This document shows positions 1 through 64,000 of a stretch of 64,000 nucleotides of DNA, piece by piece. Location: positions 75,817-139,816 of the forward strand of contig JAPLWK010000008.1 of NCBI GenBank assembly GCA_026396615.1, read 5' to 3'. How positions within the stretch are numbered: the first letter of the stretch is position 1; every line of letters begins with the position of its first letter. Both the position numbers and the translations under genes were made by a program. Below the pieces are notes generated by a model. The model ran no database searches and had not been told where the DNA came from. It saw only the letters and a program-made list of their open reading frames with translations. The stretch is from a candidate division WWE3 bacterium. GTDB taxonomy: Bacteria > Patescibacteriota > WWE3 > JAPLWK01.

Positions 1-395
1 ATATTTACGTCGCCAAAGGCTTTAATGGGCAGCTTTTAGAGGACGTGGTGACGCATATTACCAGTGACAAAACCCGTTGGGTTAATATTATGATGAAAGA
101 GGAACTGGGAATAACCAGAGTTAACACCACAACGGTTCTGTGGACCGCGGCGACGGTAGGAATAGCCGCTTTAATTGCCTCATTTATTCCGGTTTTTCCG
201 TTCTTCCTGACGACCGGAATAAAGGCTGTCGCTATTTCTTTGACCGTCAGCGCGATTTCTTTGTTCGCGATCGGCGCCTATGAAGCCAAAACATATGTTG
301 GTTCTTGGAAACGGAGCGGTGTACAATTAATGATAATTGGAATGGGAGCGGCTACTGTCGGATTTTTAATTGGTAAAATATTTCACGTTAATTAG
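1..395 (+). CDS. VIT1/CCC1-family membrane protein, C-terminal part (the ORF runs off the 5' edge of the window; frame is open from nt 3)
   Basis: An open frame continues upstream of the ATG at 45 with no stop. The motif MMKEELGI and the following TM helices are typical of the VIT family. Confidence 0.45.
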   Translation, partial: IYVAKGFNGQLLEDVVTHITSDKTRWVNIMMKEELGITRVNTTTVLWTAATVGIAALIASFIPVFPFFLTTGIKAVAISLTVSAISLFAIGAYEAKTYVGSWKRSGVQLMIIGMGAATVGFLIGKIFHVN

Positions 396-418
396 TTTTT
401 TTAAGGAGGTGATTTTTA

Positions 419-676
419 ATGTTTAAAGTCGAAAAAAAGGATGGTACTTTACAAGAGTACGATCAAAGTAAAGTAATAAACTCTATGGTTACCGCCGGGG
501 CCAGTCATGAGGAAGCAGCCAAAGTATTACCAGAAGTGGAAGCTTGGGCGGAAGCCATGGCCGAAAACGGGGTGATTAAGTCGGTGGATATTCGCTTAGA
601 AGTAATTAAAGAATTACGAACGGTGAATCCAGAAGCCGCTAGCGTTTTTGAGAAGTTTAGCAAGCCACAGGCCTAA
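419..676 (+). CDS. stand-alone ATP-cone domain protein (NrdR-like, without zinc ribbon)
   Basis: Begins MFKVEKKDGTLQEYDQSKVINSM, the N-terminal pattern of ATP-cone domains. A strong RBS (TAAGGAGGTGA) lies 8 nt upstream. Confidence 0.5.
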   Translation: MFKVEKKDGTLQEYDQSKVINSMVTAGASHEEAAKVLPEVEAWAEAMAENGVIKSVDIRLEVIKELRTVNPEAASVFEKFSKPQA

Positions 677-700
677 AACCACCGATATAAACGTAGGGGC

Positions 701-754
701 GACATTTATGACGCCCTCAACCGATCTGATTGAGGGCTTGATGAATCAAGCCCC
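701..754. terminator. nested inverted repeats between convergent genes. The outer arms (11 bp) are ACGTAGGGGCG / GCCCCTACGTT. The inner hairpin is GCCCTCAA / TTGAGGGC
   Basis: Inverted-repeat structure read directly from the sequence between the ATP-cone gene and the recF 3' end. No U-tract is present. Confidence 0.35.
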
Positions 755-1809
755 TACGTTGTGTGGATTCTCTGACAATACTTTAACTCTCTAAATTCAG
801 GAACGTGTGTCGCCGTTAGAATTGTTTGTTGCTTCCCAATAGTAGCCAAAACGGCCTCCTGATGAACGTCATCCAGTTCCGAAAAGACATCATCCAGCAG
901 TAACAACGGTCGCTCCCCTACTTTCATCGAAATATAATCAAGTTCAAAGAGTTTAAGGGCTAGGACCCCGGTCCGTTGCTGCCCCCGGGACCCAAAGAGT
1001 GACAAATCATAATCTGACTCTAATAATTTCCAGTCATCGCGATGCGGCCCTATTAAAGTTATGTGAGAGGCCAGTTCCGCGGCTTCGTGCGACAATAATC
1101 GCTCTTTATTCAACCTGTTGGGAAGATAATTTATCTGTAAATCTGTGAGCAGACCTCCTAAGAGATCGTTGACGACCTGTGGCAAATCGTGATTTAACTC
1201 GGCAATAAACGCTTGGCGTTTCTCCTGGATGACCGTGCCAAATGACAATAATTCTTGATTCCAATATTCCAATTCTTGTAGTAGCTGAGTGGACGACCGC
1301 GTGTCATCGGCCAGCAAATGATTACGACGAGTGACTATTTTGCCGTAGTTACTGAGTGATTTGCTGTAAGCACCGTCGACTTGGCTTAAAGCGTCATCCA
1401 AATAACGCCGTCGAACTGCCGGCCCGTCAACCAGCAGATCAATATCCTCAGGTCGAAAGATGACAGACCGCAAATTCCCCACAAAGCCGGAAATATGCTT
1501 TGGAACGTTGTTAACTTTATAAAGTTTTTGCGAACTGTACTGGTTATCACCACGCTCTTGAACGACCACAGACAACTCGTTGTCAGAAGTAACGCCAAAA
1601 ACATCAGCGTAAGTTTTACCGTGCCTGATTACTTCGCGGTCAAAGCGACCCCGAAAAGTGCGACCCGCTGAAAGCATCCCTAAGGCCTCTAAGATATTAG
1701 TTTTACCGCTGCCGTTAGGACCGACGATGAGCGTCGTTTTGGGGTCAAAGCTAAACTTGGCTTTCGAGTAAGATCTAAAATTTCGGAGCTCTAACGATTT
1801 TAGTTCCAT
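754..1809 (-). CDS. recF: DNA replication and repair protein RecF
   Basis: MELKSLELRNFRSY...GPNGSGKTNILEA is the RecF N-terminal Walker A region. The length (351 aa) fits. The C-terminal LLLLDDVFSELD is the Walker B/signature region. Confidence 0.9.
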   Translation of the reverse strand: MELKSLELRNFRSYSKAKFSFDPKTTLIVGPNGSGKTNILEALGMLSAGRTFRGRFDREVIRHGKTYADVFGVTSDNELSVVVQERGDNQYSSQKLYKVNNVPKHISGFVGNLRSVIFRPEDIDLLVDGPAVRRRYLDDALSQVDGAYSKSLSNYGKIVTRRNHLLADDTRSSTQLLQELEYWNQELLSFGTVIQEKRQAFIAELNHDLPQVVNDLLGGLLTDLQINYLPNRLNKERLLSHEAAELASHITLIGPHRDDWKLLESDYDLSLFGSRGQQRTGVLALKLFELDYISMKVGERPLLLLDDVFSELDDVHQEAVLATIGKQQTILTATHVPEFRELKYCQRIHTT

Positions 1810-1858
1810 ATGCAGTATTCAGTATAGAGTATTCAGAAATCGAAACCGTTGTTTTCTT

Positions 1859-1963
1859 GTCATTCCGGCCCCAGAGCCGGAATCCAGTAAATCCGATTGT
1901 TTTTTGTTATTTGTTGTTTGTTTTTTTGAAGTTACTGGATTCCGGGTCAAGCCCGGAATGACG
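1859..1963. mobile_element. MITE-like composite. It consists of hairpin repeat type B (1859-1893, + orientation), a 38-bp T-rich spacer, and hairpin repeat type A (1931-1963, inverted)
   Basis: Two copies of the dispersed GTCATTCCGG...CCGGAATCCAGTAA repeat in inverted orientation, lying in the divergent recF/fpg promoter region. Confidence 0.4.
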
Positions 1964-1984
1964 AATTTAGTTTATAATACTGTT

Positions 1985-2818
1985 ATGCCCGAATTACCAG
2001 AAGTCGAGACCGTCCGCGCTGATTTAAATAAAGAGCTAGCCGGTCAAACAGTCAAAGGAATCAAAGTCGACAAGCCTAACCTAATTAAAGGCTCACATCT
2101 AGACTTTATTAAAGAGTTAACCGGAGCTAAGTTCACCGGTGTTCGCCGCCAAGCCAAACTACTTATATTCGACCTCACTAAAGACGGTCGTGATTTCCAT
2201 GTCGTCGCCCATCTTAAAATGACCGGCCGCTTTCTACTACGAGAGCAGTCGGATCAACCTGATAATTACCAGCACATCACTATCGACATCGGAGGCGGCA
2301 AGGAACTCCGTTTTTGCGACCTCCGCCAATTTGGTTATCTAGCAATTACCTCTAAAGAGGACCTAGCTAAAATTTTAGCTGGTTACGGCCCGGAACCACT
2401 TAAAGACTTGACCGTAGAGAAGTTTGAAGAGGCGTTAAAACGTAAATTAGCCATTAAAAAGCTGCTTCTCGATCAAGCCGTTTTCTCCGGTATTGGTAAT
2501 ATTTATGCCAATGAAGCCCTATTTGAAGCCAAGATTCAGCCAGAGCGACTGGCTAACACACTTTCGATTAAAGAAGCAAGTGACCTTTTTCAGGCGATCT
2601 CTAAAGTCATCACTTCCGGTCTTACTAATCGAGGTACCACCACCAAAGATGATTCTTTTAAAGATATTTACAACCGAGCTGGATCGAATGCGAAGTATCT
2701 TAGGGTCTACGAGCGGACCGGTCAACCCTGTTTAAACAATTGTGGCGATAAGATTAAGAAGATTATGGTTGGTGGTCGCGGGACGTATTTTTGCCCCAGT
2801 TGTCAGCCACAACTTTAA
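1985..2818 (+). CDS. mutM: formamidopyrimidine-DNA glycosylase (Fpg/MutM)
   Basis: MPELPEVETVR is the canonical Fpg N-terminus with the catalytic Pro2. The C-terminal CxxC-x-CPSCQ zinc finger is present. The upstream part of the 1904 ORF is repeat-derived and was discarded. Confidence 0.9.
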   Translation: MPELPEVETVRADLNKELAGQTVKGIKVDKPNLIKGSHLDFIKELTGAKFTGVRRQAKLLIFDLTKDGRDFHVVAHLKMTGRFLLREQSDQPDNYQHITIDIGGGKELRFCDLRQFGYLAITSKEDLAKILAGYGPEPLKDLTVEKFEEALKRKLAIKKLLLDQAVFSGIGNIYANEALFEAKIQPERLANTLSIKEASDLFQAISKVITSGLTNRGTTTKDDSFKDIYNRAGSNAKYLRVYERTGQPCLNNCGDKIKKIMVGGRGTYFCPSCQPQL

Positions 2819-3899
2819 AAACCTCATTCTTAAAATCCTTACCTGAAAACACTGCCGCCCGTTTCCGACATTCCTCAGACAAATAGTTTGTCGACTTAAA
2901 ATTAGACAAGACACTTTCTAAAGACGCAACAGTTGCCTCAGGAAATAATTCCCCTGTGATTCCGGGGGTAATTACCTCACTGGCCCCGCCGCCTGTAAGC
3001 GCCACTACGGGCTTACCGTACGACAAAGCCTCTACAGGCACGATCCCAAAATCCTCATCGCTGACAGGGTTTAGCAAGGCCTGGCACCCCTTGTAGAGAC
3101 CTGCTAGCTCACTATCAGACACCCGTCCTAAGAACTTGGTGGTTGGCACGGCCAAATGTTTCAGTCTGGCTAGTTCCGGCCCGCTACCCACAATCTGTAA
3201 GCTTAAGCCTAGTTTCTGGCAGGCTAAAATCGCCAAATCGAAGTTCTTATAACGCACCAATCGCCCCACGCACAGAAAATAAGGCTCAATACTGCTATTG
3301 TCTACAGAAGTAACTATCGTTTCAGAGAGCAATTTAGACGGAGGGTATGTCACAATAGAATCTCTCCTATAAAACTTATAAATCCGATCCGCCGTATTCT
3401 TTGATGGCGCCAGCAGAATGTTTGGTCGCTGAGCGGCCGAGTAATCCCAAACCCTTAAATAATTGTCGACGATACTGAGGATTGGCTTCCAGAACCAGTT
3501 CGACCGTTTGTTCGTCTCCGTTTCGTAGCCATACAGAAAACGCGGTGGAGTGTGAATGTAGCTAACGTGTAACTGCTTTGAAGTAGTGATAACCCCTTTG
3601 GCAAAGTTGGCAGTATCGGAAATGACCACATCATAGGCCGACAGATCCAAGCCTTCAAAATATAACGGCCAAAAGAGGGTAAAGTACTTAAAAATATGAC
3701 GAATTAAAGGGATTCTAGAAGCCGACGAGACCCGAATATCCCAGGATGACGAGGGGAACGAGGCTTCAAGGCGTTTATCAAAGATAGTGGTGTACACCGG
3801 CGCCTGCGGGTACAGTTCGTGCAGCGCTCGCAGCACCTGCTCTGCCCCACCGTCTTGAATTAAAAAATCGTGAATTAGAGCTACTTTAGGGTTTGTCAT
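2763..3899 (-). CDS. glycosyltransferase family 4 (GT-B, RfaG/WcaC-like)
   Basis: The N-terminus KVALIHDFLIQDGGAEQV and the C-terminal EDFGIVPVEALSYGKPVVA (E-x7-E region) are typical of GT4. Confidence 0.8.
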   Translation of the reverse strand: MTNPKVALIHDFLIQDGGAEQVLRALHELYPQAPVYTTIFDKRLEASFPSSSWDIRVSSASRIPLIRHIFKYFTLFWPLYFEGLDLSAYDVVISDTANFAKGVITTSKQLHVSYIHTPPRFLYGYETETNKRSNWFWKPILSIVDNYLRVWDYSAAQRPNILLAPSKNTADRIYKFYRRDSIVTYPPSKLLSETIVTSVDNSSIEPYFLCVGRLVRYKNFDLAILACQKLGLSLQIVGSGPELARLKHLAVPTTKFLGRVSDSELAGLYKGCQALLNPVSDEDFGIVPVEALSYGKPVVALTGGGASEVITPGITGELFPEATVASLESVLSNFKSTNYLSEECRKRAAVFSGKDFKNEVFKVVADNWGKNTSRDHQP

Positions 3900-3904
3900 A
3901 AATA

Positions 3905-3998
<94 letters not shown>

Positions 3999-4009
3999 AG
4001 GTATGTTTT

Positions 4010-4069
4010 GTCATTCCGGGCTTGACCCGGAATCTAGTAACTGGATTCCGGCTCCGGGGCCGGAATGAC
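4010..4069. mobile_element. two hairpin repeats (type A in + orientation, type B inverted) abutting or overlapping, forming a 60-bp palindromic composite
   Basis: gtcattccgggcttgacccggaatctagtaactggattccggctccggggccggaatgaca. It lies immediately 5' of the tRNA-Ser gene. Confidence 0.4.
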
Positions 4070-4328
4070 AAGTTATTAAACGCAGCCTCTCACTTTTCCC
4101 CTATTTATGTTTTAAATAGTACTATCGTTTATACGCGTCAACTTTATTCAAACCGCCTTCAATGTAAATTAAGCGCCAAGGACCAAAAGGCCAAGTCGCT
4201 TTGGCAGAGCCCGTGTTATGCTCCTTGACTTGACTTTCAATGTCTAGAGTGACACCAACATATGTTCGCTGATGCGTCAAACTTTGAATAATATACACTA
4301 AATATAACCTAAATGCTCAAAATTATAG

Positions 4329-4793
4329 TCACTCTGCAGGTCGTTGGTTACCAGTATCAATTTCCTTGAGTTCTCGATCCGTCTCCCGCTCGATATCTCT
4401 TGATTTAACCAGCTCTTTCTTACCGTATTGGTTGCGACCGTGACCTAAGCCCACCGTGAGCTTAATGCGATCGCCTAAGGTATAAAATTGCAACGGAATA
4501 AGCGCATAGCCCTTACGTCCTCCTAGGCCAACCATGCGTTTAACCTCTGATTTAGTAAGCAACAATTGGCGGGATCGTTCCGGATCAAACATTATTGCCG
4601 AGTTTTTATAGTTTTGGATATGGGCCCCCACGAGGTACGGCTGAGCATTAAAGAATTTAACGTAAGCACCATTAAGCCTGGCATTTTTGCCGCGAACGGA
4701 CTTCACTTCCGACCCTAGCAGTGCAATTCCCGCTTCCCAGGTTTCTAAAATTTCGTAATCATGCCGAGCCATCCGATTTTCGGCCAGGATCAT
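4329..4793 (-). CDS. smpB: SsrA-binding protein SmpB
   Basis: NRMARHDYEILETWEAGIALLGSEVKS...GAHI matches SmpB over its full length (154 aa). Confidence 0.9.
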   Translation of the reverse strand: MILAENRMARHDYEILETWEAGIALLGSEVKSVRGKNARLNGAYVKFFNAQPYLVGAHIQNYKNSAIMFDPERSRQLLLTKSEVKRMVGLGGRKGYALIPLQFYTLGDRIKLTVGLGHGRNQYGKKELVKSRDIERETDRELKEIDTGNQRPAE

Positions 4794-6415
4794 TGGAAAC
4801 TCCCACTCAAAGCCTGAGTATCACCGGCGACCGTAAAAGTCTTAGCGGTTTCGGAGACTACTAAATCCCGCACCGTAAAAGGCACTTTTGGCAGAGCCAC
4901 TTGAAATTTGTAAAGACCGGTTTTGTTAACCGCTACCAAACGGCTGTTTCCGGCATCATAGACGTAGAGGTTATCGCTGTCACCATCGGTATAAAGCGCC
5001 AGCGGATTATTAAAAGGCGCATCAATTCCGGAAATTGTGAAAAGAGTGCTGTCATTTTTGTAGAACTTCTTGATGCTTGTTGCATCCAGAACCCAAACAT
5101 TACCGTCGACCGCAATCCCCAAACCTTTTCCAACATCTGACGAATTCTTAAGCCACGGAGTAACAGTGAAACTTTTGCCTAACGGTGTTGCTTTGTATAT
5201 TTGCGAATCAGTAGGCGAAACTAAATATAAAAAGCCAACGTAGTCGCTGTAAGCCGTAACGCTCCCTTTTTTGTTGAAGGTGAGATCCTTAAACTTGGCG
5301 CGGACGACACCCAAAGTAGCCGGCATAGAAGCCTCTCGCCACGATGGCAGAGCCGAAATATTGTAAGCTTGGATTTTTAAGGAAGTAAGTGAGTCACTTA
5401 AAGTTTTAAAGTTAGCCTTGCGTTTGTCTTCCGGCGACAAATTATTTAAAGTGGTAAACGCCACCGTTAATTCTGCTTTGGCGGCCGGCAAATCGATGCT
5501 AAGATTACTGGTAATCTCCGAAATTTTGGCGTTTAAATCGTCGGTGCTACTACCCAGTACTTTTGTAGCGGGCGAGGTCGCGACGGTCTGCTTATCGCGT
5601 AAAGATAAAGCCAGTGACCCTACCAACACCACCCCTAAAACCAAGACGGCAATCCCTAGTAATTTAGTTTTCTTAAGTCCGGGATTCTCATTAACATTAC
5701 TTTTAGATTTAAAACTAAAGCGATGAATTAAATTACTTAACGACTTTTTACCGGAATTAGAACCGGTCTTAGTCAAGGTTTCGGTATTCTTAATTATTAA
5801 AGCTAGTTCTGCGGCTTTATTAGGACTTATAGCCAGCTCGCTTTCTAAAGTTCCCAGAGTAGTTAACAACTTTTCAAAAGAAAGGCGATTCCCCAAATGC
5901 TTGGAAGTGAGCATTACAATATCGTCGGTATCCAGTGGGTGCGAGGCAAAACTCACCTCCATGGAACTGTCACAAACTATCTCTTTAACTCCCATGCCCC
6001 GAATCAAAAATATTTTGCCGCCTCCCAGAACCGCCGTATATAAGAACTGGCCCCATTTTACTATCGCCACCAAATTTAATTCAAAATTAGGGGCTGTTTC
6101 CATTGACGGCAACGGATTAATACTCAAGCCAAGAAGTCGCCCGCGAACGGCGGTTAAAGCTTTTTCCAAGGCCTGTAAAGGGGTTCCCTCAATCTCACTG
6201 TAATAACTATCTTTTAAAGTATCCCAAACGAGTCTGCCAAAGAGAGGGGCGGTTTGGGCGGAGATACCGCTAAAATCAAGGACCGAGTATAAACTGCCGC
6301 GACTTTCCAAAACCGGTAAATCGACCGGCTCTTCAATGTTGGAAAAGGCTATTTCCCCGGTTTTGGGGTTGGGGGCAACATTACCACCGATTTTTTGGAT
6401 TTTGGCGGGTATCAT
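4790..6415 (-). CDS. membrane protein with an N-terminal PP2C-like domain (apparently catalytically degenerate), a single TM, and a C-terminal beta-propeller/NHL-like repeat region
   Basis: The PP2C fold pattern is present, but DGHGG is replaced by DFSGIS. The TM segment is LLGIAVLVLGVVLVGSLALSL. The C-terminal repeats resemble YVYDAGNSRLVAV. The gene overlaps smpB by 4 nt. Confidence 0.3.
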   Translation of the reverse strand: MIPAKIQKIGGNVAPNPKTGEIAFSNIEEPVDLPVLESRGSLYSVLDFSGISAQTAPLFGRLVWDTLKDSYYSEIEGTPLQALEKALTAVRGRLLGLSINPLPSMETAPNFELNLVAIVKWGQFLYTAVLGGGKIFLIRGMGVKEIVCDSSMEVSFASHPLDTDDIVMLTSKHLGNRLSFEKLLTTLGTLESELAISPNKAAELALIIKNTETLTKTGSNSGKKSLSNLIHRFSFKSKSNVNENPGLKKTKLLGIAVLVLGVVLVGSLALSLRDKQTVATSPATKVLGSSTDDLNAKISEITSNLSIDLPAAKAELTVAFTTLNNLSPEDKRKANFKTLSDSLTSLKIQAYNISALPSWREASMPATLGVVRAKFKDLTFNKKGSVTAYSDYVGFLYLVSPTDSQIYKATPLGKSFTVTPWLKNSSDVGKGLGIAVDGNVWVLDATSIKKFYKNDSTLFTISGIDAPFNNPLALYTDGDSDNLYVYDAGNSRLVAVNKTGLYKFQVALPKVPFTVRDLVVSETAKTFTVAGDTQALSGSFQ

Positions 6416-6418
6416 AAA

Positions 6419-6625
6419 TTACAGCACAATAACGGCCAAAACGGTTAAGGAGAGAGCGAATACTAAGTGGAAGCGGGCCACTACCCGTAAGGTTGGGTCC
6501 AAATTGGTGCCGAGCACCTCGGTCATCAAACCAATCTGACGGAGCACCATAAAAGCAAAGCCACAATATAAGGCGAGCAGAACAATGTAGCCAATTTTAA
6601 TAATTTGCCAAATATCAAAAATCAT
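6419..6625 (-). CDS. small two-TM membrane protein
   Basis: 68 aa with two hydrophobic helices, translationally coupled between the flanking genes. Confidence 0.3.
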   Translation of the reverse strand: MIFDIWQIIKIGYIVLLALYCGFAFMVLRQIGLMTEVLGTNLDPTLRVVARFHLVFALSLTVLAVIVL

Positions 6626-6629
6626 AAAT

Positions 6630-7205
6630 TTAAATAATTACCGTGGGATCGCTTAATTTAGGAGTCCCGTGCGTCCCCGCCATTAAATCAGTAATCAAAT
6701 CATGTACCTGGGCCGGATCGGGAGCCCCCTCAAACTCAAATTCCCGCTGCTCTCCTGCCGTTTGCATCGATACACTGCCGTAATTAAGCAAACTTTGAAA
6801 CACGCCATGTTGGGCGTAAGTGCAATCTTCTAAATGAGCAATTTCGGTTTCAGAAACATTCTTATTAAGTAATCCCCAAAAATCAACGTCCACAATTCTT
6901 TTTTTGGTGATTATTAACACATTAAAATACCAAATAATAAAGGTTTCTAGAGAGTAGGCAAATACAAAGAGCAGCCAAAAGATAACGCCAAAAGTAATAA
7001 AGCGGCCCGGAATAAACGGCAGTAATCGCGGCGCAAAGGGGCCAGCTACTAAAGGGACTGCAGCTAAAATTAGAATGGTAATAATACTACCCACTTGGGT
7101 AAACCAATGGCGGCGCACTAGCATTAATAAAGCTTCCCCCTCTTCTTGAGATTGAAAACTTACACTAATTGGTTTTTTAATTAACGCGGCAAAAACTTCC
7201 TTCAT
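6630..7205 (-). CDS. bacterial PH-domain (bPH_2 / YdbS-YdbT-like) membrane protein
   Basis: Two N-terminal TM helices are followed by ITKKRIVDVDFWGLLNKNVSETEIAHLEDCTYAQHGVFQSLLNYGSVSMQTAGE, which is typical of DUF304/bPH_2. Confidence 0.5.
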   Translation of the reverse strand: MKEVFAALIKKPISVSFQSQEEGEALLMLVRRHWFTQVGSIITILILAAVPLVAGPFAPRLLPFIPGRFITFGVIFWLLFVFAYSLETFIIWYFNVLIITKKRIVDVDFWGLLNKNVSETEIAHLEDCTYAQHGVFQSLLNYGSVSMQTAGEQREFEFEGAPDPAQVHDLITDLMAGTHGTPKLSDPTVII

Positions 7206-7267
7206 ATGCCCAATTATAGCAACTTCCTTTAATTATGGGAGTAAGCTAGAATGCAATCTGCTAAGTT

Positions 7268-8026
7268 ATGCAATGCGGACTCTGTAAATCCTTTAAATTT
7301 AATACTATTTTTGAGAATCAGACTAATTCAATTGTTAAATGTGTGGAATGTGGGTTAGGTTTATTAAATAAGCCACCTGCGGCAGTAGCTGAAACATATA
7401 AGTGTGATTATTTTAATGATAAAAAAACTGAAGATTACTATAAAGATTCCTTAAAGAAGTTTGCGTATGTTAAACCATATTTAAATTTAGAGTCTCGTAT
7501 TTTAGATTTCGGTTGCGCAGTTGGTCACTTTGCAGGTGTTTGCAAAAACAAGGGATACTCTGTAGCTGGATTTGATATTTCTGAATATGCTGCAAGTCAA
7601 ACGGCGACTAGCTATGATATCGAAACTAAGTCGGGGGCGTTAAATAAAGATCTCTTTGCTGAAAATTACTTCGATGTTATTACTTGTTTCGATGTAATCG
7701 AACATATTCCCAACTATATAGAAACGTTGAAAATTATAAAAACGTGGTTAAAGCCAGGTGGACACATTTTTATCACTACCCCAGATACGGAAAGTTGGGA
7801 TGCTAAGATTCTAGGTAAATATTGGTACGGTTTTACCAAAATACCACAACATATTCTTTATTTTAATAGAAATTCACTACAACGAATACTTACAGAAACT
7901 GGTTTTACGAATATTAAAATTAATCAATGGGGTTTTGTTAGGAGCCTGGGATTCTGGTTTAAAAAAAGTTTTCCGCCTTATTTTTATATTCCGATGGTAG
8001 ATATGATAGTAGTTGCTAAAAAATGA
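7268..8026 (+). CDS. class I SAM-dependent methyltransferase with N-terminal Cys4 zinc-ribbon (sugar C/O-methyltransferase-like)
   Basis: CGLC...CVECG zinc ribbon. Motif I is LDFGCAVGHFAG, and the post-I and motif II sequences include FDVITCFDVIEHIPN. Confidence 0.7.
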   Translation: MQCGLCKSFKFNTIFENQTNSIVKCVECGLGLLNKPPAAVAETYKCDYFNDKKTEDYYKDSLKKFAYVKPYLNLESRILDFGCAVGHFAGVCKNKGYSVAGFDISEYAASQTATSYDIETKSGALNKDLFAENYFDVITCFDVIEHIPNYIETLKIIKTWLKPGGHIFITTPDTESWDAKILGKYWYGFTKIPQHILYFNRNSLQRILTETGFTNIKINQWGFVRSLGFWFKKSFPPYFYIPMVDMIVVAKK

Positions 8027-8766
8027 ACTTTTTACAGGAGTTTCTAAAAATAGCCCCGTATTCTTTAGCTGTGTGGCGGGCGGGAGAGGCTGAGGCCATA
8101 AACCAAGCTTATGCTGATTTTAAACCGCAGGGCAAAATTCTAGATATTGGCTGCGGCTTTGGAGAATTCATGAGCGTTTTTAGTAAAGTTATTAACGGTA
8201 ATAAAATTGATTTGGGTGTAGATATTTGCCAATCAGATATTAATGAGGCTCTTAAAAAAAATGTTTATGAAAAAATTATCTGCTGTGACGCTAGGGACTT
8301 ACATCAAATAAAAGATAAATATAATACTGTCTTAGCCGTTAGTGTTTTAGAGCATATTAGTAATGTAGAAAAAGTATTTGACCAAGTGCAAACGGTACTT
8401 AATCCTGGTGGCTATTGCATCTTTACGGTACCTACGAATAAACTTAATTCTAAATTGTGGACTAAACTGCTCCATAAAACTTTTAAACACGTCAGCCTTT
8501 TAAGTAAAGAAGAATGGATTAAAATATCGGAAAATAGCGGTCTTACGATTAGGCAAGTAAAAGGAACAATTTCGCAAAAAGAATTAACTGCCTTTGAATC
8601 TGGCTTGATTACGGCTTTAGTAACCCAGCCCAGCAGATGGCTATTTAAAAAACGTTTACTAATATCCCCCGAGGCTAGACTAAAAACCTTCGAAAAAGTA
8701 GCTGTAGCGGCAGTTGCTGATGAAAAGATGGAAAGCAACATTTTAGTAGTTGCCCAAAAAATATGA
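8023..8766 (+). CDS. class I SAM-dependent methyltransferase (Methyltransf_11/12-like)
   Basis: ILDIGCGFGEFMS (motif I) and VLAVSVLEHISNVEKVF. It overlaps the previous gene by 4 nt (ATGA). Confidence 0.7.
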   Translation: MNFLQEFLKIAPYSLAVWRAGEAEAINQAYADFKPQGKILDIGCGFGEFMSVFSKVINGNKIDLGVDICQSDINEALKKNVYEKIICCDARDLHQIKDKYNTVLAVSVLEHISNVEKVFDQVQTVLNPGGYCIFTVPTNKLNSKLWTKLLHKTFKHVSLLSKEEWIKISENSGLTIRQVKGTISQKELTAFESGLITALVTQPSRWLFKKRLLISPEARLKTFEKVAVAAVADEKMESNILVVAQKI

Positions 8767-9683
8767 TCTGTAAAAGATGGTTTAGAGAATATAAAATAGA
8801 ATTTTCTTTATTTATAGTGGCTCTAATTTTATCGCTGTTACCAATTTTTGTTAGTGTAGTTAAAACTCCACGAGACTTTATACCAACTCTAAACAACCAG
8901 TTTTACGATATGCGTGACGTTTTTGTTTATACAGCAGGTGTAAGGCTAGGGCTAGATGGTAACTTTTTGTATAAATATAAATTTTACCCGGCTAAAGCAG
9001 AGAACCAGGTGTTAATCTATCCTGCCTTAACTATTACCGGTTTAATTCTAAAACCTCTAAGCGTATTAATCCCCAAATTTTACCTAGCTATCGGTGGGTA
9101 CCTATTACTTAAAATTATCGGGTCTGTTTTACTTTTTTTAGCAGCCCTGCACTTTTTCAAATCTTTTAATTTTAGTAAAAGAGAATCTATAATTACCACC
9201 GCTTTTTTATTGTTTTCTGGAGGCTCAGTAAGTATTGATTTCCCTGGATTATTTCCTGAGGCGGCCCTAACTATCGCCTCCTTTTCTTTAGATTTATCAT
9301 TTACACTACTGGCCGTAAGCTTTACAAAAAGGATCGTTGAACATTTCAATAAAATAAATTGCCTGTGGTTAGCGGCAGCAATACTTGGAGTAGTAGTTAC
9401 CCACCCCTATAGCCTATTACCAGTGTTATGTATAGTTATAGGAACTACTACAATTTTACTAGCCAAGAAAACTATTAAAATCCAAACAAGTGCGGGTATT
9501 TTTGCGACGTTTATACCGGCATTAAGTTACTGTGTGTATCTGTACTACAATTATTATCAATTGGATGCATTAGGTTGGGTAAAGATGTTTGATGGGGTGG
9601 CCCAATTTATGAAAACTCCACCGGTAATCGTAATAGTTATCTACCTCGGTTTACAGGGGACACTGGTGGCGGGTATATCTTAA
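8763..9683 (+). CDS. polytopic membrane protein, N-terminal part of a GT-C-like glycosyltransferase/polymerase (possibly interrupted)
   Basis: At least 8 predicted TM helices. It overlaps the upstream MTase gene by 4 nt and ends 36 nt before the next membrane-protein ORF, which is in another frame. Confidence 0.35.
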   Translation: MICKRWFREYKIEFSLFIVALILSLLPIFVSVVKTPRDFIPTLNNQFYDMRDVFVYTAGVRLGLDGNFLYKYKFYPAKAENQVLIYPALTITGLILKPLSVLIPKFYLAIGGYLLLKIIGSVLLFLAALHFFKSFNFSKRESIITTAFLLFSGGSVSIDFPGLFPEAALTIASFSLDLSFTLLAVSFTKRIVEHFNKINCLWLAAAILGVVVTHPYSLLPVLCIVIGTTTILLAKKTIKIQTSAGIFATFIPALSYCVYLYYNYYQLDALGWVKMFDGVAQFMKTPPVIVIVIYLGLQGTLVAGIS

Positions 9684-9718
9684 AAAATATTAGAATTACC
9701 AAATTTTCCCAGTTAATA

Positions 9719-10273
9719 ATGTTTGTATGGTTGGGTTCGGCTTTTATTACAGCTTACCTACCAAGCAATACACAAAAGGCGCAAATAAAAAGCCTAGGTT
9801 TAGTATTGGTCGTTATGGCGGGTGCGGCCTTTGCCAATATAATTAGTAGTAAGTTAACTAAAATAAACTGGAAAATATTAAGCCCAATCTTACTAATTTT
9901 TCTAGGAGGCTATTTTATTAATACAACTTTCCCAATTTATAGAATACTTAACCAAAAGACCCCAGATAAAATCAGTTACATCTCAAAAAATAGATTAATG
10001 GCTTTAGATTGGTTAGACAAACACGAAAATAACAAAAGTAGAACGGTATTATCAACCGAAAAAGAAATGGGCAGCTATGTACCCCTAATAACAAATTTAA
10101 CTACATTAAATAGTTATGCATTATTTGAAAGTGCGGAAATTATAAAGGACAATTCTAAAGTTATACCCGATTATGTAATCGAAATTAGCGGCGGTAACAT
10201 TATAAAATCTACGGAATATGGGGCAGTTTACCAAAATCCGGAGGTAACTATTTATGAAAATACCAAAATTTAA
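9719..10273 (+). CDS. membrane protein with C-terminal extracytoplasmic domain (possible C-terminal part of the preceding GT-C-like gene)
   Basis: Two TM helices followed by a soluble domain. Its size and position suggest a frameshifted continuation of 8763..9683. Confidence 0.3.
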   Translation: MFVWLGSAFITAYLPSNTQKAQIKSLGLVLVVMAGAAFANIISSKLTKINWKILSPILLIFLGGYFINTTFPIYRILNQKTPDKISYISKNRLMALDWLDKHENNKSRTVLSTEKEMGSYVPLITNLTTLNSYALFESAEIIKDNSKVIPDYVIEISGGNIIKSTEYGAVYQNPEVTIYENTKI

Positions 10274-11813
10274 TAAACCAATCTTTACTGAGGCACTGTG
10301 GATTGGTTTAACAGCAGCCATTTTATTTTTCGTATTTCTTAATATAGCTCTTAAATACTTAGATCCCGATTTAGGTTGGCATTTAGTAATTGCCCAAAAT
10401 TTCTTAGAAACCGGCTTCTTCCCCAGTGTAGATGTGTACTCTTTTGCTATTAAAAACTTTCCTTGGGTAGTGTTTGAATTTCACCTCTCTAACCTAATGT
10501 ACTTAATTTATAAGCAAATTAGTTATTTAGGGTTAGCGGTAGTTTTTTCGGGAATAACAGCCGCCTTACTCACTTTACATATTTATTTAACTCGCCAAAT
10601 ATTTAAAATACGCCTACTAACTATCCTAATTTTCGGTGGCGTTTTAATAATCGGCACCTTTAGCACTTTTGGGATTCGCACCCCGGTATTTTCGATTTGG
10701 GCCAACATAATCCTTTTTTGGTTGCTGTGGGATCTACTAAAAGACAAACCTCGATTACTTACTAGATTATCGTTGATGGGACTATTTTTAATCTGGGCTA
10801 ATTGCCACCCCAGCTTTTTTGTAGGAGTGGCCACTTTAGTGATTGCGGTAATCTATAAAACTCTGCGCCGCAAAACAGTTAGTTTAGCCGACATTACCAC
10901 CGTCATCACTACCGGCTTAATAACACTGCTGAACCCTTACGGCATTCGACTATGGTGGGAAGCTCTGGGGCACTTTTTGCCCACTAGTAGCTTAATGCAT
11001 ACATATATTAGAGAGTGGCAATCGGTGTTTAAAATGTTTCCAGTGGATTTACTGGGGCTAATTACTCTCTTTTTCGTACTGCTGGTGTTTATAGAAAATT
11101 TTAAGAAACTGTGGAAAAACTACCCCGCTCATTTTATCGTCGCTGTAATCTTTTTAGTGGGTACTTTTATGGCCACTCGTAATATTGGCCTCTTAGCTAT
11201 TTGGGCCTTACCCTTAGTCTTAGCTACCCTAAACAATAGTGTAAAGGTGGCTCTTCCGCCAAAACATTATCATTTAATTAGGGTGCTCCAAGGCGCCCTA
11301 GCCATTTTAATAGTTAGTGAATTTGTCAGCTTATTAGCAATTAATTGGTGCACTAACTTTCTGCAAACTGGGGCCAGTGGCTACCCTTCAAGTAAAGCTT
11401 TAGACGAAGTTAAGCAATTAACTAATCAGGGTGAGTGGTTATACAATCCTTATGATTGGGGTGGCTATTTAGACTGGCACTTTAAAGGGACTCCTCAAGT
11501 TTTTATTGACGGACGAATGCCCGCCACCTGGTTTAATAAAGATAATTTCCCGTTTAAAGATTATGTGGCCATGTATAGCACTAAGGGTAAAGGGGAAATT
11601 TTCGCCAAGTATGATTTTACGGTGGCGATAGTTAAACCAACTATAGCGTCCAGTCTTGACCCTTTTAATCGATTTTTAATTGGGGGAGCGGCGGGCGAAG
11701 CTAAACTGAACGCCGAGGCGGAAAGATTATCCGTAAAAACTTGGCTGGAGGGGCAACCGAATTGGAAAAAAGTTTATAAAGATGACACAGCTGTAATATT
11801 TGTCAAAAAGTAA
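10254..11813 (+). CDS. polytopic membrane protein, GT-C-fold-like (ArnT/PMT/YfhO-like) with C-terminal soluble domain
   Basis: About 12 TM helices, then an approximately 150-aa hydrophilic C-terminal domain (YNPYDWGGYLDWHFKG...). Confidence 0.4.
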   Translation: MKIPKFNKPIFTEALWIGLTAAILFFVFLNIALKYLDPDLGWHLVIAQNFLETGFFPSVDVYSFAIKNFPWVVFEFHLSNLMYLIYKQISYLGLAVVFSGITAALLTLHIYLTRQIFKIRLLTILIFGGVLIIGTFSTFGIRTPVFSIWANIILFWLLWDLLKDKPRLLTRLSLMGLFLIWANCHPSFFVGVATLVIAVIYKTLRRKTVSLADITTVITTGLITLLNPYGIRLWWEALGHFLPTSSLMHTYIREWQSVFKMFPVDLLGLITLFFVLLVFIENFKKLWKNYPAHFIVAVIFLVGTFMATRNIGLLAIWALPLVLATLNNSVKVALPPKHYHLIRVLQGALAILIVSEFVSLLAINWCTNFLQTGASGYPSSKALDEVKQLTNQGEWLYNPYDWGGYLDWHFKGTPQVFIDGRMPATWFNKDNFPFKDYVAMYSTKGKGEIFAKYDFTVAIVKPTIASSLDPFNRFLIGGAAGEAKLNAEAERLSVKTWLEGQPNWKKVYKDDTAVIFVKK

Positions 11814-11905
11814 TCGATATTCGGATACATTCGGAATCAATTCGGATTAATGAACGCTCATTTCATTCGCTATCAATTTCACTAGGCTTTCAATTGTAGG
11901 ATGTC

Positions 11906-13633
11906 TCACTTCACTTCAAACCAAGTGCTGTAAATCCAATCTTTCTCCGGGCTACGAACGTTAAAGGCGTAGCGAAAGCGGATGCCAGTGATCTCACCAC
12001 TATCGATTGACCGGTTGGACCCTTCGGCTTTAACCCATTTGACTCGGGAACTGCTGCCTCCCATCGTCTCCACAGACACTGATTTAACGGCTTCGATTGG
12101 CGTCTTCCCCTCACTCTTCAGCATCGAGCGGACATCTTCCATTGACGTTTTGCTGCTGACCTTATCCAAATCCGACGGACTTAAAAGAGCGGTATTTAAA
12201 ACGTCACCCATATCAATTTGTCCAATCTGGGTCCCCTCAGAACTATCCTTTTTTGGCGGAAAACTTTGGGTTTTCCAGGAATTACTCATGAGGGCACTCC
12301 AATTATTGTAGGGCGACATGGTGTCGTTAAAGTCTGTTGACCGAAGATAGGGATAAGCATCGTTAATAGAGCCTGAATCTTTATACTGCCGCGTATCGCT
12401 ATTAAAAGCAAACGACGGTGTGTCGCCAATAGAATCGGTGTGCGGCCCGGAAGTCGAGAAGTAAAAAGCCCGAATTGGTTCGCCTGAATAAACCATAATT
12501 TTACCCCGAGTTTTATCGGCGGCGTCTTTTTTGGCCGTCCCGCCAATGTAAACTTGACAAGCTTGAGTGGTACAAATGGAACTGTTATTTATGGCATAAG
12601 TGCGAGCGGCAATGATTTGGACCCGATCCATGACGGCGGCAGCATCACTATTAATTGTCCGCCACACCGGATCGGTTTCGCCAATTCCGGCTAAATACTC
12701 GTCCTCAAAGTTCATGCTTCCATAACCCTCGACGTTAATCGAGTCTTTAGAGACGGTCTTAAAGTCGATATCGTGATAATAAAATTTAAGAATCCTTTCT
12801 TCGTCCCAACCTTGGGCGGCCAACATAAAAGCGCCCCATTGGCTCATGCCCACTCCATGCTCCGTCCCGTAACCACCAATGCGCCACGAGGGAGCACCGG
12901 AGGCATTTGGAGTATTTGGGCGGCCGGACCCAGATTCTTTAATATTCTGAACGGCCGACTGCTGCCAACTCATTTGACTGCTAATCTCGGCACTTAAGTC
13001 CGACAGTTTCTGACCAAGAATGGCTTCCTGAGCGGCATATTGTGACAAACGAGCCGAGGCTTCATTCGCCTGATTTTTAAGTTTGCTTTGCAAATTAGCT
13101 AAGGCTTGTTGTTGAGCCAGCAATTGATTTTTAATGGACAGGGCTTCCGCTTTGTTGGCCTCAAAATTAGTGATCTCGTCGTTAAGATTGGTAACAGTGG
13201 CGCGAACGTTGTTTAAAGTGACTTTAAAATAGATTAGACGCTCCGGCCATTCCTGCCAGGAATTAGAAGAAAATAAGAGGACCAAAGGAATGACTTCGCC
13301 CCGTTTGTAATAATCCAAAACCGCCGCGTCTCGCAAAGTTTCCTGTATTGCAATTTTGCCTTTGCGATCAGCCAAACTGGCTTCAATTTGAGTTAAAGTT
13401 GACAGCGTGGCCGTAATTTTAGCTTGCACTGCCGCAATTTGAGAGTCGGTTAAGCCCAGTTTGGTAGACAAATCTTTTAGTTCCACCGCCAAGTTGTCTT
13501 TATCGGATTTGAGTTTAGACAGTTGAGTGGCGGTACTTTGATAATCATCCAAAATTGAAGCCGAGGCAACATTTCCGTTGACAGAAAGCGCCAGAGACAC
13601 TAGGATGATGGGAATGAAGAGAAACCACCGCAT
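11906..13633 (-). CDS. SpoIID/LytB-domain protein with signal peptide and long coiled-coil region
   Basis: GYGTEHGVGMSQWGAFMLAAQGWDEERILKFYY is the SpoIID/LytB signature. The N-terminus has EnvC-like coiled coils. The likely true start is MRWFLFIPIILVSLALS (about 13633); the longer ORF extension to 13804 was rejected. Confidence 0.55.
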   Translation of the reverse strand: MRWFLFIPIILVSLALSVNGNVASASILDDYQSTATQLSKLKSDKDNLAVELKDLSTKLGLTDSQIAAVQAKITATLSTLTQIEASLADRKGKIAIQETLRDAAVLDYYKRGEVIPLVLLFSSNSWQEWPERLIYFKVTLNNVRATVTNLNDEITNFEANKAEALSIKNQLLAQQQALANLQSKLKNQANEASARLSQYAAQEAILGQKLSDLSAEISSQMSWQQSAVQNIKESGSGRPNTPNASGAPSWRIGGYGTEHGVGMSQWGAFMLAAQGWDEERILKFYYHDIDFKTVSKDSINVEGYGSMNFEDEYLAGIGETDPVWRTINSDAAAVMDRVQIIAARTYAINNSSICTTQACQVYIGGTAKKDAADKTRGKIMVYSGEPIRAFYFSTSGPHTDSIGDTPSFAFNSDTRQYKDSGSINDAYPYLRSTDFNDTMSPYNNWSALMSNSWKTQSFPPKKDSSEGTQIGQIDMGDVLNTALLSPSDLDKVSSKTSMEDVRSMLKSEGKTPIEAVKSVSVETMGGSSSRVKWVKAEGSNRSIDSGEITGIRFRYAFNVRSPEKDWIYSTWFEVK

Positions 13634-13967
13634 TGGTTTGATTATACCAACTATTTTGGCTTCCCAATTTTTACTGGCTCCCAAAGTTTTGGCCGCGGAT
13701 ATTGCCACTAACGACATCGGTAGTTTTGTGGGCGGTATCGCAGTCGCGGCAGTGGGTATTGGCGGTGGTGTCGCTCTACTTTTAATAATTATTGGTGGCC
13801 TCATGTTTTCTTTAAGTCGTGGCGATCAGGATAAAGTTCAAAAGGCTAAAGATATGATCACCAGCGCTATTGCAGGGCTGCTCTTAATAATCTTCGCGAC
13901 TGTAATTCTTCGAGTCATCGGCGTTGATATCTTTGGTTTACCGGGAATGCCAGTCTTTAATTTCTAG
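13614..13967 (+). CDS. TrbC/VirB2-like pilin-family small membrane protein (paralog 1)
   Basis: Signal peptide MKRNHRIGLIIPTILASQFLLAPKVLAAD, then two hydrophobic helices separated by SRGDQDKVQKAKD. No class III prepilin motif, so this is not a type IV pilus pilin. Confidence 0.5.
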   Translation: MKRNHRIGLIIPTILASQFLLAPKVLAADIATNDIGSFVGGIAVAAVGIGGGVALLLIIIGGLMFSLSRGDQDKVQKAKDMITSAIAGLLLIIFATVILRVIGVDIFGLPGMPVFNF

Positions 13968-13969
13968 TT

Positions 13970-14920
13970 ATGAAATTTTTAAAAGTCTTTTTTTTGTGTT
14001 CGATTATCTCTGCAGCTCTAGTATTTTCAAGTCGACCTGTTTTGGCAGCTGCCGGAGACTGCGGAGCGGGCTCCTGTCCGGCTAATTATACCTGCCAAGC
14101 GACATCCAATCCGATATTTTGTTGCCCAGTTGCTACTCCGACTCTTACCGCTTGTGGCACCAGCTGCTGCGAAGTCGCTAATTGCTATCATCCGGCAATA
14201 GGTTTACCAACCTGCGTTAATACCAACACCAGTAACTTAAGCACCTGTGGAAGTAATCTCTGTGTCACACAAATTTGTTGTGATACAGGCACATTAGATA
14301 ACTGTGTGCCATTACCAGCTGCCGGTTGTAGTCAGCGTCAACGGGTAAACGATGGCTGCGATAGCGACGGCGTTACCTGTCACCTAAAGCCTACCGACGC
14401 TTCGGTCCCCGCGCGGTTCATCACCGCGGCCGGTTCTGAGTGTGGTAATCACTTATGTGACCCCGGTGAGGCGTGTGAGTTTTCGATTGTCGCCGGAGGC
14501 GTACCTTTTACCTGCGATGGCAATGGCGGCACATCACCACTACCTGCTGGACAAACTTGCAACGCCACCTGTACACAAATTATTTCCAACGGCCAAGGTG
14601 GAGCGATTAGCGGCAATCCCTCAACGTATCATCTTGACACCACTGCCATCGGGGTCACCCCTAAATTCACAACGCTTGGTGGCATTACTTCTTTTGTCGT
14701 TAAGACAATGGTCGGGTTGGCTGGCGTGGCTTTTATGATCATGTTTTTGATCGGCGCCTTTAAGTTTGTGACTTCCCAAGGCGATAAAGCGGCTGTAGAG
14801 AGTGCCAAAGGCACGATTACCAGTGCTTTTATTGGCGTGGCCTTAACGGCGGCCTTATTTGCTATAATGACGCTGCTACAGAACGTTTTTGGCGTTTCGT
14901 TACTAAACATCACGACCTAA
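13970..14920 (+). CDS. fusion protein: signal peptide, a Cys-rich extracellular domain of about 200 aa (about 40 Cys), and a C-terminal TrbC/VirB2-like pilin domain (paralog 2)
   Basis: The C-terminal 75 aa (VGLAGVAFMIMFLIGAFKFVTSQGDKAAVESAKGTITSAFIGVALTAALFAIMTLLQNVFG) are homologous to the neighbouring pilin paralogs. Confidence 0.5.
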   Translation: MKFLKVFFLCSIISAALVFSSRPVLAAAGDCGAGSCPANYTCQATSNPIFCCPVATPTLTACGTSCCEVANCYHPAIGLPTCVNTNTSNLSTCGSNLCVTQICCDTGTLDNCVPLPAAGCSQRQRVNDGCDSDGVTCHLKPTDASVPARFITAAGSECGNHLCDPGEACEFSIVAGGVPFTCDGNGGTSPLPAGQTCNATCTQIISNGQGGAISGNPSTYHLDTTAIGVTPKFTTLGGITSFVVKTMVGLAGVAFMIMFLIGAFKFVTSQGDKAAVESAKGTITSAFIGVALTAALFAIMTLLQNVFGVSLLNITT

Positions 14921-14923
14921 GTT

Positions 14924-15238
14924 ATGAACTTAATTACTAAAGCCTACGCTGTTGTGATTGATCCTGGAATGATTGGGGTTAAAAATATTACCCCGGAATC
15001 GGGAATTATGATGGTCGTTAAAGCTCTAATTGGCGCTTGCGGCTTTGGCGCTTTTATTTTTTTAATAATCGGTGGCGTCAAATTTGTGGTCTCAGCGGGA
15101 GACAAAGGGGCCGTGGAAAGTGCTAAAAAGACAATTACCTTCGCCGTCATCGGCCTGGTCCTGGCCGCGGCCGCTTTTGCAATTGCCTCCTTGTTACAAA
15201 ACGTATTAGGGATTAATATTCTAAATGTAACTATCTAA
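14924..15238 (+). CDS. TrbC/VirB2-like pilin-family protein (paralog 3)
   Basis: ALIGACGFGAFIFLIIGGVKFVVSAGDKGAVESAKKTITFAVIGLVLAAAAFAIASLLQNVLGI. Confidence 0.5.
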   Translation: MNLITKAYAVVIDPGMIGVKNITPESGIMMVVKALIGACGFGAFIFLIIGGVKFVVSAGDKGAVESAKKTITFAVIGLVLAAAAFAIASLLQNVLGINILNVTI

Positions 15239-15262
15239 AAACAGGAGGTGACTTAATTTATT

Positions 15263-15620
15263 ATGTTTTTAATCAAAGATCTATTAGTAAAAGCTGCGTA
15301 TGCGGCACCAATTGATATTTTTAAAACTGCAGACGCTACCAGCGTTGACTTAAAAATTCAGAATGTTCAGACAGTAGTTTCTACCGGTATTAAAGCCCTA
15401 ATCGGAGCCGCCGGTTTACTGTTCTTTGTGATGTTAGTCTGGGGTGGTATTCAATTCGTCACTTCTGGCGGCGATAAAGCTCAAGCTACCGCCGCTAAAG
15501 ACCGAATTACTCACGCTTTATTGGCATCGTAATTGTGGCAGCCGCTTTCGCTATTGCCACGTTGCTCCAAAACGTCTTAGGAATTGGAATTACCGATTAC
15601 AACATTAGTAATGCTTACTA
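15263..15620 (+). pseudogene. TrbC/VirB2-like pilin paralog 4, disrupted by a 1-nt deletion frameshift near 15518. It is a near-identical tandem duplicate of paralog 5
   Basis: nt 15401-15588 are identical to 15775-15963 except that a single C is missing. The ORF stops at 15532, but the out-of-frame downstream sequence encodes the conserved C-terminal helix (IVIVAAAFAIATLLQNVLGIG). A good RBS (AGGAGGTGA) is present. Confidence 0.5.
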
Positions 15621-15642
15621 AGGGAGGTGAATTGTTATAATT

Positions 15643-15996
15643 ATGAATTTTTTAAATATAATCTCTGGTAAAGCTTTCGCTGAAAGTGTATTTGTAACCG
15701 GAAATAAAGCCACCGCTGTAGGCTTAAATATCTCCGACACCGGACTTCTGGTGTCCACAGCTATCAAAGCCTTAATCGGAGCCGCCGGTTTACTGTTCTT
15801 TGTGATGTTAGTCTGGGGTGGTATTCAATTCGTCACTTCTGGCGGCGATAAAGCTCAAGCTACCGCCGCTAAAGACCGAATTACTCACGCTCTTATTGGC
15901 ATCGTAATTGTGGCAGCCGCTTTCGCTATTGCCACGTTGCTCCAAAACGTCTTAGGAATTGGAGTTACCAACTTCACGATCCAACAGGCTTACTAA
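15643..15996 (+). CDS. TrbC/VirB2-like pilin-family protein (paralog 5)
   Basis: ALIGAAGLLFFVMLVWGGIQFVTSGGDKAQATAAKDRITHALIGIVIVAAAFAIATLLQNVLGIG. RBS GGGAGGTGA. Confidence 0.55.
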   Translation: MNFLNIISGKAFAESVFVTGNKATAVGLNISDTGLLVSTAIKALIGAAGLLFFVMLVWGGIQFVTSGGDKAQATAAKDRITHALIGIVIVAAAFAIATLLQNVLGIGVTNFTIQQAY

Positions 15997-16059
15997 TCAA
16001 ACGTTTCGCCCGGTAGCTAGGCAATCTAGCTACCGAAGCATCGTTAGATTTTTTAGTAT

Positions 16060-16368
16060 ATGGCTATATGCACAATTGGTGATCCACCCACTATAGATCA
16101 ACTGGGCCCCTGCTTTGTAAGCATTATTAAGCTAGTGGTAGGTTTTGCTGGGGTGGCTACCGTAATTGTGTTTTTAATTGGCACCGTTCAGTACATCACT
16201 TCCCGCGGTGACAAAGAAGGCGTTACCGCGGCTAAGGGTACCCTCACCTACGCCATTATTGGCCTGGTGGTGGTCGCCGTCGCCTTTGGGCTAGTCAGTC
16301 TTATTGACCGAACTATTCTTGGTGGAACCAACACTCTTCTCAACTTCGACGTTCCCAGTATTCACTAA
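16060..16368 (+). CDS. TrbC/VirB2-like pilin-family protein (paralog 6, most divergent)
   Basis: LVVGFAGVATVIVFLIGTVQYITSRGDKEGVTAAKGTLTYAIIGLVVVAVAFGLVSLI has the same architecture as the other paralogs. Confidence 0.45.
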   Translation: MAICTIGDPPTIDQLGPCFVSIIKLVVGFAGVATVIVFLIGTVQYITSRGDKEGVTAAKGTLTYAIIGLVVVAVAFGLVSLIDRTILGGTNTLLNFDVPSIH

Positions 16369-16377
16369 ACTCCATTT

Positions 16378-16409
16378 GTCATTCCGGGCTTGACCCGGAA
16401 TCCAGTAAC
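16378..16409 (+). repeat. hairpin repeat type A (GTCATTCCGGGCTTGACCCGGAATCCAGTAAC), solo copy
   Basis: Exact consensus copy 10 nt after the stop codon of pilin paralog 6. Confidence 0.8.
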
Positions 16410-16444
16410 TTCAGATTGATAATTAATTAGTTTATACTTACCTC

Positions 16445-19400
16445 ATGCCCAAGCGAGTGTCGATAATATTGGAATTTTCATTATTATTAATTGCAATTAT
16501 TATTCTAAAACCAACCCCCGCCTTTGCCGCTGCTCCGGATCCCGTGGCCTGCTTCACCAACGAAGATCCCACCTTTGGGGGCGTTACTCGAGGCAATTCT
16601 ACCAGCTTTAATGTTCTATTGAACATGAAAATCACCGATTTCTACTGCGCCGCTCCTAACTGGCCCGTCGCTTCCGTTCTTGAAGGCAACGATGCCACGC
16701 ATATGGATGTTGGCACTAACTGCCCGGCGGCCAATGATCCGGCAGTCCTGGCTAAAATCGTGGCCCAACTAAAAAGCCAAATCGAGAATGTTTCCTTAAT
16801 CCCAGGTGCCATGACCAATCCCAGCGTTCTTAGTCAAGCCAATTTTCAGGGCGATACTACTTGGACGTTACTGCGACCGCCTAGTGATATTACTCCCAAC
16901 AAAGTCAACAATATTACCGGCCAAACCGCTCTTAATACAGTGGGCACTTCCAAGATTTACTACGCCGCCTGCACCAACGTGCCCGAGGTGGGACCGGTCT
17001 GGTTTTCAATGGCTAAAGACGTCCCAGCTCCTCAGGGCAAAGTCCTACCCTCGTATCGTAAAGAAGCCGCCGCCTCTTTTTACCTGCAAAATTATTTGAC
17101 CCAAGTGCCGGGTGACGATCCAATCATTAAAGAGCTTAAAAAGGAAACGCCGGTTTTTAATGACAATACTACCTCCGACCTTCTTCCCTTTCCAAAACTT
17201 AGCTTTCAGTTAGCCTCTCGAAAAATTGCCGAAAGCGATTATTTAATTTACTGGAAACTATGCGCCAAAAAGGGACCTGTGGACACAGTCAAAAAAAATA
17301 TTTCATGCCAACTTAGTAATTTTATTACTGACATCGAGCACACCGATGTTAGCGGTGCGAAAAGTCTGGTCGCCGAAATTCCTAACGATGCTTGGGGCAA
17401 GAACACCGGCGATGACTTCACTTGCTTTACCACCGGCGATTTCGACACCCATCCTCTTAAAGTGACAGCAACCCCAGGCAGCAGCTACCCGCTTTCCGTC
17501 AAACTCATTGGCACGCCGATTGACGAAAACGTTTGTCAGAATAATGCGCAGCTCGATAGTGCCGTTTATCTCGACCCCAATAATCAATTGGCATACAGCG
17601 GTTATTCGACTACCCCTCACGTGGCCTTCTGTAATGGCGTCAACTCAACAGTCGTCAACAATACCAGTCAGAGCGTGTGTATTGGTGGAGACTGTCATGT
17701 GACGGCGATTGCCAAATTTTTTAACGACGCTTCCGCTAAAATCAGTGCTGTTTTTGACAATTGGATTCATCAACTCACTCCTACTACTACTTGGGGTGAC
17801 GTAAATCCTGATTCCGCAGCGTCCTGTCAAAAGACAGCGGAAGATATTTGTAATGGCCCCAAAGGTCAAGGCGCTTCTGATAATCTAATCATCACCCAGT
17901 CCACGGACTTCAATTGGATTCAGGTGGATCCGGCCGCCAAACCGGTCGACAAAATAATTAAGGTTTTCGTTACCAACAATAGTAAAAGGGATGCCACCCT
18001 TAATGTTTACAGCCAAGTTCTGGTCACTAGCGAAAGATCGCTCCCGGTAACAATTACCACCTCCAATGCCGCGGGAAGCCAAAATAGTCCTCAAATTGCC
18101 GTTTACGGAAACACTATTTACTGGAATGGCCTGATCGTCCCCGCAAATGGCGTCACTACTGAACTTGATTATCACGTTAGCGTGACTGCAATAAACTCCG
18201 GAACTATTTCAGCTACTTCTGGTGTCAGTGGTGATATTTATAAAACTGTCACTTTTTATAGTGACACTAACTTTGCTTGTCAGAAAGTCGCTGGAGTTGG
18301 TACAAATTCCTGTGATCCTAAAAATAATGACGCCGACTGTAGCGCTAAGCACCTAGCATGTAATAACGGCACCGGTATCTGTGAGTTAGTAAACGGCGCC
18401 GGTACTAATACTTGTTTAACTAATTCCCAATGTAAAGACGACAAGCGACATCTTGACTGTGTAGGTAACGCCTGTGTGGCTGTGCAGGGGACTGGGGTAG
18501 ATAATTGTAATCGTTTGGCGAGTTGTAATACTACTACCCATACCGGTTGTAGCCTCGATTCGGCAAACCCAACTTGCGCGAGTTTTACTTATGTTGGTCC
18601 TAATAAACCAACCAATAATTGCAGTATCAGTGGTAATAGCGGATGCGACGGTGCTAACTCCTCAAGTTTTCATATGGAGTGCAGCAGCGTCGGTAAACCC
18701 GAGCCTAGAGATGTTTCGCAGCCCGAATCGACTTCCACGCAGTCCGGCTTAATTACCGTTTCCAGTACCAACGCTTCTGACGATGAAAACTTATGTGTGA
18801 AGATTGCGAAAATCGTCTGCTATATAACCACTATGCCGTCCCTAATGAGCGGTTACTCCTACACCCAACCTCTAGAGGTTAAAGTTTATCCGTACCCGGA
18901 GGCTTCATATACTCAAGGCATAGACACGCAAGCCGCCAGCCCTAAGGATGGTCTTTTTAATCTCTTCTACGCGCCTGGACAAGATAACAAAATCGCCGCT
19001 TTAAGCGAAAAGGATGTTGACGCCAAAGCCGGATTAAATACTAATATAAACGGTAACAGCCCCGCCACCGACGCTTCGATTAAAGGCAGCCAACAGACCC
19101 TGTCGCCTTTGAAGTATCTGCAGAAAAATGCCCTCTGCCCTCCCGGTCAAGAGGCAACCTGCCCCGATATGCCCCAAACTGTCAACGAGGCGATGCCAAC
19201 TGACGGGAGCATTCCACCTCCCGATACTCCACCGCTACCAGGACCAGTTGTTCCCGGCGCCAACGTTGGCTTCAGCGTTCCAGCTTGCACCGGAGGCAAT
19301 GACGTGGCCATTTCCCAGCGTTCGACCTACACCCAAAATATATTAGCCCAAGCCGCAGCAGCCGAGGGCGTTCCAGTGAGTTTATTAACAGCTATTTTGA

Positions 19401-19852
19401 CCGTCGAAAGCGGTAACGACGCTCTAATCTCCGCCAACGGGACCGCCCCCGTCTGCGTTACTTCTGTTTGTAGTGCTCGCGGCTGGTTTCAAATCACTAG
19501 CGGCTATCAAAATGTGGATTGTAGTGAGTGCAGCGCTTGGTGCTGTGATTACAATAATGACAGCATTAAAGAAGCGGTGTGCTTAGAATCTAGAAGCGCT
19601 TTTGATCCCCCCGGAAATTTTGACCTCTGCAACCCAGCCCAGTCCGCCATCGCCGCTGCTAAAGTTTTAAAGGCTAAGATGGGTGTCGATGGTACACACG
19701 TGTGGACGATCGATGATGCCTGTGTAGCTGCTGCTCGCTACTTTGGAGCGGATAGCTCAGCCTGTGAAACCAGTGGTGGTTATTATCCGCGCCTTGCTAA
19801 CTGTACTTATGGCGGATTTGTAAAAAAGTTTGTGAATATTACCGGACTTTAG
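16445..19852 (+). CDS. giant secreted Cys-rich protein (1135 aa) with C-terminal lytic transglycosylase (SLT, VirB1-like) domain
   Basis: Signal peptide. Three tandem G-x-G-T-N-x-C-x5-6-C modules lie at aa about 620-690. A Pro-rich linker (PPPDTPPLPGPVVPG) follows. The C-terminal LTAILTVESGNDA...GWFQITSGYQ matches the SLT catalytic E-S motif and the GLMQ-type motif. Confidence 0.55.
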   Translation: MPKRVSIILEFSLLLIAIIILKPTPAFAAAPDPVACFTNEDPTFGGVTRGNSTSFNVLLNMKITDFYCAAPNWPVASVLEGNDATHMDVGTNCPAANDPAVLAKIVAQLKSQIENVSLIPGAMTNPSVLSQANFQGDTTWTLLRPPSDITPNKVNNITGQTALNTVGTSKIYYAACTNVPEVGPVWFSMAKDVPAPQGKVLPSYRKEAAASFYLQNYLTQVPGDDPIIKELKKETPVFNDNTTSDLLPFPKLSFQLASRKIAESDYLIYWKLCAKKGPVDTVKKNISCQLSNFITDIEHTDVSGAKSLVAEIPNDAWGKNTGDDFTCFTTGDFDTHPLKVTATPGSSYPLSVKLIGTPIDENVCQNNAQLDSAVYLDPNNQLAYSGYSTTPHVAFCNGVNSTVVNNTSQSVCIGGDCHVTAIAKFFNDASAKISAVFDNWIHQLTPTTTWGDVNPDSAASCQKTAEDICNGPKGQGASDNLIITQSTDFNWIQVDPAAKPVDKIIKVFVTNNSKRDATLNVYSQVLVTSERSLPVTITTSNAAGSQNSPQIAVYGNTIYWNGLIVPANGVTTELDYHVSVTAINSGTISATSGVSGDIYKTVTFYSDTNFACQKVAGVGTNSCDPKNNDADCSAKHLACNNGTGICELVNGAGTNTCLTNSQCKDDKRHLDCVGNACVAVQGTGVDNCNRLASCNTTTHTGCSLDSANPTCASFTYVGPNKPTNNCSISGNSGCDGANSSSFHMECSSVGKPEPRDVSQPESTSTQSGLITVSSTNASDDENLCVKIAKIVCYITTMPSLMSGYSYTQPLEVKVYPYPEASYTQGIDTQAASPKDGLFNLFYAPGQDNKIAALSEKDVDAKAGLNTNINGNSPATDASIKGSQQTLSPLKYLQKNALCPPGQEATCPDMPQTVNEAMPTDGSIPPPDTPPLPGPVVPGANVGFSVPACTGGNDVAISQRSTYTQNILAQAAAAEGVPVSLLTAILTVESGNDALISANGTAPVCVTSVCSARGWFQITSGYQNVDCSECSAWCCDYNNDSIKEAVCLESRSAFDPPGNFDLCNPAQSAIAAAKVLKAKMGVDGTHVWTIDDACVAAARYFGADSSACETSGGYYPRLANCTYGGFVKKFVNITGL

Positions 19853-19885
19853 GCAGTTAGGGCGCTACTATGCTAAAATAACCTC

Positions 19886-21397
19886 GTGAAACCAGCCACA
19901 ACTACCGCCAAAATAATAGCCCTTATCACCCTTACCGCCTTTATCACCCTTATTAACACCACCCCTACAAATGCGGAGACGATAAGCTGCGGTGAAGTGG
20001 TGCCTACCACTGGTGCTGGGGCCGCTAAAAGCCCTTCCCAATATTTTGAAGTTTCAGTACCGGCCAGCTTTGGTATGTCTGAAGAAGATATTAGAAAGTC
20101 AGCCGAAGAAAAGTTAACCCGAGAAATTACCGTGGCTCAAGATAAATACTCAACTCCCAAAGCCGCCAGTCTCTCCCAAAAATATGAAGACATGCGCTTT
20201 GTGTTGCAGCCGCCAATGAATCCCACCGTCAACAGCTCTGCGCAAGGCATGAGTAAGGCCACGGAATATATAACCGCCTGCGAAGAAGGCACTACTAATT
20301 GGTTTTATATTGAGAGCCAGGGCATTGAAGGGCAAATTAGTAAGGATTTCACCCTGGCCGATAAGGCCACACAGCCCCTCAATGATTATTTAATTCATCT
20401 ACCGCTGTCGCCAACCAGAGTTGAAGAAGTAAATTCCAGCCAAGGGGCCGCCGCTCACTATTTTTTGGACCAACCCGACAGCGGAATTCCCAAGATGTCA
20501 CTGATTCTGCGACCAAGGATCGAAGACACTGATAGTTATAACGTTTATTGGGATCTGTGCGTGACACCTCCCAACCCCTACGACGCGAGTAATAGGGTCA
20601 GTTGCCCTTTTGAAGAGTTTGTGACCGAATTATCGACGAGTACCGGTGACACGCAGTCGATCGTTCCTGGAGCCTATACCAGCTTTGACGGCTCGATCGT
20701 TAACTGGGGAAATAGCCAAAGTGCCATGTGTGTAAGTTCCGAGACGCTAAAACTATCACCCTTTAAAGTTGCTAAAGGCCAAGGAGTGAGCGTGACGGCT
20801 AAGATTTTCGGTCGGCCGAGTGAAGCCAAAAGAGATACTTGCGTTGATAACGCCGCCGAAGTAACAGCCAACGCCTTTGCCTCGATTGATGGTGTGACCA
20901 AAAGTGAACATAGTCAAGCAGCCACCAAAGTGATGTGCCCCGGCGTCTATACCCCGGCCGGCCGGATTTTTAAACCGGAAGACCACTGCATTGCTGGTGT
21001 TTGTAAAATCGACCCGGCTATTCACACTGTTCAATCAATTACCGGAAACCTATGGGCCTGGCTTCAAAGTGCCCTTAGTAACTGCAACTCCGTCGCCGAG
21101 TGTATTGCCAAAATCCTCGTCCAAGACACTCGTAAATACTATGTTTATTTTTATAACGCTGGGGGCAATTACGGAGCCATCAATAGCAGTGCTACCAATA
21201 CCGGCGTTCAGTCCGGTTTTAATCAGTTATTTCGCCCACCTCAAGATGAATTTTCCAGTATCTTTGCCGAGGAACCAGCCGGCGATAACAACCACTTAAG
21301 CCACAACACGCCAATTAAGTCGGACTACACCAAAGTGCAGACGTATTTAACCCCACCGGGACAAAGTTTCCTCACAGATAAATCAGAAATGCGTTAA
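19886..21397 (+). CDS. secreted protein, paralog of the N-terminal domain of the 16445 protein
   Basis: Signal peptide. The shared motifs YNVYWDLCVTPPNP...VSCPFEEFVTE match LIYWKLCAKKGP...ISCQLSNFITD, and SLILRPR matches TLLRPPS. Confidence 0.45.
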   Translation: MKPATTTAKIIALITLTAFITLINTTPTNAETISCGEVVPTTGAGAAKSPSQYFEVSVPASFGMSEEDIRKSAEEKLTREITVAQDKYSTPKAASLSQKYEDMRFVLQPPMNPTVNSSAQGMSKATEYITACEEGTTNWFYIESQGIEGQISKDFTLADKATQPLNDYLIHLPLSPTRVEEVNSSQGAAAHYFLDQPDSGIPKMSLILRPRIEDTDSYNVYWDLCVTPPNPYDASNRVSCPFEEFVTELSTSTGDTQSIVPGAYTSFDGSIVNWGNSQSAMCVSSETLKLSPFKVAKGQGVSVTAKIFGRPSEAKRDTCVDNAAEVTANAFASIDGVTKSEHSQAATKVMCPGVYTPAGRIFKPEDHCIAGVCKIDPAIHTVQSITGNLWAWLQSALSNCNSVAECIAKILVQDTRKYYVYFYNAGGNYGAINSSATNTGVQSGFNQLFRPPQDEFSSIFAEEPAGDNNHLSHNTPIKSDYTKVQTYLTPPGQSFLTDKSEMR

Positions 21398-21403
21398 TCG
21401 TTG

Positions 21404-21425
21404 AGGACGAGGCATGCCTCGTCCC
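21404..21425. terminator. GC hairpin with GCATGC apex (GGACGAGG-CATG-CCTCGTCC) between convergent genes
   Basis: 8-bp perfect stem. The 26-nt string TTGAGGACGAGGCATGCCTCGTCC is repeated identically at 49700. Confidence 0.4.
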
Positions 21426-21497
21426 TACACTTATCGTCAGGAGGCCTCCTTTAGATTTGTAGGGACGACCCATGGGTCGTCCTCGATGATTCCGCTT

Positions 21498-22508
21498 TTA
21501 TTGCAACGCCTTGACGAAATATACAGCCGTCGTCGACCGCCCATCCGCCAACGTCACCGTCCCACTAAACGCATATACCGGTTCCAAATACGTACCTCCC
21601 TTACGAGTTTCCAGATACTCAAGTTTAACGTCAGTGAAACTGGCGGCATTAATTCCCGCCACCATCGCCAAACTATCTCCTACAATTCCCAAAGTCGCGA
21701 GAGTCGCCCGTCCAGCCTTTAAGTCTTCCAAAGCCGTTTCGATCGTCTTTAAAGGATAAACCCCAAAACTACCGTCACCATTTTGCAGCAAATGATAGTA
21801 AAACTTACCGGAAATTAGACCGTCATTTTGCCAACCAAAAGTTATCAGGGTTTCGTCACCAGGCAAACTGGTTACCGGCACATTATTAACGATTCGCAGC
21901 ACATTAAAATCGCCGGTTGGCGTATTTAAAGGCTGGTCGAAACTTAAATCAGGATAATTTAAATCCAGTGATTTTAATAGATTCTGCAGCACTTCGGTCT
22001 TTGAAGAAGCCTCCCCGCCAAATGACGCGATATCGCGAGGCTGCGCCAAGTTAAAAATAAAGCCATCGCTTACGGAATCGTAAAATAGATAATTGCCTTT
22101 TTCCTGCCACGTCTGACCCCCAAAAGTCGGTTTTGACTTAACCGTAAAACCTAATTTGACCGCCAATTTGTCTAGGGTGGACGGGGTTAAAACAGCTGTT
22201 TGCCCAAAGCGATAGACTCGAGCGGTCGCTGGAAACTTTAAAGTCGCTGTATCAATAAAGCTCTGCATGGCTGAAGGAGTGGCTCCCGGAATCGGGCTCG
22301 GTGGTAAAGAAATGACCGGCAGCGAGCCGAAAGTTTGGCTAACAGGCTCGCTAGGCACGGTAGTTGAAGTTGCCGGGGTCGTTGGTGCCGAGCTGCGCGA
22401 GGCCAACAAAAAGATGATTAAACCAATCCCGACAGCGCTAATAATGGCAATGGCCAGGATTTTATTATTCGCATAAAACTCTTTAAAAGCGGCAATATAT
22501 TTATCCAT
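21498..22508 (-). CDS. bitopic membrane protein (N-terminal TM anchor, Pro/Thr-rich linker, extracytoplasmic domain)
   Basis: TM ILAIAIISAVGIGLIIFLLA. Its start codon abuts the stop of the upstream 1178-aa gene. A VirB8/PrgL-like role is pure speculation. Confidence 0.35.
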   Translation of the reverse strand: MDKYIAAFKEFYANNKILAIAIISAVGIGLIIFLLASRSSAPTTPATSTTVPSEPVSQTFGSLPVISLPPSPIPGATPSAMQSFIDTATLKFPATARVYRFGQTAVLTPSTLDKLAVKLGFTVKSKPTFGGQTWQEKGNYLFYDSVSDGFIFNLAQPRDIASFGGEASSKTEVLQNLLKSLDLNYPDLSFDQPLNTPTGDFNVLRIVNNVPVTSLPGDETLITFGWQNDGLISGKFYYHLLQNGDGSFGVYPLKTIETALEDLKAGRATLATLGIVGDSLAMVAGINAASFTDVKLEYLETRKGGTYLEPVYAFSGTVTLADGRSTTAVYFVKALQ

Positions 22509-25500
22509 TAAGAACCTCCACTACAAACCGCAGCCGTCGAATTAACATAAGTTTCCGGGCAGACGCGGCTACCACTCGGATCAAAGATTTCATAATGTAA
22601 ATGGTACCCCGTGGAATAACCGGTTGATCCGGTTTTACCAACAATGCCGCCAATTCCCACATGCCAACAAGAACCCGTTGGCTTTCCGGGCATATAGCCG
22701 CTACCGGAATCACCGGCAATCGGTTGAAGGTGGGCGTAACGAGTGCGGTAACCGCCATCACCGGTAATATCAATATACACACCGTAAGGTAAATTGTTAT
22801 TGTTTTCGGTGGAAACGGCGTAACGACAAGCATTTCCCGCGATTAAAGCGTGGATCTCTGTGCCATCGCCGTAAGGTAAGTCGACGGCCAGCAACCCCTC
22901 ACTACCCTGATGCCAGGAACAGCCAAAAGTGACAGAGGCTGCCCCATCAGGCAAGCCACATGGCGCTATTTCCGCCGGCGTCCCCACTTTTATAACGGCG
23001 GTGGCGCTGTTACTCACACTCGCCCCCGAAATTGTGCCGGTGGCCGTCACCGTAGCAACAATAAAACGACTAGTGGTCGTGTACACTGTCATATTACAAG
23101 TATAGGTGATGCTGGCTCCTGCGGCCAGAGTCCCGGACCCAAAAGAAATATTCCCGCCGGATTCGGTGCCACTGGGCGTACAGGAACCGTAGCTAACGCC
23201 ATGGCCTGGTTGATAATTGTAATTAACGTTTAAACCGATAAGTTCGCTGCTACTGATATTAGTCACCTTTATGGTGTAAACAACAGCGGGACTGGAGTTT
23301 AAAGTTATAATTGGGCGGTCCACCGACATCTCTACTTTTAGATTAGGTGACGCCGCCCCCGCATCCGCCCCGCCGTGAGCGTTAAAATTCGCCCCGCCAA
23401 TTACCCCCATCGCGCCAAAAAGTAGTAGTGGGAATAGACATCCCACCGCGCAACAACCACAACTAACCACTTTTATATTTTCCCCGGAACTCATGAAGCC
23501 GTAATCGGTAAATACGGTCATTTTAAAAGGTCGCCAATAAAAAGCTGCCGCTTTTGACACCGGCCCCTTAATCGCACTCCAAATCTTCCCTAAAAGTTTT
23601 TGGCCAATCCACGCCAAAACAGCGGTGATAATTGGACCTAAAACAGGAAGGGCATTAGATAACGCTTCGATTCCGCCTAATATAGCCCCCAAAACTGCTT
23701 TTAAAGCCACTTTAAGTGCACCTTTAAGACCTAGCTTAAGTGCCATTTTGGCCCCAGAAGAAATAAGTCTTGTCTTTAACAGTAAAGCCCAAGCCTTAGG
23801 ATCCGCCGCAGCTGATTTTACCCAGCCACCTCTAAAAAAATTGATGGGACCCTTCAGCCACGGAACTCTTTTAAAGAGCGCCTCGAAGGCCACGCTTTGA
23901 AGATGATCTAAATTTTTACCGACTGAAGATACGGCCCCAATATATTTCTTAGCCAATCCATGAGAATCGATATCTTCCCAAAATTTAGCGAATTTGGTTA
24001 AATCAGAAACGCTGCCAGTAGCATCAATAATACCGTGGCTAGTTAGAAATGCCTTAATTTGCGGGTTTTTAGCTAAAAAGGTAGCTAATTCCCCCGCTGT
24101 AAGACCGGCCACATCACGAGTCATCCCAGGAGCTTGACTAACAGACCGACCAATAACAGCCTGAAGAACATCAATACTCCCTGGAGCCCCTGAAAGAATT
24201 CCATTGATTTCTGCGGCACTTACTAATGGAAGATTAGTAGAAGGATCAATTATAGAGGCTGCTTTCTGTAAGAAGTTAACTACTTTCCAATCGGTGTCAG
24301 CAAAACCTAAAGCGCTACTTACTTTACCGGCAGTTAGCTTAATTGTTCTCTTAGCGACATCTTTATATTCTTTTTTGACGGGATCCCAGGTAGAGGCTCC
24401 GAAAGCGTCGAATTTATCAATTACATGTATGTATCCAAAATTCTCGGTGTCAATTAAACCAAATGATAACCTATTTACAACATTCGCTAATTTGGGATGA
24501 TCCGCAACTGCTTTAGTTAATTTGTAGAATGGCTGCCAACCGGTTATATCTGTGTCATCAAATCCATTTAGCAACCCGAATGTTTTTACCTTCTTCATTG
24601 CAAAACTAACGTAGTCTGCTGGGCTTAAGTACTTGGCGTATTGGGAAATGCCAGGAATATATTTGGCGACCCTGGTACCCCAAACAAAAAACTTAAAAAA
24701 AGATTTTGAATCAACTGCTTCTAAAAAGTCTGTCGCGGTACTTTGAGTTTCACGATAATTAACTAACTTCACCCAAGTCACCATCCGAGTTGCTTCAGTT
24801 GCAGACAAGCCTAGATCAGTCAAATATTGCGTACCACCCTTCAACACATCCTTCCACGTTTGATCAACATTTTTATACATCTCCTGATACTCTTTCTCTT
24901 TTTCCCAGAATTTATCTCTCGCCGCTTTAAGGTCAGGGTTGGTCATACTGGCCGCGGCGGCCGCCCCAATAACCAGTGGTTGGGGTACAAACGGAACCGC
25001 TAGGACACCTAACCCAGCAGTCGCGGGACTCATGCTACTTAGCCCTTTATTAAACCTATCTTGTATTTTCCCTTTGGTACTTATGTCAAATCTTAAGTTG
25101 TCCCACTTTCTTCCTTGAATATCCCCACTAAAAGGATGAAAAACACCACCGGAATCGGTATAACCGGTTTGTACTACACCGCTTGTGTCTGTATAAGAAT
25201 ACGTAACCGTCTGAGTTGGTGGAGCCACAGCAAAAGGATCTACTTTATCCGCTACCTCTATTGCTGACCCTTGAAGATTCTGCCAACGCAATGCAGCCGC
25301 TTGAACAGCCGGATTAGGAGAGGCTAACATGCTGGTTAAATTAGCCGCATTTATTTGGGCGTTAATAGAATCCAATAAATCAACTTGAAGATCTTGGTAA
25401 TTCTTTAAACGGCTAGGGCGACTACCGCGAGTTATTCCCCATTTCTGAATATCGTTAGCCACTTTCTTGTACATGTCGGTTCCGTTAACTATTACAGAAG

Positions 25501-26044
25501 CTGAAGAGCTGATAGCCCCAGTAACAGGATCTTCTACAACTAAACCTTTACCACCGATACCGTGATTCTCACCTTTAACTAAAGGCTGCCAAAAATACTC
25601 CAGCTCTGCAACTGCTTCTAGATCTTCCGTGTTAACTACTGCTTTCCACCAATTATCTGCAGTTTTTTCTAAAACTTTCTCAGGGTCATCTAACCAATCT
25701 TTTAAATTTAGGGAGAGTGGGGTGCCCGCAGCTCCTGGGAGGTCCCTGAGTTCTTGTTTAGTAGTTTCTACATCAATATCCTTCTCACGATCACCTTCAG
25801 GGTTATAGCGAGCGCTCAAGAAGCGGTTTATATCTGCACCTAAATTTTTATAAACTTTAGCCGGATAAGTACCAATATTTAAATCGTCTATAAAAGCGTC
25901 AAAATCGCCCTCGTCTAAAAGTCCACCCCCGTACTCATAAGGCTCCCATTCTTTTACGTAGCCTCGAGCAATCGGTTTTCTACCTTTTGGGGGAACTTTT
26001 TTAAAACTCCGGCCTGGGCCTCGCTTCTTTTTGGGTGGTGGCAT
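22508..26044 (-). CDS. giant protein (1178 aa). It has a highly basic N-terminus, a long alpha-helical region with a Gly/Ala/Lys-rich amphipathic segment and a TM, a DUF11/CARDB-like beta domain, and a C-terminal peptidase M23 (LytM) domain
   Basis: The C-terminal TGYSTGYHLHYEI and HALIAGNACRYA...YGVYIDI match the M23 HxxxD / HLH metal-binding motifs. The N-terminus is MPPPKKKRGPGRSFKKVPPKGRKP. A tape-measure-like AL-K-rich stretch lies at aa about 720-800. Confidence 0.55.
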   Translation of the reverse strand: MPPPKKKRGPGRSFKKVPPKGRKPIARGYVKEWEPYEYGGGLLDEGDFDAFIDDLNIGTYPAKVYKNLGADINRFLSARYNPEGDREKDIDVETTKQELRDLPGAAGTPLSLNLKDWLDDPEKVLEKTADNWWKAVVNTEDLEAVAELEYFWQPLVKGENHGIGGKGLVVEDPVTGAISSSASVIVNGTDMYKKVANDIQKWGITRGSRPSRLKNYQDLQVDLLDSINAQINAANLTSMLASPNPAVQAAALRWQNLQGSAIEVADKVDPFAVAPPTQTVTYSYTDTSGVVQTGYTDSGGVFHPFSGDIQGRKWDNLRFDISTKGKIQDRFNKGLSSMSPATAGLGVLAVPFVPQPLVIGAAAAASMTNPDLKAARDKFWEKEKEYQEMYKNVDQTWKDVLKGGTQYLTDLGLSATEATRMVTWVKLVNYRETQSTATDFLEAVDSKSFFKFFVWGTRVAKYIPGISQYAKYLSPADYVSFAMKKVKTFGLLNGFDDTDITGWQPFYKLTKAVADHPKLANVVNRLSFGLIDTENFGYIHVIDKFDAFGASTWDPVKKEYKDVAKRTIKLTAGKVSSALGFADTDWKVVNFLQKAASIIDPSTNLPLVSAAEINGILSGAPGSIDVLQAVIGRSVSQAPGMTRDVAGLTAGELATFLAKNPQIKAFLTSHGIIDATGSVSDLTKFAKFWEDIDSHGLAKKYIGAVSSVGKNLDHLQSVAFEALFKRVPWLKGPINFFRGGWVKSAAADPKAWALLLKTRLISSGAKMALKLGLKGALKVALKAVLGAILGGIEALSNALPVLGPIITAVLAWIGQKLLGKIWSAIKGPVSKAAAFYWRPFKMTVFTDYGFMSSGENIKVVSCGCCAVGCLFPLLLFGAMGVIGGANFNAHGGADAGAASPNLKVEMSVDRPIITLNSSPAVVYTIKVTNISSSELIGLNVNYNYQPGHGVSYGSCTPSGTESGGNISFGSGTLAAGASITYTCNMTVYTTTSRFIVATVTATGTISGASVSNSATAVIKVGTPAEIAPCGLPDGAASVTFGCSWHQGSEGLLAVDLPYGDGTEIHALIAGNACRYAVSTENNNNLPYGVYIDITGDGGYRTRYAHLQPIAGDSGSGYMPGKPTGSCWHVGIGGIVGKTGSTGYSTGYHLHYEIFDPSGSRVCPETYVNSTAAVCSGGS

Positions 26045-26090
26045 ATGTGAGTAGTTTAGTGTAAATAGAGCAAATTGTCACCGATCATCC

Positions 26091-26122
26091 GTCATTCTGA
26101 ACTTGATTCAGAATCCAGTAAC
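26091..26122 (+). repeat. hairpin repeat, compensatory variant (GTCATTCTGAACTTGATTCAGAATCCAGTAAC)
   Basis: Both stem arms changed (CCGGG to CTGAA, CCCGG to TTCAG) while keeping perfect 8-bp pairing and the CTTGA loop. Confidence 0.75.
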
Positions 26123-26233
26123 AGTAAATGAATTTGAAATTCTAAATTTGAAATTTGAAATTGTAAATTATCTACAGAGGAACTTTGAGGCTTTGTAAAT
26201 CTTTATCTAAGGCGTTTAGATCGGCGTCTGGCG

Positions 26234-26974
26234 TCAATCTTTGGCTAGCGATAAACACCACACTTGCCCGCAACCGGCTTCTTTTAAAGCTTTCGCGGCG
26301 GAAAGGAAAGTGGCCCCGGTCGTACAGACATCGTCAATCAGAAGAATGTCCTTGTCGACTAGTTTTGACGTGACCTGCGACCGGACTTTAAAAGCCCCGC
26401 TAACATTTTGGTGACGTTCTTCCCTCTTCAATCTGGTTTGGGTTTTAGTATTCTTGATCCGCAATAGGGATTTGACGTCTAAAGTTAAACCAAAGTATGT
26501 AACGAGAGAGCGGGCAATTAGTTCCGAAACATTAAAACCACGGATCATCCGCCGTCGCCAATGTAAAGGAATCGGGATAACGATGGTTTCAGGACCGAAT
26601 GACACTCCTTTATCGACTAATTCCGACCAGGCGATTGGCAGTAATTCCTGAAGAGAATTAAAGGCGTATGGCGAATATTTGGCCTTTTGGAGGATTTTCG
26701 AAAACGGCCGTTTGTAAGTATAAATCGACAGGAATTTTTCCGGTGTAAATTGCGTCGCGCATTGACGATGCGTGTGACCTTTTACTGAGGCCTTGTCGCA
26801 TTTTAAACATACGTTATCACTGCAGAATTTAAGATCACGCTGGCAATCGCCGCAAACAAACTGACCCCTCTTCCCGCAACCGCCACAACGAATTGGAAAT
26901 AATAAATCTCCAATAACTTTCAAGAAGTTATCCACAGTGGTTGTTGTGCTTGTCATTACTGCTTTTAGCGACAT
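26234..26974 (-). CDS. comFC: ComF family protein (ComFC; phosphoribosyltransferase domain with N-terminal double zinc ribbon)
   Basis: N-terminal CGGCGK...CGDCQ...CLKCDK and C-terminal LLIDDVCTTGATFLSAAKALKEAG (the PRTase motif). Confidence 0.75.
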   Translation of the reverse strand: MSLKAVMTSTTTTVDNFLKVIGDLLFPIRCGGCGKRGQFVCGDCQRDLKFCSDNVCLKCDKASVKGHTHRQCATQFTPEKFLSIYTYKRPFSKILQKAKYSPYAFNSLQELLPIAWSELVDKGVSFGPETIVIPIPLHWRRRMIRGFNVSELIARSLVTYFGLTLDVKSLLRIKNTKTQTRLKREERHQNVSGAFKVRSQVTSKLVDKDILLIDDVCTTGATFLSAAKALKEAGCGQVWCLSLAKD

Positions 26975-27212
26975 ATATGGCTTGTAGTTGTTTGCTCGCT
27001 AGGCTCGTAGTTTACGTGCAGAATTCTAATTTTCAATTTGCAATTCGAAATATACGCTCGCTCGGCTCGCTACCAATTATCGTGACGATAATTGTTGAAA
27101 ATGCTTAAAAATTGAATTCAACAATTTGCCACAAATTGGTAGTGAACAAAGTGAACGTTTATTTTAAATTGTAAATTTCAAAAGTATAATCTAAACCAGG
27201 AGGTGATTTTAA

Positions 27213-27698
27213 TTGGAAATAACTGCCTTAAAGTGGTCGGCCCCCAGTCGGCCTTTTAAGAAATTAAATAAAAAATACTACTCAACAATTGGAATTTTAG
27301 TACTAGCTGCCTGCTTGGTCTTTTTGGCGGCCGGTCAATTTGCGCTCATTGCTGTGCTATTTGCGGTGTTATTTGCCAACTACGTCCTGGCTAACGTTGA
27401 GCCTGGGATAATTCATCACGAAATTAATGACCGCGGCATCAGCTATGACGGCACTATTTACCTGTGGGACGACTTAAAAAGCTTTGGCTTTAAACATAAA
27501 GATGGCTATACTTTGCTTTTAGTTAACACTAAAGCCATGTTCCCCGGTCAACTTACGCTAATATTGCAGCAAATTGACTTAGAAGAAGTGAAGCAAGTGC
27601 TAATAACTCATTTGCCTTTTGAAGAACGCTTAAGCAATCCCACCTTCTTTGAGAAGATCAGCCACCGCTTCTCAACCATGCTCGCGCTCGACAAATAA
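27213..27698 (+). CDS. hypothetical membrane protein (two TM)
   Basis: RBS AGGAGGTGA 6 nt upstream. Hydrophobic helices at aa 20-60. No recognizable domain. Confidence 0.4.
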   Translation: MEITALKWSAPSRPFKKLNKKYYSTIGILVLAACLVFLAAGQFALIAVLFAVLFANYVLANVEPGIIHHEINDRGISYDGTIYLWDDLKSFGFKHKDGYTLLLVNTKAMFPGQLTLILQQIDLEEVKQVLITHLPFEERLSNPTFFEKISHRFSTMLALDK

Positions 27699-27722
27699 GG
27701 CTTTTGAGGGTATAACCACTTT

Positions 27723-27754
27723 GTCATTCCGGGCTTGACCCGGAATCCAGTAAC
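27723..27754 (+). repeat. hairpin repeat type A, solo copy
   Basis: Exact consensus 25 nt after the stop of the 27213 gene. Confidence 0.8.
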
Positions 27755-27825
27755 CGGTTAAAATTTTCAATCGATTTTTAAATATTGATTAAAAATTAAG
27801 AATTAAAAATTAAAAATTCCGATCT

Positions 27826-27901
27826 GCGCTCGTAGCTTAATGGATAGAGCATTAGCTTGCGGAGCTAACGGTTGCGCGTTCGAATCGCGCCGAGCGCACC
27901 A
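27826..27901 (+). tRNA. tRNA-Arg(GCG), CCA encoded
   Basis: Cloverleaf with acceptor GCGCTCG/CGAGCGC, D-stem GCTT/GAGC, anticodon stem TTAGC/GCTAA, loop TTGCGGA (anticodon GCG, G37), and T-loop TTCGAAT. Confidence 0.75.
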
Positions 27902-27907
27902 CGTTTT

Positions 27908-27936
27908 TTGACTACCATCTAAAAAAGGCGTATAAT
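27908..27936 (+). promoter_or_regulatory. consensus sigma70 promoter for ssrA: TTGACT-17 nt-TATAAT
   Basis: Perfect -10, near-perfect -35, and 17-bp spacer, about 24 nt upstream of the mature tmRNA 5' end. Confidence 0.6.
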
Positions 27937-27960
27937 GGTTCCCAGGCACTTTAAAAACAT

Positions 27961-28330
27961 GGGGACGACGGGTCTAGACTAGATTCTGTCGATTACCTGT
28001 TGCAAGCCCAGCCAAGTTAACTGGTAAAACTGACTTAAAACATAATTGCTGACAAAACAGCTACTGTTCCCGCTTACGCCTACGCTAACGTGTATGCTTA
28101 AGTTTTCGAACCGTTCTTAAGAGTGATTTTTCCTAGGTGATCGCTTAAGGGCGTAATAAAATCTGGGATCGGGGGTTCTACCGGTGAGTAGAACTTTTTA
28201 GGCATTATTCACCACTGGCTTACTTTGTTTGTTGATTTAAAGGAGTAAGTTTTATCTAAAAATCATCTATGCTTGTAGATACGGGAGTCAAAGCTTTAGG
28301 ACGAGGGTTCAACTCCCTCCGTCTCCACCA
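27961..28330 (+). ncRNA. ssrA: tmRNA (SsrA), 370 nt
   Basis: The 5' GGGGACG pairs with the 3' CGUCUCC-A-CCA, including the G3:U70 alanine identity pair. The 3' GGACGAGGGTTCAACTCCCTCCGTCTCCACCA is a tRNA-like T-arm and acceptor. The internal tag ORF is gct gac aaa aca gct act gtt ccc gct tac gcc tac gct aac gtg tat gct taa (ADKTATVPAYAYANVYA*). Confidence 0.85.
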
Positions 28331-28437
28331 AAAAATCTTAGTGAAGTGCCTTAGTAGGCACTGAACTTAGAGTTTTTGAGTGCCCTCCGTAGCTTTAGCG
28401 GAGGAGGGCGGGTGTAAAACTAAACTTAAGAAAAAAA

Positions 28438-28470
28438 AGAAAATCCTCCACTCGGGGGATTTTTTAGTTT
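28438..28470. terminator. bidirectional rho-independent terminator (ATCCTCC-ACTC-GGGGGAT flanked by A-run and T-run)
   Basis: AAAAAAAAGAAAATCCTCCACTCGGGGGATTTTTTAG sits between ssrA (+) and the RDD gene (-). Confidence 0.55.
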
Positions 28471-28487
28471 CTTAAGACTTGTGATCC

Positions 28488-29348
28488 TTATGTCCGACTA
28501 TCTCGCCAAATCACCTCGCAGTTTTGCTTCAGCATATTAAAATTACTACATTTTCCATCCCCCTGGCCGGTAAAACCACCATCAGGAGAACAAATCATCT
28601 TTCCATTAAAATCATAAACTCGGCTCGGAACGTCACAACAGTGAGCCGGCTGATAAATCACAGTTTGACCGTTGTACAGGCATTTTAACAGTGCCGCTGG
28701 TGGGTTGGCCACCGGAGCAGCCGCTTCGGAAGCAATCAGATTTGTAAGCCACGGCGACTGCGGTGTTTGATTTTTTCCAGGAAAGGTACTTTCTATTTTT
28801 AGAACTAATTTCCCCAAGTCATCTCTTAACACTTGATTGTTTACTAAACTTTGATAACTCCCATACCAACCACCAACGTTCGTCACTAAAAGTACCAGCA
28901 CCACCAAAATTCCCAGCGGCCATAGTGGGCGTTTTCGAACCACTGAAGAACCAACTAACAAATCGTGCCAAGCCAAACGTTCCTTTCGCAAGGTCCAAAA
29001 GAAGCCCAAGCAAAAAAGGGCGGCCGACAGAACATACCCTACTGTATAACGAAGCAGTGACGTTGCTAAAGACAGATGTTTATTGTCGATGTCACAAATT
29101 TCTATCCCCACCAAAAGCTTTCCTAAAGTGCCGCCAAAGAAATGCGTAAATAAAACCCGATAAACCAGGACTAACCCGATATCGTTAAGAATCACAATTC
29201 CAAAAATAGTTAGAGAGCTGGTAAGGAGCTTTACTAAATTTGGCTGATTTAGAAAAACTAAATAAAACGCCCCCATATTTATAAGGCCAAAAAGTAAGGC
29301 GTCAATTATTCGGGCCAAGAGCCGTTCCCAAAAAGTGGCTTTGATCAT
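28488..29348 (-). CDS. RDD-family membrane protein with C-terminal Cys-rich extracytoplasmic tail
   Basis: WERLLARIIDALLFGLIN...R..D topology of the RDD family, with three TM helices. Confidence 0.5.
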   Translation of the reverse strand: MIKATFWERLLARIIDALLFGLINMGAFYLVFLNQPNLVKLLTSSLTIFGIVILNDIGLVLVYRVLFTHFFGGTLGKLLVGIEICDIDNKHLSLATSLLRYTVGYVLSAALFCLGFFWTLRKERLAWHDLLVGSSVVRKRPLWPLGILVVLVLLVTNVGGWYGSYQSLVNNQVLRDDLGKLVLKIESTFPGKNQTPQSPWLTNLIASEAAAPVANPPAALLKCLYNGQTVIYQPAHCCDVPSRVYDFNGKMICSPDGGFTGQGDGKCSNFNMLKQNCEVIWRDSRT

Positions 29349-30298
29349 TTAACCTCCTTAGGTTCCTTCAAATCTTTAAAAAGCGTTGACCAAGTAGCAT
29401 ATTTAAAAGCGGTGAAGATGCCCAGCCCTAGCGTCACGATGGTCAAAAGAGCCAGTCCCAAAATCACAAATACCGGTATCAGTAGCCAACCAACGACTGG
29501 TATCAAACTAAAAACTATTAAAATCAAAATGACTACGGTCGAAATTGGTACGAGTACGCACCCCAGACCACAACCCAGTAAAGTGTTAACAAGACCAATC
29601 AGCAAGGTCGACGACAAATTCTTCCAAAACATTTTAAAACCCTCTTTAAAGGCCGCCCACCAGCCTAAATTATGAATAACGATTAAGCGTTCGCCCCACA
29701 AACTAGCCACACCAGTAAAGAAACCGCCGATCACAACAGCCAGTATCCCCGAAATCAGAACCAAAAATCCGAGGAAGGTTGCCTGTCGTGAAACAATTAG
29801 AATTGCCCCAATTCCCCCAATTGCCCCTAAAGCAAAGAGGAGCAGAAGTTTCGGGAGAAAGCTCAGGGCCGCCAAACTCTTCCAACTTTTTTTACCCCAA
29901 TGAGAAATTTCCGGAAAACCAACTTTAGTGCCGTTAAGTGCTTCATAGGTGCCTCCAATTAGGGCCCCGACCGCGAAACTGCGAATTAATAAAGCGACGG
30001 CGATACCAACCACAATCGCGATGACGACGGCGACAGCGACAAAGACCCAAGTCGTCATTGGAATCTGTTTAAGCAAACCTAAGATGATATTGCTTAAAGA
30101 TGAAAATGTTGATTCAACATTCTTAAGTGACGCTGACGCTGATGAAGAACCGGTCTGTGACTTACCAAAATTACTAAAATTACCACCGGAAAATCCAGTC
30201 CCGCCGGTCACCGCCATGACGAGGACCCCAATTACCCACAGGACTTTATTGTTCTTAACCGCTTGCCAAGCGCGTTTATAAACACTACCTAAATCCAT
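29345..30298 (-). CDS. hypothetical polytopic membrane protein
   Basis: At least 6 TM helices. Translationally coupled (4-nt overlap) to the RDD gene. Confidence 0.4.
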   Translation of the reverse strand: MDLGSVYKRAWQAVKNNKVLWVIGVLVMAVTGGTGFSGGNFSNFGKSQTGSSSASASLKNVESTFSSLSNIILGLLKQIPMTTWVFVAVAVVIAIVVGIAVALLIRSFAVGALIGGTYEALNGTKVGFPEISHWGKKSWKSLAALSFLPKLLLLFALGAIGGIGAILIVSRQATFLGFLVLISGILAVVIGGFFTGVASLWGERLIVIHNLGWWAAFKEGFKMFWKNLSSTLLIGLVNTLLGCGLGCVLVPISTVVILILIVFSLIPVVGWLLIPVFVILGLALLTIVTLGLGIFTAFKYATWSTLFKDLKEPKEVK

Positions 30299-30359
30299 AT
30301 CTATATATTATAACGAAACTTAATGATTTTTTCATGTCCTTCAGGTAGAATGACTAAAC

Positions 30360-30743
30360 ATGAAAAAGACTACTATTTTACTTGTTATTGCTTTAGGTTT
30401 AGTTATCGCTGGCTGGTTTTTATTGAGATCAAAAGGGAGTAGCACTCCGTCAAAGAATAGTGAAGCTTCCTCGTCTGCGATGATCCTTTTCTACGGTGAC
30501 GGCTGCCCCCATTGCAAGAACGTTGATGATTTTGTAGCTACCGTTCCCAACCTTCAAAATAAATTAGGTTACAGTCACAAAGAAGTTTTTCTGAATAAAG
30601 ACAACGCCGCCACAATGCTGGACAAAGCCAAGACTTGCAAGCTGGACACGACTCAAGGCATGGGCGTGCCATTCCTGTGGACGGGATCGGCCTGTGTTGA
30701 AGGAGACACTGATATAATTAATTTCTTTAAGAGCAAATTGTAA
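30360..30743 (+). CDS. secreted/membrane-anchored thioredoxin-fold protein (CPHC active site)
   Basis: N-terminal signal/anchor, then ILFYGDGCPHCKN, a CxxC motif in thioredoxin-like context. Confidence 0.5.
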   Translation: MKKTTILLVIALGLVIAGWFLLRSKGSSTPSKNSEASSSAMILFYGDGCPHCKNVDDFVATVPNLQNKLGYSHKEVFLNKDNAATMLDKAKTCKLDTTQGMGVPFLWTGSACVEGDTDIINFFKSKL

Positions 30744-30750
30744 AAAACAT

Positions 30751-30961
30751 GTCATTCCGGCCCCGGAGCCGGAATCCAGTAACTTCCGATTTTAGTTATC
30801 AGTTCTCGGTTGTCGGTTGTCAGAATTTAGTTGCCCAGTTTTCAGTTTGTCGGTCAAATTGACTGATTAACAGACAACTGACAAACCAACATCTGAAAAT
30901 AGAAAACTGAGAACAGATAACTTGATCGATTTACTGGATTCCGGGTCAAGCCCGGAATGAC
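30751..30961. mobile_element. MITE-like composite of 211 bp. It consists of hairpin repeat type B (30751-30783, + orientation), a 147-bp palindromic cargo (family-2 element), and hairpin repeat type A (30931-30961, inverted)
   Basis: The terminal inverted repeats are the dispersed hairpin repeat. The cargo is about 80% identical to 43581-43716. Confidence 0.45.
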
Positions 30962-30970
30962 AATATTATT

Positions 30971-31471
30971 GTGTCATTTCTAATATCACTACTTTCAACA
31001 ATCTCGACCCCAGCCTACGCCATCTGCCCCGTCTGCGTCGTGGCTGTGGGCGCCGGCATTGGACTCTCTCGCTATCTAGGTGTTGACGATACTATCACCG
31101 GACTCTGGGTCGGAGCTCTAATCGTTTCAATGATTGTAACCACGCTAGACTTTCTAAAGAAACGTCACTGGGTCTTTAAAGGCGTCGGAATCGTCATCAC
31201 TCTTGGATATTACCTTCTCGTCATCATCCCACTCTACCTAAAAGATATCATTGGCCACCCTTTTAATAGGATTTTAGGAATCGACAAATTAGTTTTCGGA
31301 ATTATCTTTGGGACTATGGCACTGATTGTTGGACCCAAAATCCACGCTTGGCTTAAAAGTCGACATGGCGATAAATCATATTTCCCCTTTCAGAAGGTCG
31401 CTGTCCCCGTCTCGCTCTTAATAATCTTAAGTGGTATATTTTATATATTCACTAAATTCTATGGAAGATAA
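30971..31471 (+). CDS. hypothetical membrane protein (4-5 TM)
   Basis: Hydrophobic profile only. Confidence 0.35.
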   Translation: MSFLISLLSTISTPAYAICPVCVVAVGAGIGLSRYLGVDDTITGLWVGALIVSMIVTTLDFLKKRHWVFKGVGIVITLGYYLLVIIPLYLKDIIGHPFNRILGIDKLVFGIIFGTMALIVGPKIHAWLKSRHGDKSYFPFQKVAVPVSLLIILSGIFYIFTKFYGR

Positions 31472-31988
31472 AAATATTGACGCCTTAATTAAAAAAATAA
31501 ACGATGCTAAAAAGCAAAATCCTCTGGACCTGTCGTCCGATGAGGATCTGTCGATTGCCATCATGAACCTGGTAAGTATAGAAGAACATCTATTCTTTAC
31601 CGCCGAAAAAACTAATCAACCCAATTATTATGACCTCTTAAACGAGGTTCGCGAAATCAGAAAGTCGCTCCTAGCCAAGATTGTGACCAATCCTAAGGGA
31701 GAGGAATGGTGCATCAGCAAACATCTGCTGGCCTCCTCGATGCGGCTGATGGAAGTTGGTACCAAGCAGCTTTCTAAAGGTAATAAAGATGAGGCCTACG
31801 ACCTATTTCGCAAAGCCTACGACCTGTATTCCATGTTTTGGGGGATTAATTTAAAAGTGATTCAACCCTCAGAAGTAAAGAAAATTGACGAAACGGCCAT
31901 TAGCAAATCCGACCCCACCCCATCTGCCGGTTTCACCGGCAAACTCGGCGACCTCGTCCGCAGAGCCATTAATTGCTGTATCGAGTAA
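31461..31988 (+). CDS. hypothetical cytoplasmic protein
   Basis: The likely start is MEDKNIDALIKK. No recognizable domain. Confidence 0.3.
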   Translation: MEDKNIDALIKKINDAKKQNPLDLSSDEDLSIAIMNLVSIEEHLFFTAEKTNQPNYYDLLNEVREIRKSLLAKIVTNPKGEEWCISKHLLASSMRLMEVGTKQLSKGNKDEAYDLFRKAYDLYSMFWGINLKVIQPSEVKKIDETAISKSDPTPSAGFTGKLGDLVRRAINCCIE

Positions 31989-32004
31989 ACACCTCCGTAA
32001 TTAT

Positions 32005-32036
32005 GTCATTCCGGGCTTGACCCGGAATCCAGTAAC
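32005..32036 (+). repeat. hairpin repeat type A, solo copy
   Basis: Exact consensus 17 nt after the stop at 31988. It is followed by the GCATGC-apex palindrome at 32049-32076. Confidence 0.8.
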
Positions 32037-32111
32037 CGAAAATTACATGTAGAGACGCAGCATGCTGTGTCTCTACAATTATTTTTGGCTGCGCCACGTT
32101 AGATCTTTACG

Positions 32112-32202
32112 TGGCGGAGGGGGTGGGATTCGAACCCACGTGCCCCTTGCGGGACGCTTAGTTTTCGAGACTAGCCCATTGTGACCACTTTGGTACCCCT
32201 CC
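32112..32202 (-). tRNA. tRNA-Ser(CGA), type II, CCA encoded
   Basis: The reverse complement folds with acceptor GGAGGGG/CCCCTCC, G73, D-stem CCA/TGG, anticodon loop CTCGAAA, a long variable arm, and T-loop GGTTCGAATCC. Coordinates are within ±2 nt. Confidence 0.7.
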
Positions 32203-32243
32203 GCGTAACCTGTATTTTAGCACTGATCTGCTAAAATGAGGCC

Positions 32244-34001
32244 ATGGATACGAAGGAATCACCCATTAAAGAAATTAAATCGAAGATTTCAATTGTTGAT
32301 CTTGTCTCTTCCTACGTCCCCCTAAAAAAATCCGGCCGAAATTACAAGGGCTTATGCCCTTTTCACAACGAGAAGACCCCATCTTTCATGGTCAACCCCG
32401 ATCTTGGCATGTTTAAATGTTTCGGTTGCGACGCCCACGGCGATCAGTTTGAGTTTATTCAGCAAGTCGAAGGAGTGGATTTTCCGGAAGCCTTAAAGAT
32501 TTTAGGCCAAAAGACGGGAGTGGAAGTTAAGAACTTTAAAAGTTCCGAGGACGCAACTCGGTCATCGCAGCGTGACCGTTACCTCGCCATCAACAGCCAA
32601 GCCGCCGAATTCTTTCACTTTATTTTAACCAAACATAAAATCGGAGCGGAAGCCTTAGAGTACCTTCATAAACGTGACGTTAGCGACACAACTATTAATG
32701 AGTTTAAACTCGGTTATGCCCCCAATTCCTGGCACAGTCTAGCCGATTTTCTAAACAAAAAAGGCAAACGGCCGGAAGAAATTATTGGCGTGGGCCTATC
32801 AATCCTCGGTGACAATGGCCGGGCGCATGATCGCTTCCGCGGCCGCGTCATGATCCCCTTCTTTAACTTAAGCAACGAAGTCATCGGCTTTACCGGGCGG
32901 ACTCTGCTCCCGGGTGAAGAAGCCAAGTATGTTAATTCACCCGAGTCGCCGGTTTTTAGCAAGAGCAATTTTTTATTCGGTTTAAATGCCGCGCGTCTGG
33001 AAATTAAAAAAAGCGACCTGGCTATCATTGTGGAAGGCCAAATGGATTTTTTAACGCCTTTTCAAGCCGGTTTTAAAAACATTGTCGCTAGCGGCGGAAC
33101 GGCATTGACACTGGGACAACTCAACCTGCTAGGACGATATACCAAAAACTTGGCCCTCTGTTTTGATGGTGACAAAGCTGGTGAAATGGCCATGCGGAGG
33201 GCGATTAACCTCTGCGAGGAAAAAGGCTTTAACGTTAAATTAATTATTTTGCCCAAAGAGTTTAAGGATCCGGATGAATGCGTCCGTCATGACCCGGAAA
33301 TTTTTAAAAAAGCCGTCAATGATGCTTTAAACGCCTATGATTTTTACTTCGTTAGTGCCGCTAAAAGATTTGATTTAAATTCGGCCGTTGGCAAAAAAGA
33401 AGCTAGTAATTTTCTACTTCCGATCATTAAAGAAATCCCGAGTATCATTGAACAGGCTCACTACATTCAAAAAGCGGCCGACGTGCTTAAAGTGTTGCCG
33501 GAAGTTATTAGTCGCGCTTTACAATCAACCGCTGTTAAAGTTGATCGGGATTTTAAGGATGATCACCAAGCAATCAGTGTTAGCCGCGGAGTGGCTGGTC
33601 GGGAAGAATTTCTCCTATCGACGCTTCTCAAGGCCCCTATTAACGATATTTTGCCGATTATTGATGAACTTGCCAAAAAAGACTTTAGTGAAAATAATCA
33701 GAGCCGTTTTGAATACCTTAAAGAACACTTGCTGCTGGAACCCGATATGGATATAACGGAATTTGTGACCCAAAGCCTGGAACCGGATTATTGGCAAAAC
33801 CTGTTATTGCTGGATAGTGGCGACTTTAAATTGGAAATACTGCTGGATTTGGTAAAGTATCTTAAAAAAGAGGCCCTTAATACTCGGCTGCGGGAACTGG
33901 GCGGTAAAATCAAGACCGCCGAAGTAGCCAGTGACAAAGATAAAGTGGCTGAATTGCGTTTGGAGAGCAAGGAAATATATGATAAAATCGGCTCATTATG
34001 A
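32244..34001 (+). CDS. dnaG: DNA primase DnaG
   Basis: [30 protein letters not shown] is the CHC2 zinc finger, and EGQMDFL is from the TOPRIM domain. Confidence 0.9.
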
Positions 34002-35089
34002 ATATTTCTAAAATTCCGGGGTTAGAGAAGCTCATTACCAAAGGCAAGAAACAGGGCTACGTGACCCAAGAAGAAATATTTAAGATTTTCCCGGCCGCCG
34101 AGGACGACCTCGAAACCTTAGACGCCATGTATACCAAGCTCATAAGCCTTGGGATTGACGTTTTTGAGGACTTGGAAAGTGCTAAGGGCAAAGAAAGTAA
34201 AAAAGAAATTCTCTCCGAAAAAGAGCTCCAGTCGGCAGCGCCACTTGATAAAGCCGTCAGTAATGACCCGGTGCGGATGTACCTGCGGGAAATTGGCCGC
34301 GTGCCTCTAATTGATAAAGCCGGTGAAGTCGCTTTGGCTAAAAGAGTCGAAAAAAATGATCAGGAAGCCGTCCATGATCTGATTCGGGCTAATTTGCGGC
34401 TAGTCGTCTCCATTGCTAAAAAATACATGAACCGCGGCATGGTTTTCCTTGATTTAATTGAAGAGGGTAATTTGGGCTTAATGAGAGCTGTGCAAAAATT
34501 CGACTGGCGTCGTGGTTATAAATTTAGCACTTACGCAACTTGGTGGATTCGTCAAGCCATTACTCGGGCCATTGCCGACCAAGCCCGAACGATTCGAATT
34601 CCGGTCCACATGATTGAAACGATCAACAAATATCGCCGGGCCGAACGGGAACTATCTCAAAAACTGGAAAGAGAACCTAAAGTGGAAGAAATTGCTAAAG
34701 CGGCCGGTCTTGAGTTATTCCGAGCTAAAGAAATCGTTAAAATGCTCAACCAGGAGCCAACTTCTCTAGAAACGCCGGTTGGTAAAGAAGAAGATAGCCG
34801 CTTAAAAGAATTTATCCCGGATGATGATTTGTCGTCTTCCCCGGAAGCTTCGGCTAGCTTTGAGTTATTAAAAGAGCAATTAAAAGAAGTGCTGGACACT
34901 CTGGGTGAGCGGGAAAAGAAAGTGTTGCGGCTGCGCTTTGGGATTGACGATGGTCGTAACCGAACGCTGGAAGAAGTTGGTAAGCAGTTCGGGGTCACTC
35001 GGGAAAGAATTCGGCAGATTGAAGCTAAAGCTCTTCGCAAGTTACGGCACCCTAGTCGTGCGAAAAAACTCAGGGACTATCTAGCGTAA
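33998..35089 (+). CDS. rpoD: RNA polymerase sigma factor RpoD (sigma-70)
   Basis: Region 2.4 is [29 protein letters not shown], and region 4.2 is [29 protein letters not shown]. It overlaps dnaG by 4 nt. Confidence 0.9.
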
Positions 35090-35097
35090 TAAACCTT

Positions 35098-35129
35098 GTC
35101 ATTCCGGGCTTGACCCGGAATCCAGTAAC
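35098..35129 (+). repeat. hairpin repeat type A, solo copy
   Basis: Exact consensus 9 nt after the rpoD stop. Confidence 0.8.
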
Positions 35130-35144
35130 AACAAAACAACTGTA

Positions 35145-35164
35145 GGGGCGCCTTTTTGGCGCCC
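35145..35164. terminator. GC hairpin GGGCGCC-TTTTT-GGCGCCC preceded by the GTAGGGGCG motif, between convergent rpoD and kinase genes
   Basis: Perfect 7-bp GC stem. No extended U-tract. Confidence 0.4.
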
Positions 35165-35173
35165 GCATTGAAT

Positions 35174-35776
35174 CTAAATTTTATTGTCAATAAAAATATC
35201 TGCTGCACCATCAGGTCGATACTTATTAAAAAAGTCTCGGTCATTGGGCATAAATAAATTGTCCCATATATCTGCAATTTCTGTGTTGTTATCTTTAAGC
35301 AAGTCTCGATTTTTTCCAAACTTGGTGGCAAGTTCAAGTGATAAGTTAATCCAAATTTTAAAATCAAAATAAGATACTGTTTCTGGGTGGAAAATACTAC
35401 AACCTTCGACTATTTGAAACATCTTCTTTTCCAAAGAAATAGTTATTTCAGCTTTTACACCTGGCCAAAAAGCACTATCGTAAATTATTGGCCAAATATT
35501 TTTCTTCGCAGGATCTATAACTTCTTCGATTAGCCTTTTTCGATTAAAATTACTCCAGTCGCTATCTCTACGCCACGGAAATTGGGAACTAAAGGAATCA
35601 ATTGAAACAATATTACAATTACCTAATCTGTCTGCAAGTTCCCTTGCAAGCGTGCTTTTACCGGACCCACCGAAACCAGAGATACCAATAATATATAAAT
35701 CTTTACCAGCACTTTCTGTAGTAATTTTTGTGATAGCTTCTGAAATATCAAACATGCTTAAATTATATACGCTCAA
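35174..35776 (-). CDS. P-loop NTPase, uridine-kinase/PRK-family-like nucleoside kinase
   Basis: The Walker A is YIIGISGFGGSGKSTLARELA. The size (200 aa) matches the PRK/uridine kinase fold. Confidence 0.5.
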   Translation of the reverse strand: MSVYNLSMFDISEAITKITTESAGKDLYIIGISGFGGSGKSTLARELADRLGNCNIVSIDSFSSQFPWRRDSDWSNFNRKRLIEEVIDPAKKNIWPIIYDSAFWPGVKAEITISLEKKMFQIVEGCSIFHPETVSYFDFKIWINLSLELATKFGKNRDLLKDNNTEIADIWDNLFMPNDRDFFNKYRPDGAADIFIDNKI

Positions 35777-35830
35777 AAATCTTAAATAATTGCGGGCGGG
35801 AAAACCCCGCCCCTACGATCGGAATCGTTT

Positions 35831-36826
35831 TTAGTTATTGTAACTGGATTCCGGCTCAGGGGCCGGAATGACATGCCTAACAGCTTCCCAATATTCAGGG
35901 TGTCCTTGTGATTTGGCCCACAGCCACCACTCCACTCCCCACAAATAAACCCGCGAATAATTGCTGGCCGAAATATAATGCAAACTTTTAGTAAACTGCT
36001 CAATACTTAAAATCTTTGTTTGATCGGCGATTGACAGGCCAGTAAGTCCATTTTGACCCCAGGGCTCCATTTGCAGTTCCGTCGCCCAAACTTTTTCTGG
36101 AACCCAACCTGTTAAATACCCTTTTAGATAGTAGTAAACTAGCGGAAATTTTAAATTAACGTAACCCAAAGTCTGGTTATAAGCCTGGCGATAAATACTA
36201 ATTCCTAAAATGTCCGCTGACCCTTTTAGAGGCCTCCACGGACCCCATTCTCCGGAATCCGTGATAACAACTAGACGTGTAGGGTCGAGTGACCGCACGT
36301 AATCAGCCTCGACCTTAAGATCGGCCGCGGTTGATGTCCCACAACTGCCAAAATTAAATAAAGGCTCATTTTCCACCTGCCAAGCAATGACTAGCGGATT
36401 ATTTTTGTAACGATTAACGACCGCTTGGTACATTTTAAATAAAGATGTCCGGTCACCCCACGCTGGTTGGTAACATTCCGGCCAGCGCGGCGCTTTCTTG
36501 CCCATGGCGAGTAGTATCGTGGCATTGCGAGAACTTGCTTCTTTGACCTCGTAATCCAGTTCTGAAAAGTCGTAATGACCTGGAGATAATTCGATCTGAT
36601 CCCAATACGCCACTAGCCTTAGATTTCGAACCTTGAGATCGTCAAGGACATCCTTGTAGGCCTTTTTCCAGTCTAAGCCCAAATAAGTGGCATACTGCGG
36701 CGTAAAAGTGACTCCAAAAATTGGAGGGTTTGCCGGAGCGGAGAAATAATTTAAATAAAGAAGATAAATTCCAAAGATACTAAAGATTGCGATGATTCCA
36801 ATGATTAACTTCCGACGGATAGTCAC
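35831..36826 (-). CDS. membrane-anchored glycoside hydrolase, GH5/GH113-like TIM barrel
   Basis: An N-terminal TM anchor is present. WQVENEPLF contains the NEP acid/base motif of clan GH-A. The C-terminal 13 aa (VIPAPEPESSYNN) are encoded by hairpin repeat copy 35840-35872. Confidence 0.45.
   Translation of the reverse strand: MTIRRKLIIGIIAIFSIFGIYLLYLNYFSAPANPPIFGVTFTPQYATYLGLDWKKAYKDVLDDLKVRNLRLVAYWDQIELSPGHYDFSELDYEVKEASSRNATILLAMGKKAPRWPECYQPAWGDRTSLFKMYQAVVNRYKNNPLVIAWQVENEPLFNFGSCGTSTAADLKVEADYVRSLDPTRLVVITDSGEWGPWRPLKGSADILGISIYRQAYNQTLGYVNLKFPLVYYYLKGYLTGWVPEKVWATELQMEPWGQNGLTGLSIADQTKILSIEQFTKSLHYISASNYSRVYLWGVEWWLWAKSQGHPEYWEAVRHVIPAPEPESSYNN
35840..35872 (-). repeat. hairpin repeat type B (centre CCCCTGAGC), solo copy, translated as the C-terminal tail of the GH5-like protein
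   Basis: Reverse complement of GTAACTGGATTCCGGCTCAGGGGCCGGAATGAC. Confidence 0.75.
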
Positions 36827-36844
36827 CCTTTAATATTAGTGTTT

Positions 36845-37177
36845 TTATTCGTAATTAACCACTGAGACTTTAATTGTTTGAGGCTGATAGATTTCGGAAA
36901 TGACAGACTTAAATGTATCGGCGCTAATCGACTCTGGAGAGCTGGTGACGAGATCAAAATGCAAGTAACCCAGTTCCGGCCAGGCATGAATCGCTAAGTG
37001 ACTCTCCGCCAACACGAAGACCTGCGTAAAGCCTTGCGGCTCAAAGGGGTGATTAAATTCTTCGACTACGGTTAAATCTAGTTTTTTAACAAGTTCTCGT
37101 CCAGACTCAGGAGACACGGCTGACGCAGCCGTGTCGAAAGCTTGAGCAACAAGATGATTAATTTTAGGAGGCAGCAT
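36845..37177 (-). CDS. speH: S-adenosylmethionine decarboxylase proenzyme, small class 1 (SpeH/SpeD-type)
   Basis: FTQVFVLAESHLAIHAWPELGYLHFDLVTS contains the ESH-x-x-x-H-x-WPE autoprocessing/pyruvoyl motif. The start was chosen at MLPPKINH, just after the pnp stop. The longer ORF overlapping pnp was rejected. Confidence 0.6.
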   Translation of the reverse strand: MLPPKINHLVAQAFDTAASAVSPESGRELVKKLDLTVVEEFNHPFEPQGFTQVFVLAESHLAIHAWPELGYLHFDLVTSSPESISADTFKSVISEIYQPQTIKVSVVNYE

Positions 37178-39392
37178 AAGGCGATTTCCCACTATCATTA
37201 TGGCCCTGACTGCGCGGTCTAAAAGTCGGCCGAGGGCCGCGATCAAAGGATGGTCGAGGCGGCCGTGGGGCCCGAACTTGCTCCACATACCCTTCAGGCC
37301 GTGGTTCTAAAGCCTTTTTAGAGAGGCTAATTTTACCCTCATCATTCACGCCGACTACCTTGACCTTAAATTTGTCGCCAACTTTAACCTTGTCGTCAAT
37401 CCGATCAATGTACTCGTAGGCGAGTTCCGAGACGTGGACTAAACCTTCTTTACCAGGCAAATATTCCACAAAAGCCCCAAAGTCCATCACTTTTTTAACC
37501 GTAGCGTCAAACTCTTCGCCAATGGTGGCTTCGTGAGTCATCGCCAAGATTTCTTTAATGGCCTGTTCTCCACCTACCGCATCAACGGCCGCTACATACA
37601 CACTACCGTCTTCTTCAACATCAATCGTCGCTCCGGTCCGGGCAATAATGTCGCGGATAGTTTTGCCACCAGGCCCAATCAGCAGACCAATTTGATCGGT
37701 CTTAATTTTTAAGGTCGTAATGCGAGGAGCATGCGCCGACAGTTCAGTTCGCGGGACGCTAATCGTTTCGGCCATTTTATCTAAAATAGTCAAACGGGCC
37801 TTTCGTGACGCCGCGATGATTTCGGACATTTGCTGTAAAGTAAGTCCGTGGCATTTAATGTCCATTTGAATCGCGGTCACGCCTTCTTTGGACCCGGTCA
37901 TTTTAAAGTCCATGAAGCCATAAAAGTCCTCAAAGTTGGCGATGTCGGTTAAGATTTGATACTGGGTTTCGTCTTCATTAAAGACTATCCCAATGGCAAT
38001 CCCGGCAACCGGAGCCTTAATAGGCACCCCGGCATCCATTAGCGACAAGCTGGAACCGCAAGTGGCCGCCATCGATGAAGATCCTTGTTGTGATAGGATT
38101 TCAGAAACCACTCGAATGGCGTATGGAAACTCTTCTTTAGAAGGAATGACCGGAAGGAGTGCCTTTTCCGCCAACATCCCATGCCCAATTTCACGCCTTC
38201 CTGGTGTGCTATTCTTCCCAATTTCGCCCAAAGAGAAAGCTGGACCATTATAATGGTGCATGTAGCGTTTAGTAGTTTCGCCATACATGTTTTCGATCGT
38301 CTGTTCCAGCGACATGCTGCCGAGTGTAGTCACAACTAAGCCTTGGGTTAGTCCCCTCGTGAACAAAGCTGAACCGTGAGTTCGGGGCAGAATACCGATT
38401 GACATCGACAGAGGCCGAATTTCGTCAAAAGCCCGACTGTCTGGACGACGTTTTTCTTCCAGAATTAATTTCCGAGTGGTATATTTCTCAAGTTTTGCGA
38501 GTGCTTTGTTCATTTCCACTTTGGAAAACTTGCCCTCAAACTTTTCGTAAACTTTAGTGGCTAATGCCAAAGTCTGGTCGGCACGGTCTAAGTAAGTAGA
38601 ACAAATGATGTTAACCACATCATTTTTAGCAAAAGCTTCAACCGCCTCGTAAACTTCGTGATCAACATCTCGTGAAACGTAACTAATGATGTTCTGCTTA
38701 CAAGCTTTGGCAAAGTCGTCAACGAACGTTAGGAGTGGTTGGGTGGCCTCAAAACCAAACTTAATGGCCGCGAGGACCTTTTCCTCGGGAACCAGGTTCG
38801 CTCCCATTTCCATAGCGACGACCTTATCACTCGATGACGTCATGACGAGGTTAAGATCTAACTTTTCGAATTGGTTCTCACCGGGATTCAAAATAAACTC
38901 ACCATTAATCATTCCCACTCGCACGGTAGACAGCGGACCGGCCCAGGGCACGTTAGAAGCATGAAGGACAGTACTAGCCGCTAAAAGAGCTAGAGTTTCA
39001 ACGTCACCATCGTGTTCAACGGAGAGTGGTGTGACCACAAGATGAGTATCATTTAAAAAGTCTTTAGGGAAACGGGGCCGCACCGCATGGTCGATTAAAC
39101 GACCGGTAATAATCGCTTCGTCAGAAGGCCGGCCTTCACGCTTTTGAAACCGAGAGTTTTTAATGTAGCCACCGGCGTACAAGCGTTCCTCAAAGTCAAC
39201 TTTAAGCGGAAAAAAATCGGTTTCCATTTTGGGCTCGTTGCAAACCACGGTGGCTAAAACGACAGTGTCGCCGTAGCGGGCCAGCACGGCCATGTTAGTT
39301 TGGAAAGCCAGATCTCCGGCTTCCAAAACGAGTTTTTTACCTGCGAATTCGGTCTCTTTCTTAACGGAATGGGTCATCATAGATTTTGGCAA
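37164..39392 (-). CDS. pnp: polynucleotide phosphorylase (PNPase)
   Basis: Two RNase PH domains followed by KH (GPGGKTIRDI) and S1 (FGAFVEYLPGKEGLVHVSEL) domains. 742 aa. Confidence 0.9.
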   Translation of the reverse strand: MPKSMMTHSVKKETEFAGKKLVLEAGDLAFQTNMAVLARYGDTVVLATVVCNEPKMETDFFPLKVDFEERLYAGGYIKNSRFQKREGRPSDEAIITGRLIDHAVRPRFPKDFLNDTHLVVTPLSVEHDGDVETLALLAASTVLHASNVPWAGPLSTVRVGMINGEFILNPGENQFEKLDLNLVMTSSSDKVVAMEMGANLVPEEKVLAAIKFGFEATQPLLTFVDDFAKACKQNIISYVSRDVDHEVYEAVEAFAKNDVVNIICSTYLDRADQTLALATKVYEKFEGKFSKVEMNKALAKLEKYTTRKLILEEKRRPDSRAFDEIRPLSMSIGILPRTHGSALFTRGLTQGLVVTTLGSMSLEQTIENMYGETTKRYMHHYNGPAFSLGEIGKNSTPGRREIGHGMLAEKALLPVIPSKEEFPYAIRVVSEILSQQGSSSMAATCGSSLSLMDAGVPIKAPVAGIAIGIVFNEDETQYQILTDIANFEDFYGFMDFKMTGSKEGVTAIQMDIKCHGLTLQQMSEIIAASRKARLTILDKMAETISVPRTELSAHAPRITTLKIKTDQIGLLIGPGGKTIRDIIARTGATIDVEEDGSVYVAAVDAVGGEQAIKEILAMTHEATIGEEFDATVKKVMDFGAFVEYLPGKEGLVHVSELAYEYIDRIDDKVKVGDKFKVKVVGVNDEGKISLSKKALEPRPEGYVEQVRAPRPPRPSFDRGPRPTFRPRSQGHNDSGKSPYAAS

Positions 39393-39514
39393 AGAAGAGG
39401 TTCTTGGAGTAAATTATTCTAACTGGTCTCAATCAAACACGTTTGGTTGACTGGGGTTAATTAGATTAATTTAGCCAAAACCTCCCTTTGAGTAATAAAT
39501 AAAAACGGTTAAAC

Positions 39515-39781
39515 CTATTTTTTAATTCCCAATTTTTTAATCAGTTCTTTATAGCGTTTTTCGTCTTTCGTTTGAATATATGCGAGGAGACGACGACGTT
39601 TGCTAACCATTTGCAGAAGTCCTCGGCGAGAATGATTATCTTTCTTATGGATCTTTAAATGCTCGGAAAGTTCTTCCATTCTCTTGGAAATCAAAGCAAT
39701 CTGCACTTCCGGAGAGCCGGTATCACCTTTATGAGTGGTGTAAGTTTGGATGACTTCAATTTTAACTTCTTTAGTAAGCAT
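39515..39781 (-). CDS. rpsO: 30S ribosomal protein S15
   Basis: [48 protein letters not shown] is the S15 signature. Confidence 0.9.
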
Positions 39782-39828
39782 CGAGGGCCATTCTAGCAAA
39801 TCTTCCCAAAAACCGCAACAGGGGCGTT

Positions 39829-40500
39829 TTAAGCGTTTTTAAGTGCTAAAGTTAAGCCCAAAGCCAAAAACTTGGCAGCACTGGGAGTAGGACGCCAATT
39901 CCACTGCGAAAGCTTTATAAACAGCATTTCGCATAAGCTTTTAGATTGGTCATCAATGACATCAATCGTTCCAAAGCGACTGTTTTCGAGGTGCCAATCT
40001 AAATTTAAAACAGCGCTGGTTTCAAATTCTCGGCGGTTCTGCTCAAAGAAGTTTCCTAGGTCCGCAAGCCTTCGGGCCCCGAGGATGATCAGCAAATCAA
40101 GGCGCCGTTGCTGCAGGTTTGACTTGATAGCCAAAGGATCGAAGTTACGAGGTAGCGGATGAATCGAAATATTAAAAGCCTTGCCCTCAGCCCAGTAACT
40201 TAATTTCTCCACTTTTTTACCACCGGTATCCAAGGTTAAAACTAAAGTACTTTCGGTAAGATGATCCGAGATTTCCGAGGCTTCCGGCATCGCTTTTATT
40301 TCCTCGGGAAGCGGGCCGGGAAAGGAAACAGCCACCATTTTTCCCTGTGACAGGAGTAAGTCCCGTAGGGCTAAAGCGGCGTACAGACCATCAAGACCAG
40401 CGTTTGGTGAAGCCACAATGGCCACGCTTTGAGTTTCAGCGATAAGGGTTTTTAGTTGATTGTTCTCGGTGTCGGAAGTCATAACCAAAAAACCTGCCAT
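39829..40500 (-). CDS. hypothetical protein, degenerate DHH (NrnA-like) phosphoesterase fold occupying the rbfA/truB position
   Basis: [24 protein letters not shown] resembles DHH motif I but lacks DGD. Motif III is LDWH rather than DHH. Confidence 0.25.
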
Positions 40501-40561
40501 AGAGCAGGGTTGTAATGTATATTATAGGACATTCAGAGGAGGTTGTCAACGTCTTAACTTT

Positions 40562-40593
40562 GTCATTCCGGGCTTGACCCGGAATCCAGTAAA
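40562..40593 (+). repeat. hairpin repeat type A, solo copy, followed by a CCAAT-rich imperfect palindrome (40594-40725)
   Basis: gtcattccgggcttgacccggaatccagtaaat. Downstream arms AATTACCAAT..CCAATCAATT / AATTGATTGG..ATTGGTAATT. Confidence 0.75.
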
Positions 40594-40738
40594 TCAAATT
40601 ACCAATTTACAATTACCAATAACCAATCAATTTCCGAATTTTTTAATGACCAAATAATTAATCGTTAACTCATTGGTAATTGATTGAAAATTGGTCATTG
40701 GTAATTGGTAATTCTGTGACGCAAGTTATGGTAACAGA

Positions 40739-42205
40739 CTAAACTATCTCCAACAGGTCGCCTTTTTTTAGATCTGAGAACTGGGGATGCAATAAAATGC
40801 CACACTCTTTACCGGCGGTGATGATACTGGCTTCGGTTTTACCTTCTTTTAGAGATTTAATGCGACCGTTATAAATAGCCTCGGGCACGTCGCCGCGAGT
40901 TATTTTAACTTTTTCGCCAACTTTTAAGCGCCCCTTAGTAACTTTAGAACCGGCAATAACGTCACCGGAAGGCAGTGGAAACAGCGCAATTACTTCGGCC
41001 CGGCCGCGAGCCATATCGGTATCCACTATCGCTAAACCTGACAGAATCTTTTCAATATCTTCCAGCATTTCGTAAATAATAGTGTAATTCTTAACACTCA
41101 CGTGCAGATCGGCCGATTGGCGAATGGTATCATCAGTAGTTTTAACGTTAAAAGTTACTATTAAAGCGTTGCCGGCCCGGGCCATTTGCAAATCAGAGTC
41201 GTTAATAGGGCCGATGCCGCTGTGCAGAATCACGATGCATCGATCTTCTTTCTCCAACTTCTTAAAAGATCCCAGAATTGCTTCTAAGGTCCCTTGGGTG
41301 TCACTTTTGAGAAGTAAGTTTAGCATTAAAATCCCGTCTTGAGTTGTAACAACCGGTTGAGGCTTGTTGGAAATGACTGGAGCGGCGACAGCAACACTGG
41401 TTATGACCGCCCCTAAGGCTGGCAGAGTGCTTAGGCCCAAGATGACCGCCGGATCTCCAGGCTTAACCTCCGTCAGGTTTTGACCGTGATCGTCAAGTAA
41501 AGCCCGCACTTTTTCCTCTTTTTCACCCAAATAAACCTTGTCACTAACCTTTAAAGTCCCTTCACGAACGATAATAGAAGCTAAAGGGCCTTTGCGAGGA
41601 TCAAGGCGGGATTCGATGACGGAAGCATTAAGCGGCGCTTCGGGTTTAAATGGTAATTCTGCCATTTCGGCGACTAGCAGAATAAGGTCAAGTAGTTCCG
41701 GCAGTCCTTCACCGGTTTTAGCGCTCACGGGGACGGAAACCACGTCGCCACCCCAAGATTCCAGCTGAATTCCACTGCTTGATAGGTCCTGAGTGACTTT
41801 ATTAAGATTCTCGCGAGCGCCTGGCAGATCAATTTTGTTGAGGGCTACGATGATCGGAACGCCGGCCGCTTTAGCGTGACTAATTGCTTCGATGGTTTGC
41901 GGTTGCACAGATTCCGAGGCCGCGACGACTAAGATGATAATATCGGCCACTTTTCCACCCCGAGAACGCATTTCAGAAAAGGCGGCGTGTCCCGGGGTAT
42001 CAATAAAAGTTAACTTTTTATCCTTGTAAGTGATTTGGTAGGCGGCGGTGTGCTGGGTAATTCCCCCAAATTCGCTGTCAACTACGTTAGTTTTGCGGAT
42101 TGCATCAAGCAGCGAGGTCTTACCGTGATCGACGTGACCCATGATGGTCACCACCGGCGGTTTAAATTGCTGTAAGTTTTTCTCTAAAGGCTTTTTCGAT
42201 GTCAT
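40739..42205 (-). CDS. infB: translation initiation factor IF-2 (short form, no N-terminal extension)
   Basis: VVTIMGHVDHGKTSLLDAIR (G1), DTPGHAAF (G3), NKID (G4). 488 aa. Confidence 0.9.
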   Translation of the reverse strand: MTSKKPLEKNLQQFKPPVVTIMGHVDHGKTSLLDAIRKTNVVDSEFGGITQHTAAYQITYKDKKLTFIDTPGHAAFSEMRSRGGKVADIIILVVAASESVQPQTIEAISHAKAAGVPIIVALNKIDLPGARENLNKVTQDLSSSGIQLESWGGDVVSVPVSAKTGEGLPELLDLILLVAEMAELPFKPEAPLNASVIESRLDPRKGPLASIIVREGTLKVSDKVYLGEKEEKVRALLDDHGQNLTEVKPGDPAVILGLSTLPALGAVITSVAVAAPVISNKPQPVVTTQDGILMLNLLLKSDTQGTLEAILGSFKKLEKEDRCIVILHSGIGPINDSDLQMARAGNALIVTFNVKTTDDTIRQSADLHVSVKNYTIIYEMLEDIEKILSGLAIVDTDMARGRAEVIALFPLPSGDVIAGSKVTKGRLKVGEKVKITRGDVPEAIYNGRIKSLKEGKTEASIITAGKECGILLHPQFSDLKKGDLLEIV

Positions 42206-42392
42206 TTTTTTCTATTTCCGTAACTTTGCGCCGAAGAGCGCGATTTAAAGCATTTTTCTTAATAGCCACTTCCCAGCATTTATCGTCAAAGTGTAAATAA
42301 CCATGTCGACCCGTCCCAAATTTAAAAAGGCTCTTTTGTTGAGCCTTGCCAAAACATCCCACGCAAGTGCGAGTTTGTGGTGGCTTACTCAT
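42162..42392 (-). CDS. ylxR: YlxR/RnpM-family (DUF448) RNA-binding protein
   Basis: RTCVGCFGK...L.RAL matches the DUF448 pattern. Position between nusA and infB. The likely start is MSKPPQTR. Confidence 0.55.
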   Translation of the reverse strand: MSKPPQTRTCVGCFGKAQQKSLFKFGTGRHGYLHFDDKCWEVAIKKNALNRALRRKVTEIEKNDIEKAFREKLTAI

Positions 42393-43536
42393 AAAGCTTG
42401 GCGATTTCGGTAATGGCTTTGGGGCCAACGCCTTTTAATTCTTTAACTTCATCCAAAGTCTTCGCCTTCAGTTCTTCTAATGACGTGATACCAGCGGCCT
42501 TGAGGGATGACACTGTTCTGGTCGACAACCCGGCGTCTTTGAGGCTACCCCCAGTGTCTGACTTGGAGATCGATTCGATCGGTTTTGACATTTCGGCTGA
42601 CTGAGCGGGAGTTTTAATATCAATCTTCCAACCGGTCAGTTTAGCTGCCAAGCGAACGTTTTGACCTTCTTTGCCAATCGCTAACGACAGTTGATCTTCC
42701 GGTACGAGCACTCGGGCCTCTTTAGCAGATTTGTTAAGAATAACGTCTAAAACTTTGGCCGGCGACAAAGAAGCGGCGATGAATTTATCGGTATTATCGT
42801 TGTAAGCCACGATATCAATCTTTTCGGTCCCTAACTCCGCAATGACGGCCTGGACTCGAGTCCCTTTTTGACCAACGCAACTGCCAATCGGATCAACATT
42901 TTCTTCAGTCGAAGAGACGGCAATTTTAGTGCGGCTGCCAGGCTCGCGGCTAATAGCTTCGATTTTGACCGTATCAGAAGCAATCTCTGGCACTTCCAAA
43001 GCAAATAATTCTTTTACAAATTTAGGATCGCTTCGGGAAACTATAATTTCCGGGCCCCTGGCCCCTTCGCGAATTTCTTTAATTAAAACCCGAGTTCGTA
43101 AATTAAGTTGCAAGTTTTCGGTCGGAATCTGCTCCGCTCCCGGCATTAGTCCTTGGACTTTTCCAAGGTTAATAACGGCTAAACCGCGCTCTAAACGGAA
43201 GACGTGACCGGAAGCAATAGTACCGATCTTACCGGTGTACTCTTTAATAATGGCTTCTTTTTCACTTTCCCGAATCTTTTGAAGAATCACTTGTTTGGCT
43301 GTTTGAGCGGCAATGCGGCCAAAACCGGCGGGAGTAACGTCTTCTCCGGCATTATAGACCCGCAATTCTCCGGTTAAGCCATCAACCGCGGCCGTAATAG
43401 TTTCTTCAGTCCCTCCAAAATCCCGCATATAAGCGGCCACAATCGCGGTTTTTATAGTGTCTAACACAGCCTCTTCGGAGAGTCCTCGTTCACTACAAAC
43501 TTGTTTTAGAGCGGCAGAAAATTCAGTAATAGCCAT
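42385..43536 (-). CDS. nusA: transcription termination/antitermination factor NusA
   Basis: N-terminal domain, S1 domain and two KH domains (GPGSRTKIAV, IGKEGQNVRLAAKLTGWKIDI). C-terminal HhH. Confidence 0.9.
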   Translation of the reverse strand: MAITEFSAALKQVCSERGLSEEAVLDTIKTAIVAAYMRDFGGTEETITAAVDGLTGELRVYNAGEDVTPAGFGRIAAQTAKQVILQKIRESEKEAIIKEYTGKIGTIASGHVFRLERGLAVINLGKVQGLMPGAEQIPTENLQLNLRTRVLIKEIREGARGPEIIVSRSDPKFVKELFALEVPEIASDTVKIEAISREPGSRTKIAVSSTEENVDPIGSCVGQKGTRVQAVIAELGTEKIDIVAYNDNTDKFIAASLSPAKVLDVILNKSAKEARVLVPEDQLSLAIGKEGQNVRLAAKLTGWKIDIKTPAQSAEMSKPIESISKSDTGGSLKDAGLSTRTVSSLKAAGITSLEELKAKTLDEVKELKGVGPKAITEIAKLYE

Positions 43537-43580
43537 AAGGGCTTCAGAATAGCGCAGAATCGGGATTATGGCAAGTGTTC

Positions 43581-43716
43581 GATTAGTTAGTTATCAGTTC
43601 TCGGTTGTCTGTTGTCAGCATTTAGTTAATCGGTTTTCAGTTTGTCGGTCTAAATAACCGGTAAACAGAAAACTGGCAAACTAATATCTGAAAACCGAAA
43701 ACTGAGAACCGAAAAC
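43581..43716. repeat. family-2 palindromic element (about 135 bp), second copy. It is internally inverted-repeat with short direct repeats (CGGTTGTC, AAAACCGAAAACTGAGAACCGAAAAC)
   Basis: About 80% identical to 30787-30920. It sits upstream of the nusA start. Confidence 0.6.
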
Positions 43717-43745
43717 TAAAAATTAAGGGCCCTCAGGCCCTTAAA

Positions 43746-45128
43746 TCATTTCTTACCCGCCGGCTTCGCAGGCTTCCCCGGGCTCCACCCACCACCCACC
43801 TGCAAAGCGGCTTCTATCTTCTGAGGAATAGATCTGGCAGTCCACACAAACCATAGTCCAATCACCCAATTAAAAATTAATCCTAAAAAAGCAAAAGGTG
43901 TTGAATTTAAGTCGCCTACAATCTGATTTATCATAATTGTAGGCCCTTTTATTAAAATGTTGGTTCCCAGGGATACAAAAAGCCACATAGCAGGTATGGC
44001 AAGAACATTACCAATTAGGGACTTAAACCAACTGGTGATCATTTCGTCTTTTCCCGGAAGAGCGCCTACCAAAAACTGCAGCGGAGCAAAGATTGTCATC
44101 AGCATTATCCTACCAAACCTTGTAAAATAGCTTATTCCAACAGCAATTAAAGCTAAGATATAAGTTACGACTAAAACTAAAAGGAGGCATAATACAAAAA
44201 GCGCAACACCAGTTCCAACACCAGAAGCTCCAGCAGCGGATAAAGCAACCACGCCCAGGGCGGAAACGACAAGTTGAACGAGAACATCTACCATATCTGG
44301 TTGAGAAAAAACGCCACCGACAACTAATTTACCAACAAAATCTCCTAAGACTGGAATTAATTTTATAGCGAAACCAGCGATTGGGTAACTAAAAGTTATT
44401 AGTAGTAAACAAACAACAACTTTTGGTAAAGCGTCCTGAACCGTAATTACCGTTTGCGGTTTAATCTCGTGTCGAAACATCACCATGAAACCGAAGGCCA
44501 CTAGAATAATCACAAATAGTAGGTAGGCTAAATTTCTGAATGCCTTCCATAAATCAAGCACCGTGGTGCCAAAAATACCATCTGCAAGAGTACCCGCAGC
44601 ATAGGCACTTTGGGGAACTAATGGCGAATCTCTCTTAATGTCATTAATATATAAAGCTAAGTTTACCGGCAGTAAATCGACTCGTTTCGGTGCTTCGGAG
44701 GTTACAGCATAAGTCACGCCTAAAAGACTAGGAGGCATAACTTGTGAAGACTGAGGTTTCATATTTGTAAGCGGAGAATTCGTAAGGCATTTTCTTACCT
44801 CAACCGTGGCAGACGCGCGATCTTTAGAAGCAGCCGTTACCTCACTCATATCACAATTACCAAAAATTAGCGTCTGAGAAGCCGCGTTTACCCCAGCCAC
44901 GGCTAAATTACTGGTCCATTTGTCCATATCTGTTGCCAAATGCCTTAAATCATTAAGAGATTTTAAACCTACAGTAGTTAGAGCAAAGTCTAGTACATCT
45001 GCTTTAACAGGTTTAGCTAAAATAAAAGAGCCAATGCTGAAAGTGCTAATGAGGATTAAAAGGATTAAAGATAGAGACAAACGAGATTTCATAATGTTTA
45101 TGCTACAGAGTACGTTGACCGTAGTCAA
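43746..45128 (-). CDS. polytopic membrane protein with signal peptide and a 200-aa N-terminal ectodomain (VirB6/TrbL-like topology, speculative)
   Basis: Signal peptide, then at least 6 TM helices. C-terminal Lys/Pro tail. Confidence 0.3.
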   Translation of the reverse strand: MTTVNVLCSINIMKSRLSLSLILLILISTFSIGSFILAKPVKADVLDFALTTVGLKSLNDLRHLATDMDKWTSNLAVAGVNAASQTLIFGNCDMSEVTAASKDRASATVEVRKCLTNSPLTNMKPQSSQVMPPSLLGVTYAVTSEAPKRVDLLPVNLALYINDIKRDSPLVPQSAYAAGTLADGIFGTTVLDLWKAFRNLAYLLFVIILVAFGFMVMFRHEIKPQTVITVQDALPKVVVCLLLITFSYPIAGFAIKLIPVLGDFVGKLVVGGVFSQPDMVDVLVQLVVSALGVVALSAAGASGVGTGVALFVLCLLLVLVVTYILALIAVGISYFTRFGRIMLMTIFAPLQFLVGALPGKDEMITSWFKSLIGNVLAIPAMWLFVSLGTNILIKGPTIMINQIVGDLNSTPFAFLGLIFNWVIGLWFVWTARSIPQKIEAALQVGGGWSPGKPAKPAGKK

Positions 45129-45144
45129 GAATTACCAGATCTAT

Positions 45145-46284
45145 TTATGACGCCACTTTAACCGGCATTATTAGGTGTAGATAGTCAACTCGATCATCGA
45201 GGCGCCAGAGGCCTGGAGCGAGGGCCCCGGTGGTTTCTAAAATGATATTGTCACCACTAGTGTTGTTCATTAAATCTAGAAGATATTTGCCATTAAAAGA
45301 GATGATCAGATCGTCGCCGCTAATGGTTGCTGGAATAGCCACGGTGCTTTCCCCAACTTCGGCGGTAATCGCCGACAAAGTAATTTGGCTTTTACTCCCG
45401 TCTAATTGGACTTTAATAATATTGCTGGCATCGCGAGCAAAAATGCTACTTAAGCGAGCCGCTTTTAAGAATTCCTCTTTACTAAAAGTGCTCTTGGTTT
45501 TAAAGTCTTTGGGAATAATTCGCAAATAATCCGGAAACTCGCCTTCGAGAAGCCTCGTAATAATTAAGAAGTTTTCTCCCGAAAAAGCGGCTAAATTTCC
45601 CTCACGCTCAATCGAAATTGATAAAGGTGAAGTGCCGGAACCAACCAAACGAGCGACTTCCAAAAGAGCTTTAGCCGAAATAACCACCGGTTCTAAAGTT
45701 ATTGGCTCAGGAAGCGAAAGACGACGCTCCGCGAGTCGAAAGCCATCAACGCCGACCAGAACCAAATCGTTACCCTCAGCTTTAAGAAGAATACCGCCCA
45801 GAATGGGCCGAGCGTCGTCAGAGGAAGCCGCAAAAACGACTTCGGAAACCGCTTTGGCAAAGGCTTTAGGATCAATGGTTAAGGAAAGGTCAGCCGGAAC
45901 GGCCGGCAGACTGGGAAACTCTTCAGCGGAGAGGCCGTTAAATTTGGACTTACCGGCGGCCGTTTTTAAATAGAAAATTTCTTTTTCCAAAAAGGCTTCT
46001 ATTTCTGTCGCTGGTAAATTACTAACCACCTCAGAGATAAGACGAGCCGGCACCGAAATAGCCCCCGCTTCGGTAATAGTAGCTGGGATCCAAGTGATAA
46101 TGCTGGTTTCAAGATTGGTGGCGGAGAGTTTAAGGCGGCCATTGTCCTCGGTCGTGATTAAGACGTGACTAAGGACTGGCAGACTGCCTTTAGTAGCCAC
46201 CGCTTTGCTAACAGTCGATAATCCTTCCCGTAAATTTTCTTGGAGGCAGGTAAATTTCACTCTATTTGACCACAGAAACGACAA
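45145..46284 (-). CDS. dnaN: DNA polymerase III beta subunit (sliding clamp)
   Basis: MKFTCLQENLREGLSTVSKAVATKGSLPVLSHVLI is the DnaN N-terminus. About 370 aa, three-domain length. Confidence 0.85.
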   Translation of the reverse strand: MSFLWSNRVKFTCLQENLREGLSTVSKAVATKGSLPVLSHVLITTEDNGRLKLSATNLETSIITWIPATITEAGAISVPARLISEVVSNLPATEIEAFLEKEIFYLKTAAGKSKFNGLSAEEFPSLPAVPADLSLTIDPKAFAKAVSEVVFAASSDDARPILGGILLKAEGNDLVLVGVDGFRLAERRLSLPEPITLEPVVISAKALLEVARLVGSGTSPLSISIEREGNLAAFSGENFLIITRLLEGEFPDYLRIIPKDFKTKSTFSKEEFLKAARLSSIFARDASNIIKVQLDGSKSQITLSAITAEVGESTVAIPATISGDDLIISFNGKYLLDLMNNTSGDNIILETTGALAPGLWRLDDRVDYLHLIMPVKVAS

Positions 46285-46714
46285 TGTGTCTCTCGTAACC
46301 TTCGCCGGCAGATTCGGATTTCATCCCAGGCATTGTGCCAATGACAGTATGAATTAAACGTCTTTCGAAAGGCGGCATCGGCGGTAAATCAATGGCTTTA
46401 TCTAAAAAGCGGGCTCGGTCGCAGGCATTGGTCGCAATCTCTCGCAGTCTGGCTTCGCGCTCTGAAGCATAGCCCGAAATATCTAACCTTAAATCAACCC
46501 ATTCGCCATACTTATTGTATAAAGCCAAAGCCAACCAGGTTTGCAAAGAAGCTAAAGTTTCGCCGTGATAACCAATCAGTATCCCGAGATTCTCTCCGTC
46601 GAGTGACACCCCAAGTGTTCCTTCAACCTCAGTGACAGAGACTTTGGCTGGCATCGCCAGTTTCTCAATTAGTTCGGTAGTTAAGTTTTGTAAAGTTTCA
46701 ATTTTTTCCGGCAT
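46262..46714 (-). CDS. jag: Jag/KhpB (KH + R3H domain RNA-binding protein)
   Basis: Positioned next to yidC. LIGYHGETLASLQ (KH) and ERRLIHTVI (R3H). Confidence 0.65.
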   Translation of the reverse strand: MPEKIETLQNLTTELIEKLAMPAKVSVTEVEGTLGVSLDGENLGILIGYHGETLASLQTWLALALYNKYGEWVDLRLDISGYASEREARLREIATNACDRARFLDKAIDLPPMPPFERRLIHTVIGTMPGMKSESAGEGYERHIVVSVVK

Positions 46715-47480
46715 ATTTTTTTATTTTCACCAACCAGCGCTTGGCGTGCCCATCAACCACTACTTGTTGAATCAATTGCAGTAACGACGACAAAAACCAG
46801 TACATCGTTAAACCCGAAGCCAGCTTCCAACCAATCAAAACCGTCATCACCGGCATAATGTATAACGATTGTTCTTGGATATTATACATGATATCGTCGC
46901 TTTTTCCAGCGGTTTTCTTGGCTAATTTTTCTTCTTTGGTAACTTGCGGCATCATCATTTTGGAAAGTAAAAATTGAGTAGCGGCGGCGATAATCGGAAG
47001 AATAAAAAATTGATCGGGCTTAATTAAATCAAGATACAAGAAACGGGTGTTTAAAACGTGGCCACCGGCAAATTGCAGGAACGGGTACAGTACTGAATTT
47101 AAGGTTTGGCCGGCATTGTTACCTAGAACCTTTAGAAAAACTTGATACAAAGCAAAAACAATCACTAAAGTAACAATTTGCATAATGCAGCCGGACGAAG
47201 GATTAAGACCATGCTCTTTTAGAAACTTGGCCTGAGCCTCCATTTGGGCTTTTTTATCGTCCTTAAATTTCTCTTTAATGGCGGCGAGTTCCGGAGCTAA
47301 TTCTCGCTGTTTTTTAGCGGATTTTAGCATCGGCAGCGACAAAGGCAAAGTAACGACTTTAATAATTATAGTGATGGCGATTATAGCCAAGCCTAAATTA
47401 CTGCCTAAAGAGTTGTATAAAAAAACCAGAGCGTTGGTTAAGGGAAAAACTAAACCTTGATTCCAAATGTTAGCAAGCAT
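46698..47480 (-). CDS. yidC: membrane protein insertase YidC (short, Gram-positive/CPR type)
   Basis: Five TM helices with the conserved PLS..LP...Q and a C-terminal basic tail. Position after yidD. Confidence 0.8.
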   Translation of the reverse strand: MLANIWNQGLVFPLTNALVFLYNSLGSNLGLAIIAITIIIKVVTLPLSLPMLKSAKKQRELAPELAAIKEKFKDDKKAQMEAQAKFLKEHGLNPSSGCIMQIVTLVIVFALYQVFLKVLGNNAGQTLNSVLYPFLQFAGGHVLNTRFLYLDLIKPDQFFILPIIAAATQFLLSKMMMPQVTKEEKLAKKTAGKSDDIMYNIQEQSLYIMPVMTVLIGWKLASGLTMYWFLSSLLQLIQQVVVDGHAKRWLVKIKKYAGKN

Positions 47481-47486
47481 AATAAA

Positions 47487-47723
47487 TTATTTAACCGGAT
47501 CGAAGCCACCGCGACTAAACGGGTTGCAACGGAGAATCCGGTACATGCCCATTAAAGACCCTCGCAGAATACCATATTTACCGATGGCTTCATAGCTGTA
47601 CTGCGAGCAACTGGGAGTAAAGCGGCAGAAATGAATCCCCGGAAACAGTTTGTGAGGAATTCCGTGATCAAAGGAGAGGAGTTTTTGATAAAGCCGAATT
47701 AAGGCTTGTGCGAATTTCGTCAT
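47487..47723 (-). CDS. yidD: membrane protein insertion efficiency factor YidD
   Basis: [45 protein letters not shown] is the YidD signature. Confidence 0.85.
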
Positions 47724-48009
47724 AATTGCTAGTTAACGACCGTTTAAAAGCGACGATTACCACGTCATAACCCATTTTAAAAGATTCTAAATTTTCGTGC
47801 CAGGCATCCCTAAACATCCGCCGGACGCGATTACGATAGACCGCCCGCTTGTCAAGAGAATTAGTGACAATAATCCCAAGACGCGTTACTCCTTGCGTCT
47901 TAGCGGCCACGTACGACAAGCCAAACAGAGGTGTTGCAACCCCTTTTCCTAAGCGTTTAACGCGACGAAAATCGTAATCTGAAGTGAGTCTATATTTAGC
48001 AGGCAGCAC
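47668..48009 (-). CDS. rnpA: ribonuclease P protein component RnpA
   Basis: [21 protein letters not shown]...[22 protein letters not shown]. Confidence 0.85.
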
Positions 48010-48015
48010 TATTAT

Positions 48016-48174
48016 TTACGCTTTCTGAGTTAACTGCGGCGTTAAAACTTTGCGCCCCTTGGCCCGGCGAGATTTTAAAACCCTACGTCCTGTTGGGGTT
48101 GACATTCTCTTCATGAAACCGTGCACTTTAACGCGGTGTTTTTTCTTCGGTTGAAAAGTTCTCTTTGTAGCCAT
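48016..48174 (-). CDS. rpmH: 50S ribosomal protein L34
   Basis: The reverse strand encodes [47 protein letters not shown] (52 aa). It was not in the ORF track because it is shorter than 60 aa. Coordinates are within ±1 nt. Confidence 0.8.
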
Positions 48175-48285
48175 AACGAATGCATCTTACTTAAAAATAA
48201 ACCAAATAGCAACAACTAAAGAGCCTCTTGACGGCTTGTTGATAACTAACTACGATTTATAAACAACTGCCCCAAACTTACCCAC

Positions 48286-49641
48286 ATGCCAACAGACATT
48301 CTTTGGAAAAACATTTTAAGTGAGATAGAAAAGGAAATCACCAGTAGCTTCTTTAAAGCTTTCTTAACTAAAACAAAGTTAATTAACTATGAAAATGGCG
48401 TGCTTAACGTTACCTGTGCCAGCGAGCAGGCTCGCTTTCAAATTGAAAATAAATACTTGGGAATTATTAAAAGTGTGGCGGATAAGTTAACCCAAAGCAA
48501 CACTAAAATTGTAATGACTGTGGAAGAAGCTGCTAAAAAAGCGGTCACAGAAGCACCACTACTTGATCAAATTGCCAAAGAAAAAGCCCACGACCCGGTA
48601 TTCACTTTAAATAGTAATCTCTCCACAAGCTACACCTTTGATAGCTTTGTAGTGGGTCCTAACAACCGCTTGGCTTCGGCCGTTGCTCATGCTATTGCCG
48701 ACAACCCCGGTACCGTCTACAATCCCTTCTTCATTTATTCCGGCGTTGGCTTGGGAAAAACGCATTTGATGCAAGCAATTGGCAACGAGATTTTAAAAAA
48801 CAAAAAGGGTGGCCGAGTGGTTTACACCACCGGAGAATCATTTACCAATGAGATGGTAGAAGCGATTCAAAATTCAAAAAGACAATATAGTAGCGTTTCT
48901 AAATTTAGAGATAAATATCGCAATGTTGATGCTTTACTCATAGATGACGTCCAGTTCATTGCTGGTAGGGAGACGACCCAGGAAGAGTTCTTCCACACTT
49001 TTAACGCTCTTTATTTAAATCATAAGCAGATTATTTTAACGTCCGATCGGCCTCCCAAAGACATTGCTCGCCTCGAAGAACGCCTCTCGTCCCGTTTCTT
49101 AAGTGGCATGACGGCCGATATGCAAGCCCCCGATTTAGACATGCGCTCGGCTATTCTGCGTCAAAAACGTGACCAATTAAAATTACCAATTACCAATGAG
49201 GTGACTGATTTTATCGCCGAACGAGTTCTTAGTAATGTGCGGGAACTGGAAGGGGCTTTGCTTAAGGTCAGTGCAGTCGGTCAAGCTTCAGGATCAGCGG
49301 TGACGATTGACCAAGCGGCTGAAATCTTGGGGCAAGTAGCCCGCGAGCAACGCAAAAATTATACTTCTACCGACATCATCAAAGCCGTCGCCAGTTATTA
49401 CAACGTTAAATTAGTGGATCTTAAAGGGCCCAGACGCCAAGCCGAAGTCGTCGTGCCTCGGCAAATTGCCATGTACCTGGTTCGCTCTTTAACTCAAATG
49501 CCGGTCATTACCCTCGGCGAAATCTTTGGCGGTCGTGATCACAGCACAGTCATTCACGCCACGGATAAAATAGCGTTAGCGGTTAAAACCGATACCAAAA
49601 TGAATCAAGATATTATTAATATTAAGCAAGGTTTATTGTAG
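48286..49641 (+). CDS. dnaA: chromosomal replication initiator DnaA
   Basis: Walker A GVGLGKTHLMQAIG, box VII, and the C-terminal DNA-binding domain ...IAMYLVR...GGRDHSTVIHA. Confidence 0.9.
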   Translation: MPTDILWKNILSEIEKEITSSFFKAFLTKTKLINYENGVLNVTCASEQARFQIENKYLGIIKSVADKLTQSNTKIVMTVEEAAKKAVTEAPLLDQIAKEKAHDPVFTLNSNLSTSYTFDSFVVGPNNRLASAVAHAIADNPGTVYNPFFIYSGVGLGKTHLMQAIGNEILKNKKGGRVVYTTGESFTNEMVEAIQNSKRQYSSVSKFRDKYRNVDALLIDDVQFIAGRETTQEEFFHTFNALYLNHKQIILTSDRPPKDIARLEERLSSRFLSGMTADMQAPDLDMRSAILRQKRDQLKLPITNEVTDFIAERVLSNVRELEGALLKVSAVGQASGSAVTIDQAAEILGQVAREQRKNYTSTDIIKAVASYYNVKLVDLKGPRRQAEVVVPRQIAMYLVRSLTQMPVITLGEIFGGRDHSTVIHATDKIALAVKTDTKMNQDIINIKQGLL

Positions 49642-49867
49642 GCTGCAGATCCGAATTAATCCGAAAGGGTATTTGAATTTATTCGAATATCGAATCGGGT
49701 TGAGGACGAGGCATGCCTCGTCCTCGGATAAAACAAACATACGTTAATGTGGATAATCAACAATTACACTCCAGGCCTTGTGGATAAAAGTCTAACTTGT
49801 CCACAAAGTTATCTACATAAGTTTATAGTTATCAACAATTGATTCGAGTGTTCCTACAAGCTTAAGT
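49642..49867. promoter_or_regulatory. candidate oriC. It contains a cluster of five DnaA-box-like 9-mers and AT-rich sequence
   Basis: TGTGGATAA at 49748 and 49780 (perfect reverse complements of TTATCCACA). TTGTCCACA at 49798, TTATCTACA at 49808, TTATCAACA at 49832. A GCATGC-apex hairpin at 49703-49725. Another TGTTGATAA box at about 48237 between rpmH and dnaA. Confidence 0.5.
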
Positions 49868-51292
49868 GTGGTCAAAAGTAGTAGGTATCAAAAGTATAGA
49901 CATATGAACAAACAAAAAACATTAAATAACAAGTTACAAAAGGCCGCTTTTATGTTGATCAACATGTTAACACCACCTAATACTAAGACGACTAAATATA
50001 AACAGTTAAAACCATTACAGTGGGTTGTTCATAACCTCAAGTCGATATCTTTTGTTCTGTTATTATTTGGGATAATAGTTAACTGGGGAAAACATTATAT
50101 AAATAGTGGCTCCTACGTTTCTGGAACTTTAGTTGATTACTTAATTCCTACTTTCTATTTTAGTTACTTAACAACTCTGTTTTTTATTAGCGTTAATCTT
50201 AAAGAAGCGGTTACCAATATATTTCAGACATCTTCTAAGATTTACACCGCTCTAAGGATTCGACGATTACTTTTTATACTGGCTATAATTTTTATAGTAC
50301 TAGTCATATTTTCCTATTTACTTAACCCTACTGTTGCTAGTTTAACGAAGACCTTACAGCTATTTTTAATGCTTAATCTCTTTGTTGTGGTCACTAACAT
50401 TCAAATCACGCCGCGGGACCTTAAGGCTATCATGACGACCTTAGTGGCACTGCTAGTTGTGACGGCACTTTTGGGTTTGTACCAATTTATTTTCCAGCGC
50501 AGTTTGTGTGGTTACTTTTGTTTTGGGGAGACAAATTTACTTAAAAATACTTATGGTATTACTACCGACTTTTTTGGAAGTGTCTCCCGAATACTTCCCT
50601 ACGGCCCTTTTCCACACCCTAATATTTTCGGCGGTTTCTTGGCACTAGGAGTAACTTTTGTAAGTTGGCTTTTCTTAAAAACTCATAAGTGGGGCTATAT
50701 AGTTTTTATAATATTTATAGCTTCTATAATTTTTATAACTCACTCAGAAATGGCTATTTTGACAGCCCTACTCGGAGTATTATTTTTGCTATTTTTAAAA
50801 GCGTCATCCAAAGTGTTTAAATTAGTCTGGCTAGGCAGTTTAGTCACTTTAGTGATTGGACTCGAGATTTATTTAGTAACTCATCCGTTAGTTTTAAACA
50901 CCCTTTCTTGGCTACGTCGTTTGCACTTAGCTCAGTCTGCTGTGACGGCCATTAAGAACTTTCCAATCCTGGGGCTGGGTCCTAATAATTTTATAAAGTA
51001 CTTGCCTAGTCTCCCTTATAACCCCGGCTTTCCGCCGTTTTGGCAGCCGGTACATAATATTTATCTGCTAATTGCGTCAGAGCTGGGGGTGCCAACTTTA
51101 ATAGTTATAATATTTATAATTCTTATAATATTTATAACTGTTATACAGTCGCGGCGATATCTTTTTGCGGCATTAATAGCTCAACTTTTAATCTTAGGTT
51201 TTTGGGATCACTATCTGTGGACGACGCCCCAAGGTCTTTTATTGTTTTGGTTGACTTTAGGGGTCGCTGTTTCTAATATAAAGAGGCGATGA
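49868..51292 (+). CDS. O-antigen ligase/polymerase-like (Wzy_C) polytopic membrane protein
   Basis: About 12 TM helices. LGLGPNNFIKYLP...HNIYLLIASELGVPTLI matches the Wzy_C HN-YL..E.G motif. Confidence 0.55.
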   Translation: MVKSSRYQKYRHMNKQKTLNNKLQKAAFMLINMLTPPNTKTTKYKQLKPLQWVVHNLKSISFVLLLFGIIVNWGKHYINSGSYVSGTLVDYLIPTFYFSYLTTLFFISVNLKEAVTNIFQTSSKIYTALRIRRLLFILAIIFIVLVIFSYLLNPTVASLTKTLQLFLMLNLFVVVTNIQITPRDLKAIMTTLVALLVVTALLGLYQFIFQRSLCGYFCFGETNLLKNTYGITTDFFGSVSRILPYGPFPHPNIFGGFLALGVTFVSWLFLKTHKWGYIVFIIFIASIIFITHSEMAILTALLGVLFLLFLKASSKVFKLVWLGSLVTLVIGLEIYLVTHPLVLNTLSWLRRLHLAQSAVTAIKNFPILGLGPNNFIKYLPSLPYNPGFPPFWQPVHNIYLLIASELGVPTLIVIIFIILIIFITVIQSRRYLFAALIAQLLILGFWDHYLWTTPQGLLLFWLTLGVAVSNIKRR

Positions 51293-52584
51293 AATTCTCC
51301 GCGACTCGACTTCTATCCACTGCGCTGCTGGTGACGCTGCCTTTTGGTTTGGGTGGCTGTAACTCTAAGTTACCCGGAGCTGCCGCCAAAGTCACTTTGA
51401 CTTATTGGGGCTTGTTTGAGCACCCGGAAACAGTCGCTCCCTTGATTGCCGGTTACCAAAAACTGCACCCTAACGTCACTATTAATTATTCACCGCAAAC
51501 CTATACCACTTTAGCCAGTTACAAGGAGACGGTTTTGACTCGTCTTAAAGGCGGCACTAGCGGCACCGTTCCTGATATTCTACGAATTCACGCCTCTTGG
51601 GTGCCCGGTATGTACCAAAATTTATCACCGTTACCCACGACGGTTTATAGCCCCACCGATTTTTCGCAGACGTTTTACCCGGCGGCCGCTAAGTCCTTAA
51701 CCATTGGCACCAATATTTACGGCATTCCGTTAATGTATGACGGCTTGGCGTTAGTTTATAACACCGATCTGTTTGCCGAGGCCGGGATTACTTCCCCACC
51801 GACCACTTGGGAAGATTTTCGAGCGGTGGCTGTGAAACTTACTAAACTTGATGCCAGGGGTCGAATCGATCAGTCGGGGGCGGCCATCGGTCTTTCCAGC
51901 AATGTCGCTTTTGGCAGTGATCTGCTAAATTTAATGTGGGCCCAAAGTAGCCTTAAAATTCCCGATGATTTGGGAACGCAAGCGGCTTCCGATGCTCTCA
52001 CTTTTTACACTAATTTTGCCAAGCAGGATAAAGTTTGGGATAGTGACCTTCCCTATTCGGTGACCTCGTTTGCTAACGGCAAGGTGGGCATGATTTTTGT
52101 GCCTTCTTGGACTTTACTGGATATTACCGGCATTAATCCTTCTATTAAATACGCCGTGGCGCCGGTTCCCCAAGTGCCCAGTTTAACGGGATCGCAAAGC
52201 TCCGTAAATTGGGCCAGTTTTTGGGTAGAGAGTGTCGCTAAGTCTTCACCAAATAGTGCGGCAGCTTGGGATTTCCTAAAATATTTAAGCGAAAAAAGTA
52301 CTCAGCAACAGTTCTACAGTGAAACCGCCAAAATCCGGCCTTACGGTGAACTTTACAGTCGCCGTGATTTACGTGACAGTTTATTGTCTGACAAGAATTT
52401 AAGCCCCTATATTTCCGGGGCGGAATCCGCGGTTACCGGCGCTGTCTCCGACCGGGCCGGTAATGACTTTGCGGTGGCCGCCGTTAACGACGCCATTTCC
52501 GCGGCCGCAGCTGGCACCGATGCCAAAACAGCTTTAGGCATTTGCCAAAAAACCTTGCAGCAACTTGGGGTTAGAAGTTTGTAG
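51289..52584 (+). CDS. extracellular solute-binding protein (family 1, sugar-type) lipoprotein
   Basis: Lipobox LGGC. VTLTYWGLFE...GIPLMYDGLALVYNTDLF matches the SBP_bac_1 pattern. Confidence 0.5.
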   Translation: MKFSATRLLSTALLVTLPFGLGGCNSKLPGAAAKVTLTYWGLFEHPETVAPLIAGYQKLHPNVTINYSPQTYTTLASYKETVLTRLKGGTSGTVPDILRIHASWVPGMYQNLSPLPTTVYSPTDFSQTFYPAAAKSLTIGTNIYGIPLMYDGLALVYNTDLFAEAGITSPPTTWEDFRAVAVKLTKLDARGRIDQSGAAIGLSSNVAFGSDLLNLMWAQSSLKIPDDLGTQAASDALTFYTNFAKQDKVWDSDLPYSVTSFANGKVGMIFVPSWTLLDITGINPSIKYAVAPVPQVPSLTGSQSSVNWASFWVESVAKSSPNSAAAWDFLKYLSEKSTQQQFYSETAKIRPYGELYSRRDLRDSLLSDKNLSPYISGAESAVTGAVSDRAGNDFAVAAVNDAISAAAAGTDAKTALGICQKTLQQLGVRSL

Positions 52585-53725
52585 TGGCAGAGGGAGAGGC
52601 GTTGGGGATGACATCGGGCGCAGTCATTTTTTCCCTAATTAAACTTTGAATCTCACTAAAAACGCCGTTACCTTTTCTGGGGATAGCAATATAGCCATAA
52701 ACATCATCGTGACCGTCCACTAAAATCCCACCACCGTCTTCTTGACCCGCCCAAGAACTTAAGACCAAACTGACCGGCTTTACCACTTTAAGTTTTTGAG
52801 TAGCTACCAAAGCTTCCGGAATCTCGGAAATATCAAAGTTGGTGTCGACCGCCGTTTTAAAATTGTTATAAAGCTCCTGCAGTTTACTAATGTTTAAAAG
52901 CGTTTGCGAGGATAGCAGTTTTTCTTTAACGCCCTCAATAATTAGTTGCTGCCTACGTGCCCGACCAAAGTCAGTGCCTAGTGTTCCAACTCCATGGCGG
53001 CTGCGGGCAAATTCTAAAGCCTGGGCACCGTCCAAATGCAAGGGCCCGGGAACGTATTTTAGGTGTTTAAAGCGGCAACGAAAGCGGAAGGCGGGATCTT
53101 CTCCATTTGCTAGCGCGTCCTCAGTCTCTTTATTCACATCCAAGCCACAAGTAGCGTTTTCCATGCCGGTTACTGGGTAGTCAAAATCCTCGTAAGCCGC
53201 AGGAACAACGATATCCACTCCGCCTACGATGTCAATTGCGCGAGTAAAGGCGTCAAAGCCAATTAAAACATGGTAATGAATCGGGAGTCCGGTAACTTCG
53301 GTAACGGCCGCTTCCGTATTTTTAATGTCATCGCCGTTTAAATGATAAATGCTATTTATTTTCATTCTAAAAGAAGGAATGTATAAATCACGAGGAACGG
53401 AGACCATTAAAACCTTTTTGGTCGTCTGGTTTATTGATAACACTAAAATCGTATCGGTGAGGGTGCCACTTTGAATAGCGCTTTTTTGATCGCGAGTGTC
53501 GGTTCCTAAAATTAAAATGTTGGTTACGCCGTCAGATTCTTTAAGAGGGGTGGGGTGCGTGATTTGGGTGTAAATCTCGATGGGATTAAGTTTAGTGACT
53601 TTAGCGATACCAAAGATTCCGGCCCCAATGATTCCCATGACGACTAAAAAAAGAATCGTAAAAATAATCGTCGCATTCTTATTTTTCCTCTTAGAAACTC
53701 TGGGAGCCAGATCAACGTATTGCAT
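52571..53725 (-). CDS. LytR-CpsA-Psr (LCP) family cell-envelope glycopolymer transferase
   Basis: N-terminal TM. NILILGTDTRD...DTILVLSIN...MVSVPRDLYIP is the LCP core. Confidence 0.75.
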   Translation of the reverse strand: MQYVDLAPRVSKRKNKNATIIFTILFLVVMGIIGAGIFGIAKVTKLNPIEIYTQITHPTPLKESDGVTNILILGTDTRDQKSAIQSGTLTDTILVLSINQTTKKVLMVSVPRDLYIPSFRMKINSIYHLNGDDIKNTEAAVTEVTGLPIHYHVLIGFDAFTRAIDIVGGVDIVVPAAYEDFDYPVTGMENATCGLDVNKETEDALANGEDPAFRFRCRFKHLKYVPGPLHLDGAQALEFARSRHGVGTLGTDFGRARRQQLIIEGVKEKLLSSQTLLNISKLQELYNNFKTAVDTNFDISEIPEALVATQKLKVVKPVSLVLSSWAGQEDGGGILVDGHDDVYGYIAIPRKGNGVFSEIQSLIREKMTAPDVIPNASPSATTNF

Positions 53726-53730
53726 AATTT

Positions 53731-54399
53731 TTAAGCGTACGCTTGGATAATTTTAAAAAGTTCTTCCGGTTCTCGCGAGGCGTTACCAACGAGGACCCCC
53801 CAAATCTCAGAAGACTTGGCGTAAACGGCGGCATTTTTACTGTTTACACTGCCCCCGTAAAGCACGGGAACGTCCGGAAGAATTGTCTGCACCTCTTTAA
53901 TGAATGCTAAAACCTCTTTAACATCTTCTGCTTTACCAACTTTACCGGTACTAATAGCGTCCAGTGGTTCATACGCAAGGAGTAAATCATCGGCTTTAAA
54001 ACCGGCATCAGCGAGAATTTGCACTTGGTTTAGATTGGATACGCAAACAATCGGCATAATATTACAGGCAAAAGCTTGACCGATTTTAGCAACTATAACC
54101 TCATCACTTTCTTTAAACTCAGTCCGCCGTTCACTATGCCCGATCAACGCATAGTCAACCATTTCAGCAACTTGGCTGGCCGCTACTTCACCGGTATGGG
54201 GTCCGGTCGGAAAGGCCGAAACATCCTGAGCCCCTAAAAAGTAAGGCACTCCTTCAAAGGCTTTTAGAAGCGGTAGTGATGGGCAGAAAATGACGACCAC
54301 ATTTTCCGGGAGTATTTGATTATTAAATTCCACCAAGAATTCCCGAGTTTCTTTAATATTTTTATTAGCTTTCCAGTTAGCAACGACGAATTTTTTCAT
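53731..54399 (-). CDS. tpiA: triosephosphate isomerase
   Basis: VVANWKANK (NWKMN motif), IGHSERR, and the C-terminal YGGSV. Confidence 0.85.
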   Translation of the reverse strand: MKKFVVANWKANKNIKETREFLVEFNNQILPENVVVIFCPSLPLLKAFEGVPYFLGAQDVSAFPTGPHTGEVAASQVAEMVDYALIGHSERRTEFKESDEVIVAKIGQAFACNIMPIVCVSNLNQVQILADAGFKADDLLLAYEPLDAISTGKVGKAEDVKEVLAFIKEVQTILPDVPVLYGGSVNSKNAAVYAKSSEIWGVLVGNASREPEELFKIIQAYA

Positions 54400-54405
54400 A
54401 AAGTA

Positions 54406-56289
54406 TTATGGAATGTTAACCTCTGTTACGCCACTTGACCCCGATGTTAGATTTTCTTTAAGTTCCTCAGTTTTAGCGTCTTCTTTAATTTTTAAAACCT
54501 CGGAAGGCTTAGTGGTAATTAATTTATGCTCTTCAGGCGAGGCGACGACTTGGATGGCGACGTGATTAGCGCCGGCAAAGAACAGACCCTCTCCAATGCC
54601 AGCGGAGAGTAATAATCTTTTTTCCCCGTCAGACAAGTAGAAAACGTCGCCCAATTTGTCGATTTCTGAAGGACTTTGCTTTAGCAGTATTTGCAGTGAA
54701 GAGTTGGAAATAATGGCTTGGCCAAAGTCGGTTCCTAAAAAGTCGCCGACATTTTGAGTAATTGTGGTTAGTCCCAAGAAATATTTGCGGCAACGCTTGG
54801 CCATGGAGTATAGGAAACTGGCGCTATCGGGGCTTTGCATCATATACCAAGCTTCATCCACAATTAAAATCCGTTTCTTCATTTCTCGTTTTACTTTAGT
54901 CCAAATGTAATCAAGGATAATAAACATGGCAATGGGCCGCAGCACATCCTCCAGTTGCTTGGTTGAAAAGACCGTAAAGCTGTTATCTAAATTTAAATTA
55001 CTATGGTGATCAAAAATCCCGGCCATACTGCCCTTAATATATCTTTCGAGTCTGGTCGCCAAACCTTTGGCCTCGACTTCTTCCATGCCCAGCAACACTT
55101 TATAAAGATCTTCCATCAATGGCGGCTCTTGGGTGCGCTGGGTTTCGGGATCGGGAGTAATGCCCTTTAGCTTGTAGGTAGCCACCAAAGCGCGATCCAA
55201 AATGGCCTCCTCAGTGTTACTAATTGTGCCGTAAATTATTTTAAAAAGCGAGTGCAGACTTAAGATTTTTAAACCTAGTTCATTCTCACCACTACCTGTG
55301 ACGCCAGCCAGATCAAAAGGATTTATTTTAGATTGAGAGCTTGAGGAAAATTCGATGTACTCGCCGCCAACCGCTTCACATAAGCGGTCGTACTCATTTT
55401 CCGGATCTAGTACAATCACGTCAGTTCCAAACATTAAGGAGCGTAAAGCCTCTAATTTCACAAAGTAAGACTTTCCGGCCCCGGCCTTGGCAAAAACCAC
55501 CGAGTTAGCGTTTTCCAAAGTAAAGCGGTCAAAAATAACTAAAGAACCGTTATGTTTATTAATACCATATAGAATTCCTTCGTTGCTGGTTAATTCTGAT
55601 GAGGTAAAGGGAAACGTCGTTGCCAAAGAGGTCGTGTCCATGTTCCTGGTCACTAAAATCTTGTCTAAACAAGTCGGCGTGGTGGTTTGAAAAGCCTGTT
55701 CCATTTGTAAAGTGGCGTGTTTAGAAATAATCATGATCGAGCCTAGTGTCCCTTCGACCCGCTTAGTGACAGCATTTAATTCATCCAGGTTAGTGGCCGG
55801 AATCGTAATATATAAGGAGAATTGGAAAAAGCGTTCCGCTCCTTTTACTAATTGATCTTGCAGCGATTTAGCGTCCTCCAAAGCGGCCCGCACTGTTGGA
55901 TCCACCACTTTACCATGCTCGCTATCGGAAGCTAATGTTGCCTCCATTTCGGCAATTTTATGCCGTAAATCATCTAAAACTCCTTGGGCTTGAACCGGAT
56001 AATAAAACATGGAAATGTCTAAGGTATGATCAAAAGTAATTAATGGTGATAGCCAGTTGGCGCCGACGAATCTGGGGTAGCCGGAAACAAAGAGGGTCCT
56101 AAAAAAAGTGGTTCCGATTTTTAAATGATCAAAGTCTACCTCGATGGCTGAGGGAGCAATAATGTCGGCTACATTAACCATGCCGGCGGCCAAAGTTTGA
56201 GCCGGATTATCCGTCGGGGTTTCGGGAGCGGCGGCTGGTGTTTTTTTCTTCCCCGGTAATAAATCTCTAAAATTTAAGTATAAGGCCAT
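54406..56289 (-). CDS. VirB4-family T4SS ATPase (Gram-positive TraE/PrgJ type), C-terminal 627 aa including the ATPase core
   Basis: IEVDFDHLKIGTTFFRTLFVSGYPRFVGANWLSPL (the CagE_TrbE_VirB region), Walker A VVFAKAGAGKSYFVK, and Walker B ILIVDEAW. The start codon lies 3 nt after the in-frame TAA of the upstream ORF. Confidence 0.75.
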   Translation of the reverse strand: MALYLNFRDLLPGKKKTPAAAPETPTDNPAQTLAAGMVNVADIIAPSAIEVDFDHLKIGTTFFRTLFVSGYPRFVGANWLSPLITFDHTLDISMFYYPVQAQGVLDDLRHKIAEMEATLASDSEHGKVVDPTVRAALEDAKSLQDQLVKGAERFFQFSLYITIPATNLDELNAVTKRVEGTLGSIMIISKHATLQMEQAFQTTTPTCLDKILVTRNMDTTSLATTFPFTSSELTSNEGILYGINKHNGSLVIFDRFTLENANSVVFAKAGAGKSYFVKLEALRSLMFGTDVIVLDPENEYDRLCEAVGGEYIEFSSSSQSKINPFDLAGVTGSGENELGLKILSLHSLFKIIYGTISNTEEAILDRALVATYKLKGITPDPETQRTQEPPLMEDLYKVLLGMEEVEAKGLATRLERYIKGSMAGIFDHHSNLNLDNSFTVFSTKQLEDVLRPIAMFIILDYIWTKVKREMKKRILIVDEAWYMMQSPDSASFLYSMAKRCRKYFLGLTTITQNVGDFLGTDFGQAIISNSSLQILLKQSPSEIDKLGDVFYLSDGEKRLLLSAGIGEGLFFAGANHVAIQVVASPEEHKLITTKPSEVLKIKEDAKTEELKENLTSGSSGVTEVNIP

Positions 56290-56292
56290 AAA

Positions 56293-56988
56293 TTAAGCAA
56301 TCATCGGCTCCACAATGGGGGCGGTATATTCACTGGTATCCTTTATTTTCTGCTCCCTGGAACTGGCGGGGTTATAAATATCATAAAAAAGCGACACCAA
56401 TTCTTCGGTGTTTAATTGCCGAGCTTTAACCCCCATTTTAGAAAATTCTTTAATAATATGATCTCTTTTGGGGATTAATTGGCTAACCGACTTCTTTAAA
56501 ATATATTCGGTATCTACATAAACTCTTTTAGTGGTGACGCCAAATAAGTTTAGCAGCCAATCGAAGGGGCCACTCCCTGTCGCCGACGTGACAATTCCGT
56601 AAGGAATAATCACGTAGAATTTTTTATCTAAGACATCATTTTGGGTAATTAATTCTTCAATAAATTTTCGATACCCAATTACCTGGCCTCGTAACTTTTC
56701 ATTAGCCTGGCCCTCTTCCGCTTTTGTGAGTATCTCCAAATAATTAGATACGTCCATTCTTTTACTGCGAATCACGATTTGAATCGGGAAAGATAGAGAA
56801 TTTAATAGACCGGCGTAAGCGGCAATCATACTATCTTGCTCGCGTTCAGAAAGGAGGTCAAAGTTAACGGCGGTGGTTTGAATCACTATGGCCGCCCCGC
56901 CGGTTTTTAGAATCAAAGTATCATTCTTAATATCCGCGATATCAATGTGTTGCTGAGTGGAAGCATTTATGGGAGTGTTATATTTCAT
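56293..56988 (-). CDS. N-terminal domain of the VirB4/TraE-like ATPase, encoded as a separate ORF in the same frame
   Basis: DIADIKNDTLILKTGGAAIVIQTTAVNFDLLSEREQDSMIAAYAGLLNSL...KKFYVIIPYG parallels the first 200 aa of Gram-positive VirB4 homologs (PINFxLxSExEQ ... RFFVIxxY). Confidence 0.55.
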   Translation of the reverse strand: MKYNTPINASTQQHIDIADIKNDTLILKTGGAAIVIQTTAVNFDLLSEREQDSMIAAYAGLLNSLSFPIQIVIRSKRMDVSNYLEILTKAEEGQANEKLRGQVIGYRKFIEELITQNDVLDKKFYVIIPYGIVTSATGSGPFDWLLNLFGVTTKRVYVDTEYILKKSVSQLIPKRDHIIKEFSKMGVKARQLNTEELVSLFYDIYNPASSREQKIKDTSEYTAPIVEPMIA

Positions 56989-58403
56989 AGATTAGGCTTG
57001 CTGACGAAGTTTAACGTTGGTAAGAGCCTCCCATCAGCAATTACTTCCATTGTAGCAAACTTGCTCCCCGGGAGGCTCGCGGTGACCCGATATTTGCCGT
57101 TAGGGAGCGGGGTGGAGACTACGAATTCTCCTAAATCATTGGTTTTAAGGGCTCTTAAGGGGTCGCCGGTGTCATCTTTAACGATAATAATAACGCCTTG
57201 AATCAGTTTTCCCAAACTATCTTTAACAACGCCATTTATTACATTAGGGCTGGCAGTGAGAGAGCGGCTTTTGTCGATTTTTGGCTCTTCCAATATTTCC
57301 TGGGCGGCATTACCCATTGTAGGTTGAATAGGTACGATAGGTTTGATAGGTGTTATAGGTGTATTGATCGGTGGGTTGGTTCTTAAAGCGGCTAGGTTTT
57401 GTTTCATTTCTTCAAATTCGGCTGCGATTTGTTTTTTTTTAGTTTTCTCGTCTTCTTTAACCTTTAATTCCGCCGCTTCGGCAGCCTTAGTCTCCATTTC
57501 CAGTTTTTTAAGTTCCGCGGTTAGGAGTGGCGGGACTTCATCGACCGTTTTTGGGGCCGGCACCATCGTTGGCATTTGAACGGGACTGTTAAAACCCCGT
57601 TTTTCCCTAATTTTAGTCACCAATTTTTCTAAATTTGTGACTTGTTCGGTAATACTGGCCTCCTGGGGTTTAGTTGTAACCTCGTCATTATTAGGAAGGG
57701 ACGCACCATAAACACTTTTAGCCGGAATATTCATTTGAGTTTGGGTATCTTCAATCTTTAAGGCGCGACCGGCATTACCTTCGGGAGTTACGGTCACTTC
57801 CGGTGGGGTTTCAATAGTCGTTGTGGTTGTCGTCGGAGCGGTCGTTGTTAAATTACCGGGTACTGAAACATTAAAATTTAAATGTTCTAAGTAAAGTTCT
57901 TCGGCGAGATCGAATTTATTTTTAGGTTTATTACTTTGGGCTGCTCCCAGATAAGTCATTAAACGGGCCCGAGAGTTGGCGGGAGCAATTATTAGCGCTT
58001 CATTTTTAAGGGCGGAGGCGTAATCAGCCAGTAGAAATTTAGGCGCCAGTGGCTCTTTTTTCCAGGCCCGCAAGGTCGGACTACTTATTGCTTTCCAAAA
58101 ATTACGAATCCAAACATCCAGACCCCGATTTTCAAAAGGCACGAACGCAAAAGCCAAGCCTCCCAAACTAATAAGAGCAACAAGCGGCCACTTAAAAATA
58201 AATACCAGATGTGAAGAGTACACTGCATAGGCACCAACTACCCCTGTCGCGGCATATACGAATTGGCGGACTGTCATCGAGCCAATCAACTTAAATTCCA
58301 CACTCATGATGTTCTGGGGAACGGGGTGCTGTTTACTGGATGAAAAGTCGGTGGTTGGTAGTGGCATCGACCCTATTATAGTAGAATGCAACCATAAATA
58401 CAC
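56985..58403 (-). CDS. PrgI-like (VirB3-analog) two-TM N-terminal domain fused to Pro/Thr-rich linker, coiled coil and C-terminal Ig-like/carboxypeptidase-regulatory-like domain
   Basis: N-terminal KLIGSMTVRQFVYAATGVVGAYAVY...WPLVALISLGGLAFAFVPFENRGLDVWIRNFWKAI. The C-terminus is VKDSLGKLIQGVIIIVKDDTGD...NGKYRVTAS. It overlaps the VirB4 N-domain ORF by 4 nt. Confidence 0.4.
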   Translation of the reverse strand: MYLWLHSTIIGSMPLPTTDFSSSKQHPVPQNIMSVEFKLIGSMTVRQFVYAATGVVGAYAVYSSHLVFIFKWPLVALISLGGLAFAFVPFENRGLDVWIRNFWKAISSPTLRAWKKEPLAPKFLLADYASALKNEALIIAPANSRARLMTYLGAAQSNKPKNKFDLAEELYLEHLNFNVSVPGNLTTTAPTTTTTTIETPPEVTVTPEGNAGRALKIEDTQTQMNIPAKSVYGASLPNNDEVTTKPQEASITEQVTNLEKLVTKIREKRGFNSPVQMPTMVPAPKTVDEVPPLLTAELKKLEMETKAAEAAELKVKEDEKTKKKQIAAEFEEMKQNLAALRTNPPINTPITPIKPIVPIQPTMGNAAQEILEEPKIDKSRSLTASPNVINGVVKDSLGKLIQGVIIIVKDDTGDPLRALKTNDLGEFVVSTPLPNGKYRVTASLPGSKFATMEVIADGRLLPTLNFVSKPNL

Positions 58404-58405
58404 AT

Positions 58406-58504
58406 GTCATTCCGGCCCCGGAGCCGGAATCTAGTAACAGATCAAAATTATAAATTAAAAATTTATTGTATATTTACTGGATTCCGGGTCAAGCCCGGAA
58501 TGAC
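58406..58504. mobile_element. MITE-like composite. It consists of hairpin repeat type B (58406-58438, + orientation), a 35-bp AT-rich spacer, and hairpin repeat type A (58474-58504, inverted)
   Basis: Located between the dnaJ stop and the PrgI-like start. The dnaJ stop codon lies inside the right-hand repeat. Confidence 0.4.
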
Positions 58505-59430
58505 TAGTGGGTTTGTTTTTGAAGTTCCTCTAATATTCTTTTCTCATCGCGGCTTAGTTTTTTAGGTATTTCGACGAGGATGCGAACAAAAAGGTCACCG
58601 CGGCCTCTTCCATGTAAATGAGTTAAACCTCGGCCCTTAACTCTAAAGTCCGTTCCAAACTGAGTACCACTGGGGATTTTTAGTTTTATATTTTCAACCC
58701 CAACTTCTTTGCGGTCGCTTAAAGCTGGGACTTCGACTTCACCGCCTAAAGCGGCAGTCGTAAAGCTGATGGTCTTTAAAGTGTACAGGTCATCTCGTTC
58801 CCTAGAGAATCTGGCGTCAGGAACGACACGAATCGTTAGCAGCAAATCTCCAGCCGGCGTCCCCGCCGGTCCGGCTTCTCCTTCGCCGGTAAACTTCATT
58901 TGGGCCCCATCATAAATACCGGCTGGAATTTTAATTTTCAGTTTTTTACCTTCAAAGTTTATGTCTTGTTCGTCTCCGTAGGCAGCGGCTAGGAAATTAA
59001 TTCCAATTTGATAATGTTTGTCGCGACCCTTGCGACTGCGACCGTAGCCGCCACCAAAGAAAGATTCAAAAATATCACCCATGCCCCCTTGCCCAAATAG
59101 ATCCCCTAAATCAATGCCTTCACCATTTGTTGAATACGTGTAGCTAAACGGTCCGCCGCCGGCAAAGGGATTACCACCATTCCCGGCTCCCGCGCCGGTC
59201 CCCGCGCCAAAGGCGTCGTGGCCAAACTGGTCGTAGGCCTTGCGCTTTTCGGGATTGGAAAGGACCTGGTAGGCTTCATTGATTTCTTTAAAGCGCTCCT
59301 CGGCGCCGGCGGTCTTATCTATATCCGGATGATGTTTCCGGGCCGCCTCACGAAAAGCCTTTTTTAAGTCGTCTTCCGATGATCCCTTAGGCACTCCCAA
59401 AACTTCATAATAGTCTCTTTTAGTTGACAT
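58504..59430 (-). CDS. dnaJ: DnaJ-family co-chaperone lacking the zinc-finger domain (CbpA/type II-like)
   Basis: J domain DYYEVLGVPKGSSEDDLKKAFREAARKHHPDIDK with HPD, a G/F-rich region, and C-terminal substrate-binding domains. No CxxCxGxG repeats. Confidence 0.8.
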   Translation of the reverse strand: MSTKRDYYEVLGVPKGSSEDDLKKAFREAARKHHPDIDKTAGAEERFKEINEAYQVLSNPEKRKAYDQFGHDAFGAGTGAGAGNGGNPFAGGGPFSYTYSTNGEGIDLGDLFGQGGMGDIFESFFGGGYGRSRKGRDKHYQIGINFLAAAYGDEQDINFEGKKLKIKIPAGIYDGAQMKFTGEGEAGPAGTPAGDLLLTIRVVPDARFSRERDDLYTLKTISFTTAALGGEVEVPALSDRKEVGVENIKLKIPSGTQFGTDFRVKGRGLTHLHGRGRGDLFVRILVEIPKKLSRDEKRILEELQKQTH

Positions 59431-59479
59431 AGCAGTTGAATATTAGCATTCTTTGGCAGAAAACGTATGGGTCTGATGA

Positions 59480-59665
59480 TTACTTTCTTTTGAGTGTCTT
59501 TAAGAAGACATAGAGGCTAATAGGAAGAATTAACAATGGCAGTAATGCTGCGGGGATTCCCAGATTAAGCCGGTTATTTGCAAATATAGCAACAAATACA
59601 ATCGCCGTGTAAGTAATTGTAAAGATAATAATTGAAATTACTGGGATCTTCATAATAAATAACAC
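59480..59665 (-). CDS. small hydrophobic protein (61 aa, two TM)
   Basis: ORF only, situated between dnaK and dnaJ. Confidence 0.2.
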   Translation of the reverse strand: MLFIMKIPVISIIIFTITYTAIVFVAIFANNRLNLGIPAALLPLLILPISLYVFLKTLKRK

Positions 59666-59696
59666 ACCTGCTCAATTGATTTCATAGTCCCTCACG

Positions 59697-59909
59697 TTAA
59701 ACTTTCCTTAAAGTAATTTCTTCTGGTGTTACCTTAAGTATATCAAATTTTGAATTAGCCACATAGATAGTTTTAGTCTCTAGTGGGTAAAATAGTGCAA
59801 GATTGTACGATCCTACAACTATTGAAAATGATTGACTAGTCGGCATTCCTGAATAGGTAAATCCTGAGTAAGATTTACCTATTTTAATTGTTATTTCCTC
59901 CTGATTCAT
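59697..59909 (-). CDS. small hypothetical protein (70 aa) whose ATG overlaps the dnaK TGA (ATGA)
   Basis: Translational coupling geometry. No recognizable domain. Confidence 0.3.
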
Positions 59910-61807
59910 GAAACCACCTCGCCTTCTTTAACTTCACCTGTTCCCTGTGGTCCTGGTTGTCCACCAGCTGGCGGAGGAGTTTGTGGACCTTTGTCGCCGG
60001 CTTGTGGTGAGCCTTTCGAACCATACATCGCTTCGCCGATTTTTTGGACGGCGAGAGATAATTCTTGGGTCTTGGCTTTTAGGTCAGCGACGGACGCAGT
60101 ATTTAAGATTTCTCGCAGAGATTTAACTTTATCTTCAATGTCTTTCTTCACATCGGCCGCGACCTTGTCTCCCGCGTCCCGCAGGGATTTTTCGGCAGTA
60201 TAGCAGAGGTTGTCGGCTTGATTGCGGGCTTCGGCTTGCTCTTTTTTAGCAGCGTCCTCAGCGGCGTGGGCGGCGGCTTCGCTAACCATCCGTTCCACTT
60301 CTTTTTTGTCGAGCCCAGTGCCACCTTGAACAGTGATTTTTTGAGATTTATTAGTGGCTTTATCTTTAGCGGTCACGTTTAAAATGCCGTTAGCATCAAC
60401 GTCAAAAGTCACCTCGACTTGCGGCACTCCTCTTGGCGCGGTTGGAATTCCGTCTAGCATAAATCTACCTAGTGATTTATTGTCGGCCGCGAATTCCCGC
60501 TCGCCTTGCAACACGTTGACTTCGACTGAGGTCTGATTATCAGCAGCGGTGCTGAAGACTTGGTTAGCGGAAGTTGGAATGGTCGTATTTCTCTTAATAA
60601 GTGGTGTCGAAATGCCACCCAGCGTTTCAATACCCAATGTCAAAGGCGTGACATCTAAAAGCAGAATGTCTTTCACATCGCCACCAAGAACTCCGCCCTG
60701 AATAGCAGCCCCGACGGCGACGACTTCATCGGGATTGACGCTCTTGTTGGGTTCTTTACCGAAGTATGCCTTGACGGTCTCCACGACCTTAGGCATTCTC
60801 GTCATTCCGCCAACCAAAACGACTTCATTGATGTCATTTACAGTGAGACCGGCATCACTCAAAGCTTTTTTAGTTGGTTCCATGGTGGCATCGATTAAGT
60901 CGGCGACCAGTTGTTCCAGTTTGGAACGGCTAATTTTAACGCTCAAATGCTTTGGGCCTGTCGCATCAGCGGTAATAAAGGGAATGTTAATTTCGGTTTC
61001 TAAACTTGCGGAAAGCTCAATTTTGGCCCGTTCGGCGGCGTCTTTTAGGCGTTGCAAGGCTTGACGGTCACTACTTAAATCAACGCCCTGCTCTTGCTTA
61101 AAAGTATCAATCAGCCACTTAATAATCCGTTGATCAAAATCGTCACCGCCGAGGCGGGTATTACCATTGGTCGCTTTAACTTCAAACACACCATCGCCAA
61201 TTTCTAAAATCGAGATATCAAAAGTGCCGCCGCCTAAATCATAAACGGCGATCTTTTCGCTTTTCTTCTTGTCTAAACCATAGGCTAAAGCGGAAGCGGT
61301 TGGTTCGTTAATAATTCGCTTGACGTCAAAACCGGCAATCTGACCGGCTTCTTTGGTAGCATTGCGTTGGCTGTCATCAAAATAAGCGGGCACGGTAATC
61401 ACGGCTTCGGTAATCTTTTGCCCCAAAAAGGCTTCTGCGTCGGCTTTCATTTTAGCGAGAATCTGAGCGGAGATTTCTTGCGGAGTATAAGTCTTCCCTT
61501 CGATTTCAACGACCGCCAGGCCGTTAACCCCTTCCACAATCTTATAAGGGTAAGTTTTAGCTAACTCTTGAACAACCGGGTCTGAATATTTTTTCCCCAT
61601 TAATCGTTTTATAGAAAAAACGGTATTTTTAGGATTCACAATTTGCTGCCGTTTAGCAGGAACACCAACGACGTTCTTATCAACCGTCACTACCGATGGT
61701 GTAGTATTGCCGCCTTCGGCGTTGTGGATAACTTTGGGGGTGCCCCCTTCCATCACAGCCATGCAGGAGTTAGTGGTTCCGAGATCGATCCCAAGAATTT
61801 TAGACAT
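59906..61807 (-). CDS. dnaK: molecular chaperone DnaK (Hsp70)
   Basis: [26 protein letters not shown], and [23 protein letters not shown] 9 nt upstream of the chosen ATG. The longer ORF start at 61837 overlaps grpE and was rejected. Confidence 0.9.
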
Positions 61808-61811
61808 AATT

Positions 61812-62231
61812 TTAAATACCTCCTTTAGTATTTCCAACCTTAACTTTAGCGGCTCTTAATATTTTATCACCAATTAAATAACCCTTGGACCCAATTGCCA
61901 CAACTTCATTTTCGGGGCCATCAACCATTTCCAAGGCTTCCATTGTAGCAGCATCAAACTTTTTTCCCAGGCTTTCCATTTCGGCAACACCAAAATCTTT
62001 TAAAACGTCGACAAATTTCTTGGTGGCTAACGTTAATCCCTCATCTTTTACATGATTCGCGGCGGCTTCCACCGCATCCAAAACCGGCAGCAATTCCGAA
62101 AGCAAAAAAGTATTGGCCATGGACGCGAAAGCTTGACGCTCTTCCAGCGTTCGTCTTTCCAAATTGCGATAATCAGCGACAGCCCGCTTCCAATTATTTT
62201 CTAGTTCATTACAGCGATCTTCCAGTGACAT
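61812..62231 (-). CDS. grpE: nucleotide exchange factor GrpE (short)
   Basis: [14 protein letters not shown]...LLPVLD and the C-terminal beta domain [11 protein letters not shown]. Confidence 0.8.
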
Positions 62232-62235
62232 AAGA

Positions 62236-62967
62236 CTACCAGGCTCCTCCCAAGTCGCTTAGCAAATTGTTAATGTGGCGAACGGCCGGAATGATTTGAT
62301 TATAGTGCATCCGACTCGGTCCTAAAATCCCGGCCACGCCTTCAAATTTACCATTTTTAAAATTGGCGACCACTAAGCTGCAAGCGGCCAGTTTTTCTTC
62401 ACCGATTTCGGAGCCAAAATACACTCTCACCTCTGGATTATCTTTGCCCATATTTACAATTTTAAGTAGTGATTCTGATTTATTCATGAGACGTAAAGCG
62501 GCCTGGGCGACATCGATGTCAAAAAACTCGGCGTTTTCGAGAAGATGATCGGCCCCGGAATGGAAAATATAGCCGTTAGTCGTGACTACCACACCCAGAC
62601 TTTGAGTGGTATCGGCCAGGGCGTGAGAGGCGGTGTAAAAGAGTTTAACGGCCTCTTCCCGCTCCTGCCACAGGCGTTGCTTTAGAGCCACTTCTTGCAG
62701 AATAGGCAATTCTTCTTTAGTGACTAGATGTTCTAAGTAGTAGCGCCAACCAAGGCTAGTGGGGGCGCGGCCGGCTGAAGAGTGCGGCTGGCTAAGATAG
62801 CCTTTTTCGCTGAGAGATACCATTTCGTTACGAACGGTAGCGGGGCTCACTTTCATTTGGGTTTTCTCGACCAGATTTTGAGAACCGACCGGTTCGCTGG
62901 ATTCGATGTACTCTTCGATAATGGCTTTTAGAAGTTGAGATTGGCGATCGCTTAAATCAGGAGTCAT
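62236..62967 (-). CDS. hrcA: heat-inducible transcription repressor HrcA (short form)
   Basis: LSDRQSQLLKAIIEEYIESSEPVGSQNLVEK...VSPATVRNEM is the HrcA winged-helix N-terminus. Operon position before grpE-dnaK. Confidence 0.75.
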   Translation of the reverse strand: MTPDLSDRQSQLLKAIIEEYIESSEPVGSQNLVEKTQMKVSPATVRNEMVSLSEKGYLSQPHSSAGRAPTSLGWRYYLEHLVTKEELPILQEVALKQRLWQEREEAVKLFYTASHALADTTQSLGVVVTTNGYIFHSGADHLLENAEFFDIDVAQAALRLMNKSESLLKIVNMGKDNPEVRVYFGSEIGEEKLAACSLVVANFKNGKFEGVAGILGPSRMHYNQIIPAVRHINNLLSDLGGAW

Positions 62968-62972
62968 ATTGC

Positions 62973-63008
62973 TTAGCAATAATAGCGTAAGAGTGATAAA
63001 ATTGTCAA
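62973..63008 (-). promoter_or_regulatory. hrcA promoter (TTGACA-18 nt-TATTAT on minus strand) with an embedded degenerate CIRCE-like inverted repeat (TTATCACTC-N9-TATTGCTAA)
   Basis: -35 and -10 read on the minus strand. The -10 is only about 11 nt from the ATG, giving a near-leaderless transcript. The ksgA ATG (63010) is 2 nt from the -35 on the other strand. Confidence 0.35.
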
Positions 63009-63009
63009 G

Positions 63010-63783
63010 ATGCCATTAAAAAAATCACTGGGCCAAAACTTTTTAATTGATAACTTAGTAATTTGGGACCTGCTAGATGCGATTGATGTCCGGTCAAACG
63101 ACGTTCTCCTGGAGGTAGGAGCCGGTTCCGGGGCCGTCACTACTGAGCTGGCCGGTCGAGCAGCTAAAGTATACGCGGTCGAATTTGATGAAGACTTGAT
63201 TCCAGAGTTGACCTCAAACTTAGAGCAATTTTCCAATGTTGACATTGTTCCGGCCGATATTTTACGCTTTCTAGAAGATTATGACCACGTCAAATCTCTG
63301 GGGATTACTAAAATCGTGGGCTCCATTCCCTACCAAATCACTTCGCCTTTAATACACCTGGCTTTAAAATATAATTATCCGGTCATCTTCGTGGTCCAAA
63401 AAGAAATGGCGGAAAGACTAACCGCTAAGCCGCCAAAAGCAAATTATTTGTCGACTTTTGTGAGTCTGTGGGGTCAAGCCGAGATAGTTCGAACCATTGA
63501 TCGGAATTCTTTCAATCCGGTGCCGGGTGTCGACAGTGCGATCTTGAAAATCGTTCCGCATCCGGTCGTCTCTTCGGTTGACCCGGTCGCTTTCTCTAAG
63601 TTTTTGCACAAAGGTTTTAGTAATCCTCGCAAGATGCTGAACAAAGTGTTTAATAAAGATTTATTAACGTCCTTAGATATTGATCCGATGCGCCGAGCAG
63701 AGACGTTGACTCTTTCGGAATGGTTAAAACTTTTTGATATCGAAATCGGAACGAGGGCTGAGCATGCTCAGCCCCTACAATAA
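63010..63783 (+). CDS. rsmA: 16S rRNA (adenine1518/1519-N6)-dimethyltransferase KsgA/RsmA
   Basis: KSLGQNFLID, VLEVGAGSGAVT, and IVGSIPYQITSP are all KsgA signatures. Confidence 0.9.
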   Translation: MPLKKSLGQNFLIDNLVIWDLLDAIDVRSNDVLLEVGAGSGAVTTELAGRAAKVYAVEFDEDLIPELTSNLEQFSNVDIVPADILRFLEDYDHVKSLGITKIVGSIPYQITSPLIHLALKYNYPVIFVVQKEMAERLTAKPPKANYLSTFVSLWGQAEIVRTIDRNSFNPVPGVDSAILKIVPHPVVSSVDPVAFSKFLHKGFSNPRKMLNKVFNKDLLTSLDIDPMRRAETLTLSEWLKLFDIEIGTRAEHAQPLQ

Positions 63784-63834
63784 TCTGTAGAAGGCCTTCT
63801 GAAGATTCCGCGTAGGGGCGCAGCATGCTGCGCC
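63755..63834. terminator. cluster of four palindromes at the ksgA 3' end: GGGCTGAGCATGCTCAGCCC, CTACA-ataatc-TGTAG, AGAAGGCCTTCT, and GGCGCAGCATGCTGCGCC
   Basis: Read directly from the sequence. Two have the GCATGC apex also seen at 21404, 32049 and 49703. The GTAGGGGC motif is adjacent. Confidence 0.4.
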
Positions 63835-63881
63835 TTCGGCGACTCACACAACCCAATTCCCCACCAGTTACCCGATAGTAT

Positions 63882-63910
63882 TTGACTTTTCCTTGGTTTT
63901 GGGCTATAAT
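63882..63910 (+). promoter_or_regulatory. sigma70-like promoter TTGACT-17 nt-TATAAT
   Basis: Precedes the RBS AAGGAGGG and the ATG at 63963. Confidence 0.45.
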
Positions 63911-63962
63911 ATAAGGACAAATAAGTTAGTTACAGATTTCTGGTCCCCAAAAGGAGGGAGCC

Positions 63963-64000
63963 ATGTCAACAGGTATAACGATACCGGACGAGATGTCACA
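63963..64000 (+). CDS. 5' end of an unidentified CDS (MSTGITIPDEMS...), truncated by the window edge
   Basis: ATG preceded by a promoter and RBS. Only 12 codons are visible. Confidence 0.3.
   Translation, partial: MSTGITIPDEMS

Follow-up and report, generated by a model that had tools for sequence, protein, structure and literature searches.

Two palindromic sequences in the window, by which is meant the whole 64,000-nucleotide stretch of candidate division WWE3 DNA analyzed here, are probably copies of a dispersed palindromic repeat that is non-autonomous and about 125 nt long, is analogous to the Rickettsia palindromic elements (RPE) but built from 7-nt units, and would multiply as selfish DNA moved in trans. 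We put the probability of this reading at roughly two in three. The repeat, named here the heptad palindromic element, is common in CPR/Patescibacteria, where it forms a large family spread through the genomes of ultra-small groundwater bacteria, and what is new is a heptad-built palindromic repeat of CPR bacteria that is able to sit in coding sequence. A full-text literature search of limited coverage found no published description of this CPR heptad family.

Both window copies are real members of the family and are non-coding, being intergenic with stop codons in all six frames. The original prediction had placed them correctly to within a few bases (Table 1), and its estimate was about 80% identity; the values obtained are 85% over 131 gapless nt by repeat finder (30792–30922 against 43587–43717), 84% (E = 3e-34) by blastn within the window at word size 7, and 87% mean column identity after alignment with MAFFT. 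The strings it quoted as shared occur in both copies, and its description of a long imperfect inverted repeat made from short direct repeats holds for each. Period-7 autocorrelation and a heptad parse show that these units make up the arms; the right arm of copy A parses in reverse complement as AGTTATC TGTTCTC AGTTTTC TATTTTC, and blastn matches copy A to its reverse complement over 129 nt with 73% identity. The predicted folding energy of the copies as single strands is −45 to −52 kcal/mol whichever strand is taken, which lies at z = −6.5 to −8.2 relative to dinucleotide shuffles. A blastn search of the 64-kb window found only these two copies and no third. Units of a separate hairpin repeat stand beside one copy only, as had been noted, flanking copy A and not copy B.

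Table 1. Features of the two window copies and their immediate surroundings. Positions are those of the window; nhmmer values are against a family profile that was built including both window copies.
Feature	Position	Strand	Sequence or description	Evidence
Hairpin unit type b, left of copy A	30750..30783	+	TGTCATTCCGGCCCCGGAGCCGGAATCCAGTAAC; separate repeat family, not part of the element	15 such units in window
Copy A, whole heptad palindromic element	30792..30924	+	TTAGTTATC...GATAACTTG	85% to copy B; nhmmer 100.7, E = 7e-29; row 1 of alignment A2
Copy A left arm	30792..30856	+	AGTTATC AGTTCTC GGTTGTC GGTTGTC, then AGAATTTAGTTGCC, then more heptads	heptad parse, period-7 autocorrelation
Copy A central loop	30857..30859	+	AAT	minimum-free-energy fold, heptad parse
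Copy A right arm	30860..30924	+	inverted heptads ...GAAAACT GAGAACA GATAACT	fold, heptad parse
Hairpin unit type a, right of copy A	30931..30963	-	reverse complement of GTCATTCCGGGCTTGACCCGGAATCCAGTAA; with type b a REPIN-like doublet	repeat finder
Promoter-like site for nusA (ATG 43536)	43546..43574	-	TTGCCA-17-TATTCT	consensus match only
Copy B, heptad palindromic element	43587..43719	+		repeat finder, blastn; nhmmer 103.9, E = 7e-30; row 2 of alignment A2
Copy B left arm	43587..43649	+		heptad parse
Copy B central loop	43650..43656	+	CTAAATA	fold, heptad parse
Copy B right arm	43657..43719	+		heptad parse
Terminator-like hairpin of upstream membrane-protein gene (43746-45128, minus)	43723..43744	-	abuts copy B	predicted

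Further copies, for which the original prediction itself proposed a search, are plentiful, with about 80 distinct strong ones in public data, and they lie at unrelated sites of many genomes. A strict two-ended pattern (AGTTATCNGTTCTC, 85–112 nt, GARAACNGAWAAC) matched 101 metagenome loci, which were reduced to 74 non-redundant core members of 112–131 nt by removing duplicates and some 18 matches in which heptad arms surround unrelated, GC-richer cores; a profile built from these 74 gave 98 strong matches, representing 80 distinct sequences, at a score of at least 80, and picked up more copies at loci already matched (three each in L160, L179 and L213). The common layout is two inverted arrays of about eight heptads around a loop of 3–15 nt, the left array being made of RGTTNTC and the right of GANAACY. 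The array unit is the TAACTGA heptad, in reverse orientation in the left arm and forward in the right, the latter reading GAnAACn x 4 plus 3 with GATAACTGA as the outermost unit in many copies. There are conserved inner blocks that are not heptads (GATnnnAGTT / AACTAAAnTC) and conserved ends (TCAGTTATC...GATAACNGA), and the element, about 125 nt long with 32–46% G+C, has terminal inverted repeats of its own (TCAGTTATCnGTTCTC / GAAAACnGATAACnGA). Of the 137 columns in an alignment of 67 copies (A2), 34 are invariant and 29 nearly so, and the consensus reads TCAGTTATCnGTTCTCGGTTTTCnGTTTTCnGATnnnAGTTnnTCnGTTnTCnGTTTnTCGGT-loop-AACnGATnAACnGAAAACTGATAAACTAAAATCTGAnAACnGACAACnGAAAACnGATAACnGA. Copy B matches an independent copy at L210 at 82.5% over 137 nt (E = 7e-31, megablast), and among the 67 aligned copies the nearest relatives of the window copies are each other (83%), as expected for multiplication within a lineage.

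Hosts include WWE3 (the window), Gottesmanbacteria (L037, L047) and Collierbacteria (P0122). Scanning one genome per species with a degenerate 20-mer gave three full-length relatives among the matches listed: L037 and L047, both from Candidatus Gottesmanbacteria GW2011_GWC1_43_10, and L099, from a metagenome-assembled genome (MAG) labelled Gammaproteobacteria, in which the copy lies between rpoA and rplQ. The matches listed also include heptad arrays of Acidobacteriota, Bacteroidota and others, and the window's own genome is not among them. Viral contigs gave no match to the element.

Nearly a third of the family is in coding sequence, with 25 of the 80 distinct strong copies (31%) in frame within long ORFs that read straight through them, the genes concerned including TrxB, LeuRS, RadA, RluD, Obg, Prs and the PolA exonuclease. 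These ORFs are real genes. In 9 of 10 tested, Pfam domains span the insert: Pyr_redox_2 (TrxB, two inserts), LeuRS domains (two inserts), PseudoU_synth_2, the RadA-type AAA_25, GTP1_OBG, the Prs domains, the 5'-3' exonuclease and ComEC (Competence domain). The alignment of the TrxB encoded at L160 with yeast TrxR1 (3d8x) falls into three blocks, the two inserts being the only breaks, and an AlphaFold2 model of the Collierbacteria TrxB homolog P0122 has a confident core (243 residues with pLDDT of at least 90) and pLDDT below 50 at inserts 102–136 and 310–347. In-frame copies are read as a peptide some 40 residues long (QLSVLGS...KTDN), which is predicted to be disordered. Most of them use one frame and orientation, giving QLSVLGSRLS..SQSV..TG.PKT.K..SENRK.KTDN, and this frame is open in 68% of the copies in ORFs as against 2% of intergenic copies, which have a mean of 4.1 stops in it, mostly TGA from AACTGA. 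One sublineage of 116 nt occurs inside ORFs only, in different genes. In both RluD and RadA, insertions that arose independently lie close together in the same surface regions and in opposite orientations. A profile of the 40-residue insert peptide had no match among 5.8 billion proteins, a peptide of this kind being too short and of too low complexity for a database of that size.

Where three orthologous PHP-domain genes carry the element at the same site, DNA identity is 85, 78 and 79% in the insert against 72, 57 and 58% at synonymous sites of the host genes, which are saturated. Plain neutral junk does not predict an insert more conserved than the synonymous sites around it. The trxB comparison (P0121, P0124, P0125) yielded no clean empty site for the element: P0121, considered as an allele without one of the inserts, is merely truncated at its N-terminus, and P0125 and P0124, which are without the element, have in the same two loops tandem heptads of different kinds (TCATCAT x4–5 and ATCAACT x3 in P0125, AATAACC-type units in P0124). 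Insertion and in-place heptad turnover are thus not separable there, and turnover is evidently also at work.

In the window, copy A sits between a thioredoxin-like ORF (30360–30743, CPHC motif) and a membrane-protein ORF (30971–31471), and copy B lies on the strand opposite to its neighbours. The minus-strand order at copy B is the end of the membrane-protein gene (43746), the terminator-like hairpin, the element, the promoter-like site and the nusA ATG. With its end 13 nt upstream of the predicted −35 hexamer, copy B could affect the nusA promoter, as the original prediction suggested. Copy B also forms one edge of a 15-kb segment that parts dnaJ from nusA and is absent between them in relatives. 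The window NusA is 100% identical to a protein from a candidate division WWE3 MAG, and a short-read assembly of the same organism (L222) ends within copy B, as assemblers do at repeats. No family copy was found upstream of nusA in the closest NusA homologs (70–73% identical), but in these it is dnaJ, not the membrane-protein gene, that lies upstream, so they are uninformative on the insertion site of copy B. Two relatives without the element, L223 and L226 (NusA 72–73% identical), carry another heptad-like palindrome immediately before nusA. For their host, the two window copies are probably near-neutral insertions and, if transcribed, would each form an imperfect hairpin of about 60 bp.

The element is probably mobile. 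No consistent target-site duplication of 2–8 nt was found, at most 5 of 71 copies sharing a 4-mer at any of 81 boundary offsets. A Pfam scan of the roughly 56 window ORFs found no transposase, nor a Y1 transposase or RAYT gene, and about 0.65 Mb of CPR loci contained no autonomous parent, whether sought as left-only or right-only ends or as a longer element with the same termini. Six of 70 copies (window copy A, L122, L128, L214, L126 and L150) stand at the exact centre of another palindrome, where fewer than one was expected (99th percentile of control), and in the latter five the outer arms consist of heptads built on different units. Small GC-rich palindromes are in turn inserted in heptad elements (L189, L213 and both TrxB inserts of P0122). 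The lack of target-site duplication, the palindromic form and the seat at the centre of other palindromes suggest a hairpin or single-stranded DNA route of the REP/IS200-IS605 kind in preference to cut-and-paste MITE transposition. Selfish copies would then be moved in trans by an enzyme.

An alternative explanation could be that the heptad arrays are cis-acting sites, in which a protein or the ribosome recognizes TAACTGA-type heptads in DNA or RNA and regulates the neighbouring gene, copies being kept because they are useful. The placement of many copies is consistent with this, since 22 of 55 intergenic ones end 3–22 nt from a start codon, two of these start codons being certain by homology (rplF at L216, rplQ at L099); but the element's own TGA codons bias where ORFs open, so that this count is an upper bound and the distances are biased downward. 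The conservation of element DNA relative to host synonymous sites, the 13 nt between the end of copy B and the predicted −35 hexamer of nusA, and the other palindromes just upstream of nusA in relatives also point this way. Heptads in tandem and inverted order make up the operators of the omega ribbon-helix-helix repressor of plasmid pSM19035. The TAACTGA direct repeats of Beggiatoaceae are placed as the copies near start codons are, mostly just upstream of start codons and in forward orientation (PMC4679880). A cis-acting role would not account for the 31% of copies that lie in coding sequences of unrelated housekeeping genes in both orientations, nor for the lack of a common function among the genes beside copies. 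The window copies are 49–52 nt from the nearest start codons with other elements between, and no candidate binding protein was identified. We regard this explanation as unlikely; the copies near start codons hint at a role in cis or at a target preference. A separate idea, that translation of an upstream ORF continues across the element and so maintains translational coupling, was dropped, as rpoA in L099 stops before the element.

It could also be proposed that each copy formed where it now stands, heptanucleotide microsatellites having slipped in replication and the two arms having then become symmetrical, and that the likeness between loci is low-complexity convergence and not descent or mobility. 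Several heptad unit types are indeed common in the genome (26131–26178, 27772–27820, 40595–40713), the TrxB loops that carry the element in L160 are filled in P0125 and P0124 by plain heptads in tandem, built on different units, and inverted CAGTTNT arrays surround unrelated cores in Acidobacteriota and other phyla. Against convergence, specific heptad variants follow one another in the same order (ATC, CTC, TTC, TTC...) in copies across loci and genomes, and the non-heptad blocks, the narrow range of lengths and the many conserved alignment columns are shared, as are asymmetries between the arms, with pairwise E-values down to 1e-30. A chance likeness of low-complexity sequence, a concern that attached to the original prediction, is excluded by the order of variants, the blocks outside the heptads and the fixed length, since independent copies have length, ends and inner segments in common. 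Origin in place is accordingly quite improbable as an account of the family.

The original prediction had described copy A as the cargo of a MITE, with the GTCATTCCGG...CCGGAATCCAGTAA hairpins as terminal inverted repeats, and the nusA copy as cargo without ends, implying capture of one repeat family by another. The family of these hairpins numbers 15 units in the window, and the b+/a- pair does flank copy A symmetrically, its flanks being the best flanking inverted repeat among 70 copies; the same pair also encloses short inserts at 1858–1965 and 58403–58504 and nothing at 4009–4073. The flanking GTCATTCCGG hairpins are of REP size (20–40 nt). As a property of the element, capture by hairpins did not hold up, because hairpins of this type occur within 90 nt of only 1 of 93 strong family copies, namely window copy A itself, so that the apparent cargo is a local nesting and does not characterize the element. 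Copies of the family have conserved ends of their own and spread with no need of the hairpins, and the small GC-rich palindromes inserted in heptad elements elsewhere (L189, L213, L229) show that the two kinds of repeat nest in either order. What is found at copy A is better viewed as one repeat family nested within another, the two being independent, and the cargo reading is very improbable.

A gene for a structured non-coding RNA, also raised in the original prediction, is scarcely credible despite the strong predicted hairpins and the two conserved copies in intergenic DNA, given that both strands fold equally, copies lie within ORFs as translated parts of genes, no promoter and terminator pair brackets the element, and no Rfam family reached its gathering score for it. 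At gathering score Rfam identified tRNAs and tmRNA only; the best sub-threshold matches to the element were 33 bits against a cut-off of 119 (MIR7996) and 25.5 bits against 65 (WsnRNA46), belonging to generic long-hairpin families that scored 18–33 bits against cut-offs of 61–229. Covariation across copies went the same way, RNAalifold retaining 17 near-invariant outer pairs with no compensatory changes. At all five variable mirrored columns of the outer heptads, Watson-Crick pairs are depleted relative to the numbers expected from column compositions, with 10 observed against 25.5 expected at columns 10/128, 2 against 16 at 17/121, 3 against 21 at 21/117, 4 against 18.5 at 24/114, and 5 against 22 at 28/110. 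G.T and A.C combinations dominate at these columns, and the arms also differ from each other in some conserved ways, GTTCTC facing GAAAAC for example. The depleted pairing and the conserved asymmetries indicate that the stem is a string of 5–6-bp segments with regular mismatches, inherited as such, and nothing in the alignment indicates selection for an RNA helix.

Returning to the reading of the element as a dispersed selfish palindrome, its closest analogue by behaviour is the RPE and, by sequence unit, the TAACTGA heptad repeat. RPE are dispersed and palindromic and occur both between genes and, unusually often, in frame inside unrelated housekeeping genes (review PMC10969869). Both kinds of repeat are about 100–150 bp with hairpin potential, are intergenic and often in frame, and add a peptide segment that is tolerated by the host fold, the inserts here being predicted as disordered excursions off a confident core. 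In contrast with RPE, the heptad element has arms that are regular 7-nt arrays, and its coding copies are stop-purged sublineages, whereas typical intergenic copies have about four stops in the same frame. The hosts are WWE3 and other CPR/Patescibacteria and not Rickettsia, and the likeness is one of behaviour, with no kinship in sequence expected, so that the heptad element is an analogue of RPE and not a member.

The TAACTGA repeats of Beggiatoaceae, Cyanobacteria and Bacteroidetes are direct arrays of 2–6 units, with up to 43 in a few species, and the BOGUAY genome has a single indirect TAACTGA repeat (MacGregor 2015, PMC4679880). They have the same heptad as the element, whose right arm is NAACNGA with an outermost unit that is often exactly TAACTGA, and the same translations (LSVISYQ in reverse, LITDN-stop forward), and copies of the element are likewise often a few nt upstream of start codons. 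The heptad element differs in consisting of two arrays in fixed inverted order with conserved inner blocks and ends, and in being a discrete 125-nt unit that is copied whole and inserted inside genes.

Among other small repeats, ERIC/IRU, Correia-type repeats and MITEs are likewise non-autonomous, imperfectly palindromic and about 125 nt long, and their numerous copies lie often in transcribed intergenic DNA and occasionally within genes. As in classical bacterial MITEs, the heptad element has terminal inverted repeats, a size below about 300 bp and no transposase coding; but Correia elements and classical MITEs have the target-site duplication that it does not, no insertion sequence matching the heptad element was found in the window, the CPR loci or the viral contigs searched, its heptad build is distinctive, and its in-frame fraction is far higher. 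It resembles REP/REPIN sequences (RAYT, Y1 HUH) in forming hairpins, in having no target-site duplication, and in clustering and nesting with other palindromes, features described for REPs (PMC3116915, PMC3333891), and the hairpin doublet around copy A resembles a REPIN. REPs are GC-rich, 20–40 nt and extragenic, whereas the heptad element is 125 nt long, 32–46% G+C and frequently intragenic, with no RAYT gene in the window.

The consequence for the window itself is modest, amounting to two probably neutral intergenic insertions, one of them by the nusA promoter at a synteny breakpoint. For CPR genomes more widely, which are tiny and streamlined, the element has nonetheless spread into the coding sequence of trxB, leuS, radA, obg and prs, and this would be a second, independent case of Rickettsia-type selfish palindromes in proteins, in another reduced-genome lineage. 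Contigs that break in the element and proteins that gain low-complexity inserts make it matter for annotation and assembly of CPR genomes, and TAACTGA heptad repeats, known from several phyla, are now tied to a discrete element copied in one piece. A broader proposal, offered tentatively and perhaps with one chance in a few of being right, is that heptad palindromic elements are a CPR-wide class of mobile, translatable palindromes that remodel essential proteins and whose 7-nt unit recurs both in the TAACTGA arrays of Beggiatoaceae, Cyanobacteria and Bacteroidetes and in the heptad-armed palindromes of Acidobacteriota. If true, this would imply widely distributed machinery that recognizes or makes the heptad, whether a mobilising enzyme or a heptad-binding protein, and the family would represent a new kind of bacterial repeat system, beyond another MITE family.

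Hairpin units of about 33 nt, with the form GTCATTCCGG(loop)CCGGAATCCAGTAA and loops of two types (GCTTGAC and CCCGGAG), occur in 15 copies in the window, frequently paired in inverted order with spacers of 0, 35, 41, 147 and ~715 nt. These pairs resemble REPINs, and no RAYT-like gene was found within the 64-kb window. Hairpin units adjoin four of the five period-7 arrays of the window and also neighbour palindromes of a third, GC-rich type, which follow the pattern TGTAG(A/G)G(A/G)CGCAGCATGCTG(T/C)G(T/C)C(T/C)CTACA. One imperfect palindrome, of AATTACC-type heptads and with a hairpin unit directly 5′ of it, is a separate heptad family sharing the architecture of the heptad palindromic element (the imperfect palindrome represented in the window by copies A and B); it lies just 3′ of infB, whose stop codon is at 40739 on the minus strand, and could be a terminator region for the nusA-infB operon. 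The AAAATTA array is positioned just upstream of tRNA-Arg (27826-27901) and tmRNA (27961-28330). The T4SS-pilin array holds a recent tandem duplication (15377-15621 versus 15751-15996, 88–96% identical).

Repeats and genes, in window coordinates unless a locus is named
Feature	Position	Remark
Hairpin units	1858-1965, 4009-4073, 16377-16409, 26090-26122, 27722-27754, 30750-30963, 32004-32036, 35097-35129, 35843-35873, 40561-40594, 58403-58504	
Imperfect palindrome, AATTACC-type heptads	40595-40713	119 nt
Period-7 array, AAATTTG units	26131-26178	hairpin unit immediately 5′
Period-7 array, AAAATTA units	27772-27820	hairpin unit immediately 5′
GC-rich palindromes, third repeat type	32048-32077, 35133-35165, 35790-35815, 63801-63835	
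Five T4SS-pilin-domain genes (PF18895)	13970-16368	array
Wzy_C (O-antigen ligase-like) ORF	49868-51292	
9-nt periodic AT-rich repeat runs	50268-51145	TTATAATAT-like; within Wzy_C ORF
TraG P-loop ATPase gene	54406-56289	T4SS
PrgI-like gene	56985-58403	T4SS
GC-rich palindrome inside heptad element	L189 575-730; L213 6320-6469; L229 (trxB, Collierbacteria JACRNH010000004.1)	L229: both inserts
[CAGTTNT]n-armed palindromes	L004, L012, L016, L017, L019, L021, L023-L025, L033, L034, L042, L043, L051, others	other genomes

The genes dnaK-dnaJ-nusA-infB are contiguous in three relatives (L223, L226 and L227), and the window has a synteny break at 43700-58500, where ~15 kb separates dnaJ (58504-59430) from nusA. 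This segment contains dnaN, jag/khpB, yidC, rnpA and dnaA (the origin region), together with a Wzy-like gene, genes for a solute-binding protein and a LytR-family protein, tpiA and T4SS genes, and its edges are the hairpin pair at 58403-58504 and copy B. Two of the relatives, both WWE3-like, carry directly 5′ of the nusA start codon an imperfect palindrome of GGAAGAT-type units (L223 2900-3000, L226 1985-2080), different from the heptad palindromic element and ending in both cases in TCGTCTAG(A/T)AATT(T)ATG.

Small GC-rich palindromes such as CTCGCCTCGnTGAAGCTTCGGCGAAGC are inserted within heptad elements, at the boundaries between heptads, and in L213 and L229 they lie in frame within coding heptad copies, adding ~13 residues (LPDFAWTKSRRAG and PPAGAWSASDWRAG in L229). 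In one family copy (L156 7463-7640) a 13-nt block (ATTTAGTTAGTC...) is repeated three times in tandem in the left arm, showing that local slippage occurs within these elements. In the metagenome locus L160, trxB has the heptad palindromic element at two loops; at these same loops the homologous trxB genes of L228 (P0125) and L230 (P0124) have simple tandem arrays of different heptads, likewise in frame, namely TCATCAT x4-5, encoding SSFIIHHSSSII, ATCAACT x3, encoding HQLSTIN, and AATAACC/AACAACC.

Small palindromes with [CAGTTNT]n arms and unrelated, GC-richer cores of 10–60 nt or more were found in genome contigs, mostly of Acidobacteriota, with a mirrored arm within 45–250 nt in 42 of the 125 pattern matches listed. 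They share their heptad with the CPR element but differ from it in their cores, which makes the phenomenon a cross-phylum one.

Follow-up and report, generated by a model that had tools for sequence, protein, structure and literature searches.

The closest described counterparts of the locus analyzed here are the chromosomal type IV secretion systems (T4SSs) of Patescibacteria, in which Quinonero-Coronel et al. (2025, Microb Genom; PMC12102498) counted 2272 homologues of TrsD and found virB4 associated with 1664 of these. The T4SS clusters of this group are usually found without a relaxase and often lie near dnaA (PMC12102498). In Candidatus Southlakia epibionticum ML1, the TrsD homologue beside virB4 is listed as essential, and transposon sequencing, as cited in the same paper, indicated that the ML1 T4SS is needed for epibiotic growth. 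A more distant counterpart occurs on the plasmid pSK41, where TrsC (VirB3-like, 135 aa), TrsD (227 aa) and TrsE (VirB4, 672 aa) are encoded in that order by separate genes that are out of frame. Here, we consider a 64,000-nucleotide stretch of a candidate division WWE3 genome (contig JAPLWK010000008.1; hereafter, the window), in which a VirB4-family ATPase had been described as split by a single TAA. This original prediction offered four explanations: a genuine two-polypeptide VirB4, a recent nonsense mutation, a sequencing error or stop-codon readthrough. Comparison across 70 loci upholds the first and speaks against the other three. On the strength of sequence comparison, the window very probably encodes a standard Patescibacteria chromosomal T4SS core, with the TrsD-like protein and a shortened VirB4 as separate genes and separate polypeptides. 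The two-gene VirB4 arrangement is ordinary, ancient and already published, and it occurs throughout the ultra-small Patescibacteria.

Both genes lie on the reverse strand of the window. The first, encoding the TrsD-like protein of 231 aa, runs from 56988 to 56293 and terminates with a TAA at 56295 to 56293. The second, virB4 (54406 to 56289; 627 aa), starts with an ATG at 56289 to 56287 and ends at 54406 in the same frame as the first. The junction (56290 to 56295, reverse strand) consists of the TAA and a 3-nt spacer, TTT, at 56292 to 56290, and translation across it in one frame gives ...EYTAPIVEPMIA*FMALYLNFRDLLPG. The ORF list, the junction sequence and the in-frame translation agree on these positions, so the basic observation of two same-frame ORFs parted by a TAA and one codon holds. 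The upstream gene corresponds to the opening half of the VirB4 N-terminal domain, detached from the rest; the downstream gene supplies the second half of that domain together with the C-terminal P-loop ATPase domain.

The 627-aa product is a VirB4-family T4SS ATPase by its curated score as well as by its catalytic motifs. It scored 383.9 bits (cut-off, 325) against the CD1110-family VirB4 model NF045971 of NCBIfam, covering profile positions 181 to 735 of 752, and it also matched Pfam P-loop_TraG (1e-30). Residues 230 to 592 matched the VirB4 C-terminal domain in PDB model 4AG5 (1.1e-51), and similarity to TrsE of pSK41 extended over 587 columns at 27% identity. Walker A (P-loop) motifs follow the pattern [AG]-x4-G-K-[ST], which is satisfied by AKAGAGKS at residues 267 to 274 (55468 to 55491, reverse strand), aligned to GTSGVGKS of TrsE. 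The Walker B motif ILIVDE, at residues 474 to 479 (54853 to 54870, reverse strand), aligned to the hydrophobic-DE stretch of TrsE; both motifs were read from the translation and are intact. What the protein lacks is the canonical VirB4 architecture with the N-terminal domain on the same polypeptide, the first ~230 residues being encoded by the separate upstream ORF. Against the mycoplasma-ICE VirB4 model VirB4_plasma (894 positions), the 231-aa product covered positions 101 to 287 and the 627-aa product positions 293 to 893; the two tile a full-length VirB4 profile without overlap, which substantiates the VirB4 homology claimed for both ORFs. Separately, residues 45 to 207 of VirB4 weakly matched the C-terminal portion of the actinobacterial SCO6880 family (30.4 bits, cut-off 60; positions 312 to 476 of 477), a hint that VirB4 may be divided at another point in the conjugation systems of actinomycetes.

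Assignment of the 231-aa protein required more sensitive comparisons. A search against a local copy of Pfam returned nothing significant (FemAB only, below cut-off), and PF26593 ("TraC-like"), the family to which its orthologs are assigned, was seen only in precomputed annotations of those orthologs. Direct sequence search against the PDB gave only a chance globin match (E = 0.35), and structure prediction with a fold search was therefore used; the predicted model superposes on R388 TrwK/VirB4. A profile built from the family of the window protein aligned to TrsD of pSK41 over 174 columns at 24% identity (probability, 93.7%; E = 2e-7). The NCBIfam model NF041427 (TrsD/TraD) matched at 31.2 bits (E = 1.7e-7), short of its cut-off of 200. 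We regard the protein, on these similarities, as a remote TrsD homologue and not as a member at the level of NF041427. In the broad sense of TrsD/TraD that accompanies the MPF_FATA profiles (PMC12102498), it does belong: it is a homologue of the VirB4 N terminus, in the size range of ~200 to 230 aa, encoded between a VirB3-like gene and virB4.

With the 231-aa protein as the query, 3375 homologues were recovered. The best 120 all carried a precomputed PF26593 annotation and belonged to Patescibacteria (WWE3, Parcubacteria, Saccharimonadales and others). Within these best 120 of 3375, 115 were 222 to 246 aa long and the longest was only 397 aa; hence, none of the 120 is a full-length fusion. 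A C-terminal tail of 60 to 190 aa extends the TrsD-like ORF at several Microgenomatia loci (e.g., L001, ~391 aa).

The comparison with orthologs that the original prediction called for was made on 71 loci from species-representative genomes together with the loci of two closer relatives; junctions were evaluated by script, and 70 independent loci could be analyzed. A stop codon lies between the TrsD-like and ATPase genes in all 70, across several Patescibacteria classes, and this is the normal two-gene arrangement. Start and stop codons overlap as ATGA in 12 loci and in a TAATG/TGATG-type manner in 20, and virB4 starts within 10 nt of the upstream stop in 48 of the 70. Among 65 complete downstream ATPase ORFs, 61 are 596 to 745 aa long. 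Of the four others, two (~1180 to 1207 aa) are longer through a C-terminal extension or fusion, and the remaining two, at 225 and 393 aa, may be short because of frameshifts or errors in metagenome-assembled genomes (MAGs). Several MAG records with a Patescibacteria-type cluster (L001 to L007 and others) bear the title "uncultured Gammaproteobacteria" or "Pseudomonadales," and "Verrucomicrobiia" or "Burkholderiaceae" appears on single records; such titles are probably placeholders or wrong taxonomy labels.

These data bear directly on whether a formerly fused, full-length virB4 was recently broken by a nonsense mutation and is becoming a pseudogene. In its favor, the ORFs share a frame with only a TAA and one codon between them, and fused full-length VirB4 is commoner in other bacteria (profiles of 752 to 894 positions). 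However, the genes are separate in 70 of 70 loci and mostly out of frame. Conservation of both halves is strong, with a mean column identity of 61% and 23 invariant columns among the aligned TrsD-like proteins, and the ATPase motifs are intact. Moreover, the ATG in the window falls exactly at the ortholog start and is followed by the conserved M-A-L...KK motif. The ATPase N terminus, consisting of M-A/G-L/F, a K-K lysine patch, a variable linker and GxxxVxDIIAPxxIEVDF, is common to orthologs that start at or beside the upstream stop, and position 56289 is therefore supported as the true start of virB4. We accordingly give pseudogenization almost no credence.

Could the TAA instead be an artifact of sequencing or assembly? 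One wrong base is enough to create a stop codon; nothing specific to this locus points to such an error. The two nearest relatives, L072 (SRR22388067) and L073 (SRR22388065), at 94% protein identity, are independent assemblies from different sequencing runs, and both have the TAA with the ATG 3 nt further on (TAA-AAT-ATG). A JGI relative (L075; 74% identity) has TAA-ACAT-ATG, in which the spacer is 4 nt and the frame is lost. In these nearest relatives, the stop is kept, the spacer drifts as noncoding sequence does and the frame is not kept. With the arrangement universal among the loci compared, an error is about as implausible as a nonsense mutation: the universal split and the independent assemblies of close relatives together exclude both.

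The remaining alternative is programmed readthrough of the TAA, giving a fused VirB4 of ~859 aa beside or in place of the separate proteins. The in-frame geometry of the window and of L072 and L073 would permit it. Such a mechanism needs a conserved frame, however, and relative to the upstream gene the ATPase gene is in frame +2 at 40 loci and +1 at 21, which puts 61 of 70 out of frame, the 74%-identical L075 among them; only 9 loci share the frame. The overlapping stop and start codons at many loci are likewise incompatible with fusion. The stop in the window is a TAA followed by T, which in bacteria (E. coli) is an efficient termination context. A terminator-like hairpin (56411 to 56394) lies ~100 nt upstream of the TAA and not at it, and such sites are fewer here (3) than in shuffled sequence (mean, 9.9). 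Readthrough as a conserved mechanism is therefore excluded by the nonconserved frame and the overlapping junctions, and we assign it a very slight probability for this locus, where nothing speaks for even a trace of it beyond the in-frame geometry. At 9 of 70, a shared frame is rarer than the 1-in-3 expectation by chance and so carries no signal, and we interpret the common frame and the one-codon spacer in the window as coincidence. The description of an ATPase "split by a single TAA" is not supported, since the frame relation is not conserved. We speculate, at long odds, that rare readthrough of the TAA in the same-frame lineages (the window, L072/L073 and eight other loci) could yield a little covalently fused, full-length VirB4 that seeds or regulates assembly and, more generally, that with this half-domain detached, the membrane-docking module of VirB4 could be tuned or exchanged in Patescibacteria without touching the motor.

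Returning to two separate polypeptides, the proximity of stop and start codons, 3 nt apart here and overlapping in many relatives, suggests that virB4 is most likely translated by coupling, with ribosomes that terminate on the trsD-like gene reinitiating 3 nt downstream. Such coupling would favor equimolar synthesis of the TrsD-like protein and VirB4. A conserved ribosome-binding site between the genes was part of the original prediction's test. None was found at the junction in the window: the virB4 ATG is not preceded by a canonical Shine-Dalgarno motif at a workable distance, the nearby GGAG ending 18 nt upstream. Elsewhere in Patescibacteria, some lineages have a GGAG-type motif embedded near the 3' terminus of the gene upstream of virB4. 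Motifs resembling Shine-Dalgarno sequences precede only 6 of the 46 ORFs of at least 139 aa in the window, and the genome in general seldom relies on them.

The first gene of the cluster, at 56985 to 58403 (reverse strand), encodes a VirB3-like protein of 472 aa with an N-terminal PrgI-family membrane domain (residues 27 to 105; Pfam PrgI, 31.8 bits, cut-off 27) and a C-terminal CarboxypepD_reg-like domain (residues 389 to 452; 33.2 bits). Its TGA overlaps the ATG of the 231-aa gene (ATGA), and the PrgI-like gene predicted upstream is thus confirmed. A homologue is found directly upstream of the TrsD-like gene in Microgenomatia/WWE3-type loci and in L072 to L076. The operon would accordingly be read as a VirB3-like (PrgI-family) membrane protein, the TrsD-like protein and the shortened VirB4 ATPase, with the TrsD-like protein equivalent to roughly residues 1 to 230 of the N-terminal domain in a full-length VirB4 and the 627-aa protein to the remainder plus the ATPase domain. 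By analogy with the R388 TrwK/VirB4 structure, the TrsD-like protein may dock noncovalently at the membrane, both on the VirB3-like protein and on the rest of the VirB4 N-terminal domain, so that TrsD-like protein and VirB4 would be physically associated, and the assembly of all three would energize the secretion machine. The role of the T4SS in this organism can be conjectured from a Saccharibacterium, in which others have reported the system to be essential for epibiotic growth.

A candidate operon promoter, TTGACC-16-TACAAT (58465 to 58492, reverse strand), lies in the 100-nt intergenic region between dnaJ and the prgI-like gene. It matches 10 of 12 consensus positions, joint best with one other site between 52400 and 59600, and promoter-like sites in that interval are no more numerous than in shuffled sequence; the evidence for it is weak.

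Downstream of virB4, tpiA (53731 to 54399, reverse strand) begins 6 nt past the ATPase stop, and an LCP-family gene (LytR_cpsA_psr) follows 5 nt past tpiA. The predicted product of tpiA is compact, at 222 aa, and covers the 245-position Pfam TIM profile end to end. The adjacency to virB4, flagged originally as unusual, is real and is confined to this lineage: by tblastn, tpiA lies downstream of virB4 among relatives only in L072 (94%), and the LCP gene is likewise lineage-confined. tpiA is absent from this position in the 74% relative, where dnaN abuts virB4, and from the vicinity of virB4 in all 71 genome loci. A functional link between tpiA and virB4 was rejected because tpiA is downstream only in the window and the 94% relative; the packing of tpiA and the LCP gene looks like that of a compact genome.

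The T4SS cluster is bordered by dnaK-dnaJ on one side and the origin region on the other, with hrcA-grpE-dnaK-dnaJ upstream, dnaA (48286 to 49641) 4.8 kb away and dnaN, jag and yidC at 45145 to 47480. A scan of 43 ORFs (all 47 of at least 150 aa in the window except hrcA, dnaK, dnaJ and the ORF at 63010 to 63783) revealed no relaxase or coupling-protein (T4CP) domain. The context therefore agrees with that of Patescibacteria chromosomal T4SSs, which lie among housekeeping genes near dnaA, with neither relaxase nor coupling protein in the cluster. The GC content of the window is 44%, and TGA serves as a stop codon (e.g., in the prgI-like gene), indicating standard code 11 and not the Gracilibacteria/Absconditabacteria code.

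Gene order around the origin differs from that of the 74% relative (L074/L075), which reads M23 peptidase (reverse), then 439-aa protein, prgI, trsD and virB4 (all forward), then dnaN (reverse), jag, yidC and rnpA, and dnaA (forward). Relative to L074/L075, the cluster in the window is inverted and on the other side of dnaA (compared region, 43746 to 49641), with Wzy-like, solute-binding, LCP and tpiA genes in between, an order consistent with a rearrangement across the origin. Counterparts of the two L074 genes that flank the T4SS were found in the window 10 to 30 kb from virB4. One (22508 to 26044, reverse strand) encodes an M23-peptidase protein of 1178 aa with 38% identity to the 1175-aa protein of L074; the other, beside dnaN (43746 to 45128, reverse strand), encodes a 460-aa protein without a Pfam match and with 41% identity to the 439-aa protein of L074. 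In S. epibionticum, essential peptidase and lysozyme genes adjoin virB4 (PMC12102498), and on that basis the M23-peptidase and 460-aa genes may be dispersed T4SS accessory genes. Beside the M23-peptidase gene, at 16445 to 22508, are large ORFs (1135, 503 and 336 aa) without Pfam matches.

For annotation, the locus carries a caution: a short in-frame ORF directly upstream of a shortened Patescibacteria VirB4 should be annotated as a TrsD-like gene and not as part of a disrupted virB4. The literature has already asked what purpose a separate half of the VirB4 N-terminal domain serves in a T4SS on which a Saccharibacterium depends for its epibiotic lifestyle, and the window adds nothing new to that question.

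Compared with described systems, the window differs in nothing essential from the chromosomal T4SSs of Patescibacteria (PMC12102498), including that of ML1. In both, a TrsD homologue is encoded directly upstream of a Patescibacteria-clade VirB4 with PrgI/VirB3 adjacent, and the cluster is chromosomal, near dnaA and without a relaxase or coupling protein nearby. The window is set apart by the C-terminal CarboxypepD_reg-like domain of its VirB3-like protein and by the tpiA and LCP-family genes directly downstream, which are found in this lineage only. The TrsC-TrsD-TrsE genes of pSK41 and pGO1 (TraC-TraD-TraE; staphylococcal conjugative plasmids, MPF_FATA, pGO1 subclass) have the same order and are likewise separate, with a TrsD of ~230 aa that can be aligned to the 231-aa protein over its whole length and a VirB4 of ~630 to 670 aa. 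In contrast to the window, the pSK41 system is plasmid-borne and conjugative, has a relaxase and a coupling protein and carries a 14-nt spacer at the junction; the similarity is remote, with TrsD seen by profile comparison only. In systems with full-length VirB4 (R388 TrwK; CD1110-family, mycoplasma ICE), one polypeptide of 750 to 900 aa spans the profile that the two window proteins cover jointly, whereas in the window its first ~230 residues are the product of a separate gene.
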